Below, piece after piece: positions 1-64,000 of a DNA stretch of 64,000 bases. Origin of the DNA: Gammaproteobacteria bacterium. Lineage in GTDB: Bacteria > Pseudomonadota > Gammaproteobacteria > Steroidobacterales > JABDMI01. Both the position numbers and the translations under genes were made by a program. The notes below the pieces were generated by a model. That model saw only the letters and a program-made list of their open reading frames with translations. It was not told where the DNA came from and did no database searches. Position 1 is the first letter of the stretch. Every line of letters starts with the position of its first letter. The stretch lies in contig JABDMI010000029.1 in assembly GCA_013001575.1 (NCBI GenBank), positions 4,792-68,791 on the forward strand. Direction: 5' to 3'.

Positions 1-150
1 AGCCGAAGTATCGGGTTTAATCTCCACTTGCGGCTGACTTGTTGTCGGGCGGCGAGTAGAATACCAAAAAAGTCCTGACTAATCCGGCTTTTATGCGCTT
101 TGTTTAACTAAAAATTATACCCGTATTTCTATCCCAGGCAGCAGATCAAA

Positions 151-966
151 TTGACTGATAACGCGATTACACAAGCACTTGAAAATGTACGCATCGTTCT
201 GGTGGGCACAACTCACTCCGGAAACATAGGGTCCAGTGCGCGAGCCATGAAAACCATGGGATTATCCGACCTGCATGTGGTTAATCCCTGTAAATTTTCG
301 GCGCGCAATGGTGATGCCCATGCCTTGGCTTCGGGCGCTCTGGATGTATTGTCAGGGGCGCAACGGCATACGGACCTGGCCTCGGCAATCTCGGACTGTG
401 GTGTGGTGATTGGGGCGAGTGCTCGTTTACGCGCGTCCAGATGGCCTCAACTGGATCCGGTGGAAGCGGCTGAGAAATTGCTGGAATACTCGGAAAATCA
501 ACCAGTTGCGCTGGTTTTTGGGCGTGAGCGGAGTGGCCTGAGCAATGATGAACTGGATCATTGCCAATATTTGACCCACATAAACGCAAATCCGGAATAC
601 AGCTCATTGAATTTGGCCATGGCCGTGCAGGTGTACGCCTATACCCTGCGTATGCAGTTTTTGAATTCAGTGAAGAGCAGAGTGTTGCAATCTCCTGAAA
701 CCGATACAATGCATCCGGACGACGTGCCGGCGACTGCCGGTGAGTTGAACTTTTTATTCACGCGTTTGGAAAAGCTCCTGGATAAAGTGGACTTCCTGTT
801 TCAGCAAGACCCGCAATACATGGTGCGCAAGATCAAACGAATGATCTACCGTGCTGAACTGGAACACAAAGAGGTTAATATTGTCCAAGGGATATTGACT
901 TCGATTGAGAACAAGATAAATAAACTGGAAACACAACTGAGTCAAAACACGACTGAATCAGAATAA
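151..966 (+). CDS. trmJ: tRNA (cytidine/uridine-2'-O)-methyltransferase TrmJ (SpoU/TrmH class)
   Basis: The N-terminus RIVLVGTTHSGNIGSSARAMKTMGL parallels E. coli TrmJ. TTG start. It lies just upstream of iscS, as in other gammaproteobacteria. Confidence 0.8.
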   Translation: MTDNAITQALENVRIVLVGTTHSGNIGSSARAMKTMGLSDLHVVNPCKFSARNGDAHALASGALDVLSGAQRHTDLASAISDCGVVIGASARLRASRWPQLDPVEAAEKLLEYSENQPVALVFGRERSGLSNDELDHCQYLTHINANPEYSSLNLAMAVQVYAYTLRMQFLNSVKSRVLQSPETDTMHPDDVPATAGELNFLFTRLEKLLDKVDFLFQQDPQYMVRKIKRMIYRAELEHKEVNIVQGILTSIENKINKLETQLSQNTTESE

Positions 967-1006
967 TAAGCAGCCAGATAACTAAAGATCACACTAATAC
1001 CTTTGC

Positions 1007-2260
1007 ATGAGCTCATCGCCAAAAAAATCATCGACTTCCGACGATTGTCGTCACAATAAAACCATTTATCTGGATTACGCGGCAACAACTCCGGTTGATC
1101 CGCGCGTGGCAGAAAAAATGATGCATTGTCTGACGCTTGATGGTTGTTTTGCGAATCCTGCCTCCAGCAGTCATCATTTGGGCCGACAGGCACGTGGCAA
1201 GATTGAAATGGCCAGACGTCAGGTTGCCAGTTTAATCAATGCACAAGCCGAAGACATAATCTGGACGTCCGGCGCAACCGAGTCGGACAATCTGGCCTTA
1301 AAAGGTGTTGCCTATTACCACACCGAAATTGATCATAATAATAAACAAGCCATTAAGCGTAAACACATTGTGACTTGCCGAACCGAGCACAAGGCCGTAT
1401 TGGATACTTGCAAATACCTCGAGTCGGAAGGGTATGCGGTTACCTATTTGAAGCCTGAATGCAATGGTCGTGTGTGCCTGCAACAGTTCCGCGAAGCTTT
1501 GCGTGAAGATACTGTGCTGGTTTCTATCATGCATGTGAATAACGAGATTGGTGTAATTCAGGATATTGAGGCAATTGCCGAGATCTGTCAGACGCGCGGG
1601 ATCGTATTCCACGTGGATGCCGCTCAAAGTGCCGGGAAAATTGTACTGGATGTAGAAAAGATCCCGGTCGACCTGTTGTCTTTCTCGGCACACAAAATAT
1701 ACGGCCCGAAAGGCATAGGGGCTTTATATGTCAGGGCCGCCCAGCGCGTGCAAGTTGAGCCCCTCATCCACGGTGGAGGGCATGAGGCCGGATTGCGTTC
1801 AGGCACTTTAGCAACCCACCAGATCGTTGGTATGGGCGAGGCCTTTGCCTTGGCCAGGCAAGAGTTGGAAAACGATAATCAGCATATTTTGAAATTACGA
1901 CAAAAACTTTTGCACGGCATCAAAGTGCTGGGCGGGATCACGATCAACGGTTTTGAAAACTGTTTTGATGAGCAAGGCAAGCTGCAACAATTGCCAGGTA
2001 TTTTGAACGTCAGTTTTGATGGAATCGAAGGTGAAAGTTTGTTGTACGCCTTGTGTGAATTGGCCGTGTCCAGTGGTTCGGCGTGTACTTCGGCCAGTGC
2101 GGAACCATCCTATGTGTTACGTGCCCTGGGTCGTGATGACCAATCTGCACAAAGTTCGATCCGTTTCAGTATCGGGCGCTTTACCACCGACGCAGATATC
2201 GAGCGCGCCATCGAGGTCATACAAACCCAGGTCAGACGTATACGGGCATTTGCCGCATGA
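1007..2260 (+). CDS. iscS: Cysteine desulfurase IscS (group I), lacking the usual C-terminal tail
   Basis: Nearly colinear with E. coli IscS by eye: [22 protein letters not shown]-lysine region [19 protein letters not shown], and active-site loop SSGSACTS. It ends about 20 aa earlier than E. coli IscS. Confidence 0.9.
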
Positions 2261-2613
2261 GTATGCAATATAATACATTTGTCTCCGAGGCCTTCAGCAA
2301 TCCGCGTCATTTATTTGACGAGCAGGTGGAGCTATCGCGTACCGAGCAGAGTTCGGCCGGGGCACGTGAGCAGGGTGTATGGTTCAAGTTGATCTTCGAC
2401 CAGCCTAATCACCGACTCTACTACAAAGTGTATGGCAATCCGTATGCGATTGCAGCCGCCGAATATCTGGCGCGCGAAGTTTCCGCAAAATCCATAGAAA
2501 TCGGACAAAAACTTGATCTGGAAAATTTACGCGAGTTGCTGGATATGCCATATCCTTATTTGCACATATTGCTGAGTCTGGAAGATGCCTGGAATGCCCT
2601 ACAGCCCCAATAA
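2257..2613 (+). CDS. IscU/NifU-N-like protein lacking all cysteine ligands
   Basis: ATGA overlap with the iscS stop. Aligns by eye with IscU: NPRHLF vs [19 protein letters not shown] vs [27 protein letters not shown] vs FKTYGCGSAIASSS, and [15 protein letters not shown] vs KIHCSILAEDAIKAA. The 118-aa product contains zero Cys. Confidence 0.7.
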
Positions 2614-2675
2614 TTTGTTTCAAAATGCACACTCGTTCACAAATACATACCTCTCTAAAATGTTAGAATAGAGCC

Positions 2676-3011
2676 ATGAACCAAGCACAAAAGATCACCC
2701 TCACGCAGGCCGCCGCAGAGCGGGTAGCAGGCTTTATCCAGCAAGAAAAGAACAGCCTCGGCTTACGTTTCGGGGTTAAAAAGACCGGCTGTAACGGTTA
2801 CGCCTATGTCATTAATATGGCGCAAGACATTGCGGCTAATGACACGGTGTTCGAAGATCAGGGTATCAAGATCATTGTTGACGCCGAAAGCCTGCCGTTT
2901 CTCGCTGGCACCCAGATCGATTTCGTCAAACAGGGTTTGAACGAAGCTTTTCAATTCCGCAATCCCAAGGTCACCGGCGAATGCGGCTGTGGCGAGAGTT
3001 TCAGTATTTAA
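2676..3011 (+). CDS. iscA: A-type iron-sulfur carrier (IscA/ErpA/HesB family)
   Basis: The 111-aa product has the GCNGY motif and the C-terminal CGCGESF signature of A-type carriers. Confidence 0.85.
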   Translation: MNQAQKITLTQAAAERVAGFIQQEKNSLGLRFGVKKTGCNGYAYVINMAQDIAANDTVFEDQGIKIIVDAESLPFLAGTQIDFVKQGLNEAFQFRNPKVTGECGCGESFSI

Positions 3012-3361
3012 CTCAGAAATAATCCTTGTTGCGATTATTCACGTAATCCTCATTTTTTAAGAGAATAAGAGTGACCCAATATAACTGGTGTCACGGGTTT
3101 ACTGTCACGGATGGAAAATTCGGTTCGATGGCAAATGCCCGGGTGAGTGGATAATTCACTTTCCCTACTAATAAGGATAGGGCTGAGATATTCACACTCG
3201 ATATACGTAGAGATTGGTGTGAGCAGCAGCCAGATCCAAGTTCTTCAATGTGCGACCTCATTTCAGGGTAAAATATCGCCCTTTATTTGCTCATTATTTG
3301 ATCGAAATTACTCGACCGAGCTAGCCATTTTATTTAATTAATACCCAAGATTGGAGCCCCC

Positions 3362-3787
3362 ATGTCTGTTGAACGCACTATTTCTATTATCAAACCCGAT
3401 GCCGTAGCCAAAAACGTAATTGGCCAGATCTATTCCCGTTTTGAGAACGCCGGTCTTAAGATCGTTGCGGCCAAAATGAAGCATTTGAGCAAATCTGAAG
3501 CGGAAGGTTTTTATGCGGTGCATAAAGAGCGTCCGTTTTTCAATGATCTGGTGGCGTTCATGACCTCGGGTCCCGTTATGGTTCAGGTCCTGGAAGGTAA
3601 GAATGCGGTCGCAAAAAATCGCGAACTCATGGGTGCCACTAATCCGCAAGAAGCCGATGCCGGTACCATTCGGGCCGATTTTGCCGAAAGCATTGATGCC
3701 AACGCCGTACACGGTTCGGACAGTCTGGAAAATGCTGCAATCGAAACCGCGTACTTTTTCCCGGTTACAGAATTGTGCCCACGTTAA
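3362..3787 (+). CDS. ndk: Nucleoside diphosphate kinase
   Basis: [20 protein letters not shown] and an overall 141-aa Ndk layout. RBS GGAG lies upstream. Confidence 0.95.
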
Positions 3788-3842
3788 TTCAAGTACTGTA
3801 AAGCCAAACTGAACTCTTCCAGGTCTATTCACACCAAGTCTT

Positions 3843-5024
3843 ATGAGTATAGATATTCCAATCCAGGTTGAAAGTAATCCACCGATTACTGAGAACAAGT
3901 CGCAACAGAATTTGTTGGGCATGACGCGTACGGGACTGGAAAAGTTTTTTGCAGGTCTGGGTGAGAAACCATTTCGTGCCCGTCAGATCATGAAATGGAT
4001 CTACAAAAAAGGTGCGGCAGATTTTTCACAAATGACCGACCTGTCTAAAAAACTTCGTGAGAAACTCCTTGCGGAAGCCAATTTGACGGTGCCCGAGATT
4101 ATGACCACGCAACACTCTGCGGATGGCACGCGTAAATGGTTACTGCGCATGGATTCAAGTCAGGGGATCGAGACGGTATTTATTCCCGATGGTGCACGCG
4201 GTACCCTGTGTGTATCCTCACAAGTGGGTTGTGCGCTGGATTGTTCGTTTTGTTCTACGGCGCAACAAGGGTTTAACCGCAATCTGAGTGCAGCCGAAAT
4301 TGTCGGTCAAGTATGGCTGGCGCAACGCGAACTGGCACTTGAACGTGGTATCGATCTATTGAATTCGACCACCCCGGAACGCATTATCACCAATGTTGTT
4401 TTTATGGGGATGGGAGAGCCATTGGCCAATTATCGTGAAGTGGTACCGGCCATGCAGATCTTGCGGGATGATATTGGCTTTGATCTGTCGCGTCGTCGTG
4501 TCACCCTGAGTACTTCCGGATTAGTCCCGCAATTGAATAAACTCGCGGCAGAAGTAGATGTTGCCCTGGCAGTTTCCTTGCACGCTCCAAGCAATGATCT
4601 ACGTAATGAACTGGTTCCTATCAATCGCAAACATCCGATTGAAGAATTACTGCCGGCCTGTTGGGATTATTTGCAAAAAACCAAAGGGCGAAATGTGACG
4701 TTTGAATACGTGATGTTGCAAGAAGTGAATGATCATCCTGAACAGGCACATGCATTAGCCGATTTACTGAAAAACAAAACTTACGCGGCTAAAGTCAATC
4801 TAATTCCGTTTAACCCGTTCCCGGGAACGGAGTACCAACGCTCGAGTGGAAACCGGATCGAACGCTTCCGGAAAATTTTGGCATCAAAAGGTGTTATTGC
4901 AACCACCCGGCGTACCCGGGGCGATGACATTGACGCGGCTTGTGGCCAATTGGCCGGAAAAGTAGCCAACCGGGTTAAAAAACGAATGGGAAATAAACGC
5001 TTTAGTAATACATCTGAGGCCTGA
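3843..5024 (+). CDS. rlmN: 23S rRNA/tRNA A-C2 methyltransferase RlmN (radical SAM)
   Basis: Radical-SAM motif CALDCSFCST, FRARQIMKWIY, and C-terminal DIDAACGQL. The true start may be the internal Met (MTRTGLEKFF). Confidence 0.9.
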   Translation: MSIDIPIQVESNPPITENKSQQNLLGMTRTGLEKFFAGLGEKPFRARQIMKWIYKKGAADFSQMTDLSKKLREKLLAEANLTVPEIMTTQHSADGTRKWLLRMDSSQGIETVFIPDGARGTLCVSSQVGCALDCSFCSTAQQGFNRNLSAAEIVGQVWLAQRELALERGIDLLNSTTPERIITNVVFMGMGEPLANYREVVPAMQILRDDIGFDLSRRRVTLSTSGLVPQLNKLAAEVDVALAVSLHAPSNDLRNELVPINRKHPIEELLPACWDYLQKTKGRNVTFEYVMLQEVNDHPEQAHALADLLKNKTYAAKVNLIPFNPFPGTEYQRSSGNRIERFRKILASKGVIATTRRTRGDDIDAACGQLAGKVANRVKKRMGNKRFSNTSEA

Positions 5025-5072
5025 AAAATCGCTATACTTAGACTCGGATACACAGTAACAGGTAAATAATCT

Positions 5073-5930
5073 ATGCGAAATTCAGTAATGTTCAATCGTT
5101 CAACACGCAAGTGTTCAATTCGCCTGATGTTAGTACTTGGTTTGTTCCCGCTAATTTTTACCAGCGCATGTGTCTCAATTAACACCGGGCAACCAGCAAC
5201 TACCGCAAATACAAATAAATTGCCACAACAGAGCAAGCGTAACACTGAATCAAAAGTTTCTTTGGAAGAAGCAGCACGCTTTAACATGACCCTGGGTGCA
5301 CAATATCTAAAACAAAATGACCTCGAACAGGCGATAAACAAACTTAACAAAGCGGTTACCCAGCAACCTAATCTCGCCCTGGCACATGCTTATCTTGGCT
5401 TCGCGCATGAACAAATAGGTGATCTGCCCAAGGCTAAAATTCACTACGCACGCGCGATAAAACTTGATCCAAGTGACCCGGTGGCATTGAATAATTACGG
5501 CACTTTTTTATGTCGCCAGAATGATGTTCGCGAGTCTTTGGTGTATTTTGAAAAAGCGGCTGAAAACCGTCTCTATCAAACACCGGACGCGGCCTATGCC
5601 AATGCCGGAGTATGTGCGCGAAAAATTCCTGACCTGGTTGCGGCAAATAAATATTTTCGTAAAGCGATCGGGGTGAATCCGAAATACACTCCGGCTTATT
5701 ACCATTTGGCTGACCTTAGTCTGGAACAAGGCAAGCCTGATGCGGCACGCGAGTTTTTGAAAAGCTTGACTAAATACACACCGGAAAGCAGCCAGTCTGC
5801 CGATTATTTGTGGTTGGGTTTCCGTATTGAGCGTGCGGCCAGGAATTACGATAAGGCCGGTTATTACTCTGTGCAATTACAACAAAAATATCCGTCTTCA
5901 AAACAAGCCAAGCAGTTGCTTGATCGCTAA
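5073..5930 (+). CDS. pilW: TPR lipoprotein, type IV pilus biogenesis/stability protein PilW (PilF)-like
   Basis: Lipobox FTSAC, multiple TPR units, and a conserved position after rlmN. Confidence 0.7.
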   Translation: MRNSVMFNRSTRKCSIRLMLVLGLFPLIFTSACVSINTGQPATTANTNKLPQQSKRNTESKVSLEEAARFNMTLGAQYLKQNDLEQAINKLNKAVTQQPNLALAHAYLGFAHEQIGDLPKAKIHYARAIKLDPSDPVALNNYGTFLCRQNDVRESLVYFEKAAENRLYQTPDAAYANAGVCARKIPDLVAANKYFRKAIGVNPKYTPAYYHLADLSLEQGKPDAAREFLKSLTKYTPESSQSADYLWLGFRIERAARNYDKAGYYSVQLQQKYPSSKQAKQLLDR

Positions 5931-5946
5931 AGACCGGTTCTGAATT

Positions 5947-7005
5947 ATGACTGAAGCAGAAAATCTGGATAAAGATATCAACTCAGGCGAACAATCGGTG
6001 CGAAACGTTTTATCGCCGGGCAGCATGCTACGCAATAAACGTGATGCCCTGGGTCTGGAATTAAAGGATATTGCCCGCGAATTGAATCTCGACACCTGGA
6101 TGTTAACCGCGATTGAAGCCGATGAATTTAACCGTTTTGGCGCCCAGGTCTTTGCCAAAGGCCACCTTAAACATTACGCCCAGCATCTCGGATTAAATCC
6201 GGACGATGTTTTGTTTGCCTATTATCAGGTTGCCCAACCCAAAGAAACCACACCGGTAATTAAACAGAACCTGAGTAGCACCAAAAACCGAAAATCTCAT
6301 GCAAAATTTAGTAAATGGTTTATGCGCTTTCTGGCCTTGCTAACCGTTGCAGCTCTGGTGTATGCAGCTGTTATATTGGTACAGTTATGGTTAAAGGACG
6401 CACAGGAAAATTCGGGCAATGATTCTGTAATCCCGGTTCCGGTTAATTCTGCAGCTATTCAATCAGATTCATCCCTGTCAGAAGATCAGACCTCTAGCAG
6501 TTCAGCAAACAATGAGAAGTCTCTGAGGCTCGCTTTGCCGCAAGCATCAGATGAGATAACAGCACAAGCGCAAGATTTGTCGAATGCCATGTCAGAGCAA
6601 TCGACTAATTTAGCCGTAGCACTGAATAACGAGGAAACAGATCTACCTGCACAAGAAGATGTCCCGCAACAAGTTAATCAAGAACCGCTAGATTCCATCG
6701 CTCAGAACAATGAACCCAAAAGTCTTCTAAATGTGGCATCAAATAATAATGCCAGCAATAATGTACTGCAGTTTAATTTTTTGGAAAGTTCCTGGATTGA
6801 AGTTATTGCTGAAAATGGACAGCGCTTGATCTATGGCATGGCAAATCAAGGCACTGTACGCGATATCAATATAAATGGTCCAACAGAAATATTTTTGGGC
6901 AATGCGCAAGGTACGCGTATTTTACTGAATGGCAGTTTTTATGATATACCTGCCAATGCCAGAGCAGGCCGTACTGCGCGCTTTGTATTAGAGCCCGGCC
7001 AATAA
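5947..7005 (+). CDS. rodZ: RodZ-like cytoskeleton protein (HTH, TM, DUF4115)
   Basis: N-terminal HTH (LRNKRDALGLELKDIARELNL), a single TM segment, a low-complexity linker, and a C-terminal beta domain (SSWIEVIAENGQRLIYG). Confidence 0.75.
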   Translation: MTEAENLDKDINSGEQSVRNVLSPGSMLRNKRDALGLELKDIARELNLDTWMLTAIEADEFNRFGAQVFAKGHLKHYAQHLGLNPDDVLFAYYQVAQPKETTPVIKQNLSSTKNRKSHAKFSKWFMRFLALLTVAALVYAAVILVQLWLKDAQENSGNDSVIPVPVNSAAIQSDSSLSEDQTSSSSANNEKSLRLALPQASDEITAQAQDLSNAMSEQSTNLAVALNNEETDLPAQEDVPQQVNQEPLDSIAQNNEPKSLLNVASNNNASNNVLQFNFLESSWIEVIAENGQRLIYGMANQGTVRDININGPTEIFLGNAQGTRILLNGSFYDIPANARAGRTARFVLEPGQ

Positions 7006-7102
7006 GTCTGTCGGTGTCCTGAATTTGGCTTGATTTGTTACAAATATTTCTGATCGTTTTCGATTTTACCCATTCACGCACAAAGCGAAATGAGAGATTT
7101 CA

Positions 7103-8383
7103 GTGTCTAAAATAATCCAATCACTACGTGGTATGAACGATATTCTGCCAAACGAGACACCCCACTGGCAGTTTCTGGAAAACACAGTGCGCGAAATACT
7201 TTCATCCTATGCATACCGTGAAATTAGATTCCCGGTAGTCGAGCACACCGAGTTGTTTAAGCGTTCTATTGGTGAAGTGACCGATATTGTTGAAAAAGAA
7301 ATGTATTCATTCGGTGGCGACGATCACAAAAAATATTCCCTGCGGCCGGAAGGTACGGCAGGCTGTGTGCGTGCCGGTATTAGCAACGGCTTGCTGTATA
7401 ACCAAACACAGAAGTTGTGGTACATGGGACCAATGTTTCGGCATGAGAAGCCGCAAGAAGGGCGTTATCGTCAATTTCACCAGATAGGTGCAGAAGCGTT
7501 TGGTTTTGCCGGACCCGAAGTGGACGCTGAACTGATCATGCTCACAGCCAGACTTTGGAAAAAGCTCGGTTTATCCCCAATGCTTGAAATAAATTCAATT
7601 GGAAGCTCGGAAACCCGTGTGCAATACCGTACAGCGCTGGTTGGGTATTTTACCTCTCATCGGGACTTGCTGGATGAAGATAGTTTAAGACGCCTGGAGC
7701 GAAATCCGATGCGCATTTTGGACAGCAAAATTCCCCAGACGCAGGAACTGGTTAAAAATGCACCTGTGTTATCCGCGTTTCTAAACCAGGAAGAGCAAGA
7801 CCACTTCCTGGGTTTGCAAAATTTGCTTGATGATGCCGGGATCACTTATCGGGTCAACCCCAGACTGGTGCGTGGACTGGACTATTATTCACTCACGGTT
7901 TTTGAATGGATCACTGATCAGTTAGGTGCTCAGAATGCCATATGTTCAGGCGGGCGATACGACGGCCTGGTTGAGCAATTAGGTGGAAAACCTTGCAAAG
8001 CGGTTGGCTGGGCCATGGGCATTGAAAGGGTTGTGTTGCTTTTAAAACAAGCAAATATTCAGATTCCAGATACACATCCCGAGCTGTACCTGGTTTTGGA
8101 TGCTGCTGCAGAAGTCAAAAGGGCTGGTTTTCAATTGGCCGAAAAGATACGTGACGGGTTAAATGGGGTAAAATTAGAGGTTTACTGCGGTCATGCAGGG
8201 TTTAAGTCGCAATTAAAGCAGGCAGATAAAAGCGGTGCGCAATTTGCATTGATACTGGGCCAAGATGAATTGGCCAAAAATTGCATAAGCCTTAAAAATT
8301 TGAGGGTTCGCAGTGAACAAGAATCGCTTGCTTTTAATGACATTATTAGCGAATTGTGCAAACGACTTGAATCGCAAAGCTGA
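7103..8383 (+). CDS. hisS: Histidine--tRNA ligase
   Basis: GTG start. Class II motifs are present: LRGMNDILP, YRQFHQIGAEAFG, GGRYDGL. Confidence 0.95.
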   Translation: MSKIIQSLRGMNDILPNETPHWQFLENTVREILSSYAYREIRFPVVEHTELFKRSIGEVTDIVEKEMYSFGGDDHKKYSLRPEGTAGCVRAGISNGLLYNQTQKLWYMGPMFRHEKPQEGRYRQFHQIGAEAFGFAGPEVDAELIMLTARLWKKLGLSPMLEINSIGSSETRVQYRTALVGYFTSHRDLLDEDSLRRLERNPMRILDSKIPQTQELVKNAPVLSAFLNQEEQDHFLGLQNLLDDAGITYRVNPRLVRGLDYYSLTVFEWITDQLGAQNAICSGGRYDGLVEQLGGKPCKAVGWAMGIERVVLLLKQANIQIPDTHPELYLVLDAAAEVKRAGFQLAEKIRDGLNGVKLEVYCGHAGFKSQLKQADKSGAQFALILGQDELAKNCISLKNLRVRSEQESLAFNDIISELCKRLESQS

Positions 8384-8456
8384 ACAGGATTCTAACCAGC
8401 AGTAATTACAATAGAAAAATTAACAGAACAATTCTTTAGGTGCAAACAGGATAATC

Positions 8457-9092
8457 ATGAGCGAATATTTGAGTGATGCTGAACAAAAACAGCAAATAGT
8501 AGATTGGTGGAATGAGAACGGTAAATTTATTGTTACCGGGGTTGGGCTTGGACTTGTTGCTATATTCGCATGGCGTGGCTGGACGGCTTATCTCGATAAA
8601 CAAGCGGGTGCGGCTTCCATTGTTTTCGAAGATATGGTCACGGCGGTTAATGAAGGCGAGAGTGATACGGCAAAGAATCACTTGTCGACTCTGACTGATA
8701 AATACAAAAGTACGGCGTATTATCCCCACGCCCAGATGCTCATGGCCAAAGTCGCATTGGAGTCTGGAAATTTGGCTGACGCAGCAACGGCTTTGGAGCA
8801 AGCGATCAGCACCAGCAAAGATGCCGAGCTCACAGAGCTTGCGAATTTTCGTTTAGCCAAGGTCTATTTGGCCCAACAGAATTTTGATGCTGCGCTTACC
8901 ACTATCGCAAAAGTTAAAAGCGAATCTTACATACCACTGGTCGAAGAGCTACGTGGCGACATTTTTCGCGCCCAAGGCAATATAAATGATGCGCGGTTTG
9001 CGTATGAAAAGGCTCAAACTGCGATGTTGGAAACTCCAATCGGTGACCCGAACCTCTTGCAAATGAAATTGTCTGATCTCGGTAAAAAATAA
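8457..9092 (+). CDS. yfgM: YfgM-family membrane-anchored TPR-like protein
   Basis: N-terminal EQKQQIVDWWNENGK followed by a TM segment and a TPR-like C-terminus. It sits at the conserved hisS-yfgM-bamB-der position. Confidence 0.7.
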   Translation: MSEYLSDAEQKQQIVDWWNENGKFIVTGVGLGLVAIFAWRGWTAYLDKQAGAASIVFEDMVTAVNEGESDTAKNHLSTLTDKYKSTAYYPHAQMLMAKVALESGNLADAATALEQAISTSKDAELTELANFRLAKVYLAQQNFDAALTTIAKVKSESYIPLVEELRGDIFRAQGNINDARFAYEKAQTAMLETPIGDPNLLQMKLSDLGKK

Positions 9093-9109
9093 AAACACCA
9101 GGAAGTAAT

Positions 9110-10303
9110 ATGCATTACTCAGAAAAATACAATACATTGTCTCGCGCTACACGTTTGCTCAGTCTAATGCTAATGGCTATCATGCTTTCAGCCTGTAGTG
9201 TTTTGAACATTTTTAATCAAAGCTCTGAAGAAACCCGGGTGCCAGCCGAGCTGAAAGATATTACCCCGTCACTCGGTGTTAAACAGATCTGGAGTACCAG
9301 CGTAGGAGATTATGCACAAGGTCTTGGTTATGGCTTAACTCCGGCGATCAGCAATGAAATTGTCTATGTCGCCAGTAACAACGGCGTAGTTACAGCCCTG
9401 AACGCGATCACTGGTAAACAACTATGGTCTACGCCAACACGCGTTGCTCTTGCTGCCGGACCCGGGGCAGGATCCGGACGAGTTGTGGTTGGCAGTAATA
9501 ATGGTGATGTGATTGCTTTGGATGCAACGGATGGCGCAGAGCTTTGGCGTACCAAGGTAAAAGGTGAGATTTTAGCAGCGCCAGCTGTTGGTACTAGTGA
9601 AGTTGCTGTGCGTTCGGCGAATGGCACACTCAGTGTTTTTAATTCTAATAATGGCAATGAGCTATGGAAAGACGTACAAGAAGTTCCGCGTCTAAGTTTA
9701 CGAGGGTACTCCTCACCAATAGTAACAAGTGGCGTGGTTATTACCGCAAGTGACGGCGGTAAGGTTTCTTCTTTTCGAGCTTTAGACGGTGCGGTTGTTT
9801 GGGAGCGTCTAATCGGCTTGCCAAGGGGCAGCACAGAGTTGGATCGCATAATTGATATCGATGGCAAGTTGGCCTTGAATGATGCCAATCTTTTCGTGGT
9901 TGGCTATAACTCCAGACTGGCAAAAATTGACGCACGAACCGGAAACATTATTTGGGCGCATGATCATTCCAGCAATACCGGGGTCAATGTAGATTTTAAA
10001 AATGTTTATTTGAGTGATGTTGATGGAAACGTCCTTGCTTATGATCAGGAAGTTGGCTCGCAGCAATGGAAAAGCCAAGAATATAAATATCGTCAACTCA
10101 GTGCACCAGGTGTAACAGCAAAGGCACTTGTGCTGGGTGACCTGGCTGGTTTTGTGCATTTTTTGTCGCCACAAGACGGCAGTACCATTGCACGACAAAA
10201 GATCAGCAAGGCGGCTATACGCATGCCGCCTCTTACCCAGGATAACCGGGTCTATGTATTTGCCGATGATGGCAAGCTGGTTGCTTTTCAGGTAACTCAG
10301 TAA
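9110..10303 (+). CDS. bamB: Outer membrane protein assembly factor BamB
   Basis: Lipobox LSAC. Repeated PQQ-like beta-propeller blades (G.LWS, GAELWR, GNELWK, G.VVWE, GNIIWA). Confidence 0.85.
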   Translation: MHYSEKYNTLSRATRLLSLMLMAIMLSACSVLNIFNQSSEETRVPAELKDITPSLGVKQIWSTSVGDYAQGLGYGLTPAISNEIVYVASNNGVVTALNAITGKQLWSTPTRVALAAGPGAGSGRVVVGSNNGDVIALDATDGAELWRTKVKGEILAAPAVGTSEVAVRSANGTLSVFNSNNGNELWKDVQEVPRLSLRGYSSPIVTSGVVITASDGGKVSSFRALDGAVVWERLIGLPRGSTELDRIIDIDGKLALNDANLFVVGYNSRLAKIDARTGNIIWAHDHSSNTGVNVDFKNVYLSDVDGNVLAYDQEVGSQQWKSQEYKYRQLSAPGVTAKALVLGDLAGFVHFLSPQDGSTIARQKISKAAIRMPPLTQDNRVYVFADDGKLVAFQVTQ

Positions 10304-10350
10304 GCGCTAGTCCAACACTCCTGAATAATCATTCGGGAACGTCTGGTGGA

Positions 10351-11796
10351 ATGACAATGCACACGAAAACAGACGACAACTTGCTCCCGGTTATTGCCTT
10401 GGTCGGTCGACCCAATGTTGGCAAGTCCACTTTATTCAATTACCTGACGCGCACCCGTGATGCCTTGGTGGCGGACTTTCCCGGACTTACCCGGGACCGC
10501 CAATATGGCTACGGCAAAGTTGGGCCGCGTGAATACATCGTGGTGGATACCGGTGGTCTCAGTGGTGATCCGGAAAAACTGGATACCTTGATGGAAAAAC
10601 AGGTGCAGTTTGCCATTGCCGAAGCCGATTACGTGATCTTCTTGCTCGACGCCAAAGACGGTTTGACTGCTGCCGACGAAACGATCGCACGACAGTTGCG
10701 GCGTTTGGGTAAGCCGGTCATGGCCGTGATCAATAAGACTGAAGGTCTGGACTCGGATCGCGCCAGCATGGATTTTCATCAACTGGGATTTGAACATCTG
10801 GTTCCGGTATCCGCGGCGCATGGTCATCGTATTGGGCCGATGATGGAGTATTTGCTGGAAGAATTGATACCGCCAAGCGCAGTTGCACAAGATGTTGAAC
10901 CGGATGAGCAAAGTGATGCTCAAAAACCCATAAAAGTGGCAGTAATTGGCAGACCCAATGTGGGCAAATCGACCTTGATCAACCGCATGTTGGGTGAGGA
11001 GCGCCTGGTCGCCTATGACATGCCGGGTACCACGCGTGACAGTATTGCCGTACCTTTTACCCGGGAACAACAAGACTACATCATGATCGATACCGCCGGG
11101 GTGCGGCGTAAATCAAGAGTGGAAGAGGGTATTGAAAAATTCTCGATCATTAAAACGCTTCAGGCCATTGATCAGGCCAACGTGGTGATCGCGGTACTTG
11201 ATGCCAGTGAAGCCATTACCGATCAAGATGCCAGTTTGATGGGCCTGGCAGTACACCGTGGTCGTGCCATGGTGGTTGCGGTGAACAAGTGGGATCATTT
11301 AAGTGCCGATCAGCGTCAAACCATTCAACGGCAGATCGATCTCAAAATCGAATTTATGAAATTCGCCGACCTGCATTTTATTTCTGCCTTGCACGGTACC
11401 GGGGTAGGTGATCTATTCGAATCCATCCAAAATGCCTATCAAGCCGCGATGAAAACCCTGACCACAGCCGAATTGACGCGGGTTCTTGAACAGGCCGTGG
11501 TACAACATCAACCGCCCTTGGTACGTGGCCGGCGCATAAGACTACGCTACGTGCATCAAGGTGGTCGTAATCCGCCTATCCTGGTGATTCACGGGAATCA
11601 GACCGCTAAATTGCCGGGTGACTATCGACGCTATTTGATCAATACCTTTCGCAAGGCATTTTCCTTACAAGGCACGCCATTACGACTGGAGCTCAAGTCC
11701 TCGAAAAACCCGTTTGCCGGACGCAAGAATAAACTCACTGACCGACAGATCAAAAAACGTGAACGTTTGCGTAGACACGTCAAAAAGAAAAAATAA
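10351..11796 (+). CDS. der: Ribosome biogenesis GTPase Der (EngA)
   Basis: Two tandem G domains (GRPNVGKSTLFN and GRPNVGKSTLIN), a KH-like C-terminal domain and a basic tail. Confidence 0.95.
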   Translation: MTMHTKTDDNLLPVIALVGRPNVGKSTLFNYLTRTRDALVADFPGLTRDRQYGYGKVGPREYIVVDTGGLSGDPEKLDTLMEKQVQFAIAEADYVIFLLDAKDGLTAADETIARQLRRLGKPVMAVINKTEGLDSDRASMDFHQLGFEHLVPVSAAHGHRIGPMMEYLLEELIPPSAVAQDVEPDEQSDAQKPIKVAVIGRPNVGKSTLINRMLGEERLVAYDMPGTTRDSIAVPFTREQQDYIMIDTAGVRRKSRVEEGIEKFSIIKTLQAIDQANVVIAVLDASEAITDQDASLMGLAVHRGRAMVVAVNKWDHLSADQRQTIQRQIDLKIEFMKFADLHFISALHGTGVGDLFESIQNAYQAAMKTLTTAELTRVLEQAVVQHQPPLVRGRRIRLRYVHQGGRNPPILVIHGNQTAKLPGDYRRYLINTFRKAFSLQGTPLRLELKSSKNPFAGRKNKLTDRQIKKRERLRRHVKKKK

Positions 11797-11931
11797 GCTT
11801 TTCAAAACCAGCTTCCAAACGGCTAAAGTTCGTTATTTTTAACACTTGCCTTACTGCTTTGCGGCTTTTTAGGGAGTATACTGTGTGACCAATATTTGTA
11901 CACAGACTGTCTGGAATAAAGGAGATACAGC

Positions 11932-12729
11932 ATGGCCAGCCTCTTGGAAATGATACTCAAATCGCAAAACGGCGATCTGGTTAAACAGATCGGCAATCAA
12001 CACGGACTTGAACCGAATCAGGCCTTTGATGCAATCCGAAATTTGTTACCGAGCTTGACTAAAGGTATGAATCAGAATATCCAGAAAGAGGGCGGTTTGG
12101 GCAACTTGCTGGACGCTCTCAATAAAGGCAAGCATCAAAAGTACATAGAGGATCCGCGCGCCATTACCACCCCGCAAGCGATTGATGACGGCAATAGCAT
12201 TTTAGGCCATATTCTAGGCAGCAAGGACCGCAGCCGCGAAGTAGCACGTCAGGCCTCACAGGCAACCGGGATCGATTACGAGATCCTTAAAAAAATTCTG
12301 CCGCAAGTGGCCGGCGCAAGTATGGGTGGTATGAGTAAGCGAGTGAATTCTCGCGACTCGGGAAGTTTGATCGAGGCCTTGACCAAAGCCAGTCAGCAGT
12401 CCGGTGGCAATGATGGCGGACTAGGCAATATTCTTGGCCAGGTTCTGGGTGGACAAGCCCCACAAGCGGCACCGCCCCCCAAACGTGGCGGTTTAGGTGG
12501 ATTGTTAGGCAGTATATTTGGCCGCAAAAAAGCCCCGCCACCTCCACCACAACCCAAAATGCCGGATCTTGGTGGCATTTTGGGCGGCATACTTGGTGGT
12601 AAATCGGCACAAGAACTACCGCCTCAAGTTCAGCAACAAACCCGTTCGGTGTTGGGTAAAATGCTGGACCTGGATGGTGATGGCAAGACCATGGATGATA
12701 TATTCAATATGGCGAAAAAAATGCTTTAG
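11932..12729 (+). CDS. DUF937-like Gly/Pro-rich protein of unknown function
   Basis: GGLGNLL/GGLGGLLGSIFG repeats and a P-rich tract, followed by a strong terminator. The family call is from memory only. Confidence 0.55.
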   Translation: MASLLEMILKSQNGDLVKQIGNQHGLEPNQAFDAIRNLLPSLTKGMNQNIQKEGGLGNLLDALNKGKHQKYIEDPRAITTPQAIDDGNSILGHILGSKDRSREVARQASQATGIDYEILKKILPQVAGASMGGMSKRVNSRDSGSLIEALTKASQQSGGNDGGLGNILGQVLGGQAPQAAPPPKRGGLGGLLGSIFGRKKAPPPPPQPKMPDLGGILGGILGGKSAQELPPQVQQQTRSVLGKMLDLDGDGKTMDDIFNMAKKML

Positions 12730-12754
12730 CTTTTTACTCGTTGTGATCAATTCT

Positions 12755-12781
12755 AAACCCGGACCTGTTCCGGGTTTTTTC
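12755..12781 (+). terminator. Rho-independent terminator
   Basis: Perfect 8-bp stem AACCCGGA / TCCGGGTT with loop CCTGT, followed by a T-run. Confidence 0.8.
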
Positions 12782-12816
12782 ATGCCCAGTTGTGATGCCG
12801 CTTTAGTTTATAATGC

Positions 12817-13935
12817 ATGAAATTTTCAAATAGCCAAGCAATGCCAGCCACTAAATATCTACAATTAAAAACACCCTTCAAGTTTCGCAAGGGCGGTCAA
12901 ATTCCCGAGTATCAACTTGCTTATGAGACTTGGGGAGAACTGAATCCGGGTAAGGATAATGCGATATTATTGTTCACAGGTTTATCTCCGTCCGCGCATG
13001 CCTCATCTTCTCCAGAAGACCAGAGTCCGGGTTGGTGGGAAGACATGTTGGGCTCAAATTGTCCACTGGACTCGGATAAATATTTCATTATTTGTGTCAA
13101 TTCCCTGGGTAGTTGTTACGGCAGTACCGGGCCGGCGTCTTTGCATCCTGACACCGGGATGCGCTATGCCCTGGATTTCCCGGTTTTAACCCTCGAAGAT
13201 ATTGCTGCCAGCACCGATGAAGTCGTTAAGTCATTCGGGATAGAAAAACTGGCTGCCGTGGTTGGTGCTTCCATGGGAGGGATGTCGGCCTTGGCCTATC
13301 TGATCCAGCATCCCAAAAAAACCCGGGCATTCATAAGTATTTCCTCGGCTTTACGCGCCGAACCGTTTGCTATCGCATTACGTTCCTTGCAGCGCGAATT
13401 GATTCGTAATGATGCTGTCTGGAATGAAGGTCAATACGCCGATGACGAGCAACCCGTTGCGGGTATGCAAATGGCGCGTAAACTGGGCATGATCACCTAT
13501 CGTTCTGCGACCGAATGGCGCCAACGGTTTGGACGAGAGCGGGCCAGCGAACGTGGTGGTGGAGCATTTGGCATTGAGTTTGATGTGGAATCGTATCTTG
13601 AGGCGCATGCCAAAAAATTTACCGGCCAGTTCGACGCCAATTGCTATCTGTATCTGTCGCGTGCCCTGGATCTGTTCGATGTTGCCGAACATGGCGGATC
13701 GATTGCTGCGGCTTTAAAAGAGATCGACATAGAGAGATCCCTGGTGATCGGCGTTAGCTCTGATTTTTTATTTCCTTTGCATCAGCAGCAAGAGCTTGCA
13801 GAGGCTCTGGGAGCGGTCTGTGACAATGTGGAATTTGTGCAGCTGGACTCGATCCAGGGCCATGATTCATTTCTAGTGGACATGGATCGATTCAGACCGG
13901 TGATCTGTGATTTTCTTGACAGCGGGTGTGCCTGA
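12817..13935 (+). CDS. metX: Homoserine O-acyltransferase family (MetX-type alpha/beta hydrolase)
   Basis: GWWEDMLG, YFIICVNSLGSCYGSTGP, nucleophile elbow GASMGGM, and C-terminal GHDSFL. Acyl and substrate specificity cannot be judged by eye. Confidence 0.85.
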   Translation: MKFSNSQAMPATKYLQLKTPFKFRKGGQIPEYQLAYETWGELNPGKDNAILLFTGLSPSAHASSSPEDQSPGWWEDMLGSNCPLDSDKYFIICVNSLGSCYGSTGPASLHPDTGMRYALDFPVLTLEDIAASTDEVVKSFGIEKLAAVVGASMGGMSALAYLIQHPKKTRAFISISSALRAEPFAIALRSLQRELIRNDAVWNEGQYADDEQPVAGMQMARKLGMITYRSATEWRQRFGRERASERGGGAFGIEFDVESYLEAHAKKFTGQFDANCYLYLSRALDLFDVAEHGGSIAAALKEIDIERSLVIGVSSDFLFPLHQQQELAEALGAVCDNVEFVQLDSIQGHDSFLVDMDRFRPVICDFLDSGCA

Positions 13936-14376
13936 ATGAAGACTATAACGCCGTTTCATTTAGCCATTCCGGTCAGAGACATCGATGAAGCGCGAGATTT
14001 TTATACGAATGTTTTGCATTGTGAAGTCGGGCGCAGCAGTAGTGACTGGGTCGACCTGAATTTATATGGTCATCAACTGGTTTGTCATTTGGATACGGAG
14101 CTTGGTTCACAGGGTCGCATTCAACACCACGTATTTCCAAAGCATGGGCATGGTGTGATCCCGGTTCCACATTACGGGGTGGTGCTGGAGATGGAAAAAT
14201 GGCTGGCATTATCCGTTGAGCTAACCGACAAAGTCGAGTTTATACTGTCTCCCGCTGTACGCCTTGAGGGTGAACCGGGAGAACAAGCGAGTATGTTGTT
14301 TTACGATCCAAGTGGTAATGCTTTGGAATTTAAAACATTAAGTGACATAGAAAAACATTTATTTGCCACAGAATAA
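13936..14376 (+). CDS. VOC (glyoxalase/bleomycin-resistance/dioxygenase) family protein, paralog 1
   Basis: PFHLAIPVRDIDEARDFY and C-terminal DPSGNALEFK. The ATG directly follows the metX TGA. Confidence 0.7.
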   Translation: MKTITPFHLAIPVRDIDEARDFYTNVLHCEVGRSSSDWVDLNLYGHQLVCHLDTELGSQGRIQHHVFPKHGHGVIPVPHYGVVLEMEKWLALSVELTDKVEFILSPAVRLEGEPGEQASMLFYDPSGNALEFKTLSDIEKHLFATE

Positions 14377-14405
14377 AAAATTGCATTATTTATTGATTCA
14401 ATAAT

Positions 14406-14831
14406 ATGACTCCATTTCATCTTGCCCTGACTGTTCGCGACATTAATGAAGCACGTGATTTTTATACACAAACATTGGGGTGTTCTATGGGTCGTAGTGA
14501 TATTGACTGGGTCGATCTGGATTTTTTCGGGCATCAGCTGACATGCCACCTCGATCCGGAGCTGGGCAAACAAGGCAAGGTCAAACAGCACATCAATCCG
14601 GTGGATGGGCATGGGGTTCCTATACCGCATTGTGGCGTGGTACTGGAAATGCCTGTCTGGCGCACGCTTGCCGAGTCATTAAAAGGGAAAGTAGCGTTTA
14701 TTATCGAACCTTATATTCGTTTCCCGGGTGAGCCGGGAGAACAAGCCACGATGTTTTTTTGTGATCCATCAGGCAACGCCTTGGAATTCAAAGCCTTTAA
14801 AAATATAAGCAAGCAATTATTTGCGACTTAG
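14406..14831 (+). CDS. VOC family protein, paralog 2
   Basis: PFHLALTVRDINEARDFY and DPSGNALEFK. Roughly half or more of residues are identical to the upstream paralog by eye. Confidence 0.7.
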   Translation: MTPFHLALTVRDINEARDFYTQTLGCSMGRSDIDWVDLDFFGHQLTCHLDPELGKQGKVKQHINPVDGHGVPIPHCGVVLEMPVWRTLAESLKGKVAFIIEPYIRFPGEPGEQATMFFCDPSGNALEFKAFKNISKQLFAT

Positions 14832-14855
14832 CAACCCATACTACGAGACCAGAAC

Positions 14856-16169
14856 ATGACAGTCACACTTGCATCCGAGCTTAAATTACCGTGTGGCGTT
14901 GTTTTGCCTAACCGACTGTGTAAGTCGGCTATGACCGAAGGGCTCGCAGACGCCTATGACCACGCAACCCATGGTCACCAGAATCTTTACCGCAGCTGGT
15001 CTGAAGGCGGTACTGGCTTGTTGATATCGGGCAATATTATGGTCGACAAGCGCTATTTGGAACGCCCCGGCAATGTGGTTGTCGAAAACCATTCCGGATT
15101 TGCCCAATTACAATCCTGGGTTGAAGCAGCTACAGTTAACGGCAATCAGTTTTGGGCACAAGTTTCACATCCGGGTCGTCAGTGTGCCCGAATCTCATCC
15201 ATGCGTCCATTGTCTCCGTCGGATGTGCAATTAAAAATGCTAGGTTCATTTGCCAAACCGAATCCCATGACTGTCGAAGACATTGAAGAGGCGATAGACC
15301 GTTATGTGAATACAGCCGTCATCCTAAAAGAGGCCGGATTTACCGGCATCCAAATTCATGGAGCGCACGGGTATTTGATCAGTCAATTCCTGTCCCCAGT
15401 TACCAATCGCCGTACTGACGAGTGGGGCGGCAATCTGGAAAATCGAGCCTATTTTCTGTTAAAGATCGTACGCAAGTGTCGTGAAACATTGGGTATGGAT
15501 TATCCGCTGTCTGTTAAACTCAATTCGGCCGATTTCCAAAAAGGCGGTTTCACCCTGGAAGAGAGTGCCCAGGTGGCTAAATGGCTGAGTGATGAAAGAA
15601 TCGACCTGTTGGAGATTTCTGGTGGAACTTATGAACAGATCAAATTGCTTGGACACACCGGTGAAGTTTCGGATATAGAGAATCCGGAAGTCGACGAAAA
15701 CACACGTGAAAGTACGCGTAAACGTGAAGCCTATTTTCTTGAATATGCCCAGACTATACAATCATCAATAAATATTCCATTACTTGTCACCGGTGGATTC
15801 CGTTCGCGTAATACCATGCTTGAAACACTGGCCAATCATGAACTGGATGTTGTTGGGATCGCACGGCCACTTTGTGTGGACCCGGCAATTTCGCAAAAAC
15901 TCATTGACGGTACCGAAGAGAAAGCTCAACAATATGAGCCCAAGCTATGGTCTGGTGCTTTTGGTCCGGCCAGCAAATCCAAAGTTTTTCGCATGGTGAA
16001 TATTTTTGGTGATGTGGCCTGGTATTATCACCAAATTCTGAAATTGGCAAAGAATAAGCCAATCAACCCCCAGTTGGGTTTGTTGAATTCTTTTTTCTCA
16101 CATTTTAATCGCGAGTACAGAATCGGACTGCAGAGAAAGTGGAAGCAAAGGAAGAAATCCGGGTCCTAG
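14856..16169 (+). CDS. NADH:flavin oxidoreductase, Old Yellow Enzyme family
   Basis: Typical OYE motifs are present: QVSHPGRQ and IQIHGAHGYLISQFLSP. Confidence 0.8.
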   Translation: MTVTLASELKLPCGVVLPNRLCKSAMTEGLADAYDHATHGHQNLYRSWSEGGTGLLISGNIMVDKRYLERPGNVVVENHSGFAQLQSWVEAATVNGNQFWAQVSHPGRQCARISSMRPLSPSDVQLKMLGSFAKPNPMTVEDIEEAIDRYVNTAVILKEAGFTGIQIHGAHGYLISQFLSPVTNRRTDEWGGNLENRAYFLLKIVRKCRETLGMDYPLSVKLNSADFQKGGFTLEESAQVAKWLSDERIDLLEISGGTYEQIKLLGHTGEVSDIENPEVDENTRESTRKREAYFLEYAQTIQSSINIPLLVTGGFRSRNTMLETLANHELDVVGIARPLCVDPAISQKLIDGTEEKAQQYEPKLWSGAFGPASKSKVFRMVNIFGDVAWYYHQILKLAKNKPINPQLGLLNSFFSHFNREYRIGLQRKWKQRKKSGS

Positions 16170-16214
16170 ATCGCACCGGCTAAAAATTTTTACGCCGCGT
16201 CGGTGGAAATTTTT

Positions 16215-16373
16215 CTATTGCGTAACTTTGCGTAAAACCGGCACCCTGATGCCCAGGAAAATATCACCTTCGCCATACTGACCATCACCGGTTTTGAAAA
16301 AGCCTTGCGAATGTTTTGCAATTTCAGGGTTAGCAAGCGCCTTTATCTCACCGAGAATCTGGTTTGCTTTCAC
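16215..16373 (-). pseudogene. N-terminal remnant (52 codons) of a DNA alkylation repair (AlkD-like HEAT-repeat) gene
   Basis: The minus-strand translation is VKANQILGEIKALANPEIAKHSQGFFKTGDGQYGEGDIFLGIRVPVLRKVTQ followed by a stop. It matches the N-terminal signature I recall for that family (FFKTG.G.YGEGD.FLG.RVP.LR). Full-length members are about 230 aa. Confidence 0.5.
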
Positions 16374-16378
16374 AGCGC

Positions 16379-17170
16379 TTATTCTTTGATGGTGACCAGA
16401 GTCAGTTCATTGCCCCACACGCAGCCGCTATCCAGGCACAGTATATTTTTACGTTTATAGTAACCAAGCGCTGCCCAATGGCCAAATACAATCGGGGTTT
16501 TTTTAAGTTTTCGACCGGGGTATTTAAACCAGGGGATAAGGGTTTTGGGTTTTTGTTTTAACTGACTTTTATTCTGCAGGTTAAGTCGACAGCGTTTGGT
16601 TACATAGCGCATCCGGGTAAAAGCGTTTGTAATGAATCTCAGGCGTTCGTAGCCAATCAGGTTTTTTGACCAAAGACTTGGCTGGTTGCCATGCATGTTT
16701 TTGAAAAATTTACTTCGCTGTTTTTCATCTACCAGTACCTCTTCCACTTCACGCGCCAGTTTCAAGGTTTTTCCCATGCTCCAGAGAGGGTAGATACCGG
16801 CATGTGCCAAGAGGGTATTCAGTTCCAGTTCGTAATGCACCAGAGGTTGATGGCTCAACCATTCCAGCAGATCGATCTTGTCTTTGGCCTTGAAAATAGG
16901 TTTCAGGTCTTTGCCAATGCTGTAATTTGCTTGTAAAGGCTTGTGATACGCAAGTGCCAAGAGGTGAAGGTCGTGGTTGCCAAGCACCGTGACGATGGAG
17001 TCACGAATGGAAAACAGATAACGCAAAGTTTTTAATGATTTGGGACCACGGGCTACCAGATCTCCACTTAGCCAAAGTGTATCCTTTTTCGGGTCAAACT
17101 CAACCTCATCCAGTTTGTTTCTCAGGTCTTGATAGCAACCCTGAACATCGCCAACCGCATAAATAGCCAT
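16379..17170 (-). CDS. apaH: Bis(5'-nucleosyl)-tetraphosphatase, symmetrical
   Basis: Metallophosphatase motifs are present: YAVGDVQGC, GDLVARGP, GNHDLHLL. Confidence 0.9.
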   Translation of the reverse strand: MAIYAVGDVQGCYQDLRNKLDEVEFDPKKDTLWLSGDLVARGPKSLKTLRYLFSIRDSIVTVLGNHDLHLLALAYHKPLQANYSIGKDLKPIFKAKDKIDLLEWLSHQPLVHYELELNTLLAHAGIYPLWSMGKTLKLAREVEEVLVDEKQRSKFFKNMHGNQPSLWSKNLIGYERLRFITNAFTRMRYVTKRCRLNLQNKSQLKQKPKTLIPWFKYPGRKLKKTPIVFGHWAALGYYKRKNILCLDSGCVWGNELTLVTIKE

Positions 17171-17201
17171 TAGAATCCCTGTGTTTTATTATTTATCAAA
17201 T

Positions 17202-17576
17202 TTAATTGACCAGGCCTGGAACTGCAAGACTAAAAACCGGAATATTGGCATTAAAAGTATCTCCTTGCATAGTGCGCATACCATAATGTCCATACATACA
17301 GCCTATTGGGGTTTTCAATACCGCTCCACTTGTATAACGATGCACTTGTCCCGGTTGCAAAACAGGTTGCAATCCAACAACTCCTTCTCCGCTTACTTCT
17401 TTGGTAATGCCATTGGCGTCGGTAATGATCCATTTACGCGTTATTAATTGTACGGTTTCACTGGAATTGTTGCTGATCTCAACATGATAGGCAAAAGTGA
17501 ACACGCCATTGAGTGCATCGGACTGAGCCTCGATGTATTCAGTTTGAACGCTCACATTAATGCTGTCCTGACTCAT
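17202..17576 (-). CDS. apaG: ApaG (DUF525) protein
   Basis: A 124-aa protein with FAYHVEISN, RKWIITDANG and GEGVVGLQPVL. It sits at the conserved position between rsmA and apaH. Confidence 0.9.
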   Translation of the reverse strand: MSQDSINVSVQTEYIEAQSDALNGVFTFAYHVEISNNSSETVQLITRKWIITDANGITKEVSGEGVVGLQPVLQPGQVHRYTSGAVLKTPIGCMYGHYGMRTMQGDTFNANIPVFSLAVPGLVN

Positions 17577-18391
17577 TGGTTTTTAGAACTCAAATAATTA
17601 CTTATGCTAATGAAATCCAGAACAGACAATCTTTCAGCGCGTAATTGAGGGTCCAGGCCCAGTTGATCAAAATTTTCGGGGCTTAGAAACGATTTAAGGC
17701 TATTTCGAATGGTTTTGCGTCTTTGGCTGAAAGCCTGACGCACAACATCAGCAAATATTGCCGGATCTTTGATGTGGTATTCATTTGCATGCGAGATTGA
17801 TTTTGGGGTCAAGCAGATAATTGCCGAGTCAACTTTAGGCGGTGGCTTAAAGGCACCCGGGCCTACCTCAAAAAGCTTCTCCGCATTCCAGTGAGCCTGA
17901 ACCATAACCGAGAGTCGGCCATAGGTTTTACTCCCTGGCATAGCAACCATGCGATCAACCACCTCTTTTTGCAACATAAAATGCATATCAATAATACGAT
18001 GCTTGAAATTTATCAAATGAAAAATTAGAGGGGTAGAAATGTTGTACGGGAGATTGCCAATTAGCCTGATATTCTCGGCCTCAGGAAGCAATGCAGCAAA
18101 ATCGGTGCGTAAGGCATCAGCTTCTTGTATGAAGAAATCGGTATGTTTTTGTGTGGCATTGGACAAGCTTTTTATGGCGTCGCGGTCTATTTCCAAAGCC
18201 AGGTATTGTTGATACGGGTAGCGTTCAAGCAGGGGAAGGGTCAATGCGCCTAATCCCGGGCCAATTTCAATGACATGGTCATTGTGTTTCAGGTCAATGG
18301 CTTCTGCTATGCGTTGTATTACATGCGCATCGTGTAAAAAATGCTGACCAAAACGTTTACGTACCGGGTGAGACATATGTGCGTCAGGCAT
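17573..18391 (-). CDS. rsmA: 16S rRNA (adenine1518/1519-N6)-dimethyltransferase
   Basis: KRFGQHFL, SAM motif VIEIGPGLGALT, and NLPYNISTP. Confidence 0.9.
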   Translation of the reverse strand: MPDAHMSHPVRKRFGQHFLHDAHVIQRIAEAIDLKHNDHVIEIGPGLGALTLPLLERYPYQQYLALEIDRDAIKSLSNATQKHTDFFIQEADALRTDFAALLPEAENIRLIGNLPYNISTPLIFHLINFKHRIIDMHFMLQKEVVDRMVAMPGSKTYGRLSVMVQAHWNAEKLFEVGPGAFKPPPKVDSAIICLTPKSISHANEYHIKDPAIFADVVRQAFSQRRKTIRNSLKSFLSPENFDQLGLDPQLRAERLSVLDFISISNYLSSKNQ

Positions 18392-18408
18392 TCAGTTTTT
18401 TATCAGTA

Positions 18409-19710
18409 TTATTTAATAATATCATTCATACTTCGAATGGTTTTTTCAATACTGGATGTAATCGTGGATTCAAGATCAATTTCTTTTTCAAGTGCTTTTT
18501 CAATAACCAGTTCTTCTTCTGGAATTTCTTCGGCCGGAAGTATCTGCTTACGTTGCAGAGAATGGTCCTCTTCAAGAATATTAAACATTTCGTGAATATC
18601 GTCATCACTTAATTCGGCACTTTCCGGGACTGCGCCTTTGTTGCGAAGTTCCTGATTTTCGGCTTTATGCGCTTGTGCAAATGAAGTTTGAGCAGGTTGA
18701 TGAAGTTGTGCAATTTCCTGACTTGCCGCAAGTGAATTCTGTTTTTTACGTTTTTTACGTTGGTATGCCACTGTTGCCATTTCAATAGCGGTTTCAACAG
18801 CTGCAATCATGCTGTCGGGTGAAACGCGGCCAGTGCCCGCCAGATCCAATGCAGTGCCGTGATCCACAGAAGTTCGGATAATTGGTAAACCAAGGGTAAT
18901 ATTCACCCCTTTGCCAAAACTGGCATATTTTAATACCGGTAAGCCCTGGTCGTGATACATGCAAAGAATTGCATCAACATCATGCAATATTTTAGGAGTA
19001 AAAACCGTGTCAGCAGGTAATGGACCAATCAGATCCATTCCGGAGTTTCGGGCCAGGTTCAATGTTGGTTCAATAGTATCAATATCCTCACGACCCAGGT
19101 GCCCCTGTTCGCCAGCATGCGGGTTCAATCCGCACACAGCTATTCTTGGAGATTGAATTCCAAAATGTAGCTTGAGGTCGTTATACAAAACTTCCAGAAC
19201 ATTGATCAAGGCATCTTGTGTGATGGCGGCGGGCACTTTACTCAAAGGCAAGTGGGTTGTAGCCAGCGCGACACGCATTTCATCACAAGCCAGCATCATG
19301 ACCGGTTTGTCGACCAGGGTTTTTTGTGCCAGATACTCTGTATGTCCACTGAAGGCATACCCAGCCTCATTGATTATCCCTTTATGTACCGGGGCCGTGA
19401 CCATGGCATGAAACTGTTTACGTACGCATCCTTGAATCGCAATGTCGAGTTGCTCAAGAACCATTGGGACGTTTTTGCTATCAAGGCGACCGGCGACCAC
19501 TGGTAGTGCAGTTGGTACACTTATAAGATCCAGATGTTTCAGGGCATCTTCAAGGCCAAGTTGTTTAGCGCGCTGACCAAACACAACAGAGTCGCCGATA
19601 ATGCTAATACGAGCAGGTAATTTTGCTTTGAGCAGATGCAGACAGACGTCAGGCCCTGCGCCGGATGGTTCACCCGAGGTGACAACAATTTTTGGCAGGA
19701 AAAGACTCAT
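18409..19710 (-). CDS. pdxA: 4-hydroxythreonine-4-phosphate dehydrogenase PdxA with a roughly 115-aa C-terminal extension
   Basis: SGEPSGAGPD, HTEYLA, GLNPHAGE and IIRTSVDHGTA. The enzyme core ends near aa 315 and the ORF runs to aa 433. Confidence 0.9.
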   Translation of the reverse strand: MSLFLPKIVVTSGEPSGAGPDVCLHLLKAKLPARISIIGDSVVFGQRAKQLGLEDALKHLDLISVPTALPVVAGRLDSKNVPMVLEQLDIAIQGCVRKQFHAMVTAPVHKGIINEAGYAFSGHTEYLAQKTLVDKPVMMLACDEMRVALATTHLPLSKVPAAITQDALINVLEVLYNDLKLHFGIQSPRIAVCGLNPHAGEQGHLGREDIDTIEPTLNLARNSGMDLIGPLPADTVFTPKILHDVDAILCMYHDQGLPVLKYASFGKGVNITLGLPIIRTSVDHGTALDLAGTGRVSPDSMIAAVETAIEMATVAYQRKKRKKQNSLAASQEIAQLHQPAQTSFAQAHKAENQELRNKGAVPESAELSDDDIHEMFNILEEDHSLQRKQILPAEEIPEEELVIEKALEKEIDLESTITSSIEKTIRSMNDIIK

Positions 19711-19750
19711 GTCTGGTTAATTATCAGGCTATTTAGTATGGCTCATGTTC

Positions 19751-21040
19751 TTAGAGTCGATATTCCACATAAGCTTCATCGCGTAGACGCTGCATCCAGA
19801 GCAAGGACTCTTCTTCAAATTTTTGTTCACGCAGAGCATTTCGGGCGCGATTACGCAATAAATCCTCAGCCATATCTTTTTCCCGTTTATCCTGAACTTC
19901 GAGAATATGCCAACCAAATTGGCTTCTAAAAGGTTCACTCACCTCTCCGATAGGCGTGGTTTTGATAACACCGGCAAAGCTTGGGTCATAAACATCGGTC
20001 ACAGACCAACCAAGTTCACCACCTTTGGTTGCTGAACCCGGGTCTTGTGAGTGCAAGCGAGCAAGTTCGGAAAAATCCGTACCTGACTCAATGTCTTGTT
20101 TCAGTTTGAGGAGTTTCTCTTTGTTTTCTTCGTCTGTGCCAAGATCAGAGTCGCTAATAAGAATGTGTCTGACCTTGTATTGTTCAATGATCTGCTCAGG
20201 TAATTCATTACCGCGCGTATCTTCGATCATGATCAGGTGAAAACCACTTGGACTGCGAATGACATCAGACACCTGATTAACCTCCAAGCTTCTGATCATG
20301 TCACTGAATATACTCGGTACCTGGGCTAAATTTCTCCAGCCAAGATTTCCGCCTTCCAGAGATTTGGCCCCGTTCGAATAGGCAATAGCCAATTTAGAAA
20401 AATTCTCTCCGTCTGCTATTCGCTGTTTAAGCGTATTGATAAGATTGAATTTTTTCTCGCGTAATTCCTCGGGTGCATCTTCATCAAGAGTCAACAGAAT
20501 GTGTTTGATCAAATATTCCTGATCGGCATTACCTTGGGAAATTAAACGTTCAACTTCTGCATCAGAAACCCGAATATTTCCACTCAATTCGCGTTGGGTT
20601 AATTGCTGGATTGTAATTTCCTGACGAATTTCTTCACGGAAAGTGGCGTAATCGACTCCATCAGCCGCCAATGCAGCGGGTAACTGGCTCAGGCTGGTGC
20701 CATTGCGTTGTGCGATTGTGGCTAAAGCCTGGTTAATCATTTCATCCGGGATACGTAAACCAGCATTGCGTGCTCTTTGCGTCTGGATCTTTTTAACAAT
20801 TAATTGCTCGAGAACTTGTTTGGCCACTTGTGCACGTGACGGCAACTGTTGTTGAGTTGCTTGCAAGCGTGCAATTACAACCCTTAATTCGGTTTCATAT
20901 TCGGATTGCAGAATGATGTCATCGTTTACTACGGCGACAATGCGATCCAGTAACTCTGCCTGAGCTGTTATACACAACAGAAAACTAGTAATTAATAAGC
21001 TGATTGTTTTGATAAATTTCATAAATAATATTTGTAGCAT
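19751..21040 (-). CDS. surA: Periplasmic chaperone SurA
   Basis: Signal peptide, DRIVAVVNDDIIL, and two parvulin PPIase domains (HILL, SLEGGNLGW; HILI, ATKGGELGW). Confidence 0.9.
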   Translation of the reverse strand: MLQILFMKFIKTISLLITSFLLCITAQAELLDRIVAVVNDDIILQSEYETELRVVIARLQATQQQLPSRAQVAKQVLEQLIVKKIQTQRARNAGLRIPDEMINQALATIAQRNGTSLSQLPAALAADGVDYATFREEIRQEITIQQLTQRELSGNIRVSDAEVERLISQGNADQEYLIKHILLTLDEDAPEELREKKFNLINTLKQRIADGENFSKLAIAYSNGAKSLEGGNLGWRNLAQVPSIFSDMIRSLEVNQVSDVIRSPSGFHLIMIEDTRGNELPEQIIEQYKVRHILISDSDLGTDEENKEKLLKLKQDIESGTDFSELARLHSQDPGSATKGGELGWSVTDVYDPSFAGVIKTTPIGEVSEPFRSQFGWHILEVQDKREKDMAEDLLRNRARNALREQKFEEESLLWMQRLRDEAYVEYRL

Positions 21041-21065
21041 GTTGAAAGGGTGTTAATTGATAAGT

Positions 21066-23225
21066 TTAAAATTCGTCAATAAAAATATTGTCCCGGAGTA
21101 ATTGATCTGCACGTGCTCCGACACTTGAGAGGCCTTTGAGTTCCAATTGTAACAGGAATGCATTGTCTGAGTTACCGTCACGGTCTGATATATACCGCCT
21201 CGAGATGGCTCTGAGACCCCAACAACAGGTGTCGTATTCAAGGCCCCAGTAGCGATCCAGTGTTACCTTGTTCAAACGATCATAATTCCAGCGCCCAACC
21301 AGATTCAAGCGTTGGTTCACGGGGTAACGAAAGGCTATGTCGGTCTGATCAACGCGGTCACGTACTGAGCGGTAGCCGGCAGAGAACATGCTTCTTTGGT
21401 CGGGGCTATAACTGAAAGCCAGGTTTCGTTTTTCGTGCTGGTCTTCGAAACCATCCCAGCTCAAGCCACTACGCATAGCCCACTTTTTATTCAGGCGCCA
21501 ATACGTTTCTGCAATTAATAATGATGAAGATTTTTGCGGCCCCGTGGCTGGATTAAGATTGACTTCACGATCCTTAAAAAATAATACTTGGCCCACATCA
21601 AAACGCAAACTTTGCCCGTTTGGGTTTTCCAATAAGCGTGAACTTAATCCAAGTGCAACTTGATGTGTATCGCCAATTCGATCAAGCCCGTTAAAGCGTC
21701 GTGGGTTAAATAACTGATTCTGGTTGAGGTCGGGCAGTCCAGTGTCAAAAATGGGTAATGCACTTTGGTTCCTGTAGGGAATGTATGTGTATTGCACCCG
21801 GGGCTCCAGAGTCTGCGGCAATGTACTGCCAGCAATCTCGCGTTCCAGATGCAGACGTGCATCCAGATTAACAATGGGCAAGGCACGCCCAGGTTTTGCG
21901 TCTAGGTCTTGTGCAGTATGTTGCAAATTGTATTGGGTTAAATTCATACCGACTAAGCCATTCAGACTAACCGCGCTATTTGACCATTCATATTGCAGTT
22001 GGGGGTAAATATGAAATCGTGAACCCTCGACTCCAATATCGCGTTGAAAATTGACCAGTTCATTGTCGAGTATAAAACTCAAACCTTCCAGACCCAGATT
22101 TTGCCATTTTGCATGTGTGGAAATTTGCGGTAAACGTTGGTAAGGCTCTTGAAAATTATCAATGCTGGGATTGATGACCTGATAATCCTGGATCAGGGAA
22201 TTCACGGTCCAACGTTTGCCATAATAGTCAAGCGAAATTTCGCGATTCAAGTTGGTGATAGTTGTTGTGCTAAGGTCACCGCCGAAATCAATAAAGTAAT
22301 TATTGTCTGAAACGTTTTGAATATTAATAGCCGCATCCCAATTCGGTCCGTAACGAAAATCGTTATTCCAGGTAAATTTATTCCTGTCAATATTGCGTTT
22401 AGAATCGGAAGCCAGGTAATCGAATTCGATGATGCCATTCGAAAAATTGTTAATATAGCGAAACTCATTGCCCAGTTGAATACCGCGATCACCTAATAGT
22501 CGGGTGGTGCTGGTCATGTCCATATTGGGGCGAATATTCCAGTAGTAAGGAATTCCAATCTCTAAGCCACTCTTGCCAGAATTGCCTATATTGGGAATAA
22601 GAAAGCCGGACTTTCTCTGGTTGTTGATCGGGAAGGTAAAATACGGAAGATACATCAACGGGATATCGGCAAACTCTAGGCGTACACCACGTGCCGTTCC
22701 TCGTTGCTTATTCTGGTCGAGCGTGATCTCTTCTCCGATCAGTTGCCAGCCACTGTGGTCTTTGGGACATGAGCTGTAACTAACACCTTTGAGGGTTTGA
22801 ACACCATTTTCTTGTAAATTCAGTTCTTTTGCAGCGCCACGCGTACCGTCCTTGAACTCGAATTCTGCATTTTTAAAATTGGCGGTTCGCTTTTTGAGAT
22901 CAAAATCTGCTGTTAATCCATTGATCGAGCCGCTTTCACTCGAGAGTGATACTTGACCCGGCGTTGTGAATTTTCCGGTTTGGGAGTTATATTCGGCAAT
23001 ATCGGTATGTATGGTTTGCCCTTGATAATGCAATTCAACTTCTTTTTTCAGACTAAAGCGGTTTTTCGTGCCATCTACTTCACGGGCATATACCAGGATT
23101 TTTTCCGGTTTCGCTTCAGAGGCCACTGATTCTGAATCTTGTACCTCTGCTATCACACATTCATTTGCATAACTGAATGAAGCCAGGATTAAGTAAATGC
23201 TTAGTAGGAAGAATTTTTTTGGCAT
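21066..23225 (-). CDS. lptD: LPS-assembly protein LptD
   Basis: 719-aa outer-membrane beta-barrel with a signal peptide and a C-terminal aromatic residue. Conserved lptD-surA-pdxA order. Confidence 0.9.
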   Translation of the reverse strand: MPKKFFLLSIYLILASFSYANECVIAEVQDSESVASEAKPEKILVYAREVDGTKNRFSLKKEVELHYQGQTIHTDIAEYNSQTGKFTTPGQVSLSSESGSINGLTADFDLKKRTANFKNAEFEFKDGTRGAAKELNLQENGVQTLKGVSYSSCPKDHSGWQLIGEEITLDQNKQRGTARGVRLEFADIPLMYLPYFTFPINNQRKSGFLIPNIGNSGKSGLEIGIPYYWNIRPNMDMTSTTRLLGDRGIQLGNEFRYINNFSNGIIEFDYLASDSKRNIDRNKFTWNNDFRYGPNWDAAINIQNVSDNNYFIDFGGDLSTTTITNLNREISLDYYGKRWTVNSLIQDYQVINPSIDNFQEPYQRLPQISTHAKWQNLGLEGLSFILDNELVNFQRDIGVEGSRFHIYPQLQYEWSNSAVSLNGLVGMNLTQYNLQHTAQDLDAKPGRALPIVNLDARLHLEREIAGSTLPQTLEPRVQYTYIPYRNQSALPIFDTGLPDLNQNQLFNPRRFNGLDRIGDTHQVALGLSSRLLENPNGQSLRFDVGQVLFFKDREVNLNPATGPQKSSSLLIAETYWRLNKKWAMRSGLSWDGFEDQHEKRNLAFSYSPDQRSMFSAGYRSVRDRVDQTDIAFRYPVNQRLNLVGRWNYDRLNKVTLDRYWGLEYDTCCWGLRAISRRYISDRDGNSDNAFLLQLELKGLSSVGARADQLLRDNIFIDEF

Positions 23226-23248
23226 TGTTAGGTAATATTTTTGTCCAA

Positions 23249-23269
23249 TCTGACCAGTGGTAGGTCAGA
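23249..23269. promoter_or_regulatory. Perfect inverted repeat TCTGACC-N7-GGTCAGA in the lptD/amgK divergent intergenic region
   Basis: Read directly from the sequence. It lies 5 bp upstream of a consensus TATAAT (23275-23280) oriented toward amgK. Confidence 0.3.
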
Positions 23270-23362
23270 CCATTTATAATATTGCTTGGTTCCGGAATAC
23301 GTATGCAAACAGTTGAGTAATTATAATCTTTTTAGACCGCGTAAGCTTTAATTTCAATTTAA

Positions 23363-24403
23363 ATGAGAACTTTCATCGCATCAGAAAATACAACTTCACA
23401 TATGTCTGAAGACCCGCGCATTAAGCAATTGATGGGTTGGTTGGGTGAGCTTGGCTATGCAGATTTCACTTTGCGACCAGCGTCTGCTGACGCGAGTTTC
23501 CGTCGCTATTTCAGACTGACCCTGGAGTCGGGGAAAAACATGATTGTGATGGATGCGCCGCCAAATAAGGAGCCATTAAGTCCTTTTATTGATATCGCCA
23601 GTGACTGGGCGCGTGGCAAGATCGGCGTGCCAGATCTTTACAAGGTGTCTGAGTCGAATGGCTTCATCTTGATGCAAGACCTCGGCAGTGAAACGTTTTT
23701 GGATAATCTGAACGCAGCAAATCGCACTGATCTGTATAAGTTAGCCATTGATGAATTACTCAAGATCCAGGCGTATCAGGCACAATTTTCCCTTCCAGAG
23801 TATTCGGAAACACTCTTAAATACAGAAATGCATTTGTTTACAGACTGGTTTCTGGCAAAACACTGTCAGAAAAAACCGCTTAAAGATAGATTGAATTATT
23901 TACACAGTCTATTCGCCAAATTGCGAAAAAATGCACTCGCGCAAAAACATCTTTTAGTGCATCGCGATTATCATTCCAGGAATTTGATGATGAATGCGGG
24001 GCAACTTGGTGTGATCGATTTTCAAGATGCGGTAATTGGTCCAGTGAGCTACGACCTGGTTTCCTTGTTAAAAGATTGTTATATCAAGCTCGAGCCTGAA
24101 TTTCGCAAAGAATTGTTGGCATATTACTGGGAAAAGGCAAACCAGAGGGGTATTTTAAAGGGGCAAACTATTCAGCAATTTACTTATGAACTGGATTTGA
24201 TGGGAGTGCAAAGGCATTTAAAAGCTATCGGAATCTTTTGCCGCTTGAATTATCGTGATGGCAAAGCGCAGTATTTGCATGATATACCCAGAACTGCAAG
24301 TTATATAGTCGACCTGAAAAAACTTTACCCTGAATTACACGAGCTGTCTGAGATATTGTTGGAAAATATTCCTGAATTGACTTCTGGCGTAGCTCTACAA
24401 TGA
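23363..24403 (+). CDS. amgK: Aminoglycoside-phosphotransferase-fold kinase, AmgK-like (anomeric MurNAc/GlcNAc kinase)
   Basis: ASFRRYFRL, catalytic HRDYHSRNLM, and IDFQDA. It is divergent from lptD and overlaps murU, as in Pseudomonas. Confidence 0.75.
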   Translation: MRTFIASENTTSHMSEDPRIKQLMGWLGELGYADFTLRPASADASFRRYFRLTLESGKNMIVMDAPPNKEPLSPFIDIASDWARGKIGVPDLYKVSESNGFILMQDLGSETFLDNLNAANRTDLYKLAIDELLKIQAYQAQFSLPEYSETLLNTEMHLFTDWFLAKHCQKKPLKDRLNYLHSLFAKLRKNALAQKHLLVHRDYHSRNLMMNAGQLGVIDFQDAVIGPVSYDLVSLLKDCYIKLEPEFRKELLAYYWEKANQRGILKGQTIQQFTYELDLMGVQRHLKAIGIFCRLNYRDGKAQYLHDIPRTASYIVDLKKLYPELHELSEILLENIPELTSGVALQ

Positions 24404-25104
24404 CTATGCGTGCAATGATTCTCGCTGCAGGACGTGGAGTGCGTTTAAGTCCCTTAACGGATACAAAACCCAAGCCTTTGATCAGGGTTGGAGAAAAATG
24501 TTTGATCGAATATCAGATTGAAGCATTACACAAAGCCGGTATCCAAGACATTGTGATAAATACCGGATGGCTCGGACAGCAACTGATCGACCACTTGGGC
24601 AGCGGGAGTCGTTACAAAGTTAATCTCGAGTATTCAATCGAGCCGGAATCCGGTCTTGAAACCGGGGGTGGAATTTATCAGGCCTTGCCATTATTAGGCA
24701 ATAAGCCTTTTATAGTCGTGAATGCAGACATATTCCACCAGTTCGATCTCGAGGGACTGGGTCATGATCTGGACGCTGACACACTTGCTCATTTGGTTCT
24801 GGTAGAAAATCCAAGTTTTAATCCTGGCGGTGATTTTTGCATGCTGGAAAATAAGGTGTTTCTAAAAGATCCAGCGTTGCCGGATAGTCATGATCATGCA
24901 GATAAAAAATCCTATACATTTTCCGGAATTGGCGTATACAGACCAGAATTATTCATTGAATTGCGCCCCGGAAAATTTCCCTTGGCGCCACTTTTGAAAG
25001 CGGCCATTCGACGTGCCCGAGTCACGGGAGAATTCACAGCAGCGCGTTGGTTTGACGCCGGAACCGAATCACGCATTGCCGAGATCGAGCGTTTTATTCG
25101 CTAG
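24400..25104 (+). CDS. murU: Nucleotidyltransferase, MurU-like (MurNAc-1-P uridylyltransferase)
   Basis: AMILAAGRGVRLSPLTDTKPKPL sugar-nucleotidyltransferase motif. The start overlaps the amgK stop. Confidence 0.75.
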   Translation: MTMRAMILAAGRGVRLSPLTDTKPKPLIRVGEKCLIEYQIEALHKAGIQDIVINTGWLGQQLIDHLGSGSRYKVNLEYSIEPESGLETGGGIYQALPLLGNKPFIVVNADIFHQFDLEGLGHDLDADTLAHLVLVENPSFNPGGDFCMLENKVFLKDPALPDSHDHADKKSYTFSGIGVYRPELFIELRPGKFPLAPLLKAAIRRARVTGEFTAARWFDAGTESRIAEIERFIR

Positions 25105-25759
25105 TCATAACCGCCTGTTGCCCACCTTTGAGTTTGTTGGGCACACTTTCACGACTGGCTTTAGGCACATTCAGGCGACTCTCGTCAAAAGGATGCCATT
25201 CGTATTTATCGCCTTTAACATAGGTGTAAGTTAACTTTCCCGAGCTGCGCCATGCATCCAGCACCACCCCGGCGTAGAAATCTTGACCAATCGCAGTAAC
25301 CACAGGGGAGCTGTGCTCTAAGGGATAGCTGCTGCCTTCATTGGCGATACCCCAATGGAATTGCATGGTTTTATAATTTTTTTCTCTTAGCATTGTGATC
25401 AGGTCATAACAGAAATGAATGCACAGACCTCGTGGGCGATATCCATAATTGACCAGGACATTGTGCCAAACCGGAGGCCAAGTCAGGTTAAATTCCTTGG
25501 CTAAGGACATCGCTCTGAAAACTGAACTTTCAGCTAGGTCACGCGCTTCTATCGGGTCAATACTTTCATCCAGGCTCAGCACAAGTTCGAAGACTTCATC
25601 CACTCTTTGTTGATAAAGCTCAGGCGTATCTTCAATATTCAAGCCAACCAGTTGACCGGTGTCATCGGTTTCAATATCACCATATTGAATTGGCACACAA
25701 GCACTTAGGACGAAAGCAGTGATAAGAAATAATAATCGTGTAAGAATAGTTTTTTGCAT
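25094..25759 (-). CDS. Lipoprotein of unknown function
   Basis: Signal peptide with lipobox LSAC. No family was recognised. Its 3' end overlaps the murU 3' end by 11 bp (convergent). Confidence 0.5.
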   Translation of the reverse strand: MQKTILTRLLFLITAFVLSACVPIQYGDIETDDTGQLVGLNIEDTPELYQQRVDEVFELVLSLDESIDPIEARDLAESSVFRAMSLAKEFNLTWPPVWHNVLVNYGYRPRGLCIHFCYDLITMLREKNYKTMQFHWGIANEGSSYPLEHSSPVVTAIGQDFYAGVVLDAWRSSGKLTYTYVKGDKYEWHPFDESRLNVPKASRESVPNKLKGGQQAVMTSE

Positions 25760-25863
25760 GGTTATATCTAGTGGTTTAGTTATCGGATCAAGAGGTTAGA
25801 AAGTAGAAACCTTTAAAGAGCTAAAATATTACTAAAAAATTTTAATATGGCAAAATCCAAGAC

Positions 25864-25900
25864 AAAAAAAAGCAGCCCCGCTAGGCGAGGCTGCTATTTT
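25864..25900 (-). terminator. Rho-independent terminator downstream of the repeat lipoprotein gene
   Basis: Stem GCAGCC / GGCTGC with an 11-nt loop. On the minus strand it is followed by an 8-T run. A weaker T-run on the plus strand makes it possibly bidirectional. Confidence 0.75.
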
Positions 25901-25924
25901 AAGCGTTTTGTCTAACTAACGCTA

Positions 25925-28165
25925 TTAGTCTAAGTCAAGACCCAACTCTCTGATCACACGCAGTGTGATGTATTTCGAAGTTGTTGAGACTGGCAGACCT
26001 TTTTTACGCGCGTAACATTCGTTAGCACCACGATAGGTACATGGACCAATGATACCGTCAATGCGGCACTCGTAGCAGCCAACAGCTTTCAGGGCTGTTT
26101 GCAGCTTACGGATGTTTGCATTGGTCATGTTCACGTCACACAGAACCGGGCGCCATTCTGAACGCTCGTCTGAAACTTTAACGTTACGCGTAATAGTTTC
26201 GTATTCCGCAGGAATAGGAATGCTGCGTGTTGAAGCTGGAGTGTCAACGACTTGCTTGGATACAGTTTTGTAAACCGCAGGAACGGTTTCAGTACGGTAT
26301 GAAGCAGGTTTGGTGACAACGCGACGGGATACAGACTTGTACTCGGCAGGAATGTTGATCTCACGCTGTGAAGCTGGGGTATCAACCACTTGCTTGGTTA
26401 CCGTTTTGTATACCGCAGGAACCGGGATCTCGCGAGTTGAAGCAGGCTTGACCACAATTGTGGTGTCAACATTTGCATACTCGGCAGGAATCTCGATAGT
26501 GCGTGAAGACGCAGGTGTATCTACCACTTGCTTGGTTACTGTTTTGTAAACCGCAGGTACTGCAATTTCACGCGTTGTCGCAGGTTTGACCACTGTAGTA
26601 GTGTCAACGTTAGCGTACTCGGCTGGAATTTCGATAGTGCGGCTAGAAGCAGGCTTAACCAATACTTGTTTAGTAACTGTCGCATACTCAGCAGGAACTT
26701 CGATCTCACGAGTTGATTCAGGTGTGATCAACTTGGTGGTATCAACGTTTGCATACTCGGCAGGAATTTCGATAGTACGGCTGGAAGCAGGCTTAACCAA
26801 AACTTGACGGGTAACTGTACGGTACTCGGCAGGAATTTCTACCAAACACATTACTTCACCAGTGTCATTGGTTTTAGTTTCAACAACAGTTCCACCAAAA
26901 CGCTCAACAAAACTACCAACGGTTACGTTAGTTGCTGCTGAACCTACGCCAGAACCAGAACCACCACCGGTACCAGTAGAGCGTTTCCATTCTGTACGAG
27001 CAGGGCGAACCATAACTTGCTCAGACTCGGTGCGGTATTCGGCAGGAATAGTTTCGATACGGGTTGAGGCTGCACGAACCATTACACGCTCAGAACCAGG
27101 ACCGTATTGAGCAGGAATAACTTCAGTACGAGTTGTTGCTGGAGAAACCAGAACACGCTCGGTTACTGTTTTATATTCTGCAGGGATAGTTTCGATACGA
27201 GTAGATGCTGCACGAACCAAAACACGCTCTGTACCACTACCGTATTGAGCAGGAACTACTTCAGTACGAGTAGATGCCGGTTGAACCAGCACTTGCTCGG
27301 TTACAGTTTTGTAAGTAGCAGGAATGGTTTCGATACGAGTTGATGCTGCACGAACCAGGACACGCTCACTACCTTTGCCGTATTGGGCAGGGATAACTTC
27401 TGTGCGTGTTGAAGCTGGTTGAACCAGAACTTGCTCGGTTACAGTTTTGTAAGTAGCAGGAATGGTTTCGATGCGAGTTGACGCTTCACGTACCAGAACT
27501 TGATCTGACTCAGAGCCATATACTGCTGGAATAGGAATACGTTTTTCAAAGGCAGGCTTAACCAGTACTTGCTCGGTTACAGTTTTGTATGTAGCAGGAA
27601 TAGTTTCGATGCGCTCGGAAGCTTCACGACGAACTACCTTCTCGGATACTGTATTGTAGTTAGCAGGAATGATCACACGAGCGTAACACTCGCCTGGCTT
27701 GGCATTCGGTGGGAACAAGTCGTTGCTACCACAGTTAGGACCACAAACTTCCTTAACCATTGGCTCAACATTCTTGGCCATTGCCAATTCACGACGTAAA
27801 CGGTCGATCTCGGCTTTCAGAGGACCAGTGTTATCTACTGGAGCAGGTGCTGCAGCAACGGGAGCCGCTTGTTGCGAACCGGCAGCTTGACCAGCAGATT
27901 GTGAACCGGCTGATTGACCAGCGGATTGTGAACCGGCTGATTGACCAGCGGATTGTGAACCGGCTGATTGACCAGCAGATTGTGAACCGGCTGATTGACT
28001 AGCAGATTGTGAACCGGCTGATTGACTCGCTGATTGACTTGCTGCTGATTGTGATCCCGCTGACTGACTTGCCGCTGTCTGCGAGCCAGTGCTCGACTGA
28101 GCACAACCAGCCAATGCGACTGCGGCAGCAGAGACGAGCAGGATATTGACTGCACGAAGTTTCAT
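25925..28165 (-). CDS. Repeat-rich lipoprotein with a C-terminal peptidoglycan-binding (PG_binding_1-like) domain
   Basis: ATG at 28165 is preceded by GGAGGG; the tracked TTG at 28180 lies inside that RBS. Lipobox LAGC. The protein has SQ/AG linker repeats, a short coiled-coil segment (LKAEIDRLRRELAMAK), 20 [IV]PAxY 23-aa repeats, and C-terminal IRKLQTALKAVGCYECRIDGIIGPCT..ARKKGLP. Confidence 0.8.
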   Translation of the reverse strand: MKLRAVNILLVSAAAVALAGCAQSSTGSQTAASQSAGSQSAASQSASQSAGSQSASQSAGSQSAGQSAGSQSAGQSAGSQSAGQSAGSQSAGQAAGSQQAAPVAAAPAPVDNTGPLKAEIDRLRRELAMAKNVEPMVKEVCGPNCGSNDLFPPNAKPGECYARVIIPANYNTVSEKVVRREASERIETIPATYKTVTEQVLVKPAFEKRIPIPAVYGSESDQVLVREASTRIETIPATYKTVTEQVLVQPASTRTEVIPAQYGKGSERVLVRAASTRIETIPATYKTVTEQVLVQPASTRTEVVPAQYGSGTERVLVRAASTRIETIPAEYKTVTERVLVSPATTRTEVIPAQYGPGSERVMVRAASTRIETIPAEYRTESEQVMVRPARTEWKRSTGTGGGSGSGVGSAATNVTVGSFVERFGGTVVETKTNDTGEVMCLVEIPAEYRTVTRQVLVKPASSRTIEIPAEYANVDTTKLITPESTREIEVPAEYATVTKQVLVKPASSRTIEIPAEYANVDTTTVVKPATTREIAVPAVYKTVTKQVVDTPASSRTIEIPAEYANVDTTIVVKPASTREIPVPAVYKTVTKQVVDTPASQREINIPAEYKSVSRRVVTKPASYRTETVPAVYKTVSKQVVDTPASTRSIPIPAEYETITRNVKVSDERSEWRPVLCDVNMTNANIRKLQTALKAVGCYECRIDGIIGPCTYRGANECYARKKGLPVSTTSKYITLRVIRELGLDLD
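26153..27688 (-). repeat. 69-bp (23-codon) coding repeats in two blocks of ten units
   Basis: Block 1 covers aa 165-397 and block 2 covers aa 448-676 of the tracked ORF. Each block ends in a (T/S)EW(K/R) motif. Adjacent units alternate, giving a 46-aa super-repeat. Confidence 0.85.
27866..28090 (-). repeat. 27-bp near-perfect tandem repeat encoding an AGSQSAGQS-type linker
   Basis: The plus strand shows ggattgtgaaccggctgattgaccagc repeated head-to-tail several times with few substitutions. Confidence 0.85.
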
Positions 28166-28253
28166 TGTTTTACCCTCCAAGGTAAATCCCCAAATAAAAA
28201 AAATGGCACCGCCTATGAAAAAGACAGCACACCATTAGCTATAAAGCCTGTGT

Positions 28254-28282
28254 ACTTTAACAGATTAGACAGGTACTTGAAA
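28254..28282 (-). promoter_or_regulatory. Candidate sigma70 promoter for the repeat lipoprotein gene
   Basis: The minus strand reads TTTCAA-N17-TAAAGT about 90 nt upstream of the ATG. The match is weak and judged by eye only. Confidence 0.25.
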
Positions 28283-28455
28283 CAAAATCACCACATAAGT
28301 TCATCGTTGTTTACGTTCTAGGGTGAAATGCACACAACACTGATTTTTATGGGATTTTTAACAATTTCGCCCGGTCTGATAAATGCGCTTCTGTGAAGCT
28401 CATCACAATTTATAAAAACGAAAAATTAAACAGTGTTGCAAATAAACAACTGAAA

Positions 28456-29445
28456 TCAGCTTGCCCGATCCCCGAATTTGTTTTCTGCTTGTAAATCAGC
28501 ATGATATGAACTCCTTACCAAGGGTCCACTAGCAACATGTGTGAACCCCAGCTCATATCCGGTTTCTTCCAGTCGTTTGAATTCTTGTGGAGTCCAGTAG
28601 CGGGTGACCGGCAAATGGTGGCGACTGGGTTGTAAATATTGGCCAACCGTGAGCATATCGACATTGTGATTGCGCAAATCCTGCATAACCTCAATAACCT
28701 CATCATAGGTCTCGTCTATTCCCACCATAATCCCGGATTTTGTGGTAATTTCGGGATTTTGCGCTTTAAATTTTGCCAATAGATCCAGTGAATGCTGATA
28801 ATCCGAACCCGGGCGAACTTTTCGATAAATACGCGGAACGGTTTCCAGATTGTGATTGAATACATCGGGCAAGGCTTTGCGGCTTATTTCCAAAGCTTTA
28901 TCCAGGCGTCCTCTGAAATCCGGTACTAATACTTCAATTTTCACCTCAGGGGTGCGTGTCCGGATAGCTTGAATGCAATCAACAAAGTGTTGCGCACCTC
29001 CATCGAGTAGATCATCGCGATCTACCGAGGTAATTACGACATAGCGCAAATCCATGTCCTGAATGGTTTTGGACAGGTTTTCAGGTTCATGCGCATCAAG
29101 GGCATTTGGCCGACCATGCGCCACATCGCAAAAAGAGCATCGCCTGGTGCATATGTCGCCCATGATCATAAAAGTCGCTGTGCCTTTGGTGAAACATTCC
29201 GTCAGGTTTGGGCAGCTTGCTTCTTCACACACCGTAACCAGATTATTATCACGCAGCTTTTGCTTAAGTGCGTCAACCTTGTTACTCAGTGGCAATTTCA
29301 CTCGTATCCAGTCGGGCTTACGCAGTGGCTTAATTGTTGGTTCAATCTTTACAGGAATGCGGGCCATTTTTTCAGCGGCCGTCATTTTTTTGCCGGCCTC
29401 GAGTTTTTTCGGGCGAGCGCCAGTAGTTTGGTCAGAAGTAGTCAT
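28456..29445 (-). CDS. lipA: Lipoyl synthase
   Basis: [13 protein letters not shown] and radical-SAM CTRRCSFC. Confidence 0.95.
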
Positions 29446-29462
29446 AGGTGAATTTTATCAGT

Positions 29463-30110
29463 TTAAGGTGTTGCTTGAGTGAGTGACTCGCCCAATGCGC
29501 CAATCAAGTGGGATTTAAGCGATCTACTGACCTGATCGAACTCAATATGTTGTGAGGCTTCCTGTTGCATATCGGTCATGACCAGGCCCTGGTAACCGCA
29601 AGGGTTAATGCGTGCAAACGGTTCGAGGTCCATGTCGATATTCAAGGCAAGCCCATGATAACTGCGCTGCTTTTTAATGCGCAAACCCAGGCTGGCGATC
29701 TTGCGCTCGTCCACATAAACGCCGGGAGCATCGCGTTTGCCATACGCCTCAATATCGTAGTCGGCCAGGGTTTGAATAATGGCGGTCTCAAGCAAACACA
29801 CCAGACTGCGGGTATTGAGCCTCAGGCGTGCAAGATCTAGTAAGGGATACACTACCAATTGACCTGGTCCGTGATAGGTGATCTGACCCCCGCGGTCGAT
29901 AGCGATAACCGGAATATCGCCTGGAAATAAAATATGTTCGGCTTTGCCATTCAGGCCCTGGGTAAAGACCGGTGGATGTTGTAAAAACCAGAGTTCATCC
30001 CGGGTTTCTTGATTGCGTTGCTCGGTTAACTCACGCATTGCATCCCAGGTCGGCTGGTAGTCAACCAGGCCAAGGTCTTTGTACACAGGAGTTGTGCTTA
30101 CTGTTTCCAT
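29463..30110 (-). CDS. lipB: Octanoyltransferase
   Basis: [21 protein letters not shown], and KIASLGLRI with the catalytic Lys region. Confidence 0.9.
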
Positions 30111-30126
30111 AGGATGCGTCTGCCAA

Positions 30127-30450
30127 TCACAGGGTCATATGCACATCTTCATGCGCATAGAGTGCCTGGTAAATTTTGTCCAGCTGGTTTTTGCTTTTGG
30201 CGGTAATGGTAATAGTTAACGCCGAGTACTTGCCGGAACGACTGGGTCTTGAGCTGATGTTACTTGTATCCAGTTCCTGATCAACAAATGTCTGGATCAA
30301 TTCGCACATGTCACTGGCAAATGTCGCATGATTTTTTCCCATTACTTTAATTGGAAACTCGCAAGGAAATTGCAGAAGCGTTTCCTGGTTTTCAATATTG
30401 GTGTTTGATTTGTCTTTCATGGTAACAATATGGGTGCTGTTTTCGGTCAA
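30127..30450 (-). CDS. ybeD: YbeD/DUF493 family protein
   Basis: [14 protein letters not shown] matches the YbeD N-terminus. It sits at the conserved dacA-ybeD-lipB position. The start is uncertain: TTG at 30450 or ATG at 30420. Confidence 0.75.
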
Positions 30451-30492
30451 TTCAATGTAAGGCGGATCAAGTTAATCAATGGATTGCAATCT

Positions 30493-31680
30493 TTAGTCAG
30501 CAAACCACAGTTTCATGCTGTCGATCGCGCGTTTGAAAATGCCGGCTTGTTCAATATCTGACACCGGGTACAGGTGTGCGCTGGCAATAATTTTGTTGTC
30601 CAGAGAGATCTCCAGATTTCCAACCACACTGTCCTTACTTAATGGAGCAATGATCTGGGCAGGTATATTACTGGAAATCTTCAGATCTTGATAACGTCCA
30701 CGCGGAATGGTCACGGCCACAGCGTGTTTGCTGCTAAGTCCCACATTTTCTTGTTCGGCTTTCCAGACGCGTTGTTCAAAGATCGTTTGACCCGGGCTGT
30801 ACAGGGTTTTGGCCTCAAAAAAACTAAAGCCGTAGTTCAACAAGGTCTGGCTGGCATTGATCCGGGCTTTAGCGCTATTGGTACCAAGTACTACCGTGAT
30901 CAAACGCATACCTTTTTTCTTGGCCGATGCAGCCAGGCAATAACCCGCGGCTTCGGTGTGTCCGGTTTTTATGCCGTCGATGCTGTCATCCCGCCACAAC
31001 AGATTATTGCGATTACTTTGTTTGATATTGTTGTAGGTAAATTCTTTTTCCTTGTACATCGCATAATGCACGGGAAAGTCATTGATCAGGGCTTTTGAGA
31101 GTGTGGCGATGTCGCGCGCGGTGGTGTAATGCATATCATCGGTATAGCCGGTGCTATTGCGATAATTGGTATTGTTCAGCCCTAATTCCTTGGCGTATTC
31201 GTTCATCAGACTGGCAAAGGCCTCCTCATTGCCGGCGACATGTTCAGCCAGAGCGATCGCTGCATCATTACCAGATTGAATGATCAAGCCACGCAAAAGA
31301 TCTATCAGTTTGACGCGAGTGTTGATCTCCAGATAGGTTGTGGAGCCTTCGGCTTGGTAAGCGTTGTCAGAAATGAACACTTCGTCATCAAGACTTATAC
31401 GTCCTTTGGCAATTGAATCCGCCACCACATAGCTGGTCATGATCTTGGTAATACTTGCTGGATTAATGCGCTCGTCCACATTTTCTTCGGCCAGGATCTG
31501 GCCACTGGCAGCGTCGATCAGTAAATAATTTTCAGCATTGATATTGGGTGGTTGGGGGACGACATTTGCCGCGTGCAGGCTGGATATGGTCAGCATTCCA
31601 AGCAGGCATAACAAGAACAATCTTTTCATTGACACAGGATTTCCGAAAGTGATTGGTTTTAGAATTGTCTTTAGGCTCAA
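30493..31680 (-). CDS. dacA: D-alanyl-D-alanine carboxypeptidase (PBP5/6 class)
   Basis: Signal peptide, active-site PASITKIMT, SGND and KTGHT motifs. Confidence 0.9.
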   Translation of the reverse strand: MSLKTILKPITFGNPVSMKRLFLLCLLGMLTISSLHAANVVPQPPNINAENYLLIDAASGQILAEENVDERINPASITKIMTSYVVADSIAKGRISLDDEVFISDNAYQAEGSTTYLEINTRVKLIDLLRGLIIQSGNDAAIALAEHVAGNEEAFASLMNEYAKELGLNNTNYRNSTGYTDDMHYTTARDIATLSKALINDFPVHYAMYKEKEFTYNNIKQSNRNNLLWRDDSIDGIKTGHTEAAGYCLAASAKKKGMRLITVVLGTNSAKARINASQTLLNYGFSFFEAKTLYSPGQTIFEQRVWKAEQENVGLSSKHAVAVTIPRGRYQDLKISSNIPAQIIAPLSKDSVVGNLEISLDNKIIASAHLYPVSDIEQAGIFKRAIDSMKLWFAD

Positions 31681-31719
31681 ACGGGTGCGTATTTTACAGG
31701 ATATGCCAGTTAGCTGCAG

Positions 31720-32538
31720 TTAATCTCTAAGTAGAATACTATGCTGAATGCCGAGCCGTTTCAGCTCTGATATAACTACATCATATTGTTTACCGTTAAC
31801 GATTGGGCCAACCTGAACGCGGTAAACCACCTGTGCATTGTCGCTTCTAACAGAATGAATGCGGGTTGGGGAAATTCCGTTTGATCTCAGTTTTTGGCGA
31901 TAACGGCTGGCATTATTTCGGTCACCAAAAGAGGCTACCTGGATAAACCCGGGGCGCTCCGGTGACGCAATGCGTTGCTGCTCTTCGACCAGGTTCAGGT
32001 CGTCAAGGCCGCGAATGCTCACTGGCGCCGTGCCATGTTGAACCACGTCCAATGCCTGGGCGGCTGCATAGGAGAGATCAATGACCCGGTCGTCGATAAA
32101 GGGCCCGCGGTCATTCACCCGCAAGACCGCCGATTTGCCGTTGAGTTGATTGGTCACTTCCACGAAACTGGGCAATGGTAAGTGCTTGTGGGCGGCGGTC
32201 ATGGCGTGCATGTCATAAATCTCGCCATTGGATGTTTTACGTCCATGAAAAGGGTCGCCATACCAGGAAGCAATGCCGGTTTCGCTAAATCCAAGACTGC
32301 TTTTCAATACGGCGTAGCGACGCCCATTGAGCACATAAAAGTTTTCGATATTTTGCGCATCGACATTTTCAGGAACCGAGTCATTGGACCTGACTACGAT
32401 CGGCACGTGGGAGCCGGCGGGTGTACTTTTAGACGGTGTGTCTGAGGTTCTATCTGGATAGTTAAGAGAGCATGAGGCTAGAACGAGAGAGAAAACGCCA
32501 AACAGTATCCAGCTAGATCGAATATTACCGTGTTGCAT
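31720..32538 (-). CDS. rlpA: Septal ring lytic transglycosylase RlpA (DPBB plus SPOR)
   Basis: Lipobox LASC, GIASWYGDPFHGRKTSNGEIYD, and a C-terminal SPOR-like FIQVASFGDRNNA. Confidence 0.85.
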   Translation of the reverse strand: MQHGNIRSSWILFGVFSLVLASCSLNYPDRTSDTPSKSTPAGSHVPIVVRSNDSVPENVDAQNIENFYVLNGRRYAVLKSSLGFSETGIASWYGDPFHGRKTSNGEIYDMHAMTAAHKHLPLPSFVEVTNQLNGKSAVLRVNDRGPFIDDRVIDLSYAAAQALDVVQHGTAPVSIRGLDDLNLVEEQQRIASPERPGFIQVASFGDRNNASRYRQKLRSNGISPTRIHSVRSDNAQVVYRVQVGPIVNGKQYDVVISELKRLGIQHSILLRD

Positions 32539-32541
32539 GAT

Positions 32542-33684
32542 TTATTGAGCTACGCTTTGTTCAGGTGTTTGCAAAAATTCCTGACTCAATTCAAAAACTG
32601 CACGCGCGTATTTAGGGCTACGGTTATAACGCGTGATGCTGTAGAAATTATTAAAACCAATAACAATGTCGGTGCTGTTTTTTTGTTGCATGGTCAAAAA
32701 CATGGCCGGCGCATCATCCGCAAGAGTGGTATTGAATTCATAACCGCATTTACCATTGCGTAATGAGCCCACGGTGTGGTTTTTGAGGCTTACTTTACTC
32801 TCGGGGAATTTCTTTTCGCAACCTGGTCTGGTTTGCGCCAAGGCTAATACGTCTTCGCCATCTTTCCATTTGTGCACATTAAAATAATTTGCCACGCTGA
32901 ATATCGTGTCAGGCCAGCTTTGCCAGAGGTCAACAATATTGTCGCCATCGCCGTCTACGGCAAAGTCACGATAACTGCTGGGGATGAACTGACCGTTGCC
33001 CATGGCGCCCGCGTAACTGCCAATCAGCGTGGTTGGGTCAAAGCCTTGTTCGCGGCTTAATAAAAATAGCTCTTCAAGCTGATTGATGAATAATTTTCGC
33101 CGTGGCGGGTAATTAAAGCCTAGAGTAACCAGGGCATCCAATACTTTGGTTTTGCCGTAATTGGCGCCGTACTGGGTCTCTACACCAATAATCGCGGTAA
33201 TGATCTCCGGCGCTACCCCAAATTTCTTTTCAGCCGCCGCCAGTGTGGCCTGGTGGGCTTGCATAAACTTTTTGCCATTATCGATGCGTTTTTGATTCAG
33301 GAATATATTGCGGTACTCGTACCATTCTTTGCTTTTTTCTGCAGGGCGCGCGATCAATTCTAAAATCCAGGTCTGGTTTTTACCTTGTGCCAGTACAGAC
33401 TGGATCTCGTCTGCAGTGAATTCATGCTCTCTAATCATTTTTTCGACAAAAGCTTTTACCAAAGGGCGATCAAGATCAATGCTTTCCACGCTAGCATGCG
33501 CGGCCAGTTCTGTTTCACTTTCTGCAGGCCATACAGATTCAGAATTTTGCTCGACTTGTTTTGCGTTTTGACTCGCAGGCGCTTGAGCATTGCTTTCAGC
33601 CACCAGGGATTGGGATTCATCAATAGACGTGCACGCCGTTATGCAAAAAGTAAAAAACAGTAAAGTAAGCATTCTTGCTGTCAT
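32542..33684 (-). CDS. mltB: Lytic murein transglycosylase B
   Basis: Lipobox ITAC, AIIGVETQYG with the catalytic Glu, and GAMGNGQFIPSSY. Confidence 0.85.
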   Translation of the reverse strand: MTARMLTLLFFTFCITACTSIDESQSLVAESNAQAPASQNAKQVEQNSESVWPAESETELAAHASVESIDLDRPLVKAFVEKMIREHEFTADEIQSVLAQGKNQTWILELIARPAEKSKEWYEYRNIFLNQKRIDNGKKFMQAHQATLAAAEKKFGVAPEIITAIIGVETQYGANYGKTKVLDALVTLGFNYPPRRKLFINQLEELFLLSREQGFDPTTLIGSYAGAMGNGQFIPSSYRDFAVDGDGDNIVDLWQSWPDTIFSVANYFNVHKWKDGEDVLALAQTRPGCEKKFPESKVSLKNHTVGSLRNGKCGYEFNTTLADDAPAMFLTMQQKNSTDIVIGFNNFYSITRYNRSPKYARAVFELSQEFLQTPEQSVAQ

Positions 33685-33780
33685 TGGGTCACCAGTAAGT
33701 CAAATTGCGTTTAAAGCAACATTATACGAGAAAAACGAAAAACTCACGCATGCCTTGTTGCAAATTCATATGGCAAATTC

Positions 33781-34926
33781 TTATTGCAAATTACTGAACA
33801 TGCGTTTGTGGGTTTGAATAGACATTAACATACCAAAACCCGCCATCAAGGTAACCATGGAGGTGCCGCCATAACTGATTAATGGTAATGGCACACCAAC
33901 CACCGGCAATAATCCTGTAACCATGCCGGTATTCACAAATATATAAACAAAAAATGTCAAACTGATGCTGCCCGCGAGCAAACGCTCAAAAGTGTCATTG
34001 GCTTGTGAGGCAATTATCAAACCGCGCAAAATAATCAATACATACACGATGAGTAATATCAATAAACCCATGAGTCCAAACTCTTCACCAAGTACTGCAA
34101 AAATGAAGTCGGTGGTTCGTTCCGGTAAAAACTCAAGTTGTCCCTGGGTCCCATTCAACCAGCCTTTACCAAATATTCCTCCTGATCCAATTGCGATCTT
34201 GGATTGAATAATGTGATAGCCGGAGCCAAGTGGATCGCTTTCGGGATTCAGAAAGGTCAACACCCGGGTTTTCTGGTAGTCCTGCATTAATGTGAACCAA
34301 TAGGCGGGTGCGGCGATCATGGCAATAACCCCGCTAAGCAATATGAAGCGAAGTGATAAACCGGCTAACAAAATCACAAAAACTCCAGACGCCGCGATAA
34401 GCAAGGCAGTTCCCAGGTCAGGCTGAATGGAGATCAGTGCCGTTGGCACAATGATCATACCAAGGGCTAACATATTCACCCCGAATTTCGCCGGCAAGGG
34501 GCGAAAATGCAAATACCAGGCCACCATCATGGGTACTGCGAGTTTCATGAGCTCGGATGGTTGAAAGCGAATGAGTCCAAGATCCAGCCAGCGTTGTGCG
34601 CCTTTTCCGACATCGCCGGCAAATTTAACCGCAATTAACATACTCAGTCCGATCAAGAACAGAATGGGTGCCCATATGCGTAAAAATTTGGGTGGTATCT
34701 GGGCAACCACAAACATGGCGCCCAGGGCAATTCCGAAGCGGATGACCTGTCGAGTCAATAATGCCGTCGATTGATTGCTGGCACTGTATAAAACAAAAAA
34801 GCCGAACAAAGCTACCAACAGTATCAATGCCAGCAACACACTATCAATGTGTAAGCGTGTAGCCAAACCACCTTCGTCCCCGAGGTTTTTTTGCCCGCGA
34901 AAGAGTTTGATGAGTTTATTTAACAT
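33781..34926 (-). CDS. mrdB: Peptidoglycan glycosyltransferase RodA (SEDS)
   Basis: Multi-TM SEDS protein with QPSELMK, TDFIFAV and PLPLISYGGTS. Confidence 0.9.
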   Translation of the reverse strand: MLNKLIKLFRGQKNLGDEGGLATRLHIDSVLLALILLVALFGFFVLYSASNQSTALLTRQVIRFGIALGAMFVVAQIPPKFLRIWAPILFLIGLSMLIAVKFAGDVGKGAQRWLDLGLIRFQPSELMKLAVPMMVAWYLHFRPLPAKFGVNMLALGMIIVPTALISIQPDLGTALLIAASGVFVILLAGLSLRFILLSGVIAMIAAPAYWFTLMQDYQKTRVLTFLNPESDPLGSGYHIIQSKIAIGSGGIFGKGWLNGTQGQLEFLPERTTDFIFAVLGEEFGLMGLLILLIVYVLIILRGLIIASQANDTFERLLAGSISLTFFVYIFVNTGMVTGLLPVVGVPLPLISYGGTSMVTLMAGFGMLMSIQTHKRMFSNLQ

Positions 34927-34940
34927 GTTGGCATCATCGC

Positions 34941-36803
34941 TTATTTAGTTTTGTTCAAGTGTTCAAGGATAAGGTCACGCGCAATGGGTGCAGCAACCGA
35001 GCTACCGCCACCACCATTCTCGACTATGACGGCAACAGCAATTTTCGGGTCATCAATCGGGGCAAAGGCAATAAATAATGAATGATCACGCAAGCGCTCG
35101 TCCAGTTCTTCTGCGATGTACTCAGCATCTTCAGCGAGGGTAAAAACTTGCGCGGTACCCGATTTTCCCGCCATACGAAAATCCAGATCTTTACCGATAT
35201 GCCGTGCAGTTCCTTTGAGACCATGCATCACGGATTCCATTCCGCTTATTATTTCATCCCAATGCCTGGCATCGGCTTTTACACTTAAAAAGTGTTTGCT
35301 GTCATCGGTAAAGTCGAGCTGGTAATCGCTACCAATGCGTTTGACCAGATGCGGTTGATGATATTCGCCACGCATGGCAGTGATCGCAGTCGCCGTGGCC
35401 AGTTGTAGTGGTGATGCCAACATATAACCCTGACCAATACCCGCAATCACGGTTTCACCAGGGAACCAGACCTTGTCTGCAGGATTTTTGAAATTGTTTC
35501 GTTTCCATGCGCGCGAAGGCAATATACCTTTGCGGCTGCCTCGAATTTGCGGATCTATGTGTTCGCCTAATTTAAAATTTCGCAAGAAATCGTGCATGTT
35601 GTCGATACCCAATTCCAGCGCAAGCTCGTAAAAATATACATCACACGATTCAGTGATGGCACCAAAAAGATTCACCCGGCCATGACCCTCGCGTTTCCAG
35701 TCACGATAAGGCCGTTCATTTTCCGGCAACTTGAAAAAACCTGGACAATAGGTGCTGTGCGCACGATGTGTTTTGTTCAATTGCAATCCGGCCAGGCCGA
35801 TCATGGGTTTTACGGTGGAACCGGGCGGATAGTTTCCACTGATGGCCCGATTAAGTAAGGGCTTGTCAGTATCGTCCAGAAATACATTGTATTCGGCTTG
35901 GGTGAGACCCCGACTGAAACCGTTTCCGTCATAGGCGGGCGAGCTCACCATAGTGAGGATCTCGCCATTTGTAGGGTCGATGGCAACCACGGCACCCCGT
36001 TTATCTCGCAGCGCGTCTAGCGCCACCGCTTGCAGTCCGGCATCAATGGTCAGCTGTAGATCTGAACCCGATTCAGGGGTTTGTTCTTCAATCACATCCA
36101 GCAAGCGCCCTTGTGCATTGGCAAGTAATTGTCGATATCCAACTTTACCCAGCAAATATTGTTCGAAGGTTTGTTCAATACCGGTTTTTCCAATGTATGA
36201 GGTACCGGCATAGGCGCGTTTGTCGATTCTTTCCAGATCGCGATCATTGATCCCGCCCATGTAGCCAACTACATGCACACTTTCTTCGGCCAGGGGATAA
36301 TGACGCGTGAGTCGTGCGCGAACATGTACACCCGGCAGGTCAGGAATGTTCGCAGCTATTGCGGCCACACTTTGCTCGTCCATGTGATGCAGTAATGGGA
36401 CCTGTTCGAAAGATCGGTAACGTTTACGGTTGGTGTTAAAACGCTCGCGTTGCTCACTTGAGAATGGGATGAATTTTTCAATCGCGTCCAGCGTTTCATC
36501 TACGTTAGGTGTTTCTTCCGGAATAATAACCACTTCAAAACTCGGGATGTTCTCGGCAAGTTTTTTTCCATAGCGGTCATAGATCAAACCGCGGTTGGGT
36601 GGCATAGGTTCGATACGGATTCGGTTTCCGGCTGACAACTCACTGTAATGCTGAAAATTCAATACTTGCAAAAAAGCCAGTCGACCAAACAGCAATACAA
36701 ACAAAGCGGTGATCAGGACCATGGCCAAAATGATCCTGAAACGAAATACCTGTTTTTCCAGATGACGGTTTTTCATCTGCTTGCGTGTGCGTATCAGTTT
36801 CAT
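34941..36803 (-). CDS. mrdA: Penicillin-binding protein 2 (elongasome transpeptidase)
   Basis: N-terminal TM segment, STVKP active site, and KSGTAQ. Confidence 0.9.
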   Translation of the reverse strand: MKLIRTRKQMKNRHLEKQVFRFRIILAMVLITALFVLLFGRLAFLQVLNFQHYSELSAGNRIRIEPMPPNRGLIYDRYGKKLAENIPSFEVVIIPEETPNVDETLDAIEKFIPFSSEQRERFNTNRKRYRSFEQVPLLHHMDEQSVAAIAANIPDLPGVHVRARLTRHYPLAEESVHVVGYMGGINDRDLERIDKRAYAGTSYIGKTGIEQTFEQYLLGKVGYRQLLANAQGRLLDVIEEQTPESGSDLQLTIDAGLQAVALDALRDKRGAVVAIDPTNGEILTMVSSPAYDGNGFSRGLTQAEYNVFLDDTDKPLLNRAISGNYPPGSTVKPMIGLAGLQLNKTHRAHSTYCPGFFKLPENERPYRDWKREGHGRVNLFGAITESCDVYFYELALELGIDNMHDFLRNFKLGEHIDPQIRGSRKGILPSRAWKRNNFKNPADKVWFPGETVIAGIGQGYMLASPLQLATATAITAMRGEYHQPHLVKRIGSDYQLDFTDDSKHFLSVKADARHWDEIISGMESVMHGLKGTARHIGKDLDFRMAGKSGTAQVFTLAEDAEYIAEELDERLRDHSLFIAFAPIDDPKIAVAVIVENGGGGSSVAAPIARDLILEHLNKTK

Positions 36804-36871
36804 GCGTGCCTGCCGGGATGCATGGAAAGGTGAGCGATCATGAGCTTGATGACTTGTGTTTCAAAGAGGGT

Positions 36872-37369
36872 CTATTTAGCCTGATGTTTTTTTCTTAGAA
36901 TAACTTTATGCATAAACACAATAACGCCAGGCCAAAATATCATACTAAAAATTACCGCAATAAACCGTACGCTATATTCAGTTGGGCGATCCAGCAAACT
37001 TTCTATCCAGATCTGTAAAAACTGGTAAACAAATAACAAGGCTGCAACAGTGAGTAATTGTTGTGGCAGTGCGGCCAGTTGAATGCGGCGATGATTGGAT
37101 AAGGCAAACACAGATATAACGATCAGGCCGAGTGCAGTTTGCCCAAAAACCAGCGTTTGACTGGCTTCCAGTGCCAAGCCGGCAAGTAAGGCCATAAACA
37201 GCGTGAAGCGCAATGGAAAAAAGATGGACCAGAATAAAATTACCAGCGGAACAAATAGTGGGCGATAGGGCGAGACGAGTTCTGGCAACGGCATAGTCGT
37301 GAGTAACAAGGCAACGACAACACTTAGAAAAATACGAATCCGAATCGCAGTCACACTAAATTCACTCAT
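36872..37369 (-). CDS. mreD: Rod shape-determining protein MreD
   Basis: 165-aa polytopic membrane protein directly after mreC. Confidence 0.8.
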   Translation of the reverse strand: MSEFSVTAIRIRIFLSVVVALLLTTMPLPELVSPYRPLFVPLVILFWSIFFPLRFTLFMALLAGLALEASQTLVFGQTALGLIVISVFALSNHRRIQLAALPQQLLTVAALLFVYQFLQIWIESLLDRPTEYSVRFIAVIFSMIFWPGVIVFMHKVILRKKHQAK

Positions 37370-37375
37370 GCAGGA

Positions 37376-38347
37376 TTACGGCGTATCTACCTGATTTTCA
37401 AGTAGTTTATCTTTTTTTTGTTTATCAATAATTGCCAACTCAGTACGCTCTGTTGGCGTAGTCGGGCTTGCTTTGGCTTTCGCTCTTTCAAGTAAATAAT
37501 CGCTTTTAACCACAGCTACCTGGCGGCTTTGATCCATCGCAGCAACTGGCTCGGCAATAACTTCAAGGAAGGTTTTACTGGGGTCACGAATAATTTCCAC
37601 TATTTCAGCAACCGGAATACCGACCGGAAAGCGGCCACCCAGGCCGGAAGTTACGAGTAGATCACCTTCCATAATTTCGGCATTTTGGGCAAAGTAGGGC
37701 AACAGTAAACGGGTTGAATCGCCACTGCCGTAGGCAATACTGCGTAAACCATTTCGATTCACTTCAACCGGCGTAAGGTGTTTGCTGTCGGTAATTAAAA
37801 TCGCTTCGGATTGTAGAGGGTCACTGTGAAGAATTTGCCCCATGAGTCCTTGTGCGTCTATTACAACTTGACCTTTGTTAATGCCTAATTGTGCACCTTG
37901 GTTTAGAACGATGTGTTGACGACCAGGATCAAGACTAACCCGCATGATCTCGGCCATTTGTAAATTAAGTTCTTGAGCTTGTGCCGAACTTAATAAAACA
38001 CGCAGGCGGTGATTTTCAGCTTCGAGTTGTTGCAAACGTTGTAATTCAAATTGTGCGTCTTTGTTCTTTACACGCAAGTGTGAATTTTCTTCGCGTAACT
38101 GGCGGCGCGAACGCATGGCGTCTTTTGACCACTGGGTGAACTCATAAGGGGTGTGGGCAAGCATGCGCACGGGATAAATTGCAGTGGTAATTGTGGTACG
38201 CATTTTTTCCAATTGCTGGTAACGCGAATCCAGCACCATCAACACAATACACAGTGAGGCAAAAAATAAAAATTGCGAAGCCAGCGAAGGACCGCGCAAA
38301 AACATTTTTCGTTGTGTTTGATTTAACGAGTTCAAAGGTTGACTCAA
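37376..38347 (-). CDS. mreC: Rod shape-determining protein MreC
   Basis: TM segment, coiled coil (LQRLQQLEAENHRLRVLL), and beta domains (VVIDAQGLMGQI, LLVTSGLGGRFPVGIPV). Confidence 0.9.
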   Translation of the reverse strand: MSQPLNSLNQTQRKMFLRGPSLASQFLFFASLCIVLMVLDSRYQQLEKMRTTITTAIYPVRMLAHTPYEFTQWSKDAMRSRRQLREENSHLRVKNKDAQFELQRLQQLEAENHRLRVLLSSAQAQELNLQMAEIMRVSLDPGRQHIVLNQGAQLGINKGQVVIDAQGLMGQILHSDPLQSEAILITDSKHLTPVEVNRNGLRSIAYGSGDSTRLLLPYFAQNAEIMEGDLLVTSGLGGRFPVGIPVAEIVEIIRDPSKTFLEVIAEPVAAMDQSRQVAVVKSDYLLERAKAKASPTTPTERTELAIIDKQKKDKLLENQVDTP

Positions 38348-38555
38348 TAATTCTCAATGGTGTTGTAAAAATGCAGCTGAGTTGGAGTGTGACGATAACT
38401 GATTGTTGCTTGAGGCAACCATGAGTTGTTTGAAACCTTCCTAAAACGCTTCCGGTAATCCATTTATTGTTATTATTTTCAATGAATTAGCTCGTAGCTT
38501 ACACCTATTTCTTGAAGTGTTCAAGAAATCGGCATTTCGGGGTTTTGGGGTGGTT

Positions 38556-39623
<1,068 letters not shown>

Positions 39624-39828
39624 TTAGGAAGAATCAGATTTCAGGACATGTCCCAAAGTTCCGAGGGATTCAATAGATTAAACACGCACTCTAACAATGG
39701 GTGAGACTTTGGGCAAGCTGCAAGGTAAAATAGGCGCCCCTTGAGTCGCAGCGCAAGCCACTCAAGGCACACAGGGTGAATTCCAATCTCACCGACATCT
39801 AGACCAAAAAAATTAAACGGAGAACATC

Positions 39829-40116
39829 ATGGCTCTGACCGCTGATGACCTACAACATATTGCCAACCTGGCCAGACTTGAGATCTGCGAGTCTGAAACC
39901 GAGGCGTATCGGCAAAAACTCAGCACCATTCTGGATATGGTCGATCAATTGAGTGCCGCGGATACCCAAGGCGTCATACCCATGGCGCATCCTCTGGATA
40001 TGGCACAACGCTTACGGGCGGACGAGGTCTCGGAAACCGATCAACGCGCCTTATACCAACAGAATGCCACCCAGACTGAAGCCGGACTGTATCTGGTGCC
40101 AAAAGTTATCGAGTAA
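39829..40116 (+). CDS. gatC: Glu/Asp-tRNA amidotransferase subunit C
   Basis: 95-aa protein with IANLARLEI and a position ahead of gatA. Confidence 0.9.
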   Translation: MALTADDLQHIANLARLEICESETEAYRQKLSTILDMVDQLSAADTQGVIPMAHPLDMAQRLRADEVSETDQRALYQQNATQTEAGLYLVPKVIE

Positions 40117-40205
40117 TAAAGCGCTCAGACGCTGCGATTGTGATGTATCGCAGAGCCATGAACTTGCCCAGCGCATGAATATTTACCAATAAGAACCGTA
40201 CTACT

Positions 40206-41675
40206 ATGCATACCAAAACCATTGCCGAAATGAGTCGTGATCTCAAGGCAAAAAAATACAGCAGTGAAGAATTAACTCAACACTTCCTCAAGCGCATCGA
40301 GCAATACGATGACGGTTTGAATTCGTTCATTACCGTGACGGCCGAACAAGCCTTGCAACACGCTAAACAAAGCGATGCTCAGATTGCCTCCGGGGATGCG
40401 CCACTGCTTGCGGGCGTTCCGATCGCGCACAAAGACATATTTTGCACCAAAGGCATTAAAACCACTTGTGGTTCCAAAATGCTGGACAATTTTGTTTCGC
40501 CCTATGACGCAACGGTCGTGACCAATATGCGAGCCCAGGGTGTGGTGATGTTGGGTAAGACTAATATGGATGAATTCGCCATGGGGTCTTCGAACGAAAC
40601 CTCGTATTTCGGACCGGTTAAAAATCCCTGGGACACCAGTAAAGTTCCCGGTGGTTCCTCCGGAGGGTCGGCGGCAGCCGTCGCGGCACGCCTGGTACCC
40701 GGTGCAACTGCTACGGATACGGGAGGCTCGATCCGTCAACCGGCGGCCTTGTGTAATCTGACCGGCATCAAGCCTACCTACGGGCGAGTCTCGCGTTATG
40801 GCATGATCGCCTTTGCATCCAGTCTTGATCAGGCCGGTACGCTCACCGCCACAGCCGAAGACTCCGCTTTATTACTTGATGCGATGTCGGGTTTTGATGA
40901 ACGGGATTCCACTTCGATCGAACGCCCTAAAGACGATTATGTGTCGGGTCTGAATGATTCCCTCGAGGGTTTGCGAATTGGTGTGCCGGTAGAGTTCTTT
41001 GATCAGAACCTGAGTGATGCCATCGCCACCCCGGTCAAAGCGGCCATCCAGGAATACGAAAAACTGGGCGCAAAGATCATCGAGATCAGTTTGCCAAACT
41101 TGCATCTATCGGTACCAACTTATTATGTGGTTGCACCGGCCGAGTGTTCGTCCAATCTCTCACGCTTTGACGGTGTGCGATTTGGCCACCGCTGTGAGAA
41201 TCCTAAAGACCTGGTTGATCTGTATAAGCGTTCACGCGGTGAGGGTTTTGGCGATGAAGTTAAACGCCGCATTATGACCGGGACCTATGTGCTGTCGGCC
41301 GGTTATTACGATGCCTATTATCTGCAAGCACAAAAAGCCCGACAATTGATCAAGGCGGATTTTGACAAGGCCTTTACCGAGATCGATGTGATCATGGGGC
41401 CAACCGCCCCGAATCTGGCTTTCGGCCTGGGTGATCTGATGGATGACCCGGTTACCATGTATTTAAATGACATTTACACCATTGGTGTGAATCTGGCGGG
41501 CTTGCCGGGCATGTCTATTCCCTGCGGATTTGCCAAAAACGCGGGCGGCAATGACTTGCCTGTTGGCCTGCAACTGATCGGAAACTATTTTGCCGAGGGC
41601 AAGTTGCTGAATGCCGCTCATCGCTATCAACAAGTTACCGATTTCCATTCACAACTACCCACCGCATTTGCATAA
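40206..41675 (+). CDS. gatA: Glu/Asp-tRNA amidotransferase subunit A
   Basis: Amidase signature [13 protein letters not shown] and the GSIRQPA region. Confidence 0.95.
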
Positions 41676-41686
41676 GGAGAATCACG

Positions 41687-43138
41687 ATGACTACACCTGC
41701 CGGATGGGAAACAGTGATTGGCTTGGAGATTCACGCACAACTCGCCACTAAAACCAAAATATTCTCAGGCTCGTCAACCGCGTTTGGCGCTGCGCCAAAT
41801 ACCCAGGCTAATTTGGTTGACCTGGGTTACCCGGGTGTCTTGCCGGTGCTGAATAAAGAGGTTGTCCACATGGCCGTGAAATTTGGACTGGCAATTGATG
41901 CCGAAGTGGCCAAGCGCTCGGTTTTTGCGCGTAAAAATTACTTTTACCCCGATCTGCCAAAAGGCTATCAGATCAGTCAATTCGAGTTACCGGTTGTAGG
42001 CCTGGGTAAACTCGATATTACCTTGGAAGACGGCAGCACCAAAACCGTTGGTGTCACGCGTGCCCATCTGGAAGAAGACGCGGGCAAATCCTTGCATGAG
42101 GATTTTCACGGTTCCACTGGTATCGATTTGAATCGCGCTGGTACACCATTGCTTGAGATCGTGTCCGAACCGGATATGCGTTCGGCCAAAGAAGCCATTA
42201 CCTACATGAAAAAAATCCACAGTTTGGTGCGTTATCTGGATATTTCCGACGGTAATATGCAAGAAGGTTCTTTCCGTTGTGATGCCAATGTGTCGGTACG
42301 ACCAATCGGTCAAAAAGAATTTGGTACGCGCGCCGAAATTAAAAATTTGAACTCGTTCCGCTTTATTGAAAAAGCCATTAACCACGAAATTGAACGCCAG
42401 GTTGACCTGCTTGAGTCGGGCGGAACAGTAGTGCAAGAAACCCGTTTGTATGATGCCGACAAAGACGAGACTCGTTCCATGCGTTCCAAGGAAGAGGCCA
42501 ACGATTATCGCTACTTCCCGTGTCCGGATCTTTTGCCCCTGGTCATTGATGATGATTACATTGAAGCAGTACGCAAAGAGTTACCGGAATTACCCGATGC
42601 AAAATGCACCCGCTTTAAATCGCATTACGGTTTATCGGACTACGATGCCGATATTCTCACGGCGAGTAAAGACATATCCATTTTTTACGAAGAAGTGGTC
42701 AGCGAAGTCGGTGAATCCGACGCCAAACTTGCCGCAAACTGGGTCATGGGCGATTTTTCCGCGGCCTTGAATAAGGAGGGTCTGGATCTAAATAACAGCA
42801 AGGTGTCGTCCAAAGAGTTGGCGCTGTTACTCAAGCGAATTAAAGACAACACCATTTCAGGAAAAATTGCCAAGGAAGTGTTCGAAGCCATGTGGGCCGG
42901 GGAAGGTGACGCCGACAGCGTGATCGAGGCCAAGGGTTTAAAACAGATCACCGACACCGGGGCAATTGAAGCCATCATCGATGAAGTGATTAGCAATAGT
43001 CCAAATCAACTGGAACAATATCGCAGTGGTAAGGATAAATTATTTGGTTATTTTGTCGGACAGATAATGAAAGCCACGCAAGGCAAAGCCAATCCGGCAG
43101 TGGTGAATCAATTATTAAAAAACAAACTCAAGGGCTAG
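41687..43138 (+). CDS. gatB: Glu/Asp-tRNA amidotransferase subunit B
   Basis: [28 protein letters not shown], and a C-terminal YqeY-like domain. Confidence 0.95.
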
Positions 43139-43169
43139 TCTTTTTTAAGTAAATTATCACAATAGATCA

Positions 43170-44060
43170 ATGTCGCAAATACCAGTACAAGACCATCACA
43201 TTCGCTTTCTGTTTGAAGGCGTGAGCGTGCGTGGTGAGCTGGTGCAGTTGCAACACACCTGGGAAAAAATGCAGGAACGCCACGCTTACCCGAAAGCGGT
43301 CAAAAATATTCTGGGCGAAGCGCTCGCCGCTACGGTTTTATTGTCTTCAACCCTGAAATTCAATGGCAATCTCACCTTTCAAATGCAAGGCGACGGCGCA
43401 TTACGTCTGGTGGTTGTGCAGATATCGCACGATGGATACATACGCGGGCTGGCTCGCTGGGATGGAGAAATTCCCACCGGTGGGCTAAATAAAAAAATGG
43501 GAGATGCCAGAATTGTGATCACCATTGCCAATCAGGATCGCAAAGACCCGTATCAGGCGATCGTGCCCGTGCAAGGCAAAACTATCTCCGCATGCTTGCA
43601 ACATTACTTTAATTCATCGGTGCAAGTGCCCACCCGCCTGTGGCTGGGGGTGAGCGACCAGCAAGTAGCCGGAATGCTTTTGCAACGCTTGCCTGATGAA
43701 ACTGAATACAAAGAAATGCACGATGAAGACTGGAACCGATTATGCATTTTGGCCGACACGGTCAAGCAAGAAGAATTATTGGCTCTGGAGCCACCGGAAT
43801 TACTCTATCGCCTGTTTCATGAAGAGCAGGTTGGCATTGTTGCCAGCGAGCAGATCACCTTTGCCTGTTCTTGTTCATCAGAACGCATAGAAACCACCAT
43901 CAAATCCCTGGGCCAGGCGGAAGTTTTATCGATAATTGATGAAATGGGTTCGGTAGAAGTGCGGTGTGAGTTTTGCAATAAGGCTTATCATTATTCTCGT
44001 TCGGACGCCGATAGACTATTTGATTCGGTCTCGGTGGAAGAGAATCGGACTGTGCATTAA
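43170..44060 (+). CDS. hslO: Redox-regulated chaperone Hsp33
   Basis: C-terminal zinc centre FACSCS ... CEFCNKAY and an N-terminal Hsp33 core. Confidence 0.9.
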   Translation: MSQIPVQDHHIRFLFEGVSVRGELVQLQHTWEKMQERHAYPKAVKNILGEALAATVLLSSTLKFNGNLTFQMQGDGALRLVVVQISHDGYIRGLARWDGEIPTGGLNKKMGDARIVITIANQDRKDPYQAIVPVQGKTISACLQHYFNSSVQVPTRLWLGVSDQQVAGMLLQRLPDETEYKEMHDEDWNRLCILADTVKQEELLALEPPELLYRLFHEEQVGIVASEQITFACSCSSERIETTIKSLGQAEVLSIIDEMGSVEVRCEFCNKAYHYSRSDADRLFDSVSVEENRTVH

Positions 44061-44088
44061 CAATAGCTATATCAATTCCTTATCATTT

Positions 44089-44379
44089 ATGCAATTTCTG
44101 GTTACCGCACACGACTATCAAGACAGCGATGCAATAAATCGCAGGATGGCCATGCGTGACAAGCATCTTGCAGGAGCGACTAAGCTGTTATCGCAAGGAA
44201 TTTTGTTGAGTGCCGGAGCATTTTTGGACGACAACGGAAAAATGATCGGGTCGTCCCTGATCTATGATATTGACAATAAAGAACTATTGGAAAAAATCTT
44301 GAATGCCGACCCTTATGTTTCTGGCCAAGTGTGGGAAAGTTTCGAGATCAGGGAAATCAAGCTTTTTAATCCGAACTAA
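44089..44379 (+). CDS. YciI-like protein
   Basis: The internal ATG at 44089 gives a 96-aa product, MQFLVTAHD..DPYV..W. The tracked longer ORF (from 43966) overlaps hslO. Confidence 0.6.
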   Translation: MQFLVTAHDYQDSDAINRRMAMRDKHLAGATKLLSQGILLSAGAFLDDNGKMIGSSLIYDIDNKELLEKILNADPYVSGQVWESFEIREIKLFNPN

Positions 44380-44382
44380 GGG

Positions 44383-44850
44383 TTATTCAATCTTGCTCAA
44401 CAACATCGGCACACAAGGGATATGATCCTTTTCAAAATACTCACCGTTTTCCACAAATCCAAAATTCTTATAGACATCCACCGCCATTAAGGATGAGTTG
44501 ACCCGAAAGCTTTGGTTTTTAGCCTGTTCAGAACATTGCTCCAGATAAAAATCCCACATTTTTCGGGCGATACCGTGTCGTCGGTATGCTTTGTCCACAA
44601 ATAAATGATAAAGATGATTGGGTTCGTCGTTATATTCTTTAATCCCGATCACACCAACTATTTGCTCCTCATGTAAAGCTATAAAATATAAATAAGCTTC
44701 CGAAAAACGCAATTTGATCTTTTCAGGTGTGTTGTGTTGAATCATAAATGCCTATGCGATCTCCGGAAGCGATGGCAGGGCATTGCGAATCACCAATTTC
44801 GAGATCTCAGTCGCATCTTTTGCAGTGGCTAAGCGAATACTTATATGCAT
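44383..44850 (-). pseudogene. GNAT N-acetyltransferase interrupted by one in-frame TAG (codon 33)
   Basis: The minus-strand reading is MHISIRLATAKDATEISKLVIRNALPSLPEIA, then TAG, then AFMIQHNT... in the same frame. The Q/RxxGxA motif is YRRHGIARKM. The ATG at 44850 directly follows the TAA of the upstream CARF nuclease gene. Confidence 0.75.
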
Positions 44851-46026
44851 TTAGGTTGCACTTTTTAGCCAGACTTCGATCTGTGTGCCCAGGTTTTTGA
44901 GATCAGCGTTCGCGGCCACAAAAATATTCAGGTCATCGGCACGGCGTTGATTGCCTTCACTCAGGTTTTCAAGTGCAACCAGCATGGCCTTGCCGCGAAT
45001 GCCGCCCAACAGATCACGTAAACTGTCCAGCTTGTATATGGCCTTGAGACCATGCCCGGTCGAGGATTTTTTACGGCGAAAGCGCTGGGTTTTGCATTCG
45101 ATTATGTGCAGTGAGTTGTTGTACAAAAAAGCCACGTCGATCTCATTCGGGATTATGCCCGTCGGGGTCTGCCGATGGACTTTGACATTGCGCGCGACAT
45201 CCTGGATCTGCGGAATGTGCTGTTGCAGTTTACTGATCACATCAAACACATAAGCTTCCAGCCACCCGCCACTGGCATACCAGCGCGCCTGATAGCTTTT
45301 AAATACCAGTTCATTTTTCGTGTAGTGCAAAAATTTATGTTGCTGATAAATACCCAGTAACTGTTTTAATCCTTTGCTCTTCAGGTCATTGGGTTTGAGT
45401 CGCGTGCGATCTTCCCGGTCGGCGCGCGTGGCCAAACGGTTTAACACATTAAAGGCGTTGCTGATCTGCGGTGCGGCTTGGGCCAGAGCAAAGACCAGTT
45501 TTTTCTCCTCGCCTTCCAGCGGGCTGCGGTCAATGGCTACTGTGCCGGTTTTTACGACCTCGGCCCCTCGTACCCCCATGTAATCGTCAATACTGATCTT
45601 GTCGGCCAAATTGAAGTCTTTTCTTTTGCCGTCATTCACCCACATCAAAGTGTCGGTTTTAGGATGCACATAAAATATCGGGAGATTTGCTGCGCGAAAC
45701 ACATGACAGGCTGCAATATTCATTGCTTTGGTCCCGCCAGCAGCGTTTAGTGTTAATGCCGCGTTTTTGTAGGTATTGAGTAATTCCTGCATGGATTTCT
45801 GGATCGTGTGCACATCCCAGGCGTCTTGTATCTGCCAATCAATAACCGGGATTTTATGTTTTTTCAGGGTTGTGCTTAACCATTCCACTTTTTCCTGGAT
45901 ATCAGGGCTGGCAACAATAATGACCTGATGTGGACGCGTGCGTTTATCCAACAGAGGTGTGATGATGGTATTGGGCTGATCAGTGATCAAACACACGTGA
46001 ATACGTTTTTTCTTGGTCTGTGACAT
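44851..46026 (-). CDS. Card1/Can2-like CARF-domain plus PD-(D/E)xK nuclease (DUF1887-like)
   Basis: N-terminal Rossmann-like CARF signatures (RIHVCLITDQPN and LNAAGGTKAM). C-terminal restriction-endonuclease-like motif GGWLEAYVFD ... NEIDVAFLYNNSLHIIECKT (D-x13-E-x-K). The start at 46026 is preferred because the tracked TTG at 46074 lies inside the upstream terminator T-run. Confidence 0.7.
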   Translation of the reverse strand: MSQTKKKRIHVCLITDQPNTIITPLLDKRTRPHQVIIVASPDIQEKVEWLSTTLKKHKIPVIDWQIQDAWDVHTIQKSMQELLNTYKNAALTLNAAGGTKAMNIAACHVFRAANLPIFYVHPKTDTLMWVNDGKRKDFNLADKISIDDYMGVRGAEVVKTGTVAIDRSPLEGEEKKLVFALAQAAPQISNAFNVLNRLATRADREDRTRLKPNDLKSKGLKQLLGIYQQHKFLHYTKNELVFKSYQARWYASGGWLEAYVFDVISKLQQHIPQIQDVARNVKVHRQTPTGIIPNEIDVAFLYNNSLHIIECKTQRFRRKKSSTGHGLKAIYKLDSLRDLLGGIRGKAMLVALENLSEGNQRRADDLNIFVAANADLKNLGTQIEVWLKSAT

Positions 46027-46072
46027 GGCCTCAATGGCTGTTTGGTGTTTTGCCGGATTAATCCAGTGTAAC

Positions 46073-46098
46073 AAAAAAGAGCGAACCGAAGTTCGCTC
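46073..46098 (-). terminator. Rho-independent terminator (UUCG tetraloop)
   Basis: The minus strand reads GAGCGAAC-TTCG-GTTCGCTC followed by TTTTTTG, 43 nt after the stop of the 306-aa secreted protein gene. Confidence 0.85.
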
Positions 46099-46140
46099 TC
46101 TGGATCAAGATAAATCTACTGACTTTATTCATATCCGGGA

Positions 46141-47061
46141 TTATTGAATGCCTTGCCCATAATGACGATAACGGCTATTGGGTGGCGGCGGTACAAATCC
46201 GTAGTTGCCATAAGATCCTGACCAAAAACGGTTGCGCTCACGTTTGTTGTATCCGCAACGACTGATGCCCATTTCACACAAAGTGGCCTTACGCTCGTAT
46301 TTAATAAAGTGTTTGACCGCGGCGTATTTTTCAGCTTTAAAATGCACCCGACGTGAAGGTGAATAGCGATTGTCACCGTAACCCGTGCCCAGCTCATCCA
46401 GCGCTTCTGACTGGTAACCACCTTTGGATTGTGGTGCACGTTTCTGTGCTGAACCCGATGGCGACTGTTTGCGTGATCCTGAATCACCTCTACCTTTATA
46501 AGCATAGTCGTCGTAGTCCGGCTCTCTATACCAGCGACCATTTTTCTCTTTGAACACAGCGACCGCGATCACACCCATGGCCGAACGATCCCCAAAGGTC
46601 TGGTCGGAATACGAATCCGGTACATCGGTGAAATAGAATTCGTTGATTCGATTCTTGCCACTTCTCCAGCCGTCATAAGTAGCCGCCTGGTAAGGATTAA
46701 GAATGTACATGCGTTCTTTGGCTTTGAGTTTAGACTTTTTACCACTGATGATATTGCGACCGTCAACCGCAATTACCAGGCCAATTCGCTGACGTGTGTT
46801 GTTTTTCACCCTGATGCCATACGACTTGCCGTCTTTGGCTTCCAGATAAGCACGTTTCACGCTGTATTGACCGCTATTGATCGGGTATTTTTTAAAGCGT
46901 CGCCCGTAATCATTCACCACTTGCACATCCACCAGTTTGCCGGCATGTGGATAAGCGATGCGATCATTGTCGTGACCCGCCATTAATTGCGGTACTGCAA
47001 ACACGGCGATCAAGGTGAGCAATACAATAAAATAATTATTAACTTTGTTGGGTGTTTTCAT
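46141..47061 (-). CDS. Secreted protein of unknown function
   Basis: ATG at 47061 is preceded by AGGAG with a 6-nt spacer. Signal peptide MKTPNKVNNYFIVLLTLIAVFAVPQLMA. The C-terminal half is basic and Tyr/Gly-rich. No family was recognised. Confidence 0.6.
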   Translation of the reverse strand: MKTPNKVNNYFIVLLTLIAVFAVPQLMAGHDNDRIAYPHAGKLVDVQVVNDYGRRFKKYPINSGQYSVKRAYLEAKDGKSYGIRVKNNTRQRIGLVIAVDGRNIISGKKSKLKAKERMYILNPYQAATYDGWRSGKNRINEFYFTDVPDSYSDQTFGDRSAMGVIAVAVFKEKNGRWYREPDYDDYAYKGRGDSGSRKQSPSGSAQKRAPQSKGGYQSEALDELGTGYGDNRYSPSRRVHFKAEKYAAVKHFIKYERKATLCEMGISRCGYNKRERNRFWSGSYGNYGFVPPPPNSRYRHYGQGIQ

Positions 47062-47271
47062 AACGTACTCCTGATGAATGGTCTTGATTGCAACACACTG
47101 ATGTGCTGCTTTTTTCAAGCTTCGTGAACAGATTGCCATGCAGTGACTGAATTGTGACTGAATGTAAAAAAAACATTATTCAGTTTGAATTCAGGAACTT
47201 AAGACAAAACCGTCCAGTATCAGAAGAAACGAGAGAGATCCCGGAATGGGGTTAAAAAAAGAATAAAAATA

Positions 47272-48120
47272 TCAGCAGAAATGCGCGGGTAGTTGTATGA
47301 CAGGGTTTTCGTCGGACTTTTCGGATTTGATAAGTCGAGTGACTTTTTCTTGATAGGCTGAATCTACCTGGCTCGCGAGCACACGTAATAAGGGTGAAAT
47401 GTTATTTGGGTTTTCCAGGCCTGGATCGTCTAAACGATGGTGTAATTGACGTGCGATTGCCGAGGAAGTGTTGATGGTGACGGCGGCATGAAATTCTTCG
47501 TGTATGAGTTGTTCGATCAACGGGTAATGGGTGCAACCCAGAACCACTGTATCAACCTGATTATTTTTAAACTCATCCAGATACAGGCGTAACAGAGTGC
47601 GGGTTTCTGAAAAGTCCGGGTATTCATCTTCAATGGCTTGCACCAAGCCGACACAGGCTTGTTCAAAAACTTTTACATCTTTTCCCACCAGATTGCGTAA
47701 ATTCGCATATTTTTGACTGCGCAAGGTCCCGGCGGTGGCAAGCACGCCGATGTTTCCGGTTTGGGTTATCTCGCAAGCCGGTTTGATCCCGGGTTCTACA
47801 CCAATTATGGGTAAGTCAAAATGTTCACGACAATGCTTAATGGCAGCCGCGGTTGCTGTGTTACACGCCATAACAATGGCTTTTACCGGATAGGCAGAAT
47901 AAAACTCGCACAAGCGATGCGCTCTATCGATGATCTCTTCACGACTGCGATCGCCATAGGGTAAATATTTGTTGTCAGCAATATAGATAATATCTTCGCC
48001 GGGCATTTGCTTTTGAATGGCTTTGACTACGGTTAGGCCCCCGAGTCCCGAATCCAGAACCCCAATCGGCCATTTGGGGTCCAGTTTTAGACGTGAAGAA
48101 TTTTGAGAAGCGGTATTCAT
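47272..48120 (-). CDS. murI: Glutamate racemase
   Basis: IGVLDSGLGGLTV, ACNTA and GCTHYP catalytic-cysteine motifs. Confidence 0.9.
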   Translation of the reverse strand: MNTASQNSSRLKLDPKWPIGVLDSGLGGLTVVKAIQKQMPGEDIIYIADNKYLPYGDRSREEIIDRAHRLCEFYSAYPVKAIVMACNTATAAAIKHCREHFDLPIIGVEPGIKPACEITQTGNIGVLATAGTLRSQKYANLRNLVGKDVKVFEQACVGLVQAIEDEYPDFSETRTLLRLYLDEFKNNQVDTVVLGCTHYPLIEQLIHEEFHAAVTINTSSAIARQLHHRLDDPGLENPNNISPLLRVLASQVDSAYQEKVTRLIKSEKSDENPVIQLPAHFC

Positions 48121-49001
48121 TAGATTAGATACTGCAATACACTAACTCTGTCCAGAGCTTGAAAATCTTGCAAACACATCTGGTAATCCAGTCCAAAGCG
48201 TTGTGCCATTTCCTGAATGTCCAGTGACTGTTCATGCCCGTGCTCTAATAACAAATAGCCATTGGGTTTAAGATAGGTTTTTGCGCCGGACACCAGTTGC
48301 TCGATAATCGCTAAACCGTTATTCTCAGCAATCAGGGCGTGACGTGGTTCGTGTTGCATGGTTGGGTGTAATAAATACTGATCGTCGGCAGCAATATATG
48401 GCGGGTTACTCACGATGAGGTCGTAATTGTCTTCTGGAAGTGCGGAAAACAAGTCGCCTTTGAACATCGCCACATTATCCAGTTGCAAGCGTGCCAAACT
48501 GCGATTGGCAACTCGCAAGGCCATGCCGTCAATATCGCAGGCATGCACTTCACAGTCGGGTCTTTCACTGGCCAGGGCAAAGGCAATCGCTCCCGAACCT
48601 GTGCAAATATCGGCAATTACTTGCTCGGAATTTTCCGGGATTAACTTTAAGGCGTGTTCAACCAGCAACTCGGTCTCGGGTCGGGGCACCAGAGTATGTT
48701 CATCTACATCCACAAGCAGATTCCAGAAGCCTTTGCTGCCCAACAGATAAGCAATGGGTTTGCCAGTGGCACGTTTTTCGATGAGGGCATCAAACTGCTC
48801 TTTATGCTCAGTAGAAACGATCTTGTCCGGCCAGGCTTTGAGTGCGCTGCGGTTACACCCCAGCACATGCGCGAGCAAGATATCAGCGTCCAGGCTTGGC
48901 GAATGACTGGCTTGATGAATTCGTTGATACGCACTTTCCAGCAAGTCGGTAACACATTGACTTGATCCGCTTAAACTCTGATCATTTGTTAAGGAATGCA
49001 T
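48120..49001 (-). CDS. prmC: Release factor glutamine methyltransferase
   Basis: PRPETE, DICTGSGAIA, and the catalytic NPPY motif. Confidence 0.9.
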   Translation of the reverse strand: MHSLTNDQSLSGSSQCVTDLLESAYQRIHQASHSPSLDADILLAHVLGCNRSALKAWPDKIVSTEHKEQFDALIEKRATGKPIAYLLGSKGFWNLLVDVDEHTLVPRPETELLVEHALKLIPENSEQVIADICTGSGAIAFALASERPDCEVHACDIDGMALRVANRSLARLQLDNVAMFKGDLFSALPEDNYDLIVSNPPYIAADDQYLLHPTMQHEPRHALIAENNGLAIIEQLVSGAKTYLKPNGYLLLEHGHEQSLDIQEMAQRFGLDYQMCLQDFQALDRVSVLQYLI

Positions 49002-49058
49002 GGGATTATTGTAGTGGCTTGGCGTACAATACGCTGGTCTAATTTCAGTGATATTTTT

Positions 49059-50507
49059 ATGCCAGATACCAGCAATTCACTTCCTTCAGATACTGAGCAG
49101 GCTGCTGTGTATCCGGATGTCATCTCCATGATTGGTAAAACGCCAATGGTGCGCATCAATTCCCTGGATACCGGGCTTTGTGAACTTTACATCAAGCTCG
49201 AGAGCATGAATCCGGGTGGATCGGTTAAAGACCGTATTGGTTTGCAAATGATCACTGCCGCTGAACAACGCGGCGAACTCAAACCTGGCGACACCGTGAT
49301 CGAGGCAACGGCGGGTAATACCGGAATTGGTTTGGCGCTGGTAGCAGGGCAAAAAGGCTACAACATGGTCTTGGTAATGCCCGACAAAATGAGCCGTGAA
49401 AAAGTCGATATGCTTAAAGCCATGGGGGCGGAAGTATTGATGACCCGATCTGATGTGGCTAAAGGGCATCCGGAATATTATCAAGACCTGGGCAAACGTC
49501 TGGCCGAGGAGAATGGCTGGTTTTTCATTAATCAATTTGCCAATCCCGACAACCCCAAAGCGCACGAACTGACCACCGCGCCGGAAATTTTTTCACAACT
49601 TGATAATGAGGTAGATGCCATCGTGGTGGGTGTTGGGTCATCCGGAACTATTTCTGGGATCAGTGCTTACTTGAAACGGCATGCGCCCGATACCGAGATT
49701 GTGTTAGCCGATCCAGAAGGATCCATTTTGGCACCTTATATTAAAACCGGTAAATTTATTGAAGCCGGCAGCTGGTTGGTCGAAGGCATCGGCGAAGATT
49801 TTATTCCGGACATTTGTGATCTCTCTTTAGTGAAAAATGCTTACGCTGTCACAGATGCGCAGGCCTTTAAAGCTGCACGGGATCTGTTGCAAGTGGAAGG
49901 CATATTCGGAGGTCCATCATCCGGCACCTTACTATACGCGGCGTTGGAGTATTGCCGGGCGCAAACCGAACCCAAAAAAGTGGTGACTTTTGCTTGTGAC
50001 ACAGGTAACCGGTATTTGTCCAAGGCCTTTAATGGTGGTTGGCTGTATGACATGGGCTTTGAAGACCGGCCATTCAATCGTTCGCCAAAAACCGGTAAAG
50101 AAAATACCACGCGCGCCATTATCGGGCGTTTGTATGAGCGTCGCCAAACCATTGTGGTGTCGCCTACAGACAGCCTGTTAACCGCACTTAAGCGTTTTCG
50201 CGACAACAGTGTTTCGCAATTGCCGGTTATTGATGACGGTGAATTCGCCGGAATCCTGACCGATAGCATGGTCATGCAATATGCCAGTCTCAATCCAGGT
50301 CGAATGCACGATCCGGTCTCAAACATTGATATTACCGATTTCCCGATCCTGACCTCCTCAAATACTCTGGAAGAAGTCCAGGCGGTGCTTGAAGATGAAT
50401 CGTACGTAGTGGTATTTGAAGACGCGCGTTTTTTGGGCCTGATCACCCGGATCGATATTTTGAATTATTTGTACCGTATGGACTTGTTTGAAAAAAATTG
50501 CGAATAG
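49059..50507 (+). CDS. PLP-dependent cysteine synthase / cystathionine beta-synthase-like enzyme fused to a CBS (Bateman) pair
   Basis: IGKTPMVRI, PLP-lysine motif NPGGSVKDR, and GNTGIGLA. The C-terminal roughly 130 aa form two CBS motifs. ATG at 49059 (MPDTS) is preferred over the tracked upstream start. Confidence 0.8.
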   Translation: MPDTSNSLPSDTEQAAVYPDVISMIGKTPMVRINSLDTGLCELYIKLESMNPGGSVKDRIGLQMITAAEQRGELKPGDTVIEATAGNTGIGLALVAGQKGYNMVLVMPDKMSREKVDMLKAMGAEVLMTRSDVAKGHPEYYQDLGKRLAEENGWFFINQFANPDNPKAHELTTAPEIFSQLDNEVDAIVVGVGSSGTISGISAYLKRHAPDTEIVLADPEGSILAPYIKTGKFIEAGSWLVEGIGEDFIPDICDLSLVKNAYAVTDAQAFKAARDLLQVEGIFGGPSSGTLLYAALEYCRAQTEPKKVVTFACDTGNRYLSKAFNGGWLYDMGFEDRPFNRSPKTGKENTTRAIIGRLYERRQTIVVSPTDSLLTALKRFRDNSVSQLPVIDDGEFAGILTDSMVMQYASLNPGRMHDPVSNIDITDFPILTSSNTLEEVQAVLEDESYVVVFEDARFLGLITRIDILNYLYRMDLFEKNCE

Positions 50508-50542
50508 TGTTGAGAAGGCTTCAATTTGAAAGGAGATTTGAC

Positions 50543-51649
50543 ATGAAATATGTGAATGCAGTTTTAGCGCAATGTTTTTTAGTCTCGATCATGGCCTGTG
50601 CAACATCCCCGAATACTTTGAGTCCTGATGCCGCTGTAGATATCCCGCCTGTATCGCTCAATTTCGAACAAGCTCAACGCCTGGCAACGCTTCCTCTGGA
50701 TTGTATTAACACCGAATACCCGAACAAACTCAATGACGTGATCGGAAGTGACGCAGACCTGAAACCGCCACGCGTCTTGCATCCGGCATTCTATGGCTGT
50801 TTTGATTGGCATTCTGCCGTGCATGGGCACTGGTCTTTGGTCAAGTTGTTAAAACTATATCCAGACCTTGAAAATGCCGATGAGATTAAACAAAAACTCC
50901 TGAATAATATCTCTGCCGATAACATGCAAAAAGAGATTGAATTCTTTTATGGTAAATACAACAAGTCCTGGGAACGCACTTACGGTTGGGCCTGGTATTT
51001 GAAATTGGTGGAAGAATTGCATACCTGGGATGATCCGGTCGCACGTGAACTGGAAACCAACTTGACACCATTGGCCGATCTACTGGTACAACGCTATTTT
51101 GAATTCTTGCCCAAATTGCTGTACCCGATCCGGGTTGGTGAGCATACCAATTCCGCCTTCGGGATGAATTTTGCCTGGGACTATGCTGTTGCAGTTAAAG
51201 ACCAGTCGTTTCAGGCTTTACTCAAGCAGCATGCCTTGCGGTTTTTTGCCGTGGATACAAATTGTCCGATCAATTACGAGCCCAGCGGTTTTGACTTTTT
51301 GTCGCCCTGTCTGGAAGAGGCTGCATTAATGAAGCGCGTTCTGAGTGCAACAGAATTCAGGGCATGGATGGACAAGTTTCTGCCACAACTGGCTGATCCG
51401 GATTTCGAATTTGATGTGGGCAAAGTTTCAGATCGCGGGGATGGCAAACTGGTGCACCTCGACGGGGTGAATTTTAGTCGTGCCTGGTCATTGTCTGTGA
51501 TCGCTGATGGATTGCCTGCCTATGCCCATCTCAATACTTTGGCTAATGCGCATGTCCAGTATTCCTTGCCAGGCATTGTTGGTGACAGTTACGAAGGCGG
51601 GCACTGGTTAGGTTCTTTTGCGATCTATGCCCTGAGTTCTCAGCTGTAA
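50543..51649 (+). CDS. DUF2891-like lipoprotein
   Basis: AGGAG RBS 7 nt before the ATG at 50543. Lipobox IMAC. The FDWHSAVHGHW motif is what I recall for DUF2891. Confidence 0.55.
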   Translation: MKYVNAVLAQCFLVSIMACATSPNTLSPDAAVDIPPVSLNFEQAQRLATLPLDCINTEYPNKLNDVIGSDADLKPPRVLHPAFYGCFDWHSAVHGHWSLVKLLKLYPDLENADEIKQKLLNNISADNMQKEIEFFYGKYNKSWERTYGWAWYLKLVEELHTWDDPVARELETNLTPLADLLVQRYFEFLPKLLYPIRVGEHTNSAFGMNFAWDYAVAVKDQSFQALLKQHALRFFAVDTNCPINYEPSGFDFLSPCLEEAALMKRVLSATEFRAWMDKFLPQLADPDFEFDVGKVSDRGDGKLVHLDGVNFSRAWSLSVIADGLPAYAHLNTLANAHVQYSLPGIVGDSYEGGHWLGSFAIYALSSQL

Positions 51650-51656
51650 GTCTGGT

Positions 51657-52865
51657 ATGCAAAATCCTTTAAAGAATATCGGCCCCGGGGCACTGGTAAC
51701 TGCCGCATTCATTGGTCCGGGCACGGTAACGGTTTGCACACTGGCCGGTGTGCAGTTTGGTTACGAATTATTGTGGGCATTAGTGGTCTCGATCATAGCC
51801 ACGGTAATTCTTCAGGAAATGGCAGCACGACTCGGCATTGTCTCGCAAGCCGGATTATCCACAGCCATCCGTAATGAAATAAAGACGCCGTTATTGCGGG
51901 TTGCAGCCATACTCATCATTCTTTCGGCAATCGTAATTGGTAATGCGGCTTATGAAGCCGGCAACATCAGTGGCGGGGTACTCGGACTGGAAACCTTGTT
52001 TTCTTACGATGTTAGTGCATATGTTTTTCCATCCCTGATCGGCTTGATCGCTTTTATTCTTTTATTTATTGGCAATTACCGCATTATCGAAAAAGCTCTG
52101 GTCAGTTTGGTAATACTAATGAGTCTGGCATTTCTGATTACCGCCATATTAACCAGACCGGATCTATCCGATTTGTTCAAAGGCATGCTGGTTCCGAACC
52201 TGGACGCAAATAAATTATTAATGGTGATGGCTCTGGTGGGCACAACCGTGGTTCCTTACAATTTATTTTTACACGCGTCCCTGGTCAAGGAACATTGGAA
52301 ATCACCCGGGGATCTTCCCTTGGCACGCAAAGACACCTATGTGTCGATTATTTTAGGCGGCGTGGTTTCGATCGCGATCGTTGTATGCGCCGCCGCTGTG
52401 CAATCTTCCGACATTAATAACGCAGCTGATCTGGCACTAGGGCTTGAACCATTGCTCGGTATTTATGCCAAGTATTTTCTGGCCCTGGGATTGTTCGCCG
52501 CCGGTATTACTTCGGCGATTACCGCACCTCTGGCCGCAGCCTATGTGGCGAGTAATTGTCTGGCCTGGGATGCCGGGCTTAAAGACAAACGTTTCCGGGC
52601 AGTCTGGATGTTTATACTTTTACTGGGCATGCTATCGGCCTTAAGTGGAATCAAGTCGATTGAGATCATAAAATTTGCCCAGATCACCAATGGTATTTTA
52701 TTACCTGTGATCGCAATGTTTCTGTTGTGGGTAATGAATAAACGCACTGTACTTGGTGATTATGTAAATTCGACCCTGCAAAATATTATCGGCGGGCTGG
52801 TCGTATTGTTCACGCTGTTTTTAGGGGCTAAAAGTTTAGCCAAGGTGTTCGGGTTTTTGGGATGA
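51657..52865 (+). CDS. Nramp-family divalent metal transporter (pxp-associated subgroup)
   Basis: GPGALVTAAFIGPGTV and an 11-12 TM profile. It overlaps the pxpA start. Confidence 0.8.
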   Translation: MQNPLKNIGPGALVTAAFIGPGTVTVCTLAGVQFGYELLWALVVSIIATVILQEMAARLGIVSQAGLSTAIRNEIKTPLLRVAAILIILSAIVIGNAAYEAGNISGGVLGLETLFSYDVSAYVFPSLIGLIAFILLFIGNYRIIEKALVSLVILMSLAFLITAILTRPDLSDLFKGMLVPNLDANKLLMVMALVGTTVVPYNLFLHASLVKEHWKSPGDLPLARKDTYVSIILGGVVSIAIVVCAAAVQSSDINNAADLALGLEPLLGIYAKYFLALGLFAAGITSAITAPLAAAYVASNCLAWDAGLKDKRFRAVWMFILLLGMLSALSGIKSIEIIKFAQITNGILLPVIAMFLLWVMNKRTVLGDYVNSTLQNIIGGLVVLFTLFLGAKSLAKVFGFLG

Positions 52866-53596
52866 GACCGGAAATTGATATTAATTGTGACCTGGGCGAG
52901 GGCATGGCTAACGATGCCGAGATCATGGCATTTATCACTTCTTGCAATATTGCCTGCGGTGGTCATGCCGGCGATGCCCGGAGCATGCAAAAGACCGTGG
53001 CCCTGGCAGTCAAGCACGGTGTAAAGATCGGTGCGCATCCTGCTTTTCCCGACAAAGAAAATTTTGGGCGTAAAATATTGCTCATGAGTAATGATGAGCT
53101 GAGCACCAGTTTGCATTCACAGGTCATGGCTTTACGCCAGATCACGGAAGCCCAGGGCAGTAAATTACATCACATTAAACCGCATGGGGCTTTGTATAAT
53201 CTGGCCTGTCAAGATCGTGAAATGGCTCAATTGATATGTCGCCTAGTACAATCCATTCAAGCGGATCTGATCTTGTATGCACCCGATGAATCCGAGATGA
53301 GTAAAATCGCCAAACAAAAAAATATTCCGGTTATGTTTGAAGGCTTTGCCGATCGTGCGTATCAAGCCGACGGCTCTTTGGTGTCGCGCCACGCGAGTAA
53401 CGCACTGTTGACCACCAGCGAGGAAGTATTGCGTCAGGCTGGCATGATGCTCTCGCAACAAGCCGTCATGAGTGTGGAAGGTGAAATGATCCCGCTGAAA
53501 GTAGACACCCTGTGTGTACATTCGGATACGCCTCATGCCTTAGCATTGGTTCGGAGCCTGCATACTGAATTTGTAATGAACGAGAATAAAATCTGA
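52862..53596 (+). CDS. pxpA: 5-oxoprolinase subunit A (LamB/YcsF)
   Basis: DINCDLGEG, ACGGHAGD and KPHGALYN. Confidence 0.9.
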   Translation: MRPEIDINCDLGEGMANDAEIMAFITSCNIACGGHAGDARSMQKTVALAVKHGVKIGAHPAFPDKENFGRKILLMSNDELSTSLHSQVMALRQITEAQGSKLHHIKPHGALYNLACQDREMAQLICRLVQSIQADLILYAPDESEMSKIAKQKNIPVMFEGFADRAYQADGSLVSRHASNALLTTSEEVLRQAGMMLSQQAVMSVEGEMIPLKVDTLCVHSDTPHALALVRSLHTEFVMNENKI

Positions 53597-54330
53597 TGTA
53601 CGAGTTAAGTTTTAAAGCCTTTGGCGAAAGATCCATTCTGATCGAATGGCCTGATGGGATCAACGACAAGGTCATTGACGATGTGTCGCGCATGCGTGAT
53701 GCGTTAACCCAGTCTTTAAAAAACAGTGAAGAAATTGTGGATGTTGTTGCAGCCTATAATTCTCTTACTATCATACATCGACATAATCTGATCAATTTTC
53801 CGCGCCGCGTGGATATTCTAAAAAAGATTTACGCCCAGGCGGCTCACAGCACGGAGCAGAAAAAATATATATTTACCATTCCGGTTTGTTATCACCCAAG
53901 CCTTGCCCAGGATCTCAAGTTTTTTATGCAAACCACGGGGCTGGAGCTGGCCGAGATAATAGATCTTCATGTCAGGCCTTTGTATCGGGTGTGTTTCTTA
54001 GGATTCTTGCCGGGGTTTTTGTATTTGAGCGGATTGGACAAGGCCTTGCAATTGCCACGCAAATCCACTCCGGACCCACACATACCCAAAGGTTCAGTGG
54101 CGATCGGCGGTGGTCAAACCGGCATCTACCCACACGCCAGCCCGGGTGGCTGGCATGTTATTGGAAAAAGCCCGTTGCAATTTTTTAACGCAAGCATTGA
54201 GCCTGTGTGTTTTGCGCAAGGTGGAGATTACATTCGATTCCAGTCCATCGGTATTGAAGAATACAACAAGCTAGTGAATGACATCGCACAGGATAAGTAC
54301 CAAATCCAAAGTGAGCCTTATCATGCTTAA
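53596..54330 (+). CDS. pxpB: 5-oxoprolinase subunit B (KipI family)
   Basis: FGERSILIEW, FLPGFLYL, GGQTGIYP and SPGGWHVIG. Confidence 0.85.
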   Translation: MYELSFKAFGERSILIEWPDGINDKVIDDVSRMRDALTQSLKNSEEIVDVVAAYNSLTIIHRHNLINFPRRVDILKKIYAQAAHSTEQKKYIFTIPVCYHPSLAQDLKFFMQTTGLELAEIIDLHVRPLYRVCFLGFLPGFLYLSGLDKALQLPRKSTPDPHIPKGSVAIGGGQTGIYPHASPGGWHVIGKSPLQFFNASIEPVCFAQGGDYIRFQSIGIEEYNKLVNDIAQDKYQIQSEPYHA

Positions 54331-55180
54331 CGTCATCAGACCCGGGGTTTGGAGCAGTATTCAGGATCTGGGGCGTCACGGTTTTCGTCATTTGGGGGTT
54401 CCGGTCTCGGGTGCCATGGATGCCGATGCGTCGCGCTTTGCCAATATGTTATTAAATAATCCGGAATCCGCCGCCGTCTTGGAAATGACCATGAACGGTC
54501 CGGAACTTGAATTTGAGTCGGCCAGTTGTATCGCGATCGCCGGGGCTAATATGCAACCACAACTAAATGGTGAGCCCGTGCATATGCACACAGCCATTAA
54601 TGTGTTTCCCGGTGATCGTCTCCAATTTGATCATACTCTGGATGGCTTGCGCAGTTACCTGGCGATTGAAAAAGGTTTTCAGACTGAAGTGAATATGGGC
54701 TCAGCCAGTTATTACCCCAATATCACTAAAAAACAGCGCATCGAAAAAGGCGATCAACTGAGCTATATTGAATGCACACACCGAAGAGAAGAATCGCACG
54801 CGGCCGTAAATATTGATCCGGCTTATTTTAAACGCCATTCTCTGGAAGTGTTTGCCGGACCAGAGTACCAACAGCTGGGAAAATCTCGACAACTGGCATT
54901 GAGAAATGCCAAGTTCAGGGTGTCTAACCTATACGATCGTTCTGCCTATCAATTACAAGAAAAATTCAAAAATATTTTAAAGCCCATCCTGACCTCGGCG
55001 GTTTTGCCCGGTACCGTACAACTCACGCCTTCAGGCCGTTTAATAATTTTAATGCGTGATTGCCAAACAACCGGCGGTTACCCGAGAGTATTGCAACTTA
55101 ATGAAGCAGCGATCAATCTTCTTAGCCAGAAAAAAATGGGCGATAAAGTTTCTTTTAGCATGCTGCCTGATAAAGGCTGA
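54323..55180 (+). CDS. pxpC: 5-oxoprolinase subunit C (KipA family)
   Basis: The start MLNVIRPG..IQDLGR overlaps pxpB by 8 nt. The C-terminal DCQTTGGYPRV motif is present. Confidence 0.85.
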   Translation: MLNVIRPGVWSSIQDLGRHGFRHLGVPVSGAMDADASRFANMLLNNPESAAVLEMTMNGPELEFESASCIAIAGANMQPQLNGEPVHMHTAINVFPGDRLQFDHTLDGLRSYLAIEKGFQTEVNMGSASYYPNITKKQRIEKGDQLSYIECTHRREESHAAVNIDPAYFKRHSLEVFAGPEYQQLGKSRQLALRNAKFRVSNLYDRSAYQLQEKFKNILKPILTSAVLPGTVQLTPSGRLIILMRDCQTTGGYPRVLQLNEAAINLLSQKKMGDKVSFSMLPDKG

Positions 55181-55243
55181 ATAAGCATCGAAGAACAGGT
55201 TACAAACTGGTTACGAGCGCATCAGGATATCGCTATTCTTGCC

Positions 55244-55687
55244 GTGCCTTTATTCGCATTTTTAGAAGCTTGCGTGGGTATTGGTCTGTTTGTAACCGGC
55301 GTGATCTTGTTGACCATCAGTACGGTGTTATACGCCGAAGGCATTGCCACTATATTACAAATTATCCCTTTGGCCTTTTTGGGTGCATTAATAGGCGATC
55401 ATTCAGGGTATTTACTCGGGCGCTGGATCGGGCCCAGGTTCCATCACACTAATTTTGCCAACAAGTATTCTGCACGAATTGAAAAAGCCGAAGACTTGAT
55501 TCGCCGTCGCGGCTCTATCGCCATTTTGATCGGGCGTTTATTGCCGGCCATTCGCAGCATTATTCCACTGATTACCGGTATCAGCGGTTTTTCTCGCCTG
55601 CGCTATTTCAGCTACGACGTATTGGCCTGTTTTATCTGGTCGAGTTTGCTGGGTGTATTGGTGGTCGGGATTGATTCAATAATTTAA
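55244..55687 (+). CDS. DedA/SNARE-associated family membrane protein
   Basis: FLEA...G and GR..P..R motifs typical of DedA. GTG start. It looks N-terminally short (see findings). Confidence 0.65.
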   Translation: MPLFAFLEACVGIGLFVTGVILLTISTVLYAEGIATILQIIPLAFLGALIGDHSGYLLGRWIGPRFHHTNFANKYSARIEKAEDLIRRRGSIAILIGRLLPAIRSIIPLITGISGFSRLRYFSYDVLACFIWSSLLGVLVVGIDSII

Positions 55688-55724
55688 GCTGAGGTTCTCA
55701 GAGAAGGCCGTGGAGTACATCAGT

Positions 55725-56129
55725 CTATTTTGGCCACGCACTCAGAATCAGGGCAATCGCTAGAAATTGTGTGAAGTGATAGCCGGCATCAATTAACCAC
55801 AACTTGATACTTTTATTGGAAAACTGGTAATTAATCCCAAAACTCGTGGCCACGAAACCAATGCCAACCAAAAGCGCGTAGTGTAGGGCATACGCCAATT
55901 CAGTATGGTGTCCGAGCAGAATGGCAAATGCAAATGCTGCGAGTAAGGCGAATACAAAACTTAAACCATAGACTTTGGCCGGATGACCTTGTTGATCGTT
56001 TTCGCTGATTCCGGCTTCTCGCATCCAGGTTTTGCCGAACAGTATGGGTGAATACCATAACCCACCAATCAGAAATGTCGATAAAGCCGCAACAATAACA
56101 GCTAAAAAATTAAGGTTTTCAAGATGCAT
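55725..56129 (-). CDS. DUF1761 family membrane protein
   Basis: GGLWYSPILFGKTW motif and four TM helices. Confidence 0.6.
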   Translation of the reverse strand: MHLENLNFLAVIVAALSTFLIGGLWYSPILFGKTWMREAGISENDQQGHPAKVYGLSFVFALLAAFAFAILLGHHTELAYALHYALLVGIGFVATSFGINYQFSNKSIKLWLIDAGYHFTQFLAIALILSAWPK

Positions 56130-56196
56130 GCTAATTCCCCCGTTTAATTTGATTTGTGCTAATCGAGTTTAGCGTAATTTAGCAACTGTAGAAAAA

Positions 56197-56682
56197 TTAT
56201 TCGGCTTTAAAATGCGCGTTCTCAATAATTCCAAACACATTACCCCAGGGGTCAAGTACCGCTACCACCAAAATTCCGTCTCCAACATCCTGGATGTCTG
56301 CATGCATTGTTGCGCCCATATCCAGGACTCTGGCAAGTTCGGCTTTGGCATCTTTAACGCCCCAATACGCGATTGATCCACCGGGTGCTGAACGTGTTTC
56401 ATTGGGTGATAATCCGAGTTCATATCCGCCAACATTAAAGCCAACATAAAATTCTTCATCAAAGTAGGGCGCATAACCGAGTAAGTCCGAGTACCATTGC
56501 TTGGCGGCGTGCAGGTCAGTCACACTATAAACCACTGTACGCAGTCCCAAAAAATTATTTTGATCGGTCATAGTAGTTTCCTTAATTGGATTGTCTTCAG
56601 GTGCCAGATTGTAGTTGTTGGTAACGCATGCAGAAAAAAGAATAGTAATAATAAAAACACAGATATATTTAATTAATTTCAT
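56197..56682 (-). CDS. Lipoprotein with a VOC/glyoxalase domain
   Basis: Lipobox FSAC. The VOC-like core runs from LRTVVYSVTDLHAAKQWY to DPWGNVFGII. Confidence 0.65.
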   Translation of the reverse strand: MKLIKYICVFIITILFSACVTNNYNLAPEDNPIKETTMTDQNNFLGLRTVVYSVTDLHAAKQWYSDLLGYAPYFDEEFYVGFNVGGYELGLSPNETRSAPGGSIAYWGVKDAKAELARVLDMGATMHADIQDVGDGILVVAVLDPWGNVFGIIENAHFKAE

Positions 56683-56719
56683 TAATAAAGCCTTGTTTGT
56701 TATGCGTTCAATTTACGCG

Positions 56720-57157
56720 TTAATCTTTGGCGGGAATGACTATAGAGCGTTTTTCAGCTACCCAGGCTTTAATTCCACCTTGCATAGAGACAATATTACT
56801 GAAGCCCAGTTTTTGTAAAGCGTCAGCACCAACGGCCGAGCGATTGCCGCTACGACAATACAACACAATAGTTTGTTGTGATGAATCATTGCCAAGGCTT
56901 TGCAAGTATTTGGGGAACTCGGATTGCAGCTGTCCCACTGGAATATGAATCGCACCGGGTATCATGCCTGTAATAATTTCATCAGATTCACGTACATCTA
57001 TGACCAGGTCCTTGTGTAAATGATTGTTAGCAACATCATGGGTTGAGACTTGAATGACTCTTGCTTTGGCTTTTTGCACAGGATCCGCAATTGTTGAATC
57101 GGTGCATGCGCTTAGTAAAAGCGTGATCAGTAACAGGGTTTTAAAATGTTTAAACAT
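56720..57157 (-). CDS. Exported single-domain rhodanese (sulfurtransferase)
   Basis: ATG at 57157 follows GAGGA. Lipobox LSAC. The active-site loop is YCRSGNRS. Confidence 0.8.
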   Translation of the reverse strand: MFKHFKTLLLITLLLSACTDSTIADPVQKAKARVIQVSTHDVANNHLHKDLVIDVRESDEIITGMIPGAIHIPVGQLQSEFPKYLQSLGNDSSQQTIVLYCRSGNRSAVGADALQKLGFSNIVSMQGGIKAWVAEKRSIVIPAKD

Positions 57158-57185
57158 GATGTCCTCGTCATTGATGATATTGAAA

Positions 57186-58184
57186 TTACTGAAACCAGGG
57201 AGCGACCGGTAAATTACGTTCACGCAGAAAATCGGGATTCGCTAATTTGTTTTTGTAACGTGTACCAAGATCGCACAATACCGTGACTATGGTTTTACCC
57301 GGTCCGAGTATATTCGCCACCTGCATCGCCCCTGCCACATTCACGCCGGTTGAGCCGCCCACATTCAGCCCTTCATGTTCCAGTAAATCATAAATAATCG
57401 GTAAGGATTCTTCATCGGAAATTTGAACCGCCATATCAATTGGCGCCAAAGCCATATTACCGGTAATGCGTGAATTGCCGATGCCCTCGGTAATCGAGGT
57501 ACCGACCACTTTGATTTCACCATTAGTGTAGTAATTGCACAAACCCGAACCGGTAGGGTCAGTGAGGGCGATGACCACGTCCGGATTCTGCTCCTTGAGA
57601 TAGCGTCCGACCCCGCTGATGGTGCCGCCCGTACCTGAGGCAAACGCGAAAGCATCAACTTGTCCGGCGGTTTGTTGCCAAATCTCGGGGCCAGTGGTTC
57701 GGTAATGCCAGTCGCTGTTGGCGGTGTTGTCGAATTGATACGTCCAGACCGCGTTTCCGCCTTGGGTATTTAATTCTTTGGCGAAGCGTTCGGATTGATG
57801 CACGTATTGATCGGGATTACTGTAGGGTACGGCCGGCACCAATCGAACATCCGCACCATACATTCTTAAGGTATCGATCTTTTCGGCACTTTGGCTATCC
57901 GGCATGAAAATTACGGTTTTATAGCCTAATGCATTTCCTACCAGGGCCAGTCCGATCCCGGTATTTCCCGCCGTGCCTTCTACTATTGTCCCGCCAGGCT
58001 TTAACAAGCCTTTTTCCTCTGCATTGCGGATCAAGCCCAGAGCCGTACGATCTTTGATCGAACCACCCGGATTAAGGTTTTCGCATTTAGCCAGAATAGT
58101 ACAGCCAGTTTCTTCGGAGGGGCGGTGTAATTTTATGAGCGGCGTGTTGCCAATTTGTTCGATGATGGAATTGTGGTATTGCAT
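57186..58184 (-). CDS. PLP-dependent cysteine synthase family enzyme
   Basis: IGNTPLIKL, NPGGSIKDR and GNTGIGLA. The internal ATG at 58184 avoids overlap with prfA. Confidence 0.8.
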   Translation of the reverse strand: MQYHNSIIEQIGNTPLIKLHRPSEETGCTILAKCENLNPGGSIKDRTALGLIRNAEEKGLLKPGGTIVEGTAGNTGIGLALVGNALGYKTVIFMPDSQSAEKIDTLRMYGADVRLVPAVPYSNPDQYVHQSERFAKELNTQGGNAVWTYQFDNTANSDWHYRTTGPEIWQQTAGQVDAFAFASGTGGTISGVGRYLKEQNPDVVIALTDPTGSGLCNYYTNGEIKVVGTSITEGIGNSRITGNMALAPIDMAVQISDEESLPIIYDLLEHEGLNVGGSTGVNVAGAMQVANILGPGKTIVTVLCDLGTRYKNKLANPDFLRERNLPVAPWFQ

Positions 58185-58203
58185 GTATGTTGATCCTTGG
58201 AAT

Positions 58204-59292
58204 TTAGGCGTCTTCACTTAATTCGGCCAATTGATCCGCTTGATATTCATTGATAAGTGGTTGGATAATGGACCCGAGGTCGCCTTCCATGATTTCCGGC
58301 AGCTTATATAAAGTGAGATTAATTCGGTGGTCGGTGACCCGACCTTGTGGATAATTATAAGTTCGTATGCGTTCGGAACGGTCGCCACTGCCGACCAGTG
58401 ATTTGCGTTGGCTGGCTTGTTCGCTTTGTTGTTTTTCCTGTTCATCGGTTAATAACTTGGTTTGCAACAGTGACATCGCACGCGCCCGGTTCTTGTGTTG
58501 TGAACGTTCGTCCTGACATTCCACCACAATGCCGGTGGGTAAGTGCGTGAGGCGTATGGCCGAATCGGTTTTGTTGACGTGTTGCCCGCCTGCACCAGAA
58601 GCTCGAAAGGTATCCACACGGAGATCGGCCGGATTGATATCAATGGCTTCAACCTCGTCCAGTTCCGGCAACACCGCAACGGTACAGGCCGAGGTGTGTA
58701 CGCGACCCTGTGATTCGGTTTGCGGCACCCGTTGCACGCGGTGTGCGCCGGACTCAAATTTAAGTTGCGAGTAGGCACCTCGCCCGATGACCCGGCAAAT
58801 AATTTCTTTATAACCGCCATGATCACCTTCGTTCTCTGACAGAATTTCGATGCGCCAACCTTGTGATTCAAAATAGCGTGAATACATTTTGAAAAGGTCA
58901 CCGGAAAATATTGCCGCTTCATCGCCACCGGTGCCCGCGCGAATTTCCAGAAAGATATTGCTGTCATCGTGCGGGTCTTTGGGGATCAGGAGTTTCTGTA
59001 ATGCGAGGTCGCCACTTTCAATTTGAATATTGATGCTGTCGAGTTCTTCTTTGCCCATCTCGCGTATGTCCGGATCCCCATCCTTTAGCATTTCCTCTGC
59101 CGACTTTTTGTCGGTTAGTAATTGCATATGGCTTTTAAACTGCTGCACAATGGGTTGGAGATGTGAATATTCCTTGGACAGTTCACGAAAACGGTTCTGA
59201 TCATTAATGATCTCTGGCACCGCGAGTAAACCGGCGATCTCCTGATAGCGTTCTGCGAGATTTTCCAGTTTGAGTTTAATCGAATCTTTCAT
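58204..59292 (-). CDS. prfA: Peptide chain release factor 1
   Basis: The PxT-type recognition region is present, and the GGQ motif appears as [11 protein letters not shown]. Confidence 0.95.
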
Positions 59293-60579
59293 TTATTCTT
59301 CCGAACTGTCGGTCTCTGTTTCAGGTAATAAAAGTTGCACCAGAGTATTGACTTTTTCCGGCTGATCCTCACTTATGCCTTTGCGTAAGATCTTGGTAGG
59401 GCGATGTAAAAATCGATTAGTTAACTGATGGGCAAACTGGGTTAGTATCTGTTCGGCATTTTCCGCATTCAATTTGTCTAATGCGGTTCCCAAAAGCTCA
59501 TCACGATCTTTCTCGTAATGTTCGCGCAATTCGCGTATGGCAGGACTTGCTTTGCGTAAATTTTTTGCCTGGGAAAAATCGATCAGTGCGGTTTCAACAA
59601 TTTCCCTGGCTTTAACCGCTTCACTTTGACGCGCTTGTTGATTGTCCGAAATAATTTCCTGCAGATCATCGATGCTATACAGGTAGACCTCGTCCATGTC
59701 CTTAACACCGGGTTCGATGTCACGCGGTACCGCCAGATCGATGACAAACATCGGTTTGTGTTTGCGACTTTTCAATGCTTGTATAAAAGCTGTCTCTGAC
59801 AGAATAGGCTCTGGACTTGCGGTTGACGTGAACAACATATCGGCCTCGGCCAAATGCAACTCGACGTCTTCAAGGCTGATGGCATATCCCTGAAACTGAT
59901 GTGCCAGGCGGTTAGCGTTCTCAATGGTGCGATTGGCAAATACCATGCGTTTCAGACCTTGTTGCTGCAAATGCTGGGCAACGAGTTCAATCGTCTCCCC
60001 GGCACCAATCAACATGGCGGTGTGTTTATCAAATCCGGAAAATATCTTGCGACCCAGCTGCACACTGGCCGATGCCAGCGACACCGCGTGATTACCAATA
60101 CGCGTTTCTGTGCGGATACGTTTCGCGGTGCGGAATACAAACTGGAAAACATTGTCCAGTTCTTGCTTTAAACTGCCATACACATTGGCGTGTTGATAGG
60201 CGCTTTTTACCTGGCCAAAGATTTGTGGCTCACCCAAGACCATGGAATCCAGACCGCAGGCCACCTGTAGGGCGTGACGAATACAATCCTGTTCCTGTTT
60301 GTAATAAAGGCATTTCGAAATTTGGTCGCGCCCTAGATCATCCAGGGCGTGTGAATCCATCAACCAGTCTGTCAAAACGTTTTGCAACATGTGCAGATCG
60401 TTACTTGAAGCATAAATTTCGGTTCGATTGCAGGTGGACAGGATGACAGCCTCGTTTACGCTATCCAACTCGCAAAGATTTTGCAAAAAATCGTCCAGTA
60501 AGGCCGGATCAAACGCGACTCTTTCGCGGATCTGCACAGGCGCAGAGGCATGGTTGACACCCAGGATTGCAATCGCCAT
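59293..60579 (-). CDS. hemA: Glutamyl-tRNA reductase
   Basis: LSTCNRTEIY catalytic-cysteine motif and NADPH site IGAGETIE. Confidence 0.95.
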   Translation of the reverse strand: MAIAILGVNHASAPVQIRERVAFDPALLDDFLQNLCELDSVNEAVILSTCNRTEIYASSNDLHMLQNVLTDWLMDSHALDDLGRDQISKCLYYKQEQDCIRHALQVACGLDSMVLGEPQIFGQVKSAYQHANVYGSLKQELDNVFQFVFRTAKRIRTETRIGNHAVSLASASVQLGRKIFSGFDKHTAMLIGAGETIELVAQHLQQQGLKRMVFANRTIENANRLAHQFQGYAISLEDVELHLAEADMLFTSTASPEPILSETAFIQALKSRKHKPMFVIDLAVPRDIEPGVKDMDEVYLYSIDDLQEIISDNQQARQSEAVKAREIVETALIDFSQAKNLRKASPAIRELREHYEKDRDELLGTALDKLNAENAEQILTQFAHQLTNRFLHRPTKILRKGISEDQPEKVNTLVQLLLPETETDSSEE

Positions 60580-60884
60580 ACAGTAACCCTAACGCGTCGC
60601 GTTATTAAACAATTCAATAAATGAACGGGTAGTGGATGGCATTGAATACATTATCTTGTCAAAATTACCAATTTGAGTGTTGCGCGGCAAGCAGATTATT
60701 CTGTCCAGCTTAAAGAGGGCGTATTATAGCTAAATTGCCGTCAATTTATGCTCGTAATGGTTATTATCCTTGTGCTGATCTGTGTGAAACCGAGCATAAA
60801 GAACAGAATTGTGCTTGAAACTGCGAATCACCGGGGTAAATCTTGTAAAATCCCCATGCTTTCCAAACGGTTTTATCATTTCAC

Positions 60885-61178
60885 ATGAAAATTAATTTGA
60901 TTTGTTTGTGCTGCATGTCCTTGTTGCTTTGTGCCTGCCAAACTGCAAGGCAAGTTGCCAATGCGCCAGGTCAGGCGGCAACCCAAACCGCCTCCCAAAC
61001 GGCTTCACAAACTGTGGGTCAAGTGGCGGGTCCACGAGCAGGTCAAACGGCAGGTCAAGCCGCGGGTCAGGCATCAGCACAGGTGGTGTCGCTGGAAAAG
61101 CCGCGAAACAACACTTTACAGGCGAGTAGTTTGCCTATTGCACAAGAATCCGTACATAGCAGTAAAAATTTACAGTAA
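60885..61178 (+). CDS. Small lipoprotein with Q-T/A-A-S/G-Q repeats
   Basis: Signal peptide ending in CAC. The repeat tract is GQAATQTASQTASQTVGQVAGPRAGQTAGQAAGQASAQ. Confidence 0.55.
   Translation: MKINLICLCCMSLLLCACQTARQVANAPGQAATQTASQTASQTVGQVAGPRAGQTAGQAAGQASAQVVSLEKPRNNTLQASSLPIAQESVHSSKNLQ
60954..61082 (+). repeat. Short coding tandem repeats (about 12-15 bp periodicity) encoding a QTA(S/G)Q tract
   Basis: Read directly from the sequence. The other frames give spurious ORFs on both strands. Confidence 0.7.
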
Positions 61179-61197
61179 CCAGGGCAGCTCATAAATT

Positions 61198-61440
61198 ATG
61201 CAAATAATATTTTCTAAACTTACCAAGACTATGGTATTAAACTCAGTTGCGCTTGGAATATGTGGCGTGCTTAGCGGCTGCGTTCATCAAGTTGTAACTG
61301 TTCCGGCGCAGACGGCATCACAGGGTGCCCAAACGGCTGGCCAAACAGCCCAGCAAGTTGTGTCACACGATGGTCGCAAATCCGACCAGGTCATGGCCAG
61401 TCACACACCGGTAAGCCAAAGTTCGGCACGCCAGCCGTGA
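61198..61440 (+). CDS. Small lipoprotein with a related Q/A/G-rich tract
   Basis: Lipobox LSGC. The tract is PAQTASQGAQTAGQTAQQ. Its stop overlaps the GTG start of lolB (GTGA). Confidence 0.55.
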   Translation: MQIIFSKLTKTMVLNSVALGICGVLSGCVHQVVTVPAQTASQGAQTAGQTAQQVVSHDGRKSDQVMASHTPVSQSSARQP

Positions 61441-62504
61441 GTTCGACTTGTTTATTGCACAGGCTCGCCACCGTTCTTGTGATTGGAGGCTTGTTAAGTG
61501 CTTGTGAAACCATGAGTATGCCGGCGCAGATAAGCAGCGATGCTGATAAACCGGCACGCCAACAAGCCTCGCAGCCCGAGGATAATGCTGGACAACAATT
61601 TGCCGGCGGTATGCAGCAATCATCCAAGGCAAATGAAAAACCGTCACAGCCAATTTATGCACAACAAAGTGCACAGGAACCAAATCAAGCTGAGCCAGTC
61701 ACGCCTGGCCAATCCTCAGTCGATTCTCAGAAGACGACTGATTCTCCAGCAGATGCAAGCAAGCAGTCCTGGGCTAGTCAACAAGCGGCAAGCAAGAGCG
61801 ATGACAAAGCTTCGGAAAGTGGTTTGCCCTGGCATCAACGCATGGCCGATCAATCCATGCGTAAAAAAAAACAATCACAACAAGAGCAATATCGTCAAGT
61901 TATTCGACGCGTAGAAATAGACCCGGAAACCGGGCTTTACAAAGACACGTCTCAGCAAACTGTTAGCGCAGGAGTAAGTAAGAATATGAGTTTTGATAAT
62001 CGACAACAAGACCTGCTGGAGTGGGGTTTTTGGGAATTGAATGGCCGCATTGGCATAAGTGTGAATAAAGACACCTACAACGGCAGTCTGCAATGGGAGC
62101 AAGAAGGCGATGAACTGGATTTCCGCTTCCGCGGTCCCCTCGGTATTGGGGGCGTGCGAATTCATGGCGATCTTGGTCAGGAAGTACGGGTCAAGACCAC
62201 ACGCGGCGAAGAATTCTTTTTACGTGATATTGAAAAAGACATGCAAGAGCAACTGGGCTGGAGTATGCCCATTAACAGCCTGCGTTATTGGTCGCTGGGA
62301 ATCACCGATCCGCAACAAGACGCCGAAGTCGTACTCAATGACCAGGACTTACTGGATGAGATGCAGCAAGGGGAGTGGACGATCGTGTATGACAGTTATA
62401 CCGATGTGGATGGCGTCAGTTTGCCCAGAAAATTCAAGATCAGTGGTCCACAGACCAAGATTCGTATGGTTATAAACGACTGGACGATTCCAGAACTGGA
62501 ATAA
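61437..62504 (+). CDS. lolB: Outer-membrane lipoprotein LolB with a long Q/S-rich N-terminal linker
   Basis: Lipobox LSAC. The C-terminal roughly 170 aa are LolB-like (WELNGRIGISV..YNGSLQW.Q..D.LDFRFRGPLG). It lies before ispE as usual. The protein is 355 aa, against about 200 aa for typical LolB. Confidence 0.75.
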   Translation: MSSTCLLHRLATVLVIGGLLSACETMSMPAQISSDADKPARQQASQPEDNAGQQFAGGMQQSSKANEKPSQPIYAQQSAQEPNQAEPVTPGQSSVDSQKTTDSPADASKQSWASQQAASKSDDKASESGLPWHQRMADQSMRKKKQSQQEQYRQVIRRVEIDPETGLYKDTSQQTVSAGVSKNMSFDNRQQDLLEWGFWELNGRIGISVNKDTYNGSLQWEQEGDELDFRFRGPLGIGGVRIHGDLGQEVRVKTTRGEEFFLRDIEKDMQEQLGWSMPINSLRYWSLGITDPQQDAEVVLNDQDLLDEMQQGEWTIVYDSYTDVDGVSLPRKFKISGPQTKIRMVINDWTIPELE

Positions 62505-62533
62505 CATTCAGTCACGATAATAAATATTCAAGC

Positions 62534-63484
62534 ATGATCAATACTCTGACTACTCGACCCCCGACGGAGCAGGAATGGGCGCGTTGGTGGCCGGCACCGG
62601 CAAAATTGAATCTGTTTTTGCATATCCTGGGCCAGCGCGACGACGGCTTGCATGAGTTGGAAACGGTTTTCCAGATCCTGGATCTGAGTGACATGCTTAA
62701 GTTTGAGGTTCGCGACGATGGGCAAATCCTGAGAACCGAAGGCGACCCCGATATTGCACCAGAGGGTGATCTGGTCGTGAAAGCGGCAAAGGCTTTGCAA
62801 GCCTTTGTGCATGCGCAAGCGGTAAATTCCGAGAATTGTTCTGCATCCAAAGGCATCAGCATACGTTGCCGCAAGCGCATACCGGTTGAAGCCGGCATGG
62901 GCGGGGGCAGTTCAGATGCCGCGACAACTTTGCTGGTGCTAAATCATTTATGGCAATGTGGATTGAGTCAGGAACAGTTAGAAAAACTGGCTTTAGGGCT
63001 GGGGGCGGATGTACCCTTATTCGTCGCCGGAAACAGTGCCTACGCACGTGGCATAGGGGAAAAACTTGAGCCTCTCAGCCTGGGCGAATATACATATGTG
63101 ATCGTCAAACCCAGGGTCTCGGTTTCCACGCAAAAAATCTTTAGCCATAGTGGATTGACACGGGATACAGACCCCATCACAATACACCGCTTCCTGAGGC
63201 AGTATAAGGACACCCGTGGTGCATTAGCGGGGCGTAATGATTGCCAAAAAGTGGTTGTGAACAGTTTTCCGGAAATCGCACAAGTTATTGATTGGCTTGA
63301 TAATTTTGGGGAAGCGCGACTCACAGGAACCGGCTCGGCGGTGTTTTTAAGGTGTTCAGATAAAAGCACAGCCAAAGCCATAATGGATCAGCTCAATCTA
63401 AGCACTGCCGCGCAAAAATGGCAGCTGATGCTTGCTCAAGGTCTGGATCGATCGCCATTGGCCACTATTTTTGACCAAAGTTGA
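62534..63484 (+). CDS. ispE: 4-diphosphocytidyl-2-C-methyl-D-erythritol kinase
   Basis: PAPAKLNLFLHI and GHMP kinase motif PVEAGMGGGSSDAA. Confidence 0.9.
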   Translation: MINTLTTRPPTEQEWARWWPAPAKLNLFLHILGQRDDGLHELETVFQILDLSDMLKFEVRDDGQILRTEGDPDIAPEGDLVVKAAKALQAFVHAQAVNSENCSASKGISIRCRKRIPVEAGMGGGSSDAATTLLVLNHLWQCGLSQEQLEKLALGLGADVPLFVAGNSAYARGIGEKLEPLSLGEYTYVIVKPRVSVSTQKIFSHSGLTRDTDPITIHRFLRQYKDTRGALAGRNDCQKVVVNSFPEIAQVIDWLDNFGEARLTGTGSAVFLRCSDKSTAKAIMDQLNLSTAAQKWQLMLAQGLDRSPLATIFDQS

Positions 63485-63526
63485 TGGAATCTGACTGAGT
63501 CTTTAAGGAAAAGAACAAATTACAAT

Positions 63527-63601
63527 TGGGGTGTAGCCAAGCGGTAAGGCATCGGGTTTTGATCCCGTGTACCGTAGGTTCGAATCCTACCACCCCAGCC
63601 A
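63527..63601 (+). tRNA. tRNA-Gln (anticodon UUG)
   Basis: 75 nt. The acceptor stem is TGGGGTG/CACCCCA followed by GCCA. The anticodon loop is TTTTGAT. The TPsiC arm is GGTTCGAATCC. The sequence is close to E. coli tRNA-Gln. Confidence 0.9.
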
Positions 63602-63683
63602 TATTTTCGACGTGCTCAATGAGGGCGTTGTGTTTTAACTAAGCGGCCAAGACTAAGTTCTGGCCATCAGCGGGTACAGCATC

Positions 63684-64000
63684 ATGGTTGGCAGACTGTC
63701 GATATTTTCCGGGAATTCGAATCCTGCTCTGGCAACTGGTATCGCCGCCGAACTTGGCCTGCCGTTAGGCGAGCGCAAAGTCAGTCGTTTTAGTGACGGT
63801 GAGATCGCGGTCGAGATCGAGGAAAATGTGCGTGGGCGCGATGTTTTCATCATTCAACCCACCTGTCCCCCGACCAATGACAACCTGATGGAATTGCTGG
63901 TTATGACCGATGCCATGCGCAGGTCATCTGCAGCACGTATCACGGCCATTGTTCCGTATTACGGTTACTCGCGTCAGGATCGACGCCCGCGAGCCGTACG
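63684..64000 (+). CDS. prs: Ribose-phosphate pyrophosphokinase (5' part, runs off the window)
   Basis: My own translation is [61 protein letters not shown]...[10 protein letters not shown]. It is not in the ORF track because no stop lies in the window. Confidence 0.9.

Follow-up and report, generated by a model that had tools for sequence, protein, structure and literature searches.

A cysteine-free IscU homolog retained between iscS and iscA at a reduced isc locus of Gammaproteobacteria

Why would a bacterium keep an IscU-like gene directly after iscS if the encoded protein carries no cysteine at all? Few proteins are as highly conserved as IscU, and its three Cys residues are treated as its definition. 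The question is raised by a locus near the start of the 64-kb stretch of gammaproteobacterial DNA that we analyzed (hereafter, the window). There, trmJ and ndk, the upstream and downstream boundaries of the ancestral isc site, enclose iscS, an IscU-like gene, and iscA.

151 to 966, forward strand: trmJ, tRNA 2'-O-methyltransferase (NF011694 TrmJ, E = 2e-73; TIGR00050, 226.6 bits, over its cutoff)
1007 to 2260, forward strand: iscS, 417 aa, IscS-type cysteine desulfurase (NF010611, 566 bits)
2257 to 2260, forward strand: ATGA overlap between the iscS stop and the start of the IscU-like gene (read from the raw sequence)
2257 to 2613, forward strand: IscU-like gene, 118 aa, IscU fold, zero Cys (profile search, AF2, Foldseek, dN/dS)
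2676 to 3011, forward strand: iscA, A-type Fe-S carrier, 111 aa (PF01521, E = 1e-19; TIGR00049, 117.6 bits)
3012 to 3361, no strand: intergenic, 350 nt, without genes; the place of hscB-hscA-fdx-iscX in E. coli and Pseudomonas
3362 to 3787, forward strand: ndk (PF00334, E = 4e-58; NF001908, 215.9 bits)

The gap between trmJ and iscS is 40 nt and lacks iscR. More broadly, an ORF scan found none of iscR, hscB, hscA, fdx, or iscX between trmJ and ndk, as had been claimed in a reading of this DNA made from its letters alone (the sequence-only reading). The same reading described the 118-aa ORF as overlapping the iscS stop through an ATGA, and the raw sequence at the junction (GCC GCA TGA GTA TGC) agrees, with the ATG of the IscU-like gene at 2257 and the iscS stop at 2258-2260. 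Another in-frame ATG, at 2263, lines up with the start used in relatives, and thus the true start is either 2257 or 2263. The overlap suggests that iscS and the IscU-like gene may be translationally coupled. Downstream, the interval 3012-3361 gave no Rfam match (E up to 0.1, positions 1-8000 scanned) and only chance-level promoter and terminator matches, with a single terminator-like hairpin at 3265-3282.

Comparison of the 51 main ORFs of the window (at least 110 aa) with Pfam or NCBIfam revealed no SUF, hscBA, fdx, iscX, iscR, or second iscU gene, and only housekeeping genes were found. The result was the same on sister contigs, which were followed for about 5 kb on the upstream side and 10 kb on the downstream side and again carry housekeeping genes and none of these Fe-S genes. 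Because RlmN and LipA are both encoded in the window, Fe-S assembly is needed by this organism.

The product of the 118-aa gene is named hypothetical by NCBI, and as a single sequence it is matched weakly by Pfam PF01592 NifU_N (E = 0.005, 17.5 bits versus a cutoff of 22) and TIGR01999 (E = 6e-4, 19.9 bits versus a cutoff of 192.4). However, a profile built from eight family members gave significant PDB matches exclusively to IscU/ISCU (best E = 5.4e-7, residues 2-113 on 1-116), and hhalign assigned the family a probability of 93.6% when aligned with E. coli IscU. The AF2 model is confident (pLDDT 91, pTM 0.85), and the top 29 Foldseek matches of this model in the PDB are all IscU/ISCU proteins (TM 0.67-0.77), with SufU next. 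The 118-aa protein is an IscU homolog. The sequence-only reading had proposed this homology over the whole length and had recommended a profile comparison of the HMM or HHpred type; the family profile search confirms the relationship, and hhalign, AF2, and Foldseek concur. Like E. coli IscU (TIGR01999, PF01592), the protein aligns collinearly from end to end, is encoded directly after iscS, and conserves the two elements through which IscU touches IscS, namely the N-terminal Y..V..[YF]..P helix and the K-x-Y-G strand. Unlike E. coli IscU, to which it is about 25% identical, it scores far below the family cutoffs, lacks Cys37, Cys63, Cys106, and Asp39, and is encoded at a locus without hscBA, fdx, iscX, or iscR.

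The replacements at the ligand sites are complete. A36-C37-G38-D39 has become E-Q-G-V, Y-G-C63-G-S has become Y-G-N-P-Y (placing N at position 63), and I-H105-C106-S has become L-H-I-L, in which C106 is I and H105 is kept. These three substitutions, and the total of zero Cys, are exactly what the sequence-only reading had described. In addition, the HscA-recognition motif LPPVK reads MPYPY. The ligand Cys and D39 are likewise lost in 11/11 orthologs, and within the narrow family the sites vary: C37 is Q/R/N/K/H, C63 is N/S, C106 is I/S/V, and H105 is H/N/Y. The comparative evidence supports the conclusion, already reached in the sequence-only reading, that the classical scaffold role has been lost, because the ligand sites are replaced and vary freely, LPPVK is gone, and hscBA and fdx are absent at 10/10 loci examined.

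It is highly improbable that the protein is a true scaffold all the same, holding a cluster through non-Cys ligands or in trans through Cys328 of IscS. The window protein does retain H105, and the Foldseek matches include PDB 4eb5/4eb7, an Archaeoglobus IscS-IscU complex known for a cluster shared between the two proteins. However, close relatives have N or Y in place of H105, the four other ligand sites vary, no conserved His/Asp/Glu cluster is present as a replacement, and the locus encodes neither the chaperones nor the ferredoxin that the IscU cycle requires.

A role as a sulfur acceptor of the SufU/SufE type was also considered and is ruled out, since the protein has no persulfide-accepting Cys and gives no TIGR01994 match; with zero Cys, any sulfur-relay role is excluded. 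SufU of Bacillus and Mycobacterium remains informative as a precedent, being an IscU-fold sulfur transferase that serves the desulfurase SufS and is not a scaffold, and SufU structures are weaker Foldseek matches to the model (E 4e-3 to 0.05). In contrast to the protein studied here, SufU keeps Cys, binds zinc, and serves a type II SufS.

Another reading is that the ORF is a pseudogene or a dispensable remnant left after loss of ISC. It would fit with the score of the protein below the Pfam and NCBIfam cutoffs, with its hypothetical annotation, and with its pace of change: dN is 0.166, compared to 0.057-0.071 for neighboring genes, corresponding to approximately 2-3 times faster evolution. However, all 11 orthologs (116-130 aa, 38-88% identity) have intact frames, the first eight of them (46-57% identity) share 37 invariant columns, the AF2 fold is confident, and related degenerate forms are kept across orders. 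Most directly, dN/dS is 0.087 (L005 versus L006) and 0.107 (L016 versus L017) in two independent pairs; dS nears saturation in one of them, while for L016 versus L017 it is 0.57 and unsaturated. The corresponding values for iscS, iscA, and trmJ are 0.03-0.05. The gene is under purifying selection. The intact orthologs and the dN/dS values largely refute the pseudogene reading, which we have dropped and to which we assign almost no credence. The sequence-only reading had argued against a dead gene and had named dN/dS as a check; values of about 0.1, far from neutral, bear that argument out.

An exhaustive profile search of 1.84 billion representatives returned 165 matches, and among the best 149 of these, which were analyzed, every protein is without at least one ligand Cys. 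No ligand Cys is kept in 64 of the best 149, whereas 57 keep C63 only, 13 keep C106 only, 12 keep C63 and C106, 2 keep C37 only, and 1 keeps C37 and C63. This mosaic of retained Cys suggests that ligand loss may have happened in several events. The set includes proteins from Legionella and Woeseia, and the window family forms a separate narrow clade with three clusters (50% identity) above 130 bits. Thus, the gene is one member of a large and widespread ligand-deficient branch of IscU-like proteins, Legionella included, and is not the quirk of a single genome, a breadth that the sequence-only reading had not recognized. Searches of the open-access literature on Cys-less or degenerate IscU, on ISC/SUF in Legionella and Xanthomonas, and on iscSUA without hscBA yielded no account of this class of protein.

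Gene order is conserved together with the protein. The arrangement trmJ-iscS-(IscU-like gene)-iscA, with ndk-rlmN-pilF-rodZ-hisS beyond it, is present in the window and at loci L005, L006, L012, L017, L010, and L014. The four-gene order from trmJ to iscA is found at L007 and at the Legionella locus L008, and iscS-(IscU-like gene)-iscA is found at L015. The ATGA overlap with iscS occurs in four lineages, represented by the window, L007, L008 (Legionella hackeliae), and L014, whereas L005, L006, and L012 have a gap of 13-25 nt instead. At L007 and L008, the IscU-like gene overlaps iscA as well.

Two relatives are particularly useful for comparison. The Legionella/Tatlockia proteins annotated as “NifU” or as an Fe-S assembly scaffold (for example, WP_045106461.1 of L. 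hackeliae) are encoded within suhB/trmJ-iscS-(IscU-like gene)-iscA, where iscS (387 aa) has a short C terminus and overlaps the IscU-like gene (129 aa) through ATGA. Like the window protein, they and their uncultured relatives have YGNPY for YGCGS and have lost C37 and C106. They differ in that they pass Pfam NifU_N, mostly keep K/R103 (IPKTK), and share only 25-33% identity with the window protein. The second relative is a “[FY]GCPH” branch of at least 1510 clusters that retains C63 only, from Woeseia and many uncultured Gammaproteobacteria, which shares an identical suhB/trmJ-to-bamB synteny (L010, L014), the loss of C37 and of H105/C106, and a Pro after position 63. Cys63, kept in this branch and replaced by N in the window protein, reportedly forms a disulfide with Cys328 of IscS. 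Proteins of this branch might thus still act as persulfide acceptors, whereas the window protein cannot.

IscS, which is 57% identical to its E. coli counterpart, has its PLP lysine (HK) and its SSGSACTS loop with the catalytic Cys intact. It satisfies the NF010611 cutoff of 548 bits but not that of the older TIGR02006 (549 bits versus 643), and it is extended at the N terminus and has two insertions specific to its clade. The C terminus lies at E. coli residue 385, with the alignment reaching position 384 of 404, such that residues 386-404 (19 aa) are missing, a close match to the estimate of about 20 residues in the sequence-only reading, which had also recognized the intact lysine and loop. 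This shortening recurs in the partner IscS proteins, 7/8 of which end at E. coli positions 385-388, the exception being that of L010. In E. coli, the C-terminal helix and tail of IscS (376-404) are required for IscU binding (PMC2854127). This element is incomplete here, with half of the contact helix a12 (386-391) gone, and thus docking may be altered or lost. Helix a8, another IscU contact, is kept, reading EGESLLYA where E. coli has EGESLIMA.

The IscA protein keeps its three ligand Cys, C39, C105, and C107 (GCNG ... CGCG). Its TIGR00049 score is twice the cutoff of 58.8 bits, and the IscA and SufA equivalog models match strongly but under their cutoffs. At L012, iscA is fused in frame to ndk and has lost the C-terminal Cys motif, beside an intact IscU-like gene; this fusion may be an assembly artifact.

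Contacts on IscU in the E. coli IscS-IscU crystal structure comprise Y3, Y11, G38, V40, K42, K59-G64, and K103 (PMC2854127). Across the 149 degenerate proteins, these columns are the best conserved and average 2.66 bits, compared to 1.62 bits for all columns (permutation p = 2e-4), whereas the ligand columns, at 0.73-1.48 bits, are among the least conserved. For example, position 3 is Y in 138 of the 149, position 11 is F in 139, and G62 is G in 145. Within the window family, conserved residues of the IscS-docking N-terminal helix include Y5, V9, F13, and P16. These patterns, together with the recurrence of gene overlap with iscS in four lineages, provide indirect support for survival of the protein as a partner of IscS, as had been suggested in the sequence-only reading. 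However, there is overlap between the contact columns and the C63 loop, which is important for the structure, and conservation of these columns could partly reflect constraints of the fold.

One contact is lost outright in the window family: K103 is a Tyr within MPYPY, and the substitution K103E in E. coli IscU abolishes IscS binding (PMC2854127). This replacement would fit recruitment of the IscU fold to a function unrelated to IscS, with another partner perhaps engaging an aromatic patch (W42/Y63/MPYPY/W112) at the cluster site. Indeed, the former cluster face is the best conserved part of the narrow family, where it carries the new residues R37, V41, W42, P62, Y63, M97-P98-Y-P-Y, and W112. 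Nevertheless, we find a function apart from IscS quite unlikely, given that the gene strictly adjoins iscS at 10/10 loci, often overlapping it, and that the IscS-docking helix is conserved.

Another possibility is a minimal ISC system that operates without chaperones, in which clusters are made on the three Cys of IscA while the IscU-like protein serves only as an adaptor, placing IscA or the Cys loop of IscS for sulfur delivery. In vitro, IscS is able to load clusters onto A-type carriers. Across deep lineages, the three genes remain linked and often overlap, the overlap extends to iscA at L007 and L008, and the CGCG motif is kept in IscA. However, any contact between the IscU-like protein and IscA is hypothetical, and at L012 it is IscA that lacks its C-terminal Cys motif (through the possibly artifactual ndk fusion) while the IscU-like gene is intact. 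Moreover, relatives such as Coxiella rely on essential SUF (PMC9997736). We consider this explanation unlikely.

The reading that we favor, and judge to be probable on comparative grounds, is that the gene encodes a non-scaffold “pseudo-IscU” that has kept the IscU fold and the IscS-docking surface, while SUF-type machinery is presumably encoded elsewhere. The short iscS, the IscU-like gene, and iscA would then be a three-gene remnant of isc at the ancestral trmJ...ndk site, common to many gammaproteobacterial lineages (Legionella, Woeseia, and many uncultured ones). Having lost the Fe-S ligands and the HscA-binding motif, the protein would be unable to build or hand over a cluster as IscU does. 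Gene overlap would allow it to be made in a fixed proportion with IscS, and, bound to the IscS dimer where IscU docks, it would act as a non-catalytic subunit. Most likely, it would there stabilize or adjust the desulfurase and the sulfur acceptors that it selects, and possibly tie IscS to IscA. De novo clusters would come from other machinery, presumably SUF.

Known systems offer parallels for this division of labor. Coxiella depends on sufBCD and sufS (PMC9997736). In L. pneumophila, lpg0600-0605 encode an Rrf2 regulator, an “ABC transporter,” and a “NifU,” annotations that would fit an iscR-suf operon. In M. tuberculosis, iscS is all that is left of the ISC operon, beside a complete, essential SUF system (PMC10848736). 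This orphan iscS is an analogy only: no IscU-like gene is kept in M. tuberculosis, whereas one is specifically retained here. Also by analogy only, ISD11/LYRM4-ACP on eukaryotic NFS1 are non-catalytic subunits required by a type I desulfurase, and the fold of ISD11 is unrelated.

A bolder reading is possible, though doubtful. The protein might represent an undescribed “pseudo-scaffold” class of subunit that became the obligate partner of a shortened IscS after takeover by SUF and that gates the desulfurase to tRNA/cofactor thiolation. In a stronger form, IscS, the IscU-like protein, and IscA might constitute a third, chaperone-independent variant of ISC that builds clusters on an A-type carrier. 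Since the module is also present in Legionella, a pathogen that can be cultivated, genetics would allow a direct test of such a class.

These findings bear on how Fe-S metabolism is read from genomes. Proteins from Legionella and Woeseia carry the name “iron-sulfur cluster assembly scaffold protein” despite their missing ligands, and for such lineages, reconstructions reasoning that ISC is functional because IscS and IscU are present may be mistaken; one metabolic reconstruction of a Legionellales symbiont infers ISC in this way. The many natural IscU proteins that lack some or all of their ligands, yet stay under purifying selection beside IscS, amount to a natural separation-of-function experiment, one that isolates the service of IscU to IscS from the holding of a cluster.

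The 118-amino-acid open reading frame, here designated iscU*, lies in a compact locus whose trmJ gene stands at the left end of the window:

151-966 (+), trmJ
1007-2260 (+), iscS, IscS-type cysteine desulfurase, 417 amino acids
2257-2613 (+), iscU*, 118-amino-acid open reading frame
2676-3011 (+), iscA, A-type carrier
350-nt gap between iscA and ndk
3362-3787 (+), ndk

Beyond ndk follow rlmN, a pilF-like TPR gene, rodZ, and hisS. As the sequence-only reading had stated, the iscS stop codon and the iscU* ATG share an ATGA overlap, and iscR, hscB, hscA, fdx, and iscX are all missing from the trmJ-to-ndk interval of the window. A second in-frame ATG is present 2 codons downstream in iscU*, and the starts of its relatives align there.

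As a single sequence, IscU* gives only borderline full-length matches under cut-off to Pfam NifU_N (E=0.005) and TIGR01999 (E=6e-4). Among 5.8 billion proteins searched, the identical protein, labelled “hypothetical,” is carried by three assemblies, all of a single uncultured gammaproteobacterium, and seven relatives have 48-57% identity. The profile of these eight sequences matches only IscU/ISCU chains significantly in the PDB (best E=5.4e-7, end-to-end alignment), and hhalign of the family against E. coli IscU yields a probability of 93.6%. An AlphaFold2 model based on the 8-row alignment (pLDDT 91, pTM 0.85) has the helix and strand order of IscU; Foldseek pairs it with human ISCU and with E. 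coli IscU, also in its IscS-bound form (3lvl), at TM 0.67-0.77, and lower in the list with SufU. These results agree in identifying the protein as an IscU homologue, as had been proposed.

The protein nevertheless contains no cysteine. The E. coli ligand positions C37, D39, C63, H105, and C106 are occupied by Q, V, N, H, and I, respectively, bearing out the claim that all three ligand cysteines are replaced, and the HscA-recognition motif LPPVK (99-103) reads MPYPY. Among close orthologues these positions drift (C37 to Q/R/N/K/H, C63 to N/S, H105 to H/N/Y, C106 to I/S/V), while the residues beside them are invariant. This pattern is expected of a protein that has lost its metal site while the surface around that site remains important. 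Because the ligand positions are so variable, it is unlikely that IscU* holds a cluster through non-cysteine ligands.

Loss of the ligands does not reflect gene decay. Orthologues from two GTDB representatives (L005, L006) and four metagenomic contigs (L012, L013, L016, L017) all have intact frames of 116-130 amino acids. By the Nei-Gojobori method, dN/dS for iscU* is 0.087 between L005 and L006, where dS is ~1.9 and near saturation, compared to 0.034 for iscS, 0.047 for iscA, and 0.042 for trmJ. Between L016 and L017 it is 0.107 (dS 0.57; 32 synonymous and 16 non-synonymous differences), compared to 0.043 for the adjacent iscS fragment. Thus, iscU* evolves 2-3 times faster than its neighbours and is clearly under constraint; the intact frames and both ratios refute a pseudogene and support the earlier view that the gene is not dead.

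The partner desulfurase passes the NCBIfam IscS model (566 versus 548 bits), shares 57% identity with E. coli IscS, and retains the PLP lysine and SSGSACTS loop. Its terminal RRIRAFAA aligns with E. coli residues 378-385, leaving 386-404 absent, in accord with the reported shortening by about 20 residues. In E. coli, IscU contacts helix a8 (E309-A316), E347, and the C-terminal helix a12 (R379-K391) of IscS; residues 394-404 are disordered in the complex, and IscS lacking 376-404 does not bind IscU (PMC2854127). With its end at position 385, the window enzyme therefore lacks the second half of a12 and the tail but still has the first half of a12 as well as a8 (EGESLLYA).

Relative to E. coli, the window IscS also carries the insertions EIDHNNKQA (residues ~106-114) and FDEQGKLQQ (~320-328), shared with L005, L006, and L012 but missing from Legionella and L014 IscS, and an 18-residue N-terminal extension (1-18) not found in L005 or L006. 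The second insertion lies ~12 residues ahead of a8 and might make up for the missing C-terminal helix. IscA retains its three cysteines. In L012 (2554-3222), iscA and ndk are joined in frame as one 222-amino-acid open reading frame without the IscA CGCG motif and the first ~10 NDK residues, which may be a genuine deletion or may have arisen in assembly; the upstream iscU* is intact.

In an exhaustive HMMER search of 1.84 billion representatives with the family profile, only three clusters, forming a narrow clade, scored above 130 bits, and ~160 more matches lay at 37-58 bits; canonical gammaproteobacterial IscU scores lower, at ~31 bits. When the best 149 of 165 matches were aligned with E. 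coli IscU, none had the complete C37/C63/C106 set, by alignment columns and by an alignment-free motif count. No ligand cysteine is kept in 64, C63 alone in 57, C106 alone in 13, C63 and C106 in 12, C37 alone in two, and C37 and C63 in one.

A large “YGNPY” branch includes proteins from Legionella and Tatlockia carrying the NCBI name “iron-sulfur cluster assembly scaffold protein.” The Legionella members (P0158, P0162, P0169, P0178, P0192, P0199) read GRGD, YGNPY, and RYPVAL, without C37, C63, or C106, and their scaffold or “NifU” names in NCBI and UniRef are probably over-annotations. A very large “[FY]GCPH” branch (at least 1510 clusters, including Woeseia; P0012, P0024, P0292) retains Cys63 as the sole ligand cysteine and has an invariant E-K-x-G-R where V-K-I-H-C stood. 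Its genes occupy the same trmJ-iscS-X-iscA-ndk locus in Woeseia and others (L010 3556-3951, L014 7001-7420), and this single cysteine suggests that the proteins could be persulfide carriers instead of scaffolds.

In Legionella hackeliae (L008 6841-8761), suhB/trmJ-iscS (387 amino acids)-iscU* (129)-iscA (123) is an array of overlapping genes, with IscS ending in RLHEISPL. The window synteny from suhB/trmJ to bamB recurs in a closed metagenomic genome of 5.8 Mb and in one further contig, and L007, L015, and L017 carry the same module. It is followed by hscBA, fdx, iscX, or iscR at none of the 10 loci, and the partner IscS proteins compared end at E. coli positions 385-388, with L010 the one exception. 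Since all contexts read share this arrangement, the window locus represents a reduced ISC module that is widespread, and is a rather extreme example of it.

The most economical reading of these sequences is that IscU* would still dock on IscS while neither receiving sulfur nor holding a cluster. Columns matching IscU contact residues (Y3, Y11, G38, V40, K42, K59-G64, K103; PMC2854127) average 2.66 bits across the 149 degenerate proteins versus 1.62 for all columns (permutation p=2e-4), although they overlap structurally important loops. Y3, F11, and G62 are near-invariant, whereas ligand columns C37, D39, H105, and C106 reach only 0.73-1.48 bits. The recurrent ATGA overlap, strict iscS adjacency, and parallel shortening of the IscS tail are also in line with docking. 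However, K103 is replaced by Tyr in the window family, and reversing the charge at this position prevents IscS binding in E. coli (PMC2854127); in addition, the window IscS lacks half of a12. IscU* may instead have a new partner, reached through an aromatic patch in place of the cluster site. Alternatively, clusters may actually be assembled on IscA, with IscU* as a putative adaptor, consistent with the conserved three-gene unit.

If IscU* docks on IscS, we propose that it is a non-catalytic subunit that would stabilise or tune the desulfurase. IscU and TusA exclude each other on E. coli IscS (PMC2854127), and thus occupancy of the IscU site by IscU* could set the choice of sulfur acceptor. 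Because RlmN and LipA are encoded in the window, the organism needs Fe-S clusters and another assembly system must exist. De novo assembly would then fall to other machinery, presumably SUF, as relatives suggest: sufBCD and sufS are essential in Coxiella (PMC9997736), and L. pneumophila lpg0600-0605, with an Rrf2 regulator induced by oxidative stress, an “ABC transporter,” and “NifU,” would fit a putative iscR-suf operon.

Elsewhere in the window, two overlapping genes (56720-58217, -) encode a PLP-dependent (PALP) enzyme and a rhodanese-domain protein, a pair possibly involved in sulfur transfer; farther along are a cystathionine-beta-synthase-like gene (48996-50507), DUF2891, an NRAMP transporter, and pxpABC. 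A stand-alone Card1-like protein of 407 amino acids (44851-46074, -; CARF domain PF23400 and endonuclease PF09002) belongs to a cyclic-oligoadenylate-activated effector type usually linked to type III CRISPR, and adjoins a 332-amino-acid open reading frame with no Pfam family (46141-47139, -). Two others, of 751 (25925-28180, -; sub-threshold DUF5372 match only) and 221 amino acids (25094-25759, -), have no Pfam family at E<=1e-5.

In the open-access full texts searched and the reviews consulted, neither IscU proteins without ligands nor this reduced module is described. The component families are already known, and SufU, which has the IscU fold and partners a desulfurase, provides a precedent for the logic. 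The presence of the module in cultivable Legionella makes the finding more useful.

What the first reader, a model, noticed from the sequence alone, without database searches (positions are those of the whole stretch)
44851..46074. Orphan Card1/Can2-like CARF nuclease in housekeeping DNA, with no CRISPR or cyclase partner in 64 kb
Seen in the sequence:
- The roughly 391-aa product has an N-terminal Rossmann-like region carrying the two CARF hallmarks: a beta1 strand RIHVCLITDQPN, and a GGTK loop LNAAGGTKAM.
- The C-terminal PD-(D/E)xK module looks intact: GGWLEAYVFD ... EID-x12-ECK.
- No cas gene, repeat array, Cas10/Palm cyclase, CD-NTase or ring nuclease is visible anywhere in this window.
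- The flanks are hslO/yciI on one side and murI/prmC on the other.
- The gene is insulated upstream by a strong UUCG terminator.
- A perfect 10-bp palindrome, GGATTAATCC (46055-46064), lies between that terminator and the start codon.
- The stop codon abuts the ATG of a GNAT gene.

Established knowledge: this domain architecture is that of the cyclic-oligoadenylate-activated type III CRISPR effectors Card1 and Can2.

Inference: this is either a trans-acting effector of a distant signal synthase, or a stand-alone ligand-gated nuclease module with an unknown trigger.
Basis: partly seen in the sequence, partly recalled or inferred. Interest (0 to 1): 0.72.

Follow-up and report, generated by a model that had tools for sequence, protein, structure and literature searches.

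The report
Unlinked Can2/Card1 CARF nuclease gene
This gene encodes a well-preserved member of the known Can2/Card1 family of signal-activated defence nucleases that sits among housekeeping genes, far from any CRISPR locus, in an uncultured marine bacterium; such "orphans" are already known, but this one still has the pocket that binds the CRISPR alarm molecule.

Summary
Window 44851-46026 (-) encodes a 391-aa protein with a Card1-type CARF domain and a Card1-type PD-(D/E)xK nuclease domain. Support comes from Pfam, PADLOC, PDB sequence matches and an AlphaFold model (TM 0.89 to VC1899, 0.77 to SthCan2-cA4).

No cas gene, cyclase or CRISPR array is detectable in the 64 kb. The gene is compositionally native. 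It lies in the same prmC-murI-hyp-[gene]-yciI-hslO slot in five further contigs of an uncultured gammaproteobacterial lineage. It evolves as slowly as HslO and more slowly than PrmC or MurI.

The catalytic residues are kept. The cA4-contact residues defined for SthCan2 are also kept, unlike in the known orphan VC1899, whose pocket is degenerate. The nearest relatives outside the clade (34-42% identity) all sit inside type III CRISPR-Cas loci.

The palindrome is chance and is not conserved. The GNAT is a low-GC, species-specific insert with an in-frame stop, not a partner.

Best reading: a functional cA4-type-gated Can2 acting in trans.

This is a new member of a known kind, of modest interest.

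The parts
44851..46026 (-). CDS of the 391-aa Can2/Card1-family CARF-nuclease, including the TAA stop at 44851-44853
   Evidence: ORF. The 391-aa gene call is identical in NCBI GCA_013043715.1 and two Logan assemblies. PADLOC CARF4--CARF_PDDEXK gives E=1.2e-108. PDB matches: 1xmx at 1.1e-53 and 7bdv at 4.7e-35.
45577..46005 (-). CARF domain (aa 8-150) with ligand-pocket residues T15, D16, S40, G97-G98-T99-K100 and Y119
   Evidence: Pfam PF23400 at 7e-15. Pocket residues were mapped onto SthCan2 S19, D20, T42, K99 and Y118. T15, D16, K100 and Y119 are invariant and position 40 is S or T in the 12-member clade.
44863..45291 (-). PD-(D/E)xK nuclease domain (aa 246-388) with catalytic E295, D297, E310 and K312, plus the GGWLE motif (aa 253-257)
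   Evidence: Pfam PF09002 at 1.3e-29. E295/D297 correspond to SthCan2 E276/D278, and E310/K312 to the ECK motif. These residues are invariant in all 118 sequences of the alignment (window protein, VC1899, SthCan2 and 115 homologues of at least 330 aa).
46076..46101 (-). Intrinsic terminator (11-bp stem, UUCG loop, T-tract) ending the upstream DUF7918-like gene
   Evidence: Terminator scan. The stem-loop is conserved with compensatory changes in L004, L013 and L014.
46065..46078 (-). TTTTTTGTTACACT, a motif directly after the terminator that is conserved in all four lineages compared. It may be a weak -35-like element or part of the terminator; its function is unknown.
   Evidence: Comparison of upstream regions. 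No consensus sigma-70 promoter was found between the terminator and the start codon.
46055..46064 (.). Palindrome GGATTAATCC: real, but a chance feature and not part of the system
   Evidence: There are 69 ten-bp palindromes in the window against about 62 expected. It is not conserved in L004, L013 or L014.
44383..44850 (-). GNAT acetyltransferase gene interrupted by an in-frame TAG at 44754-44752. It is species-specific, low in GC, and not a partner.
   Evidence: Translation. Pfam PF13673 at 7e-29, and the read-through version extends the GNAT match to the profile start. GC is 37.7%. It is absent from L004, L013 and L014.

Best explanation
The gene encodes a functional Can2/Card1-type effector: a homodimeric protein with an N-terminal CARF sensor and a C-terminal PD-(D/E)xK nuclease.

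Proposed mechanism, by homology with SthCan2, TsuCan2 and Card1:
1. A cyclic tetra-adenylate-type ligand binds across the CARF dimer interface. The contacts are T15, D16, S40, K100 and Y119.
2. Binding repositions the two nuclease domains.
3. The Mn2+/Mg2+-dependent active site (E295, D297, E310, K312) then nicks or degrades DNA and ssRNA non-specifically.
4. This slows phage replication and host growth.

The gene is not a recent arrival. It is a compositionally native, vertically inherited resident of a fixed housekeeping slot (prmC-murI-DUF7918-like-[can2]-yciI-hslO-gatBA) in an uncultured marine gammaproteobacterial lineage. It is kept under purifying selection comparable to its housekeeping neighbours.

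Its activating signal is not made within 64 kb. The most likely source is a Cas10-containing type III CRISPR-Cas locus elsewhere in the genome, acting in trans.

Shown: family membership, intact catalytic and ligand residues, the unlinked context, synteny and constraint. Inferred: cA4 as the ligand, dimerisation, nuclease specificity, and the existence of a distant synthase.
For: - Family and fold. Pfam CARF_Card1 and Card1_endonuc both score above threshold. PADLOC CARF4--CARF_PDDEXK gives 1e-108. There are full-length matches to VC1899 (1e-53) and SthCan2 (5e-35). The AF2 model has pLDDT 94 and TM 0.89, 0.77 and 0.81 to 1xmx, 7bdv and 9u49.
- Ligand pocket. The side-chain cA4 contacts of SthCan2 are S19, D20, T42, K99, Y118 and S121 (PMC7969007). 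They map to T15, D16, S40, K100, Y119 and P122. P122 is also the residue in the CRISPR-linked proteobacterial Can2s. T15, D16, K100 and Y119 are invariant in the clade.
- Catalytic residues are invariant.
- Origin. The closest relatives outside the clade with readable context (P0014, P0020, P0039, P0042, P0072) are 5 of 5 inside type III-A/D or III-B loci.
- Constraint. Amino-acid identity to orthologues is 73-75%, against 61-64% for PrmC, MurI and YciI and 70-77% for HslO. dN is 0.15-0.22 with saturated dS. The CARF domain is 75% identical within the clade.
- Native composition. GC is 48.3% and GC3 55.9%, within the range of neighbouring genes.
- Plausibility of action in trans. 133 cyclase-positive type III loci lack any effector and are enriched in multi-locus genomes (PMC11229360).
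Against: - No cas10, cas7, cas6, cas1/2, ring nuclease or CRISPR array lies in the 64-kb window or in about 20 kb around four orthologues.
- Type III loci are usually patchy and mobile, whereas this gene looks like a stable lineage core gene. About 12 GatB sequences at >=80% identity compare with 12 clade members.
- That pattern is the one shown by VC1899, which does not respond to cA4 (PMC7969007). It argues for some CRISPR-independent role.
- Position 15 is Thr in all clade members, but Ser in nearly all CRISPR-linked homologues.
- No biochemical data exist for this clade.
Confidence: 0.55

Rival explanations
1. A domesticated, CRISPR-independent nuclease. Like VC1899 in Vibrio, the protein was cut loose from a type III system long ago and is kept as a lineage core gene for another role, such as a stress or repair nuclease or a stand-alone sensor. 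Its trigger would be a ligand not made by Cas10. The pocket is conserved because the new ligand is chemically similar: an oligoadenylate or another phosphorylated nucleotide.
For: - The housekeeping position is fixed in six contigs spanning 70-100% protein identity.
- Constraint equals that of housekeeping neighbours.
- No cas genes lie nearby.
- There is precedent for long-lived orphans: VC1899-type P0100 next to fadR/nhaB/dsbB and P0062 next to queF/murB.
- Full-length NJ bootstrap groups the window clade with the VC1899-like orphans in 143 of 200 replicates.
- Thr replaces Ser at position 15 throughout the clade.
Against: - The two orphan lineages whose housekeeping context was confirmed have altered pockets: the VC1899 type has D/D/CGLR/V and P0062 has H/G/GGTR/Y. 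This clade keeps the canonical S/T-S/T-GGTK-Y set.
- The grouping with VC1899 is not robust. Bootstrap support is 47% for the CARF domain alone and 3% for the nuclease domain alone.
- The CARF domain is closer to CRISPR-linked homologues (41% identity) than to the VC1899 clade (29%).
Confidence: 0.3
2. An effector shared with a non-CRISPR signal synthase encoded elsewhere in the genome, such as a CBASS CD-NTase, an mCpol-type minimal polymerase, or another cyclase. It would respond to cA3, cA4 or a related oligonucleotide.
For: - A related CARF nuclease, Cdn1, is activated by more than one cAn species (PMC12825302; structures 9u49 and 8z4i matched).
- The pocket is intact while cas genes are absent locally.
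Against: - No CD-NTase, SMODS or other cyclase hit was found in the window by PADLOC.
- Every relative with a canonical pocket and readable context is in a Cas10-containing locus.
- No member of this family examined here was found next to a CBASS-type cyclase.
Confidence: 0.1
3. A decaying relic or pseudogene with no current function.
For: - It is unlinked from any CRISPR locus.
- VC1899 was described as possibly a degenerate enzyme 'cast adrift' (PMC7969007).
- No recognisable strong promoter or Shine-Dalgarno sequence is present in the orthologous upstream regions.
Against: - The reading frame is intact in all 12 clade members.
- Mean column identity is 82%, with all catalytic and pocket residues invariant or conservatively substituted.
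- dN is lower than for PrmC, MurI and YciI over the same divergence, with saturated dS.
Confidence: 0.03

Closest known systems
Can2 (SthCan2 from Sulfobacillus thermosulfidooxidans, PDB 7BDV; TsuCan2) and Card1 (Treponema succinifaciens, PDB 6WXW): cA4-activated type III CRISPR ancillary nucleases
   Same: Single CARF domain plus PD-(D/E)xK nuclease architecture of similar length. Both Pfam domains are present. The catalytic E-x-D...E-x-K residues and the cA4-contact residues S/T19, D20, S/T42, K99 and Y118 are the same. The model superposes on cA4-bound SthCan2 with TM 0.77-0.78.
   Different: It is not encoded in or near a type III CRISPR-Cas locus, at least within 64 kb. It sits in a conserved housekeeping slot and appears vertically inherited. 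Sequence identity is only 23-24% to SthCan2 and 34-42% to the CRISPR-linked proteobacterial Can2s. Thr replaces Ser at the first pocket position.
VC1899 of Vibrio cholerae (PDB 1XMX), founding DUF1887 member and published orphan CARF protein
   Same: It is the best structural and sequence match in the PDB (TM 0.89, E=1e-53, 32% identity). It is also an orphan in a conserved gammaproteobacterial housekeeping neighbourhood with an intact nuclease active site.
   Different: VC1899's ligand pocket is degenerate (D9, D34, R96, V115) and the protein is not regulated by cA4 (PMC7969007). The window protein keeps the canonical polar and basic pocket (T15, S40, K100, Y119). Pfam still recognises its CARF domain, whereas VC1899-type proteins score only PF09002. 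The phylogenetic link between the two orphan clades is unresolved.
Can1 (Thermus thermophilus TTHB155-type, PDB 6SCE)
   Same: Related CARF and PD-(D/E)xK modules, activated by cA4. Foldseek E=1e-14.
   Different: Can1 is a monomeric fusion of two CARF domains, a nuclease-like domain and a nuclease domain (614 aa). The window protein has the single-CARF architecture of 391 aa.
Cdn1 (PDB 9U49/8Z4I), a CARF-domain nuclease activated by cA3 and cA4
   Same: Same overall fold (TM 0.81 to the cA4 complex; sequence E=2e-11).
   Different: Only 18% identity. Cdn1 is CRISPR-associated and described as a ribonuclease with broad cAn binding (PMC12825302). Nothing here indicates dual activation.

Membership tests
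Can2/Card1 (CARF4 clade; Pfam PF23400 + PF09002) | N-terminal Card1-type CARF (Rossmann-like) domain | tested here: met
   PF23400 scores 55.7 bits against a cut-off of 24.6, covering aa 9-149. The AF2 model has a beta-alpha Rossmann pattern over aa 8-130.
Can2/Card1 (CARF4 clade; Pfam PF23400 + PF09002) | C-terminal PD-(D/E)xK nuclease domain with catalytic E-x-D ... E-x-K | tested here: met
   PF09002 scores 102.9 bits against 26.4. E295/D297 and E310/K312 align with SthCan2 E276/D278 and the ECK motif, and are invariant in the 118-sequence alignment.
Can2/Card1 (CARF4 clade; Pfam PF23400 + PF09002) | Conserved cA4-contact residues (SthCan2 S19, T42, K99, Y118; also D20) | tested here: met
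   The residues are T15, S40, K100 and Y119, plus D16. They are identical or conservatively substituted and fixed in the clade.
Can2/Card1 (CARF4 clade; Pfam PF23400 + PF09002) | Full-length structural similarity to solved Can2/Card1 | tested here: met
   Foldseek gives 7bdv E=3e-29 with TM 0.77-0.78, 6xl1 with TM 0.70, and 8bao and 8q3z also matched.
Can2/Card1 (CARF4 clade; Pfam PF23400 + PF09002) | Encoded within or next to a type III CRISPR-Cas locus | tested here: not met
   No cas, Cas10 or array in the 64-kb window, nor in the 4-21 kb of sequence held around each orthologue. Presence elsewhere in the genome is not testable with these tools. This is an association rather than a structural criterion: VC1899, the founding member of DUF1887, also fails it.
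Can2/Card1 (CARF4 clade; Pfam PF23400 + PF09002) | cA4-dependent, metal-dependent DNA/RNA cleavage; homodimer | not testable with these tools
   Requires biochemistry. Only a monomer model was predicted.
VC1899-type degenerate orphan (Vibrionaceae DUF1887) | Housekeeping, non-CRISPR genomic context conserved in the lineage | tested here: met
   The slot prmC-murI-hyp-[gene]-yciI-hslO is seen in L001-L004, L013, L014 and L021.
VC1899-type degenerate orphan (Vibrionaceae DUF1887) | Acidic or hydrophobic replacement of the cA4 pocket (D9, D34, R96, V115) | tested here: not met
   The window clade has T, S/T, K and Y at these positions. The VC1899 clade has D, D, R and V.
VC1899-type degenerate orphan (Vibrionaceae DUF1887) | Phylogenetic placement within or sister to the VC1899 clade | tested here: inconclusive
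   NJ bootstrap support is 71% for the full length, 47% for CARF only and 3% for the nuclease only.
Can1 | Monomer with two CARF domains plus nuclease-like and nuclease domains (about 600 aa) | tested here: not met
   There is a single CARF domain in 391 aa. The match to 6sce has TM 0.55 normalised to the query and 0.37 normalised to the target.

The most novel reading that the evidence does not exclude
An uncultured gammaproteobacterial lineage has turned a Can2 effector into a vertically inherited core gene that still senses a cA4-like nucleotide but no longer depends on CRISPR-Cas. The signal would come from a non-Cas10 source, such as an endogenous stress pathway, another defence cyclase, or phage-derived oligoadenylates. 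The clade may also be the evolutionary intermediate between CRISPR-linked Can2 and the degenerate VC1899 orphans.
Probability: 0.2. Interest if true: 0.7.

Novelty: new member of a known kind. Interest (0 to 1): 0.35.

Why it matters
Type III CRISPR signalling is usually studied with effectors encoded next to Cas10. Whether unlinked CARF effectors are still wired to that signal is an open question.

The only characterised orphan of this family, VC1899, has a ruined pocket and is inert to cA4. It therefore cannot answer the question.

This clade offers a cleaner test case. It is an orphan with an intact pocket and active site, held under housekeeping-level constraint at a fixed chromosomal site. 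Three outcomes are possible:
- If its genomes carry a type III locus, it is a simple documented example of an effector encoded in trans.
- If they do not, it would point to CRISPR-independent oligoadenylate signalling.
- In either case the protein is a straightforward candidate for cA4-binding and nuclease assays.

Tried and rejected
1. The palindrome GGATTAATCC as an operator. Rejected: there are 69 such 10-bp palindromes in the window against about 62 expected, and it is not conserved in orthologous upstream regions.
2. The GNAT as a functional partner. Rejected: it is absent from orthologous loci, has 37.7% GC, and carries an in-frame TAG.
3. The conserved upstream 306-aa secreted protein as a partner. 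Rejected: it belongs to a very widespread family (3550 hits, some annotated DUF7918/PF25534) found far beyond the 12-member nuclease clade. It is separated by a terminator, and it is absent next to other Can2 genes.
4. One ancient orphan super-clade containing VC1899. Full-length NJ bootstrap gave 71%, but support collapses by domain (47% and 3%), so this is left unresolved.
5. dN/dS. dS is saturated, so only dN comparisons with neighbouring genes are reported.
6. Finding more clade members. The genome-contig scan gave only 2 loci and the metagenome-contig scan gave 1. The lineage is rare in the databases.
7. Taxonomy through GatB. Only uncultured Gammaproteobacteria were found at >=78% identity. 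The nearest named taxa are Acidihalobacter, Ectothiorhodospira and Steroidobacteraceae at 75-77%.
8. The 2020 CARF classification paper could not be retrieved. The 2025 CRISPR classification paper had nothing on Can2 orphans.
9. A literature search for the run and assembly accessions found nothing usable. One term in that search (PRJNA609151) was a guess of mine and its hits are disregarded.
10. NCBIfam has no model matching the protein.
Full report
**What is there**

The ORF listed at 44851-46074 (-) is real. Its biologically sensible start is ATG 46026, giving 391 aa (MSQTKKKRIHVC...). This length is called for the identical protein in NCBI assembly GCA_013043715.1 ('MAG: DUF1887 family protein [Gammaproteobacteria bacterium]') and in two Logan assemblies. 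Homologue N-termini also align there. The alternative start, TTG 46074, lies inside the T-tract of the upstream terminator.

**Family assignment**

Several independent searches agree:
- Pfam finds CARF_Card1 (PF23400, aa 9-149, 55.7 bits against a 24.6 cut-off) and Card1_endonuc (PF09002, aa 246-388, 102.9 bits against 26.4).
- PADLOC's best model is CARF4--CARF_PDDEXK, full length, E=1.2e-108.
- Against PDB sequences the best matches are VC1899 of Vibrio cholerae (1xmx, E=1.1e-53, full length), Can2 of Sulfobacillus thermosulfidooxidans (7bdv, 4.7e-35), Card1 (6wxw) and Cdn1 (8z4i).
- An AlphaFold2 model built on a 58-sequence alignment is confident (pLDDT 94.1, pTM 0.91).
- Foldseek against the PDB returns 1xmx (TM 0.89), cA4-bound SthCan2 (TM 0.77-0.78), Cdn1-cA4 (0.81), Card1, other Can2 structures and Can1.

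Both folds are confirmed.

**Catalytic and ligand residues**

The Can2 paper (PMC7969007) defines three relevant things:
- the nuclease residues: SthCan2 E276/D278, and TsuCan2 E302/K304 in the ECK motif;
- the cA4 side-chain contacts: S19, D20, T42, K99, Y118 and S121;
- the four contacts shared with Can1: S19, T42, K99 and Y118.

The same paper shows that VC1899 has D9, D34, R96 and V115 at those four positions and is not regulated by cA4.

Numbering was checked against the paper for both the 7bdv and 1xmx alignments. I then used a 118-sequence MAFFT alignment.
- The window protein has T15, D16, S40, K100 (in GGTK) and Y119.
- Its catalytic residues are E295, D297, E310 and K312.
- S121 corresponds to P122, which is also the residue in the CRISPR-linked proteobacterial homologues ('HPE').
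- Within the 12-member clade, T15, D16, K100 and Y119 are invariant and position 40 is S or T.
- VC1899-type sequences (P0095, P0096, P0100, P0106, P0112) show D/D/CGLR/V. P0062 and P0064 show H or Y, G or A, GGTR and Y. Of these, housekeeping context was confirmed for P0100 and P0062.

This orphan therefore keeps the canonical pocket, unlike the characterised one.

**The surroundings**

No cas gene, cyclase or array could be detected:
- PADLOC on the 64 other ORFs of at least 70 aa in the window returned only eight generic families: mad2 twice, SspA/DndA (a cysteine-desulfurase-type hit), LeoA/LeoBC, mad8, PDC-M71B and TPR. No Cas protein, Cas10, CD-NTase or ring nuclease was found.
- phmmer with 21 Cas and accessory proteins taken from related type III loci found nothing at E<=1 in the six-frame translation.
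- TRF found no CRISPR-like array. The only large tandem repeats lie inside a coding ORF at 25925-28180.
- A k-mer array detector found nothing in the window, but did find arrays in four CRISPR-linked loci.

The precomputed Pfam annotation of the identical NCBI contig confirms the flanks. On one side are GatCAB, HslO (HSP33) and YciI. On the other are a 306-aa protein without a Pfam hit, MurI, PrmC and a CBS-PALP enzyme.

The terminator at 46101-46076 is confirmed. It belongs to the upstream 306-aa gene.

**Features that do not hold up**

The palindrome GGATTAATCC is at 46055-46064. However, 69 perfect 10-bp palindromes occur in the window against about 62 expected, and orthologous upstream regions lack it. 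What is conserved there is the terminator, with compensatory stem changes, and the motif TTTTTTGTTACACT immediately after it. No consensus promoter was found between the terminator and the start codon, and three orthologues lack a visible Shine-Dalgarno sequence. Expression may therefore be low or depend on read-through; this is inference.

The TAA|ATG junction with the 'GNAT gene' opens only a 32-codon fragment, closed by an in-frame TAG at 44754-44752. The GNAT domain ORF restarts at 44745. Reading through the stop extends the GNAT profile match to its start. This GNAT has 37.7% GC, against 48.3% for the nuclease gene and 46.8% for the window. It is missing from the orthologous loci. It is a species-specific and probably defunct insert, not a partner.

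**Evolutionary context**

The protein search found 11 further close homologues (68-83% identity, all from metagenomes). There is then a gap down to 42% identity or less.

Five further contigs with readable context show the same order: prmC-murI-306-aa gene-nuclease, followed by yciI-hslO-gatBA where the contig extends far enough. These are L004, L013, L014 and L021, plus the window's own species in L001-L003.

Over the same genome pairs, amino-acid identities are as follows:

| Protein | Identity to orthologues |
|---|---|
| Nuclease | 73-75% |
| PrmC, MurI, YciI | 61-64% |
| 306-aa protein | 64-65% |
| HslO | 70-77% |
| GatB, GatA | 83-87% |

dN is 0.15-0.22 for the nuclease. It is about 0.18-0.19 for hslO and 0.32-0.35 for prmC, murI and yciI. 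dS is saturated. Within the clade the CARF domain is 75% identical, the nuclease domain 84% and the middle region 63%. GC and GC3 are typical of neighbouring genes. The gene is therefore an old, native, constrained resident.

GatB places the organism in an uncultured gammaproteobacterial lineage. About 12 sequences have at least 80% identity, and the nearest named genera are at 75-77%. In the next-closest lineage (GatB 78%), mreBCD-gatCAB-hslO is conserved, but the region beyond hslO differs and no nuclease lies within 10 kb.

Outside the clade, every homologue with a canonical pocket whose context I could read lies inside a type III CRISPR-Cas locus:
- P0014 (Csm);
- P0020 (Cmr, cas1/cas2);
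- P0039, Methylomarinum vadi (next to a CARF-adenosine deaminase and cas1/cas2);
- P0042, Leucothrix arctica (Cmr);
- P0072, Methylomonas paludis (Csm).

P0100, a VC1899-type protein, sits between an MCP gene and fadR-nhaB-dsbB. P0062 sits next to queF, sulP and murB. Both are orphans with altered pockets.

The window clade is monophyletic (100% bootstrap). Full-length NJ groups it with the VC1899-like sequences in 71% of replicates. Support falls to 47% with the CARF domain alone and 3% with the nuclease domain alone. I treat that link as unresolved.

The conserved upstream 306-aa protein belongs to a very widespread family (3550 hits; some members carry PF25534/DUF7918). It has a signal-peptide-like N-terminus and is separated by a terminator. 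It is not a dedicated partner.

**Interpretation**

Membership of the Can2/Card1 family is secure on every structural criterion tested. The only criterion not met is physical linkage to a type III locus. The family's founding member, VC1899, also fails that criterion.

The intact pocket, the intact active site and strong purifying selection argue for a working ligand-gated nuclease rather than a relic. The most economical ligand is cA4. The most economical source is a Cas10 complex encoded elsewhere. This is consistent with the published inference that many cyclase-positive type III loci rely on effectors encoded elsewhere in the genome (PMC11229360).

Against this, the stable, core-gene-like behaviour resembles VC1899 and suggests a CRISPR-independent role is possible. 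I could not scan the rest of the genome. The two readings therefore remain at roughly 0.55 and 0.30. A non-Cas10 synthase is at about 0.10 and a dead relic at about 0.03.

**Novelty and score**

Orphan CARF and DUF1887 genes have been described since 2014 (PMC4012209). VC1899 was explicitly discussed as an orphan in 2021 (PMC7969007). This is a new member of a known kind.

The modestly interesting point is that this orphan clade keeps the cA4 pocket and is conserved like a housekeeping gene. That makes it a good test case for in-trans or CRISPR-independent oligoadenylate signalling. Interest: 0.35.

Noticed in passing
window 44383-44850 (-): A GNAT acetyltransferase gene is interrupted by an in-frame TAG at 44754-44752. 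Its GC content is 37.7% against 46.8% for the window. It is present only in this species and missing from the orthologous loci L004, L013 and L014. It looks like a recently inserted and already disabled gene.
   Followed up: yes
window 46141-47061 (-): A 306-aa protein with a signal-peptide-like N-terminus has no Pfam hit in this copy. It belongs to a very widespread family (3550 hits at E<=1e-3; some members carry PF25534/DUF7918), found in Gammaproteobacteria, Deltaproteobacteria, Competibacteraceae and the Riftia endosymbiont. Its function is unknown.
   Followed up: partly
window 46065-46078 (-); L004, L013, L014 upstream of the nuclease gene: The motif TTTTTTGTTACACT directly after the terminator is conserved across four lineages, although the rest of the short leader is not. 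The terminator stem shows compensatory changes. This may be a promoter element or a protein-binding site.
   Followed up: partly
window 25925-28180 (-): A 751-aa predicted lipoprotein or secreted protein has an N-terminal SQSAG low-complexity run and about 20 tandem copies of a 23-aa unit (69- and 138-nt periods in TRF) of the type 'ASTRIETIPATYKTVTEQVLV'. It was not identified further.
   Followed up: no
L016 9355-10548 (GCA_016745035.1); also L017: Another orphan Can2 homologue (P0062, 35% identity) lies next to queF in a housekeeping context (murB, nadC, sulP). Its pocket is partly altered (H, G, GGTR, Y). P0064 has a similar pocket (Y, A, GGTR, Y). These may be a further independent orphan lineage.
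   Followed up: partly
L015 4645-9182: A VC1899-like homologue with a degenerate pocket (P0073) lies near a Cas_NE0113-type CARF protein and several large proteins without Pfam hits. No Cas10 was found in the 12 kb read. This may be an uncharacterised CARF-containing defence island.
   Followed up: no
L005 7589-11152 (Methylomarinum vadi): The CRISPR-linked Can2 sits directly downstream of a 743-aa CARF-adenosine deaminase (Cad1-like) gene. The pair is flanked by two ParDE/RelB-ParE toxin-antitoxin pairs and two cas1/cas2 pairs.
   Followed up: no
L013 11920-15455: In this orthologous MAG contig, about 3.5 kb is inserted between yciI and hslO. This again marks the nuclease-yciI-hslO junction as a variable insertion spot.
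   Followed up: no
window, genes not mapped individually (PADLOC on alignment A2): PADLOC gave strong hits to SspA/DndA (E about 1e-160) and weaker ones to LeoA/LeoBC. From the sequences, these are probably the housekeeping IscS at 1007-2260 and the Der/EngA GTPase at 10351-11796, not defence genes. The mapping was not verified gene by gene.
   Followed up: no
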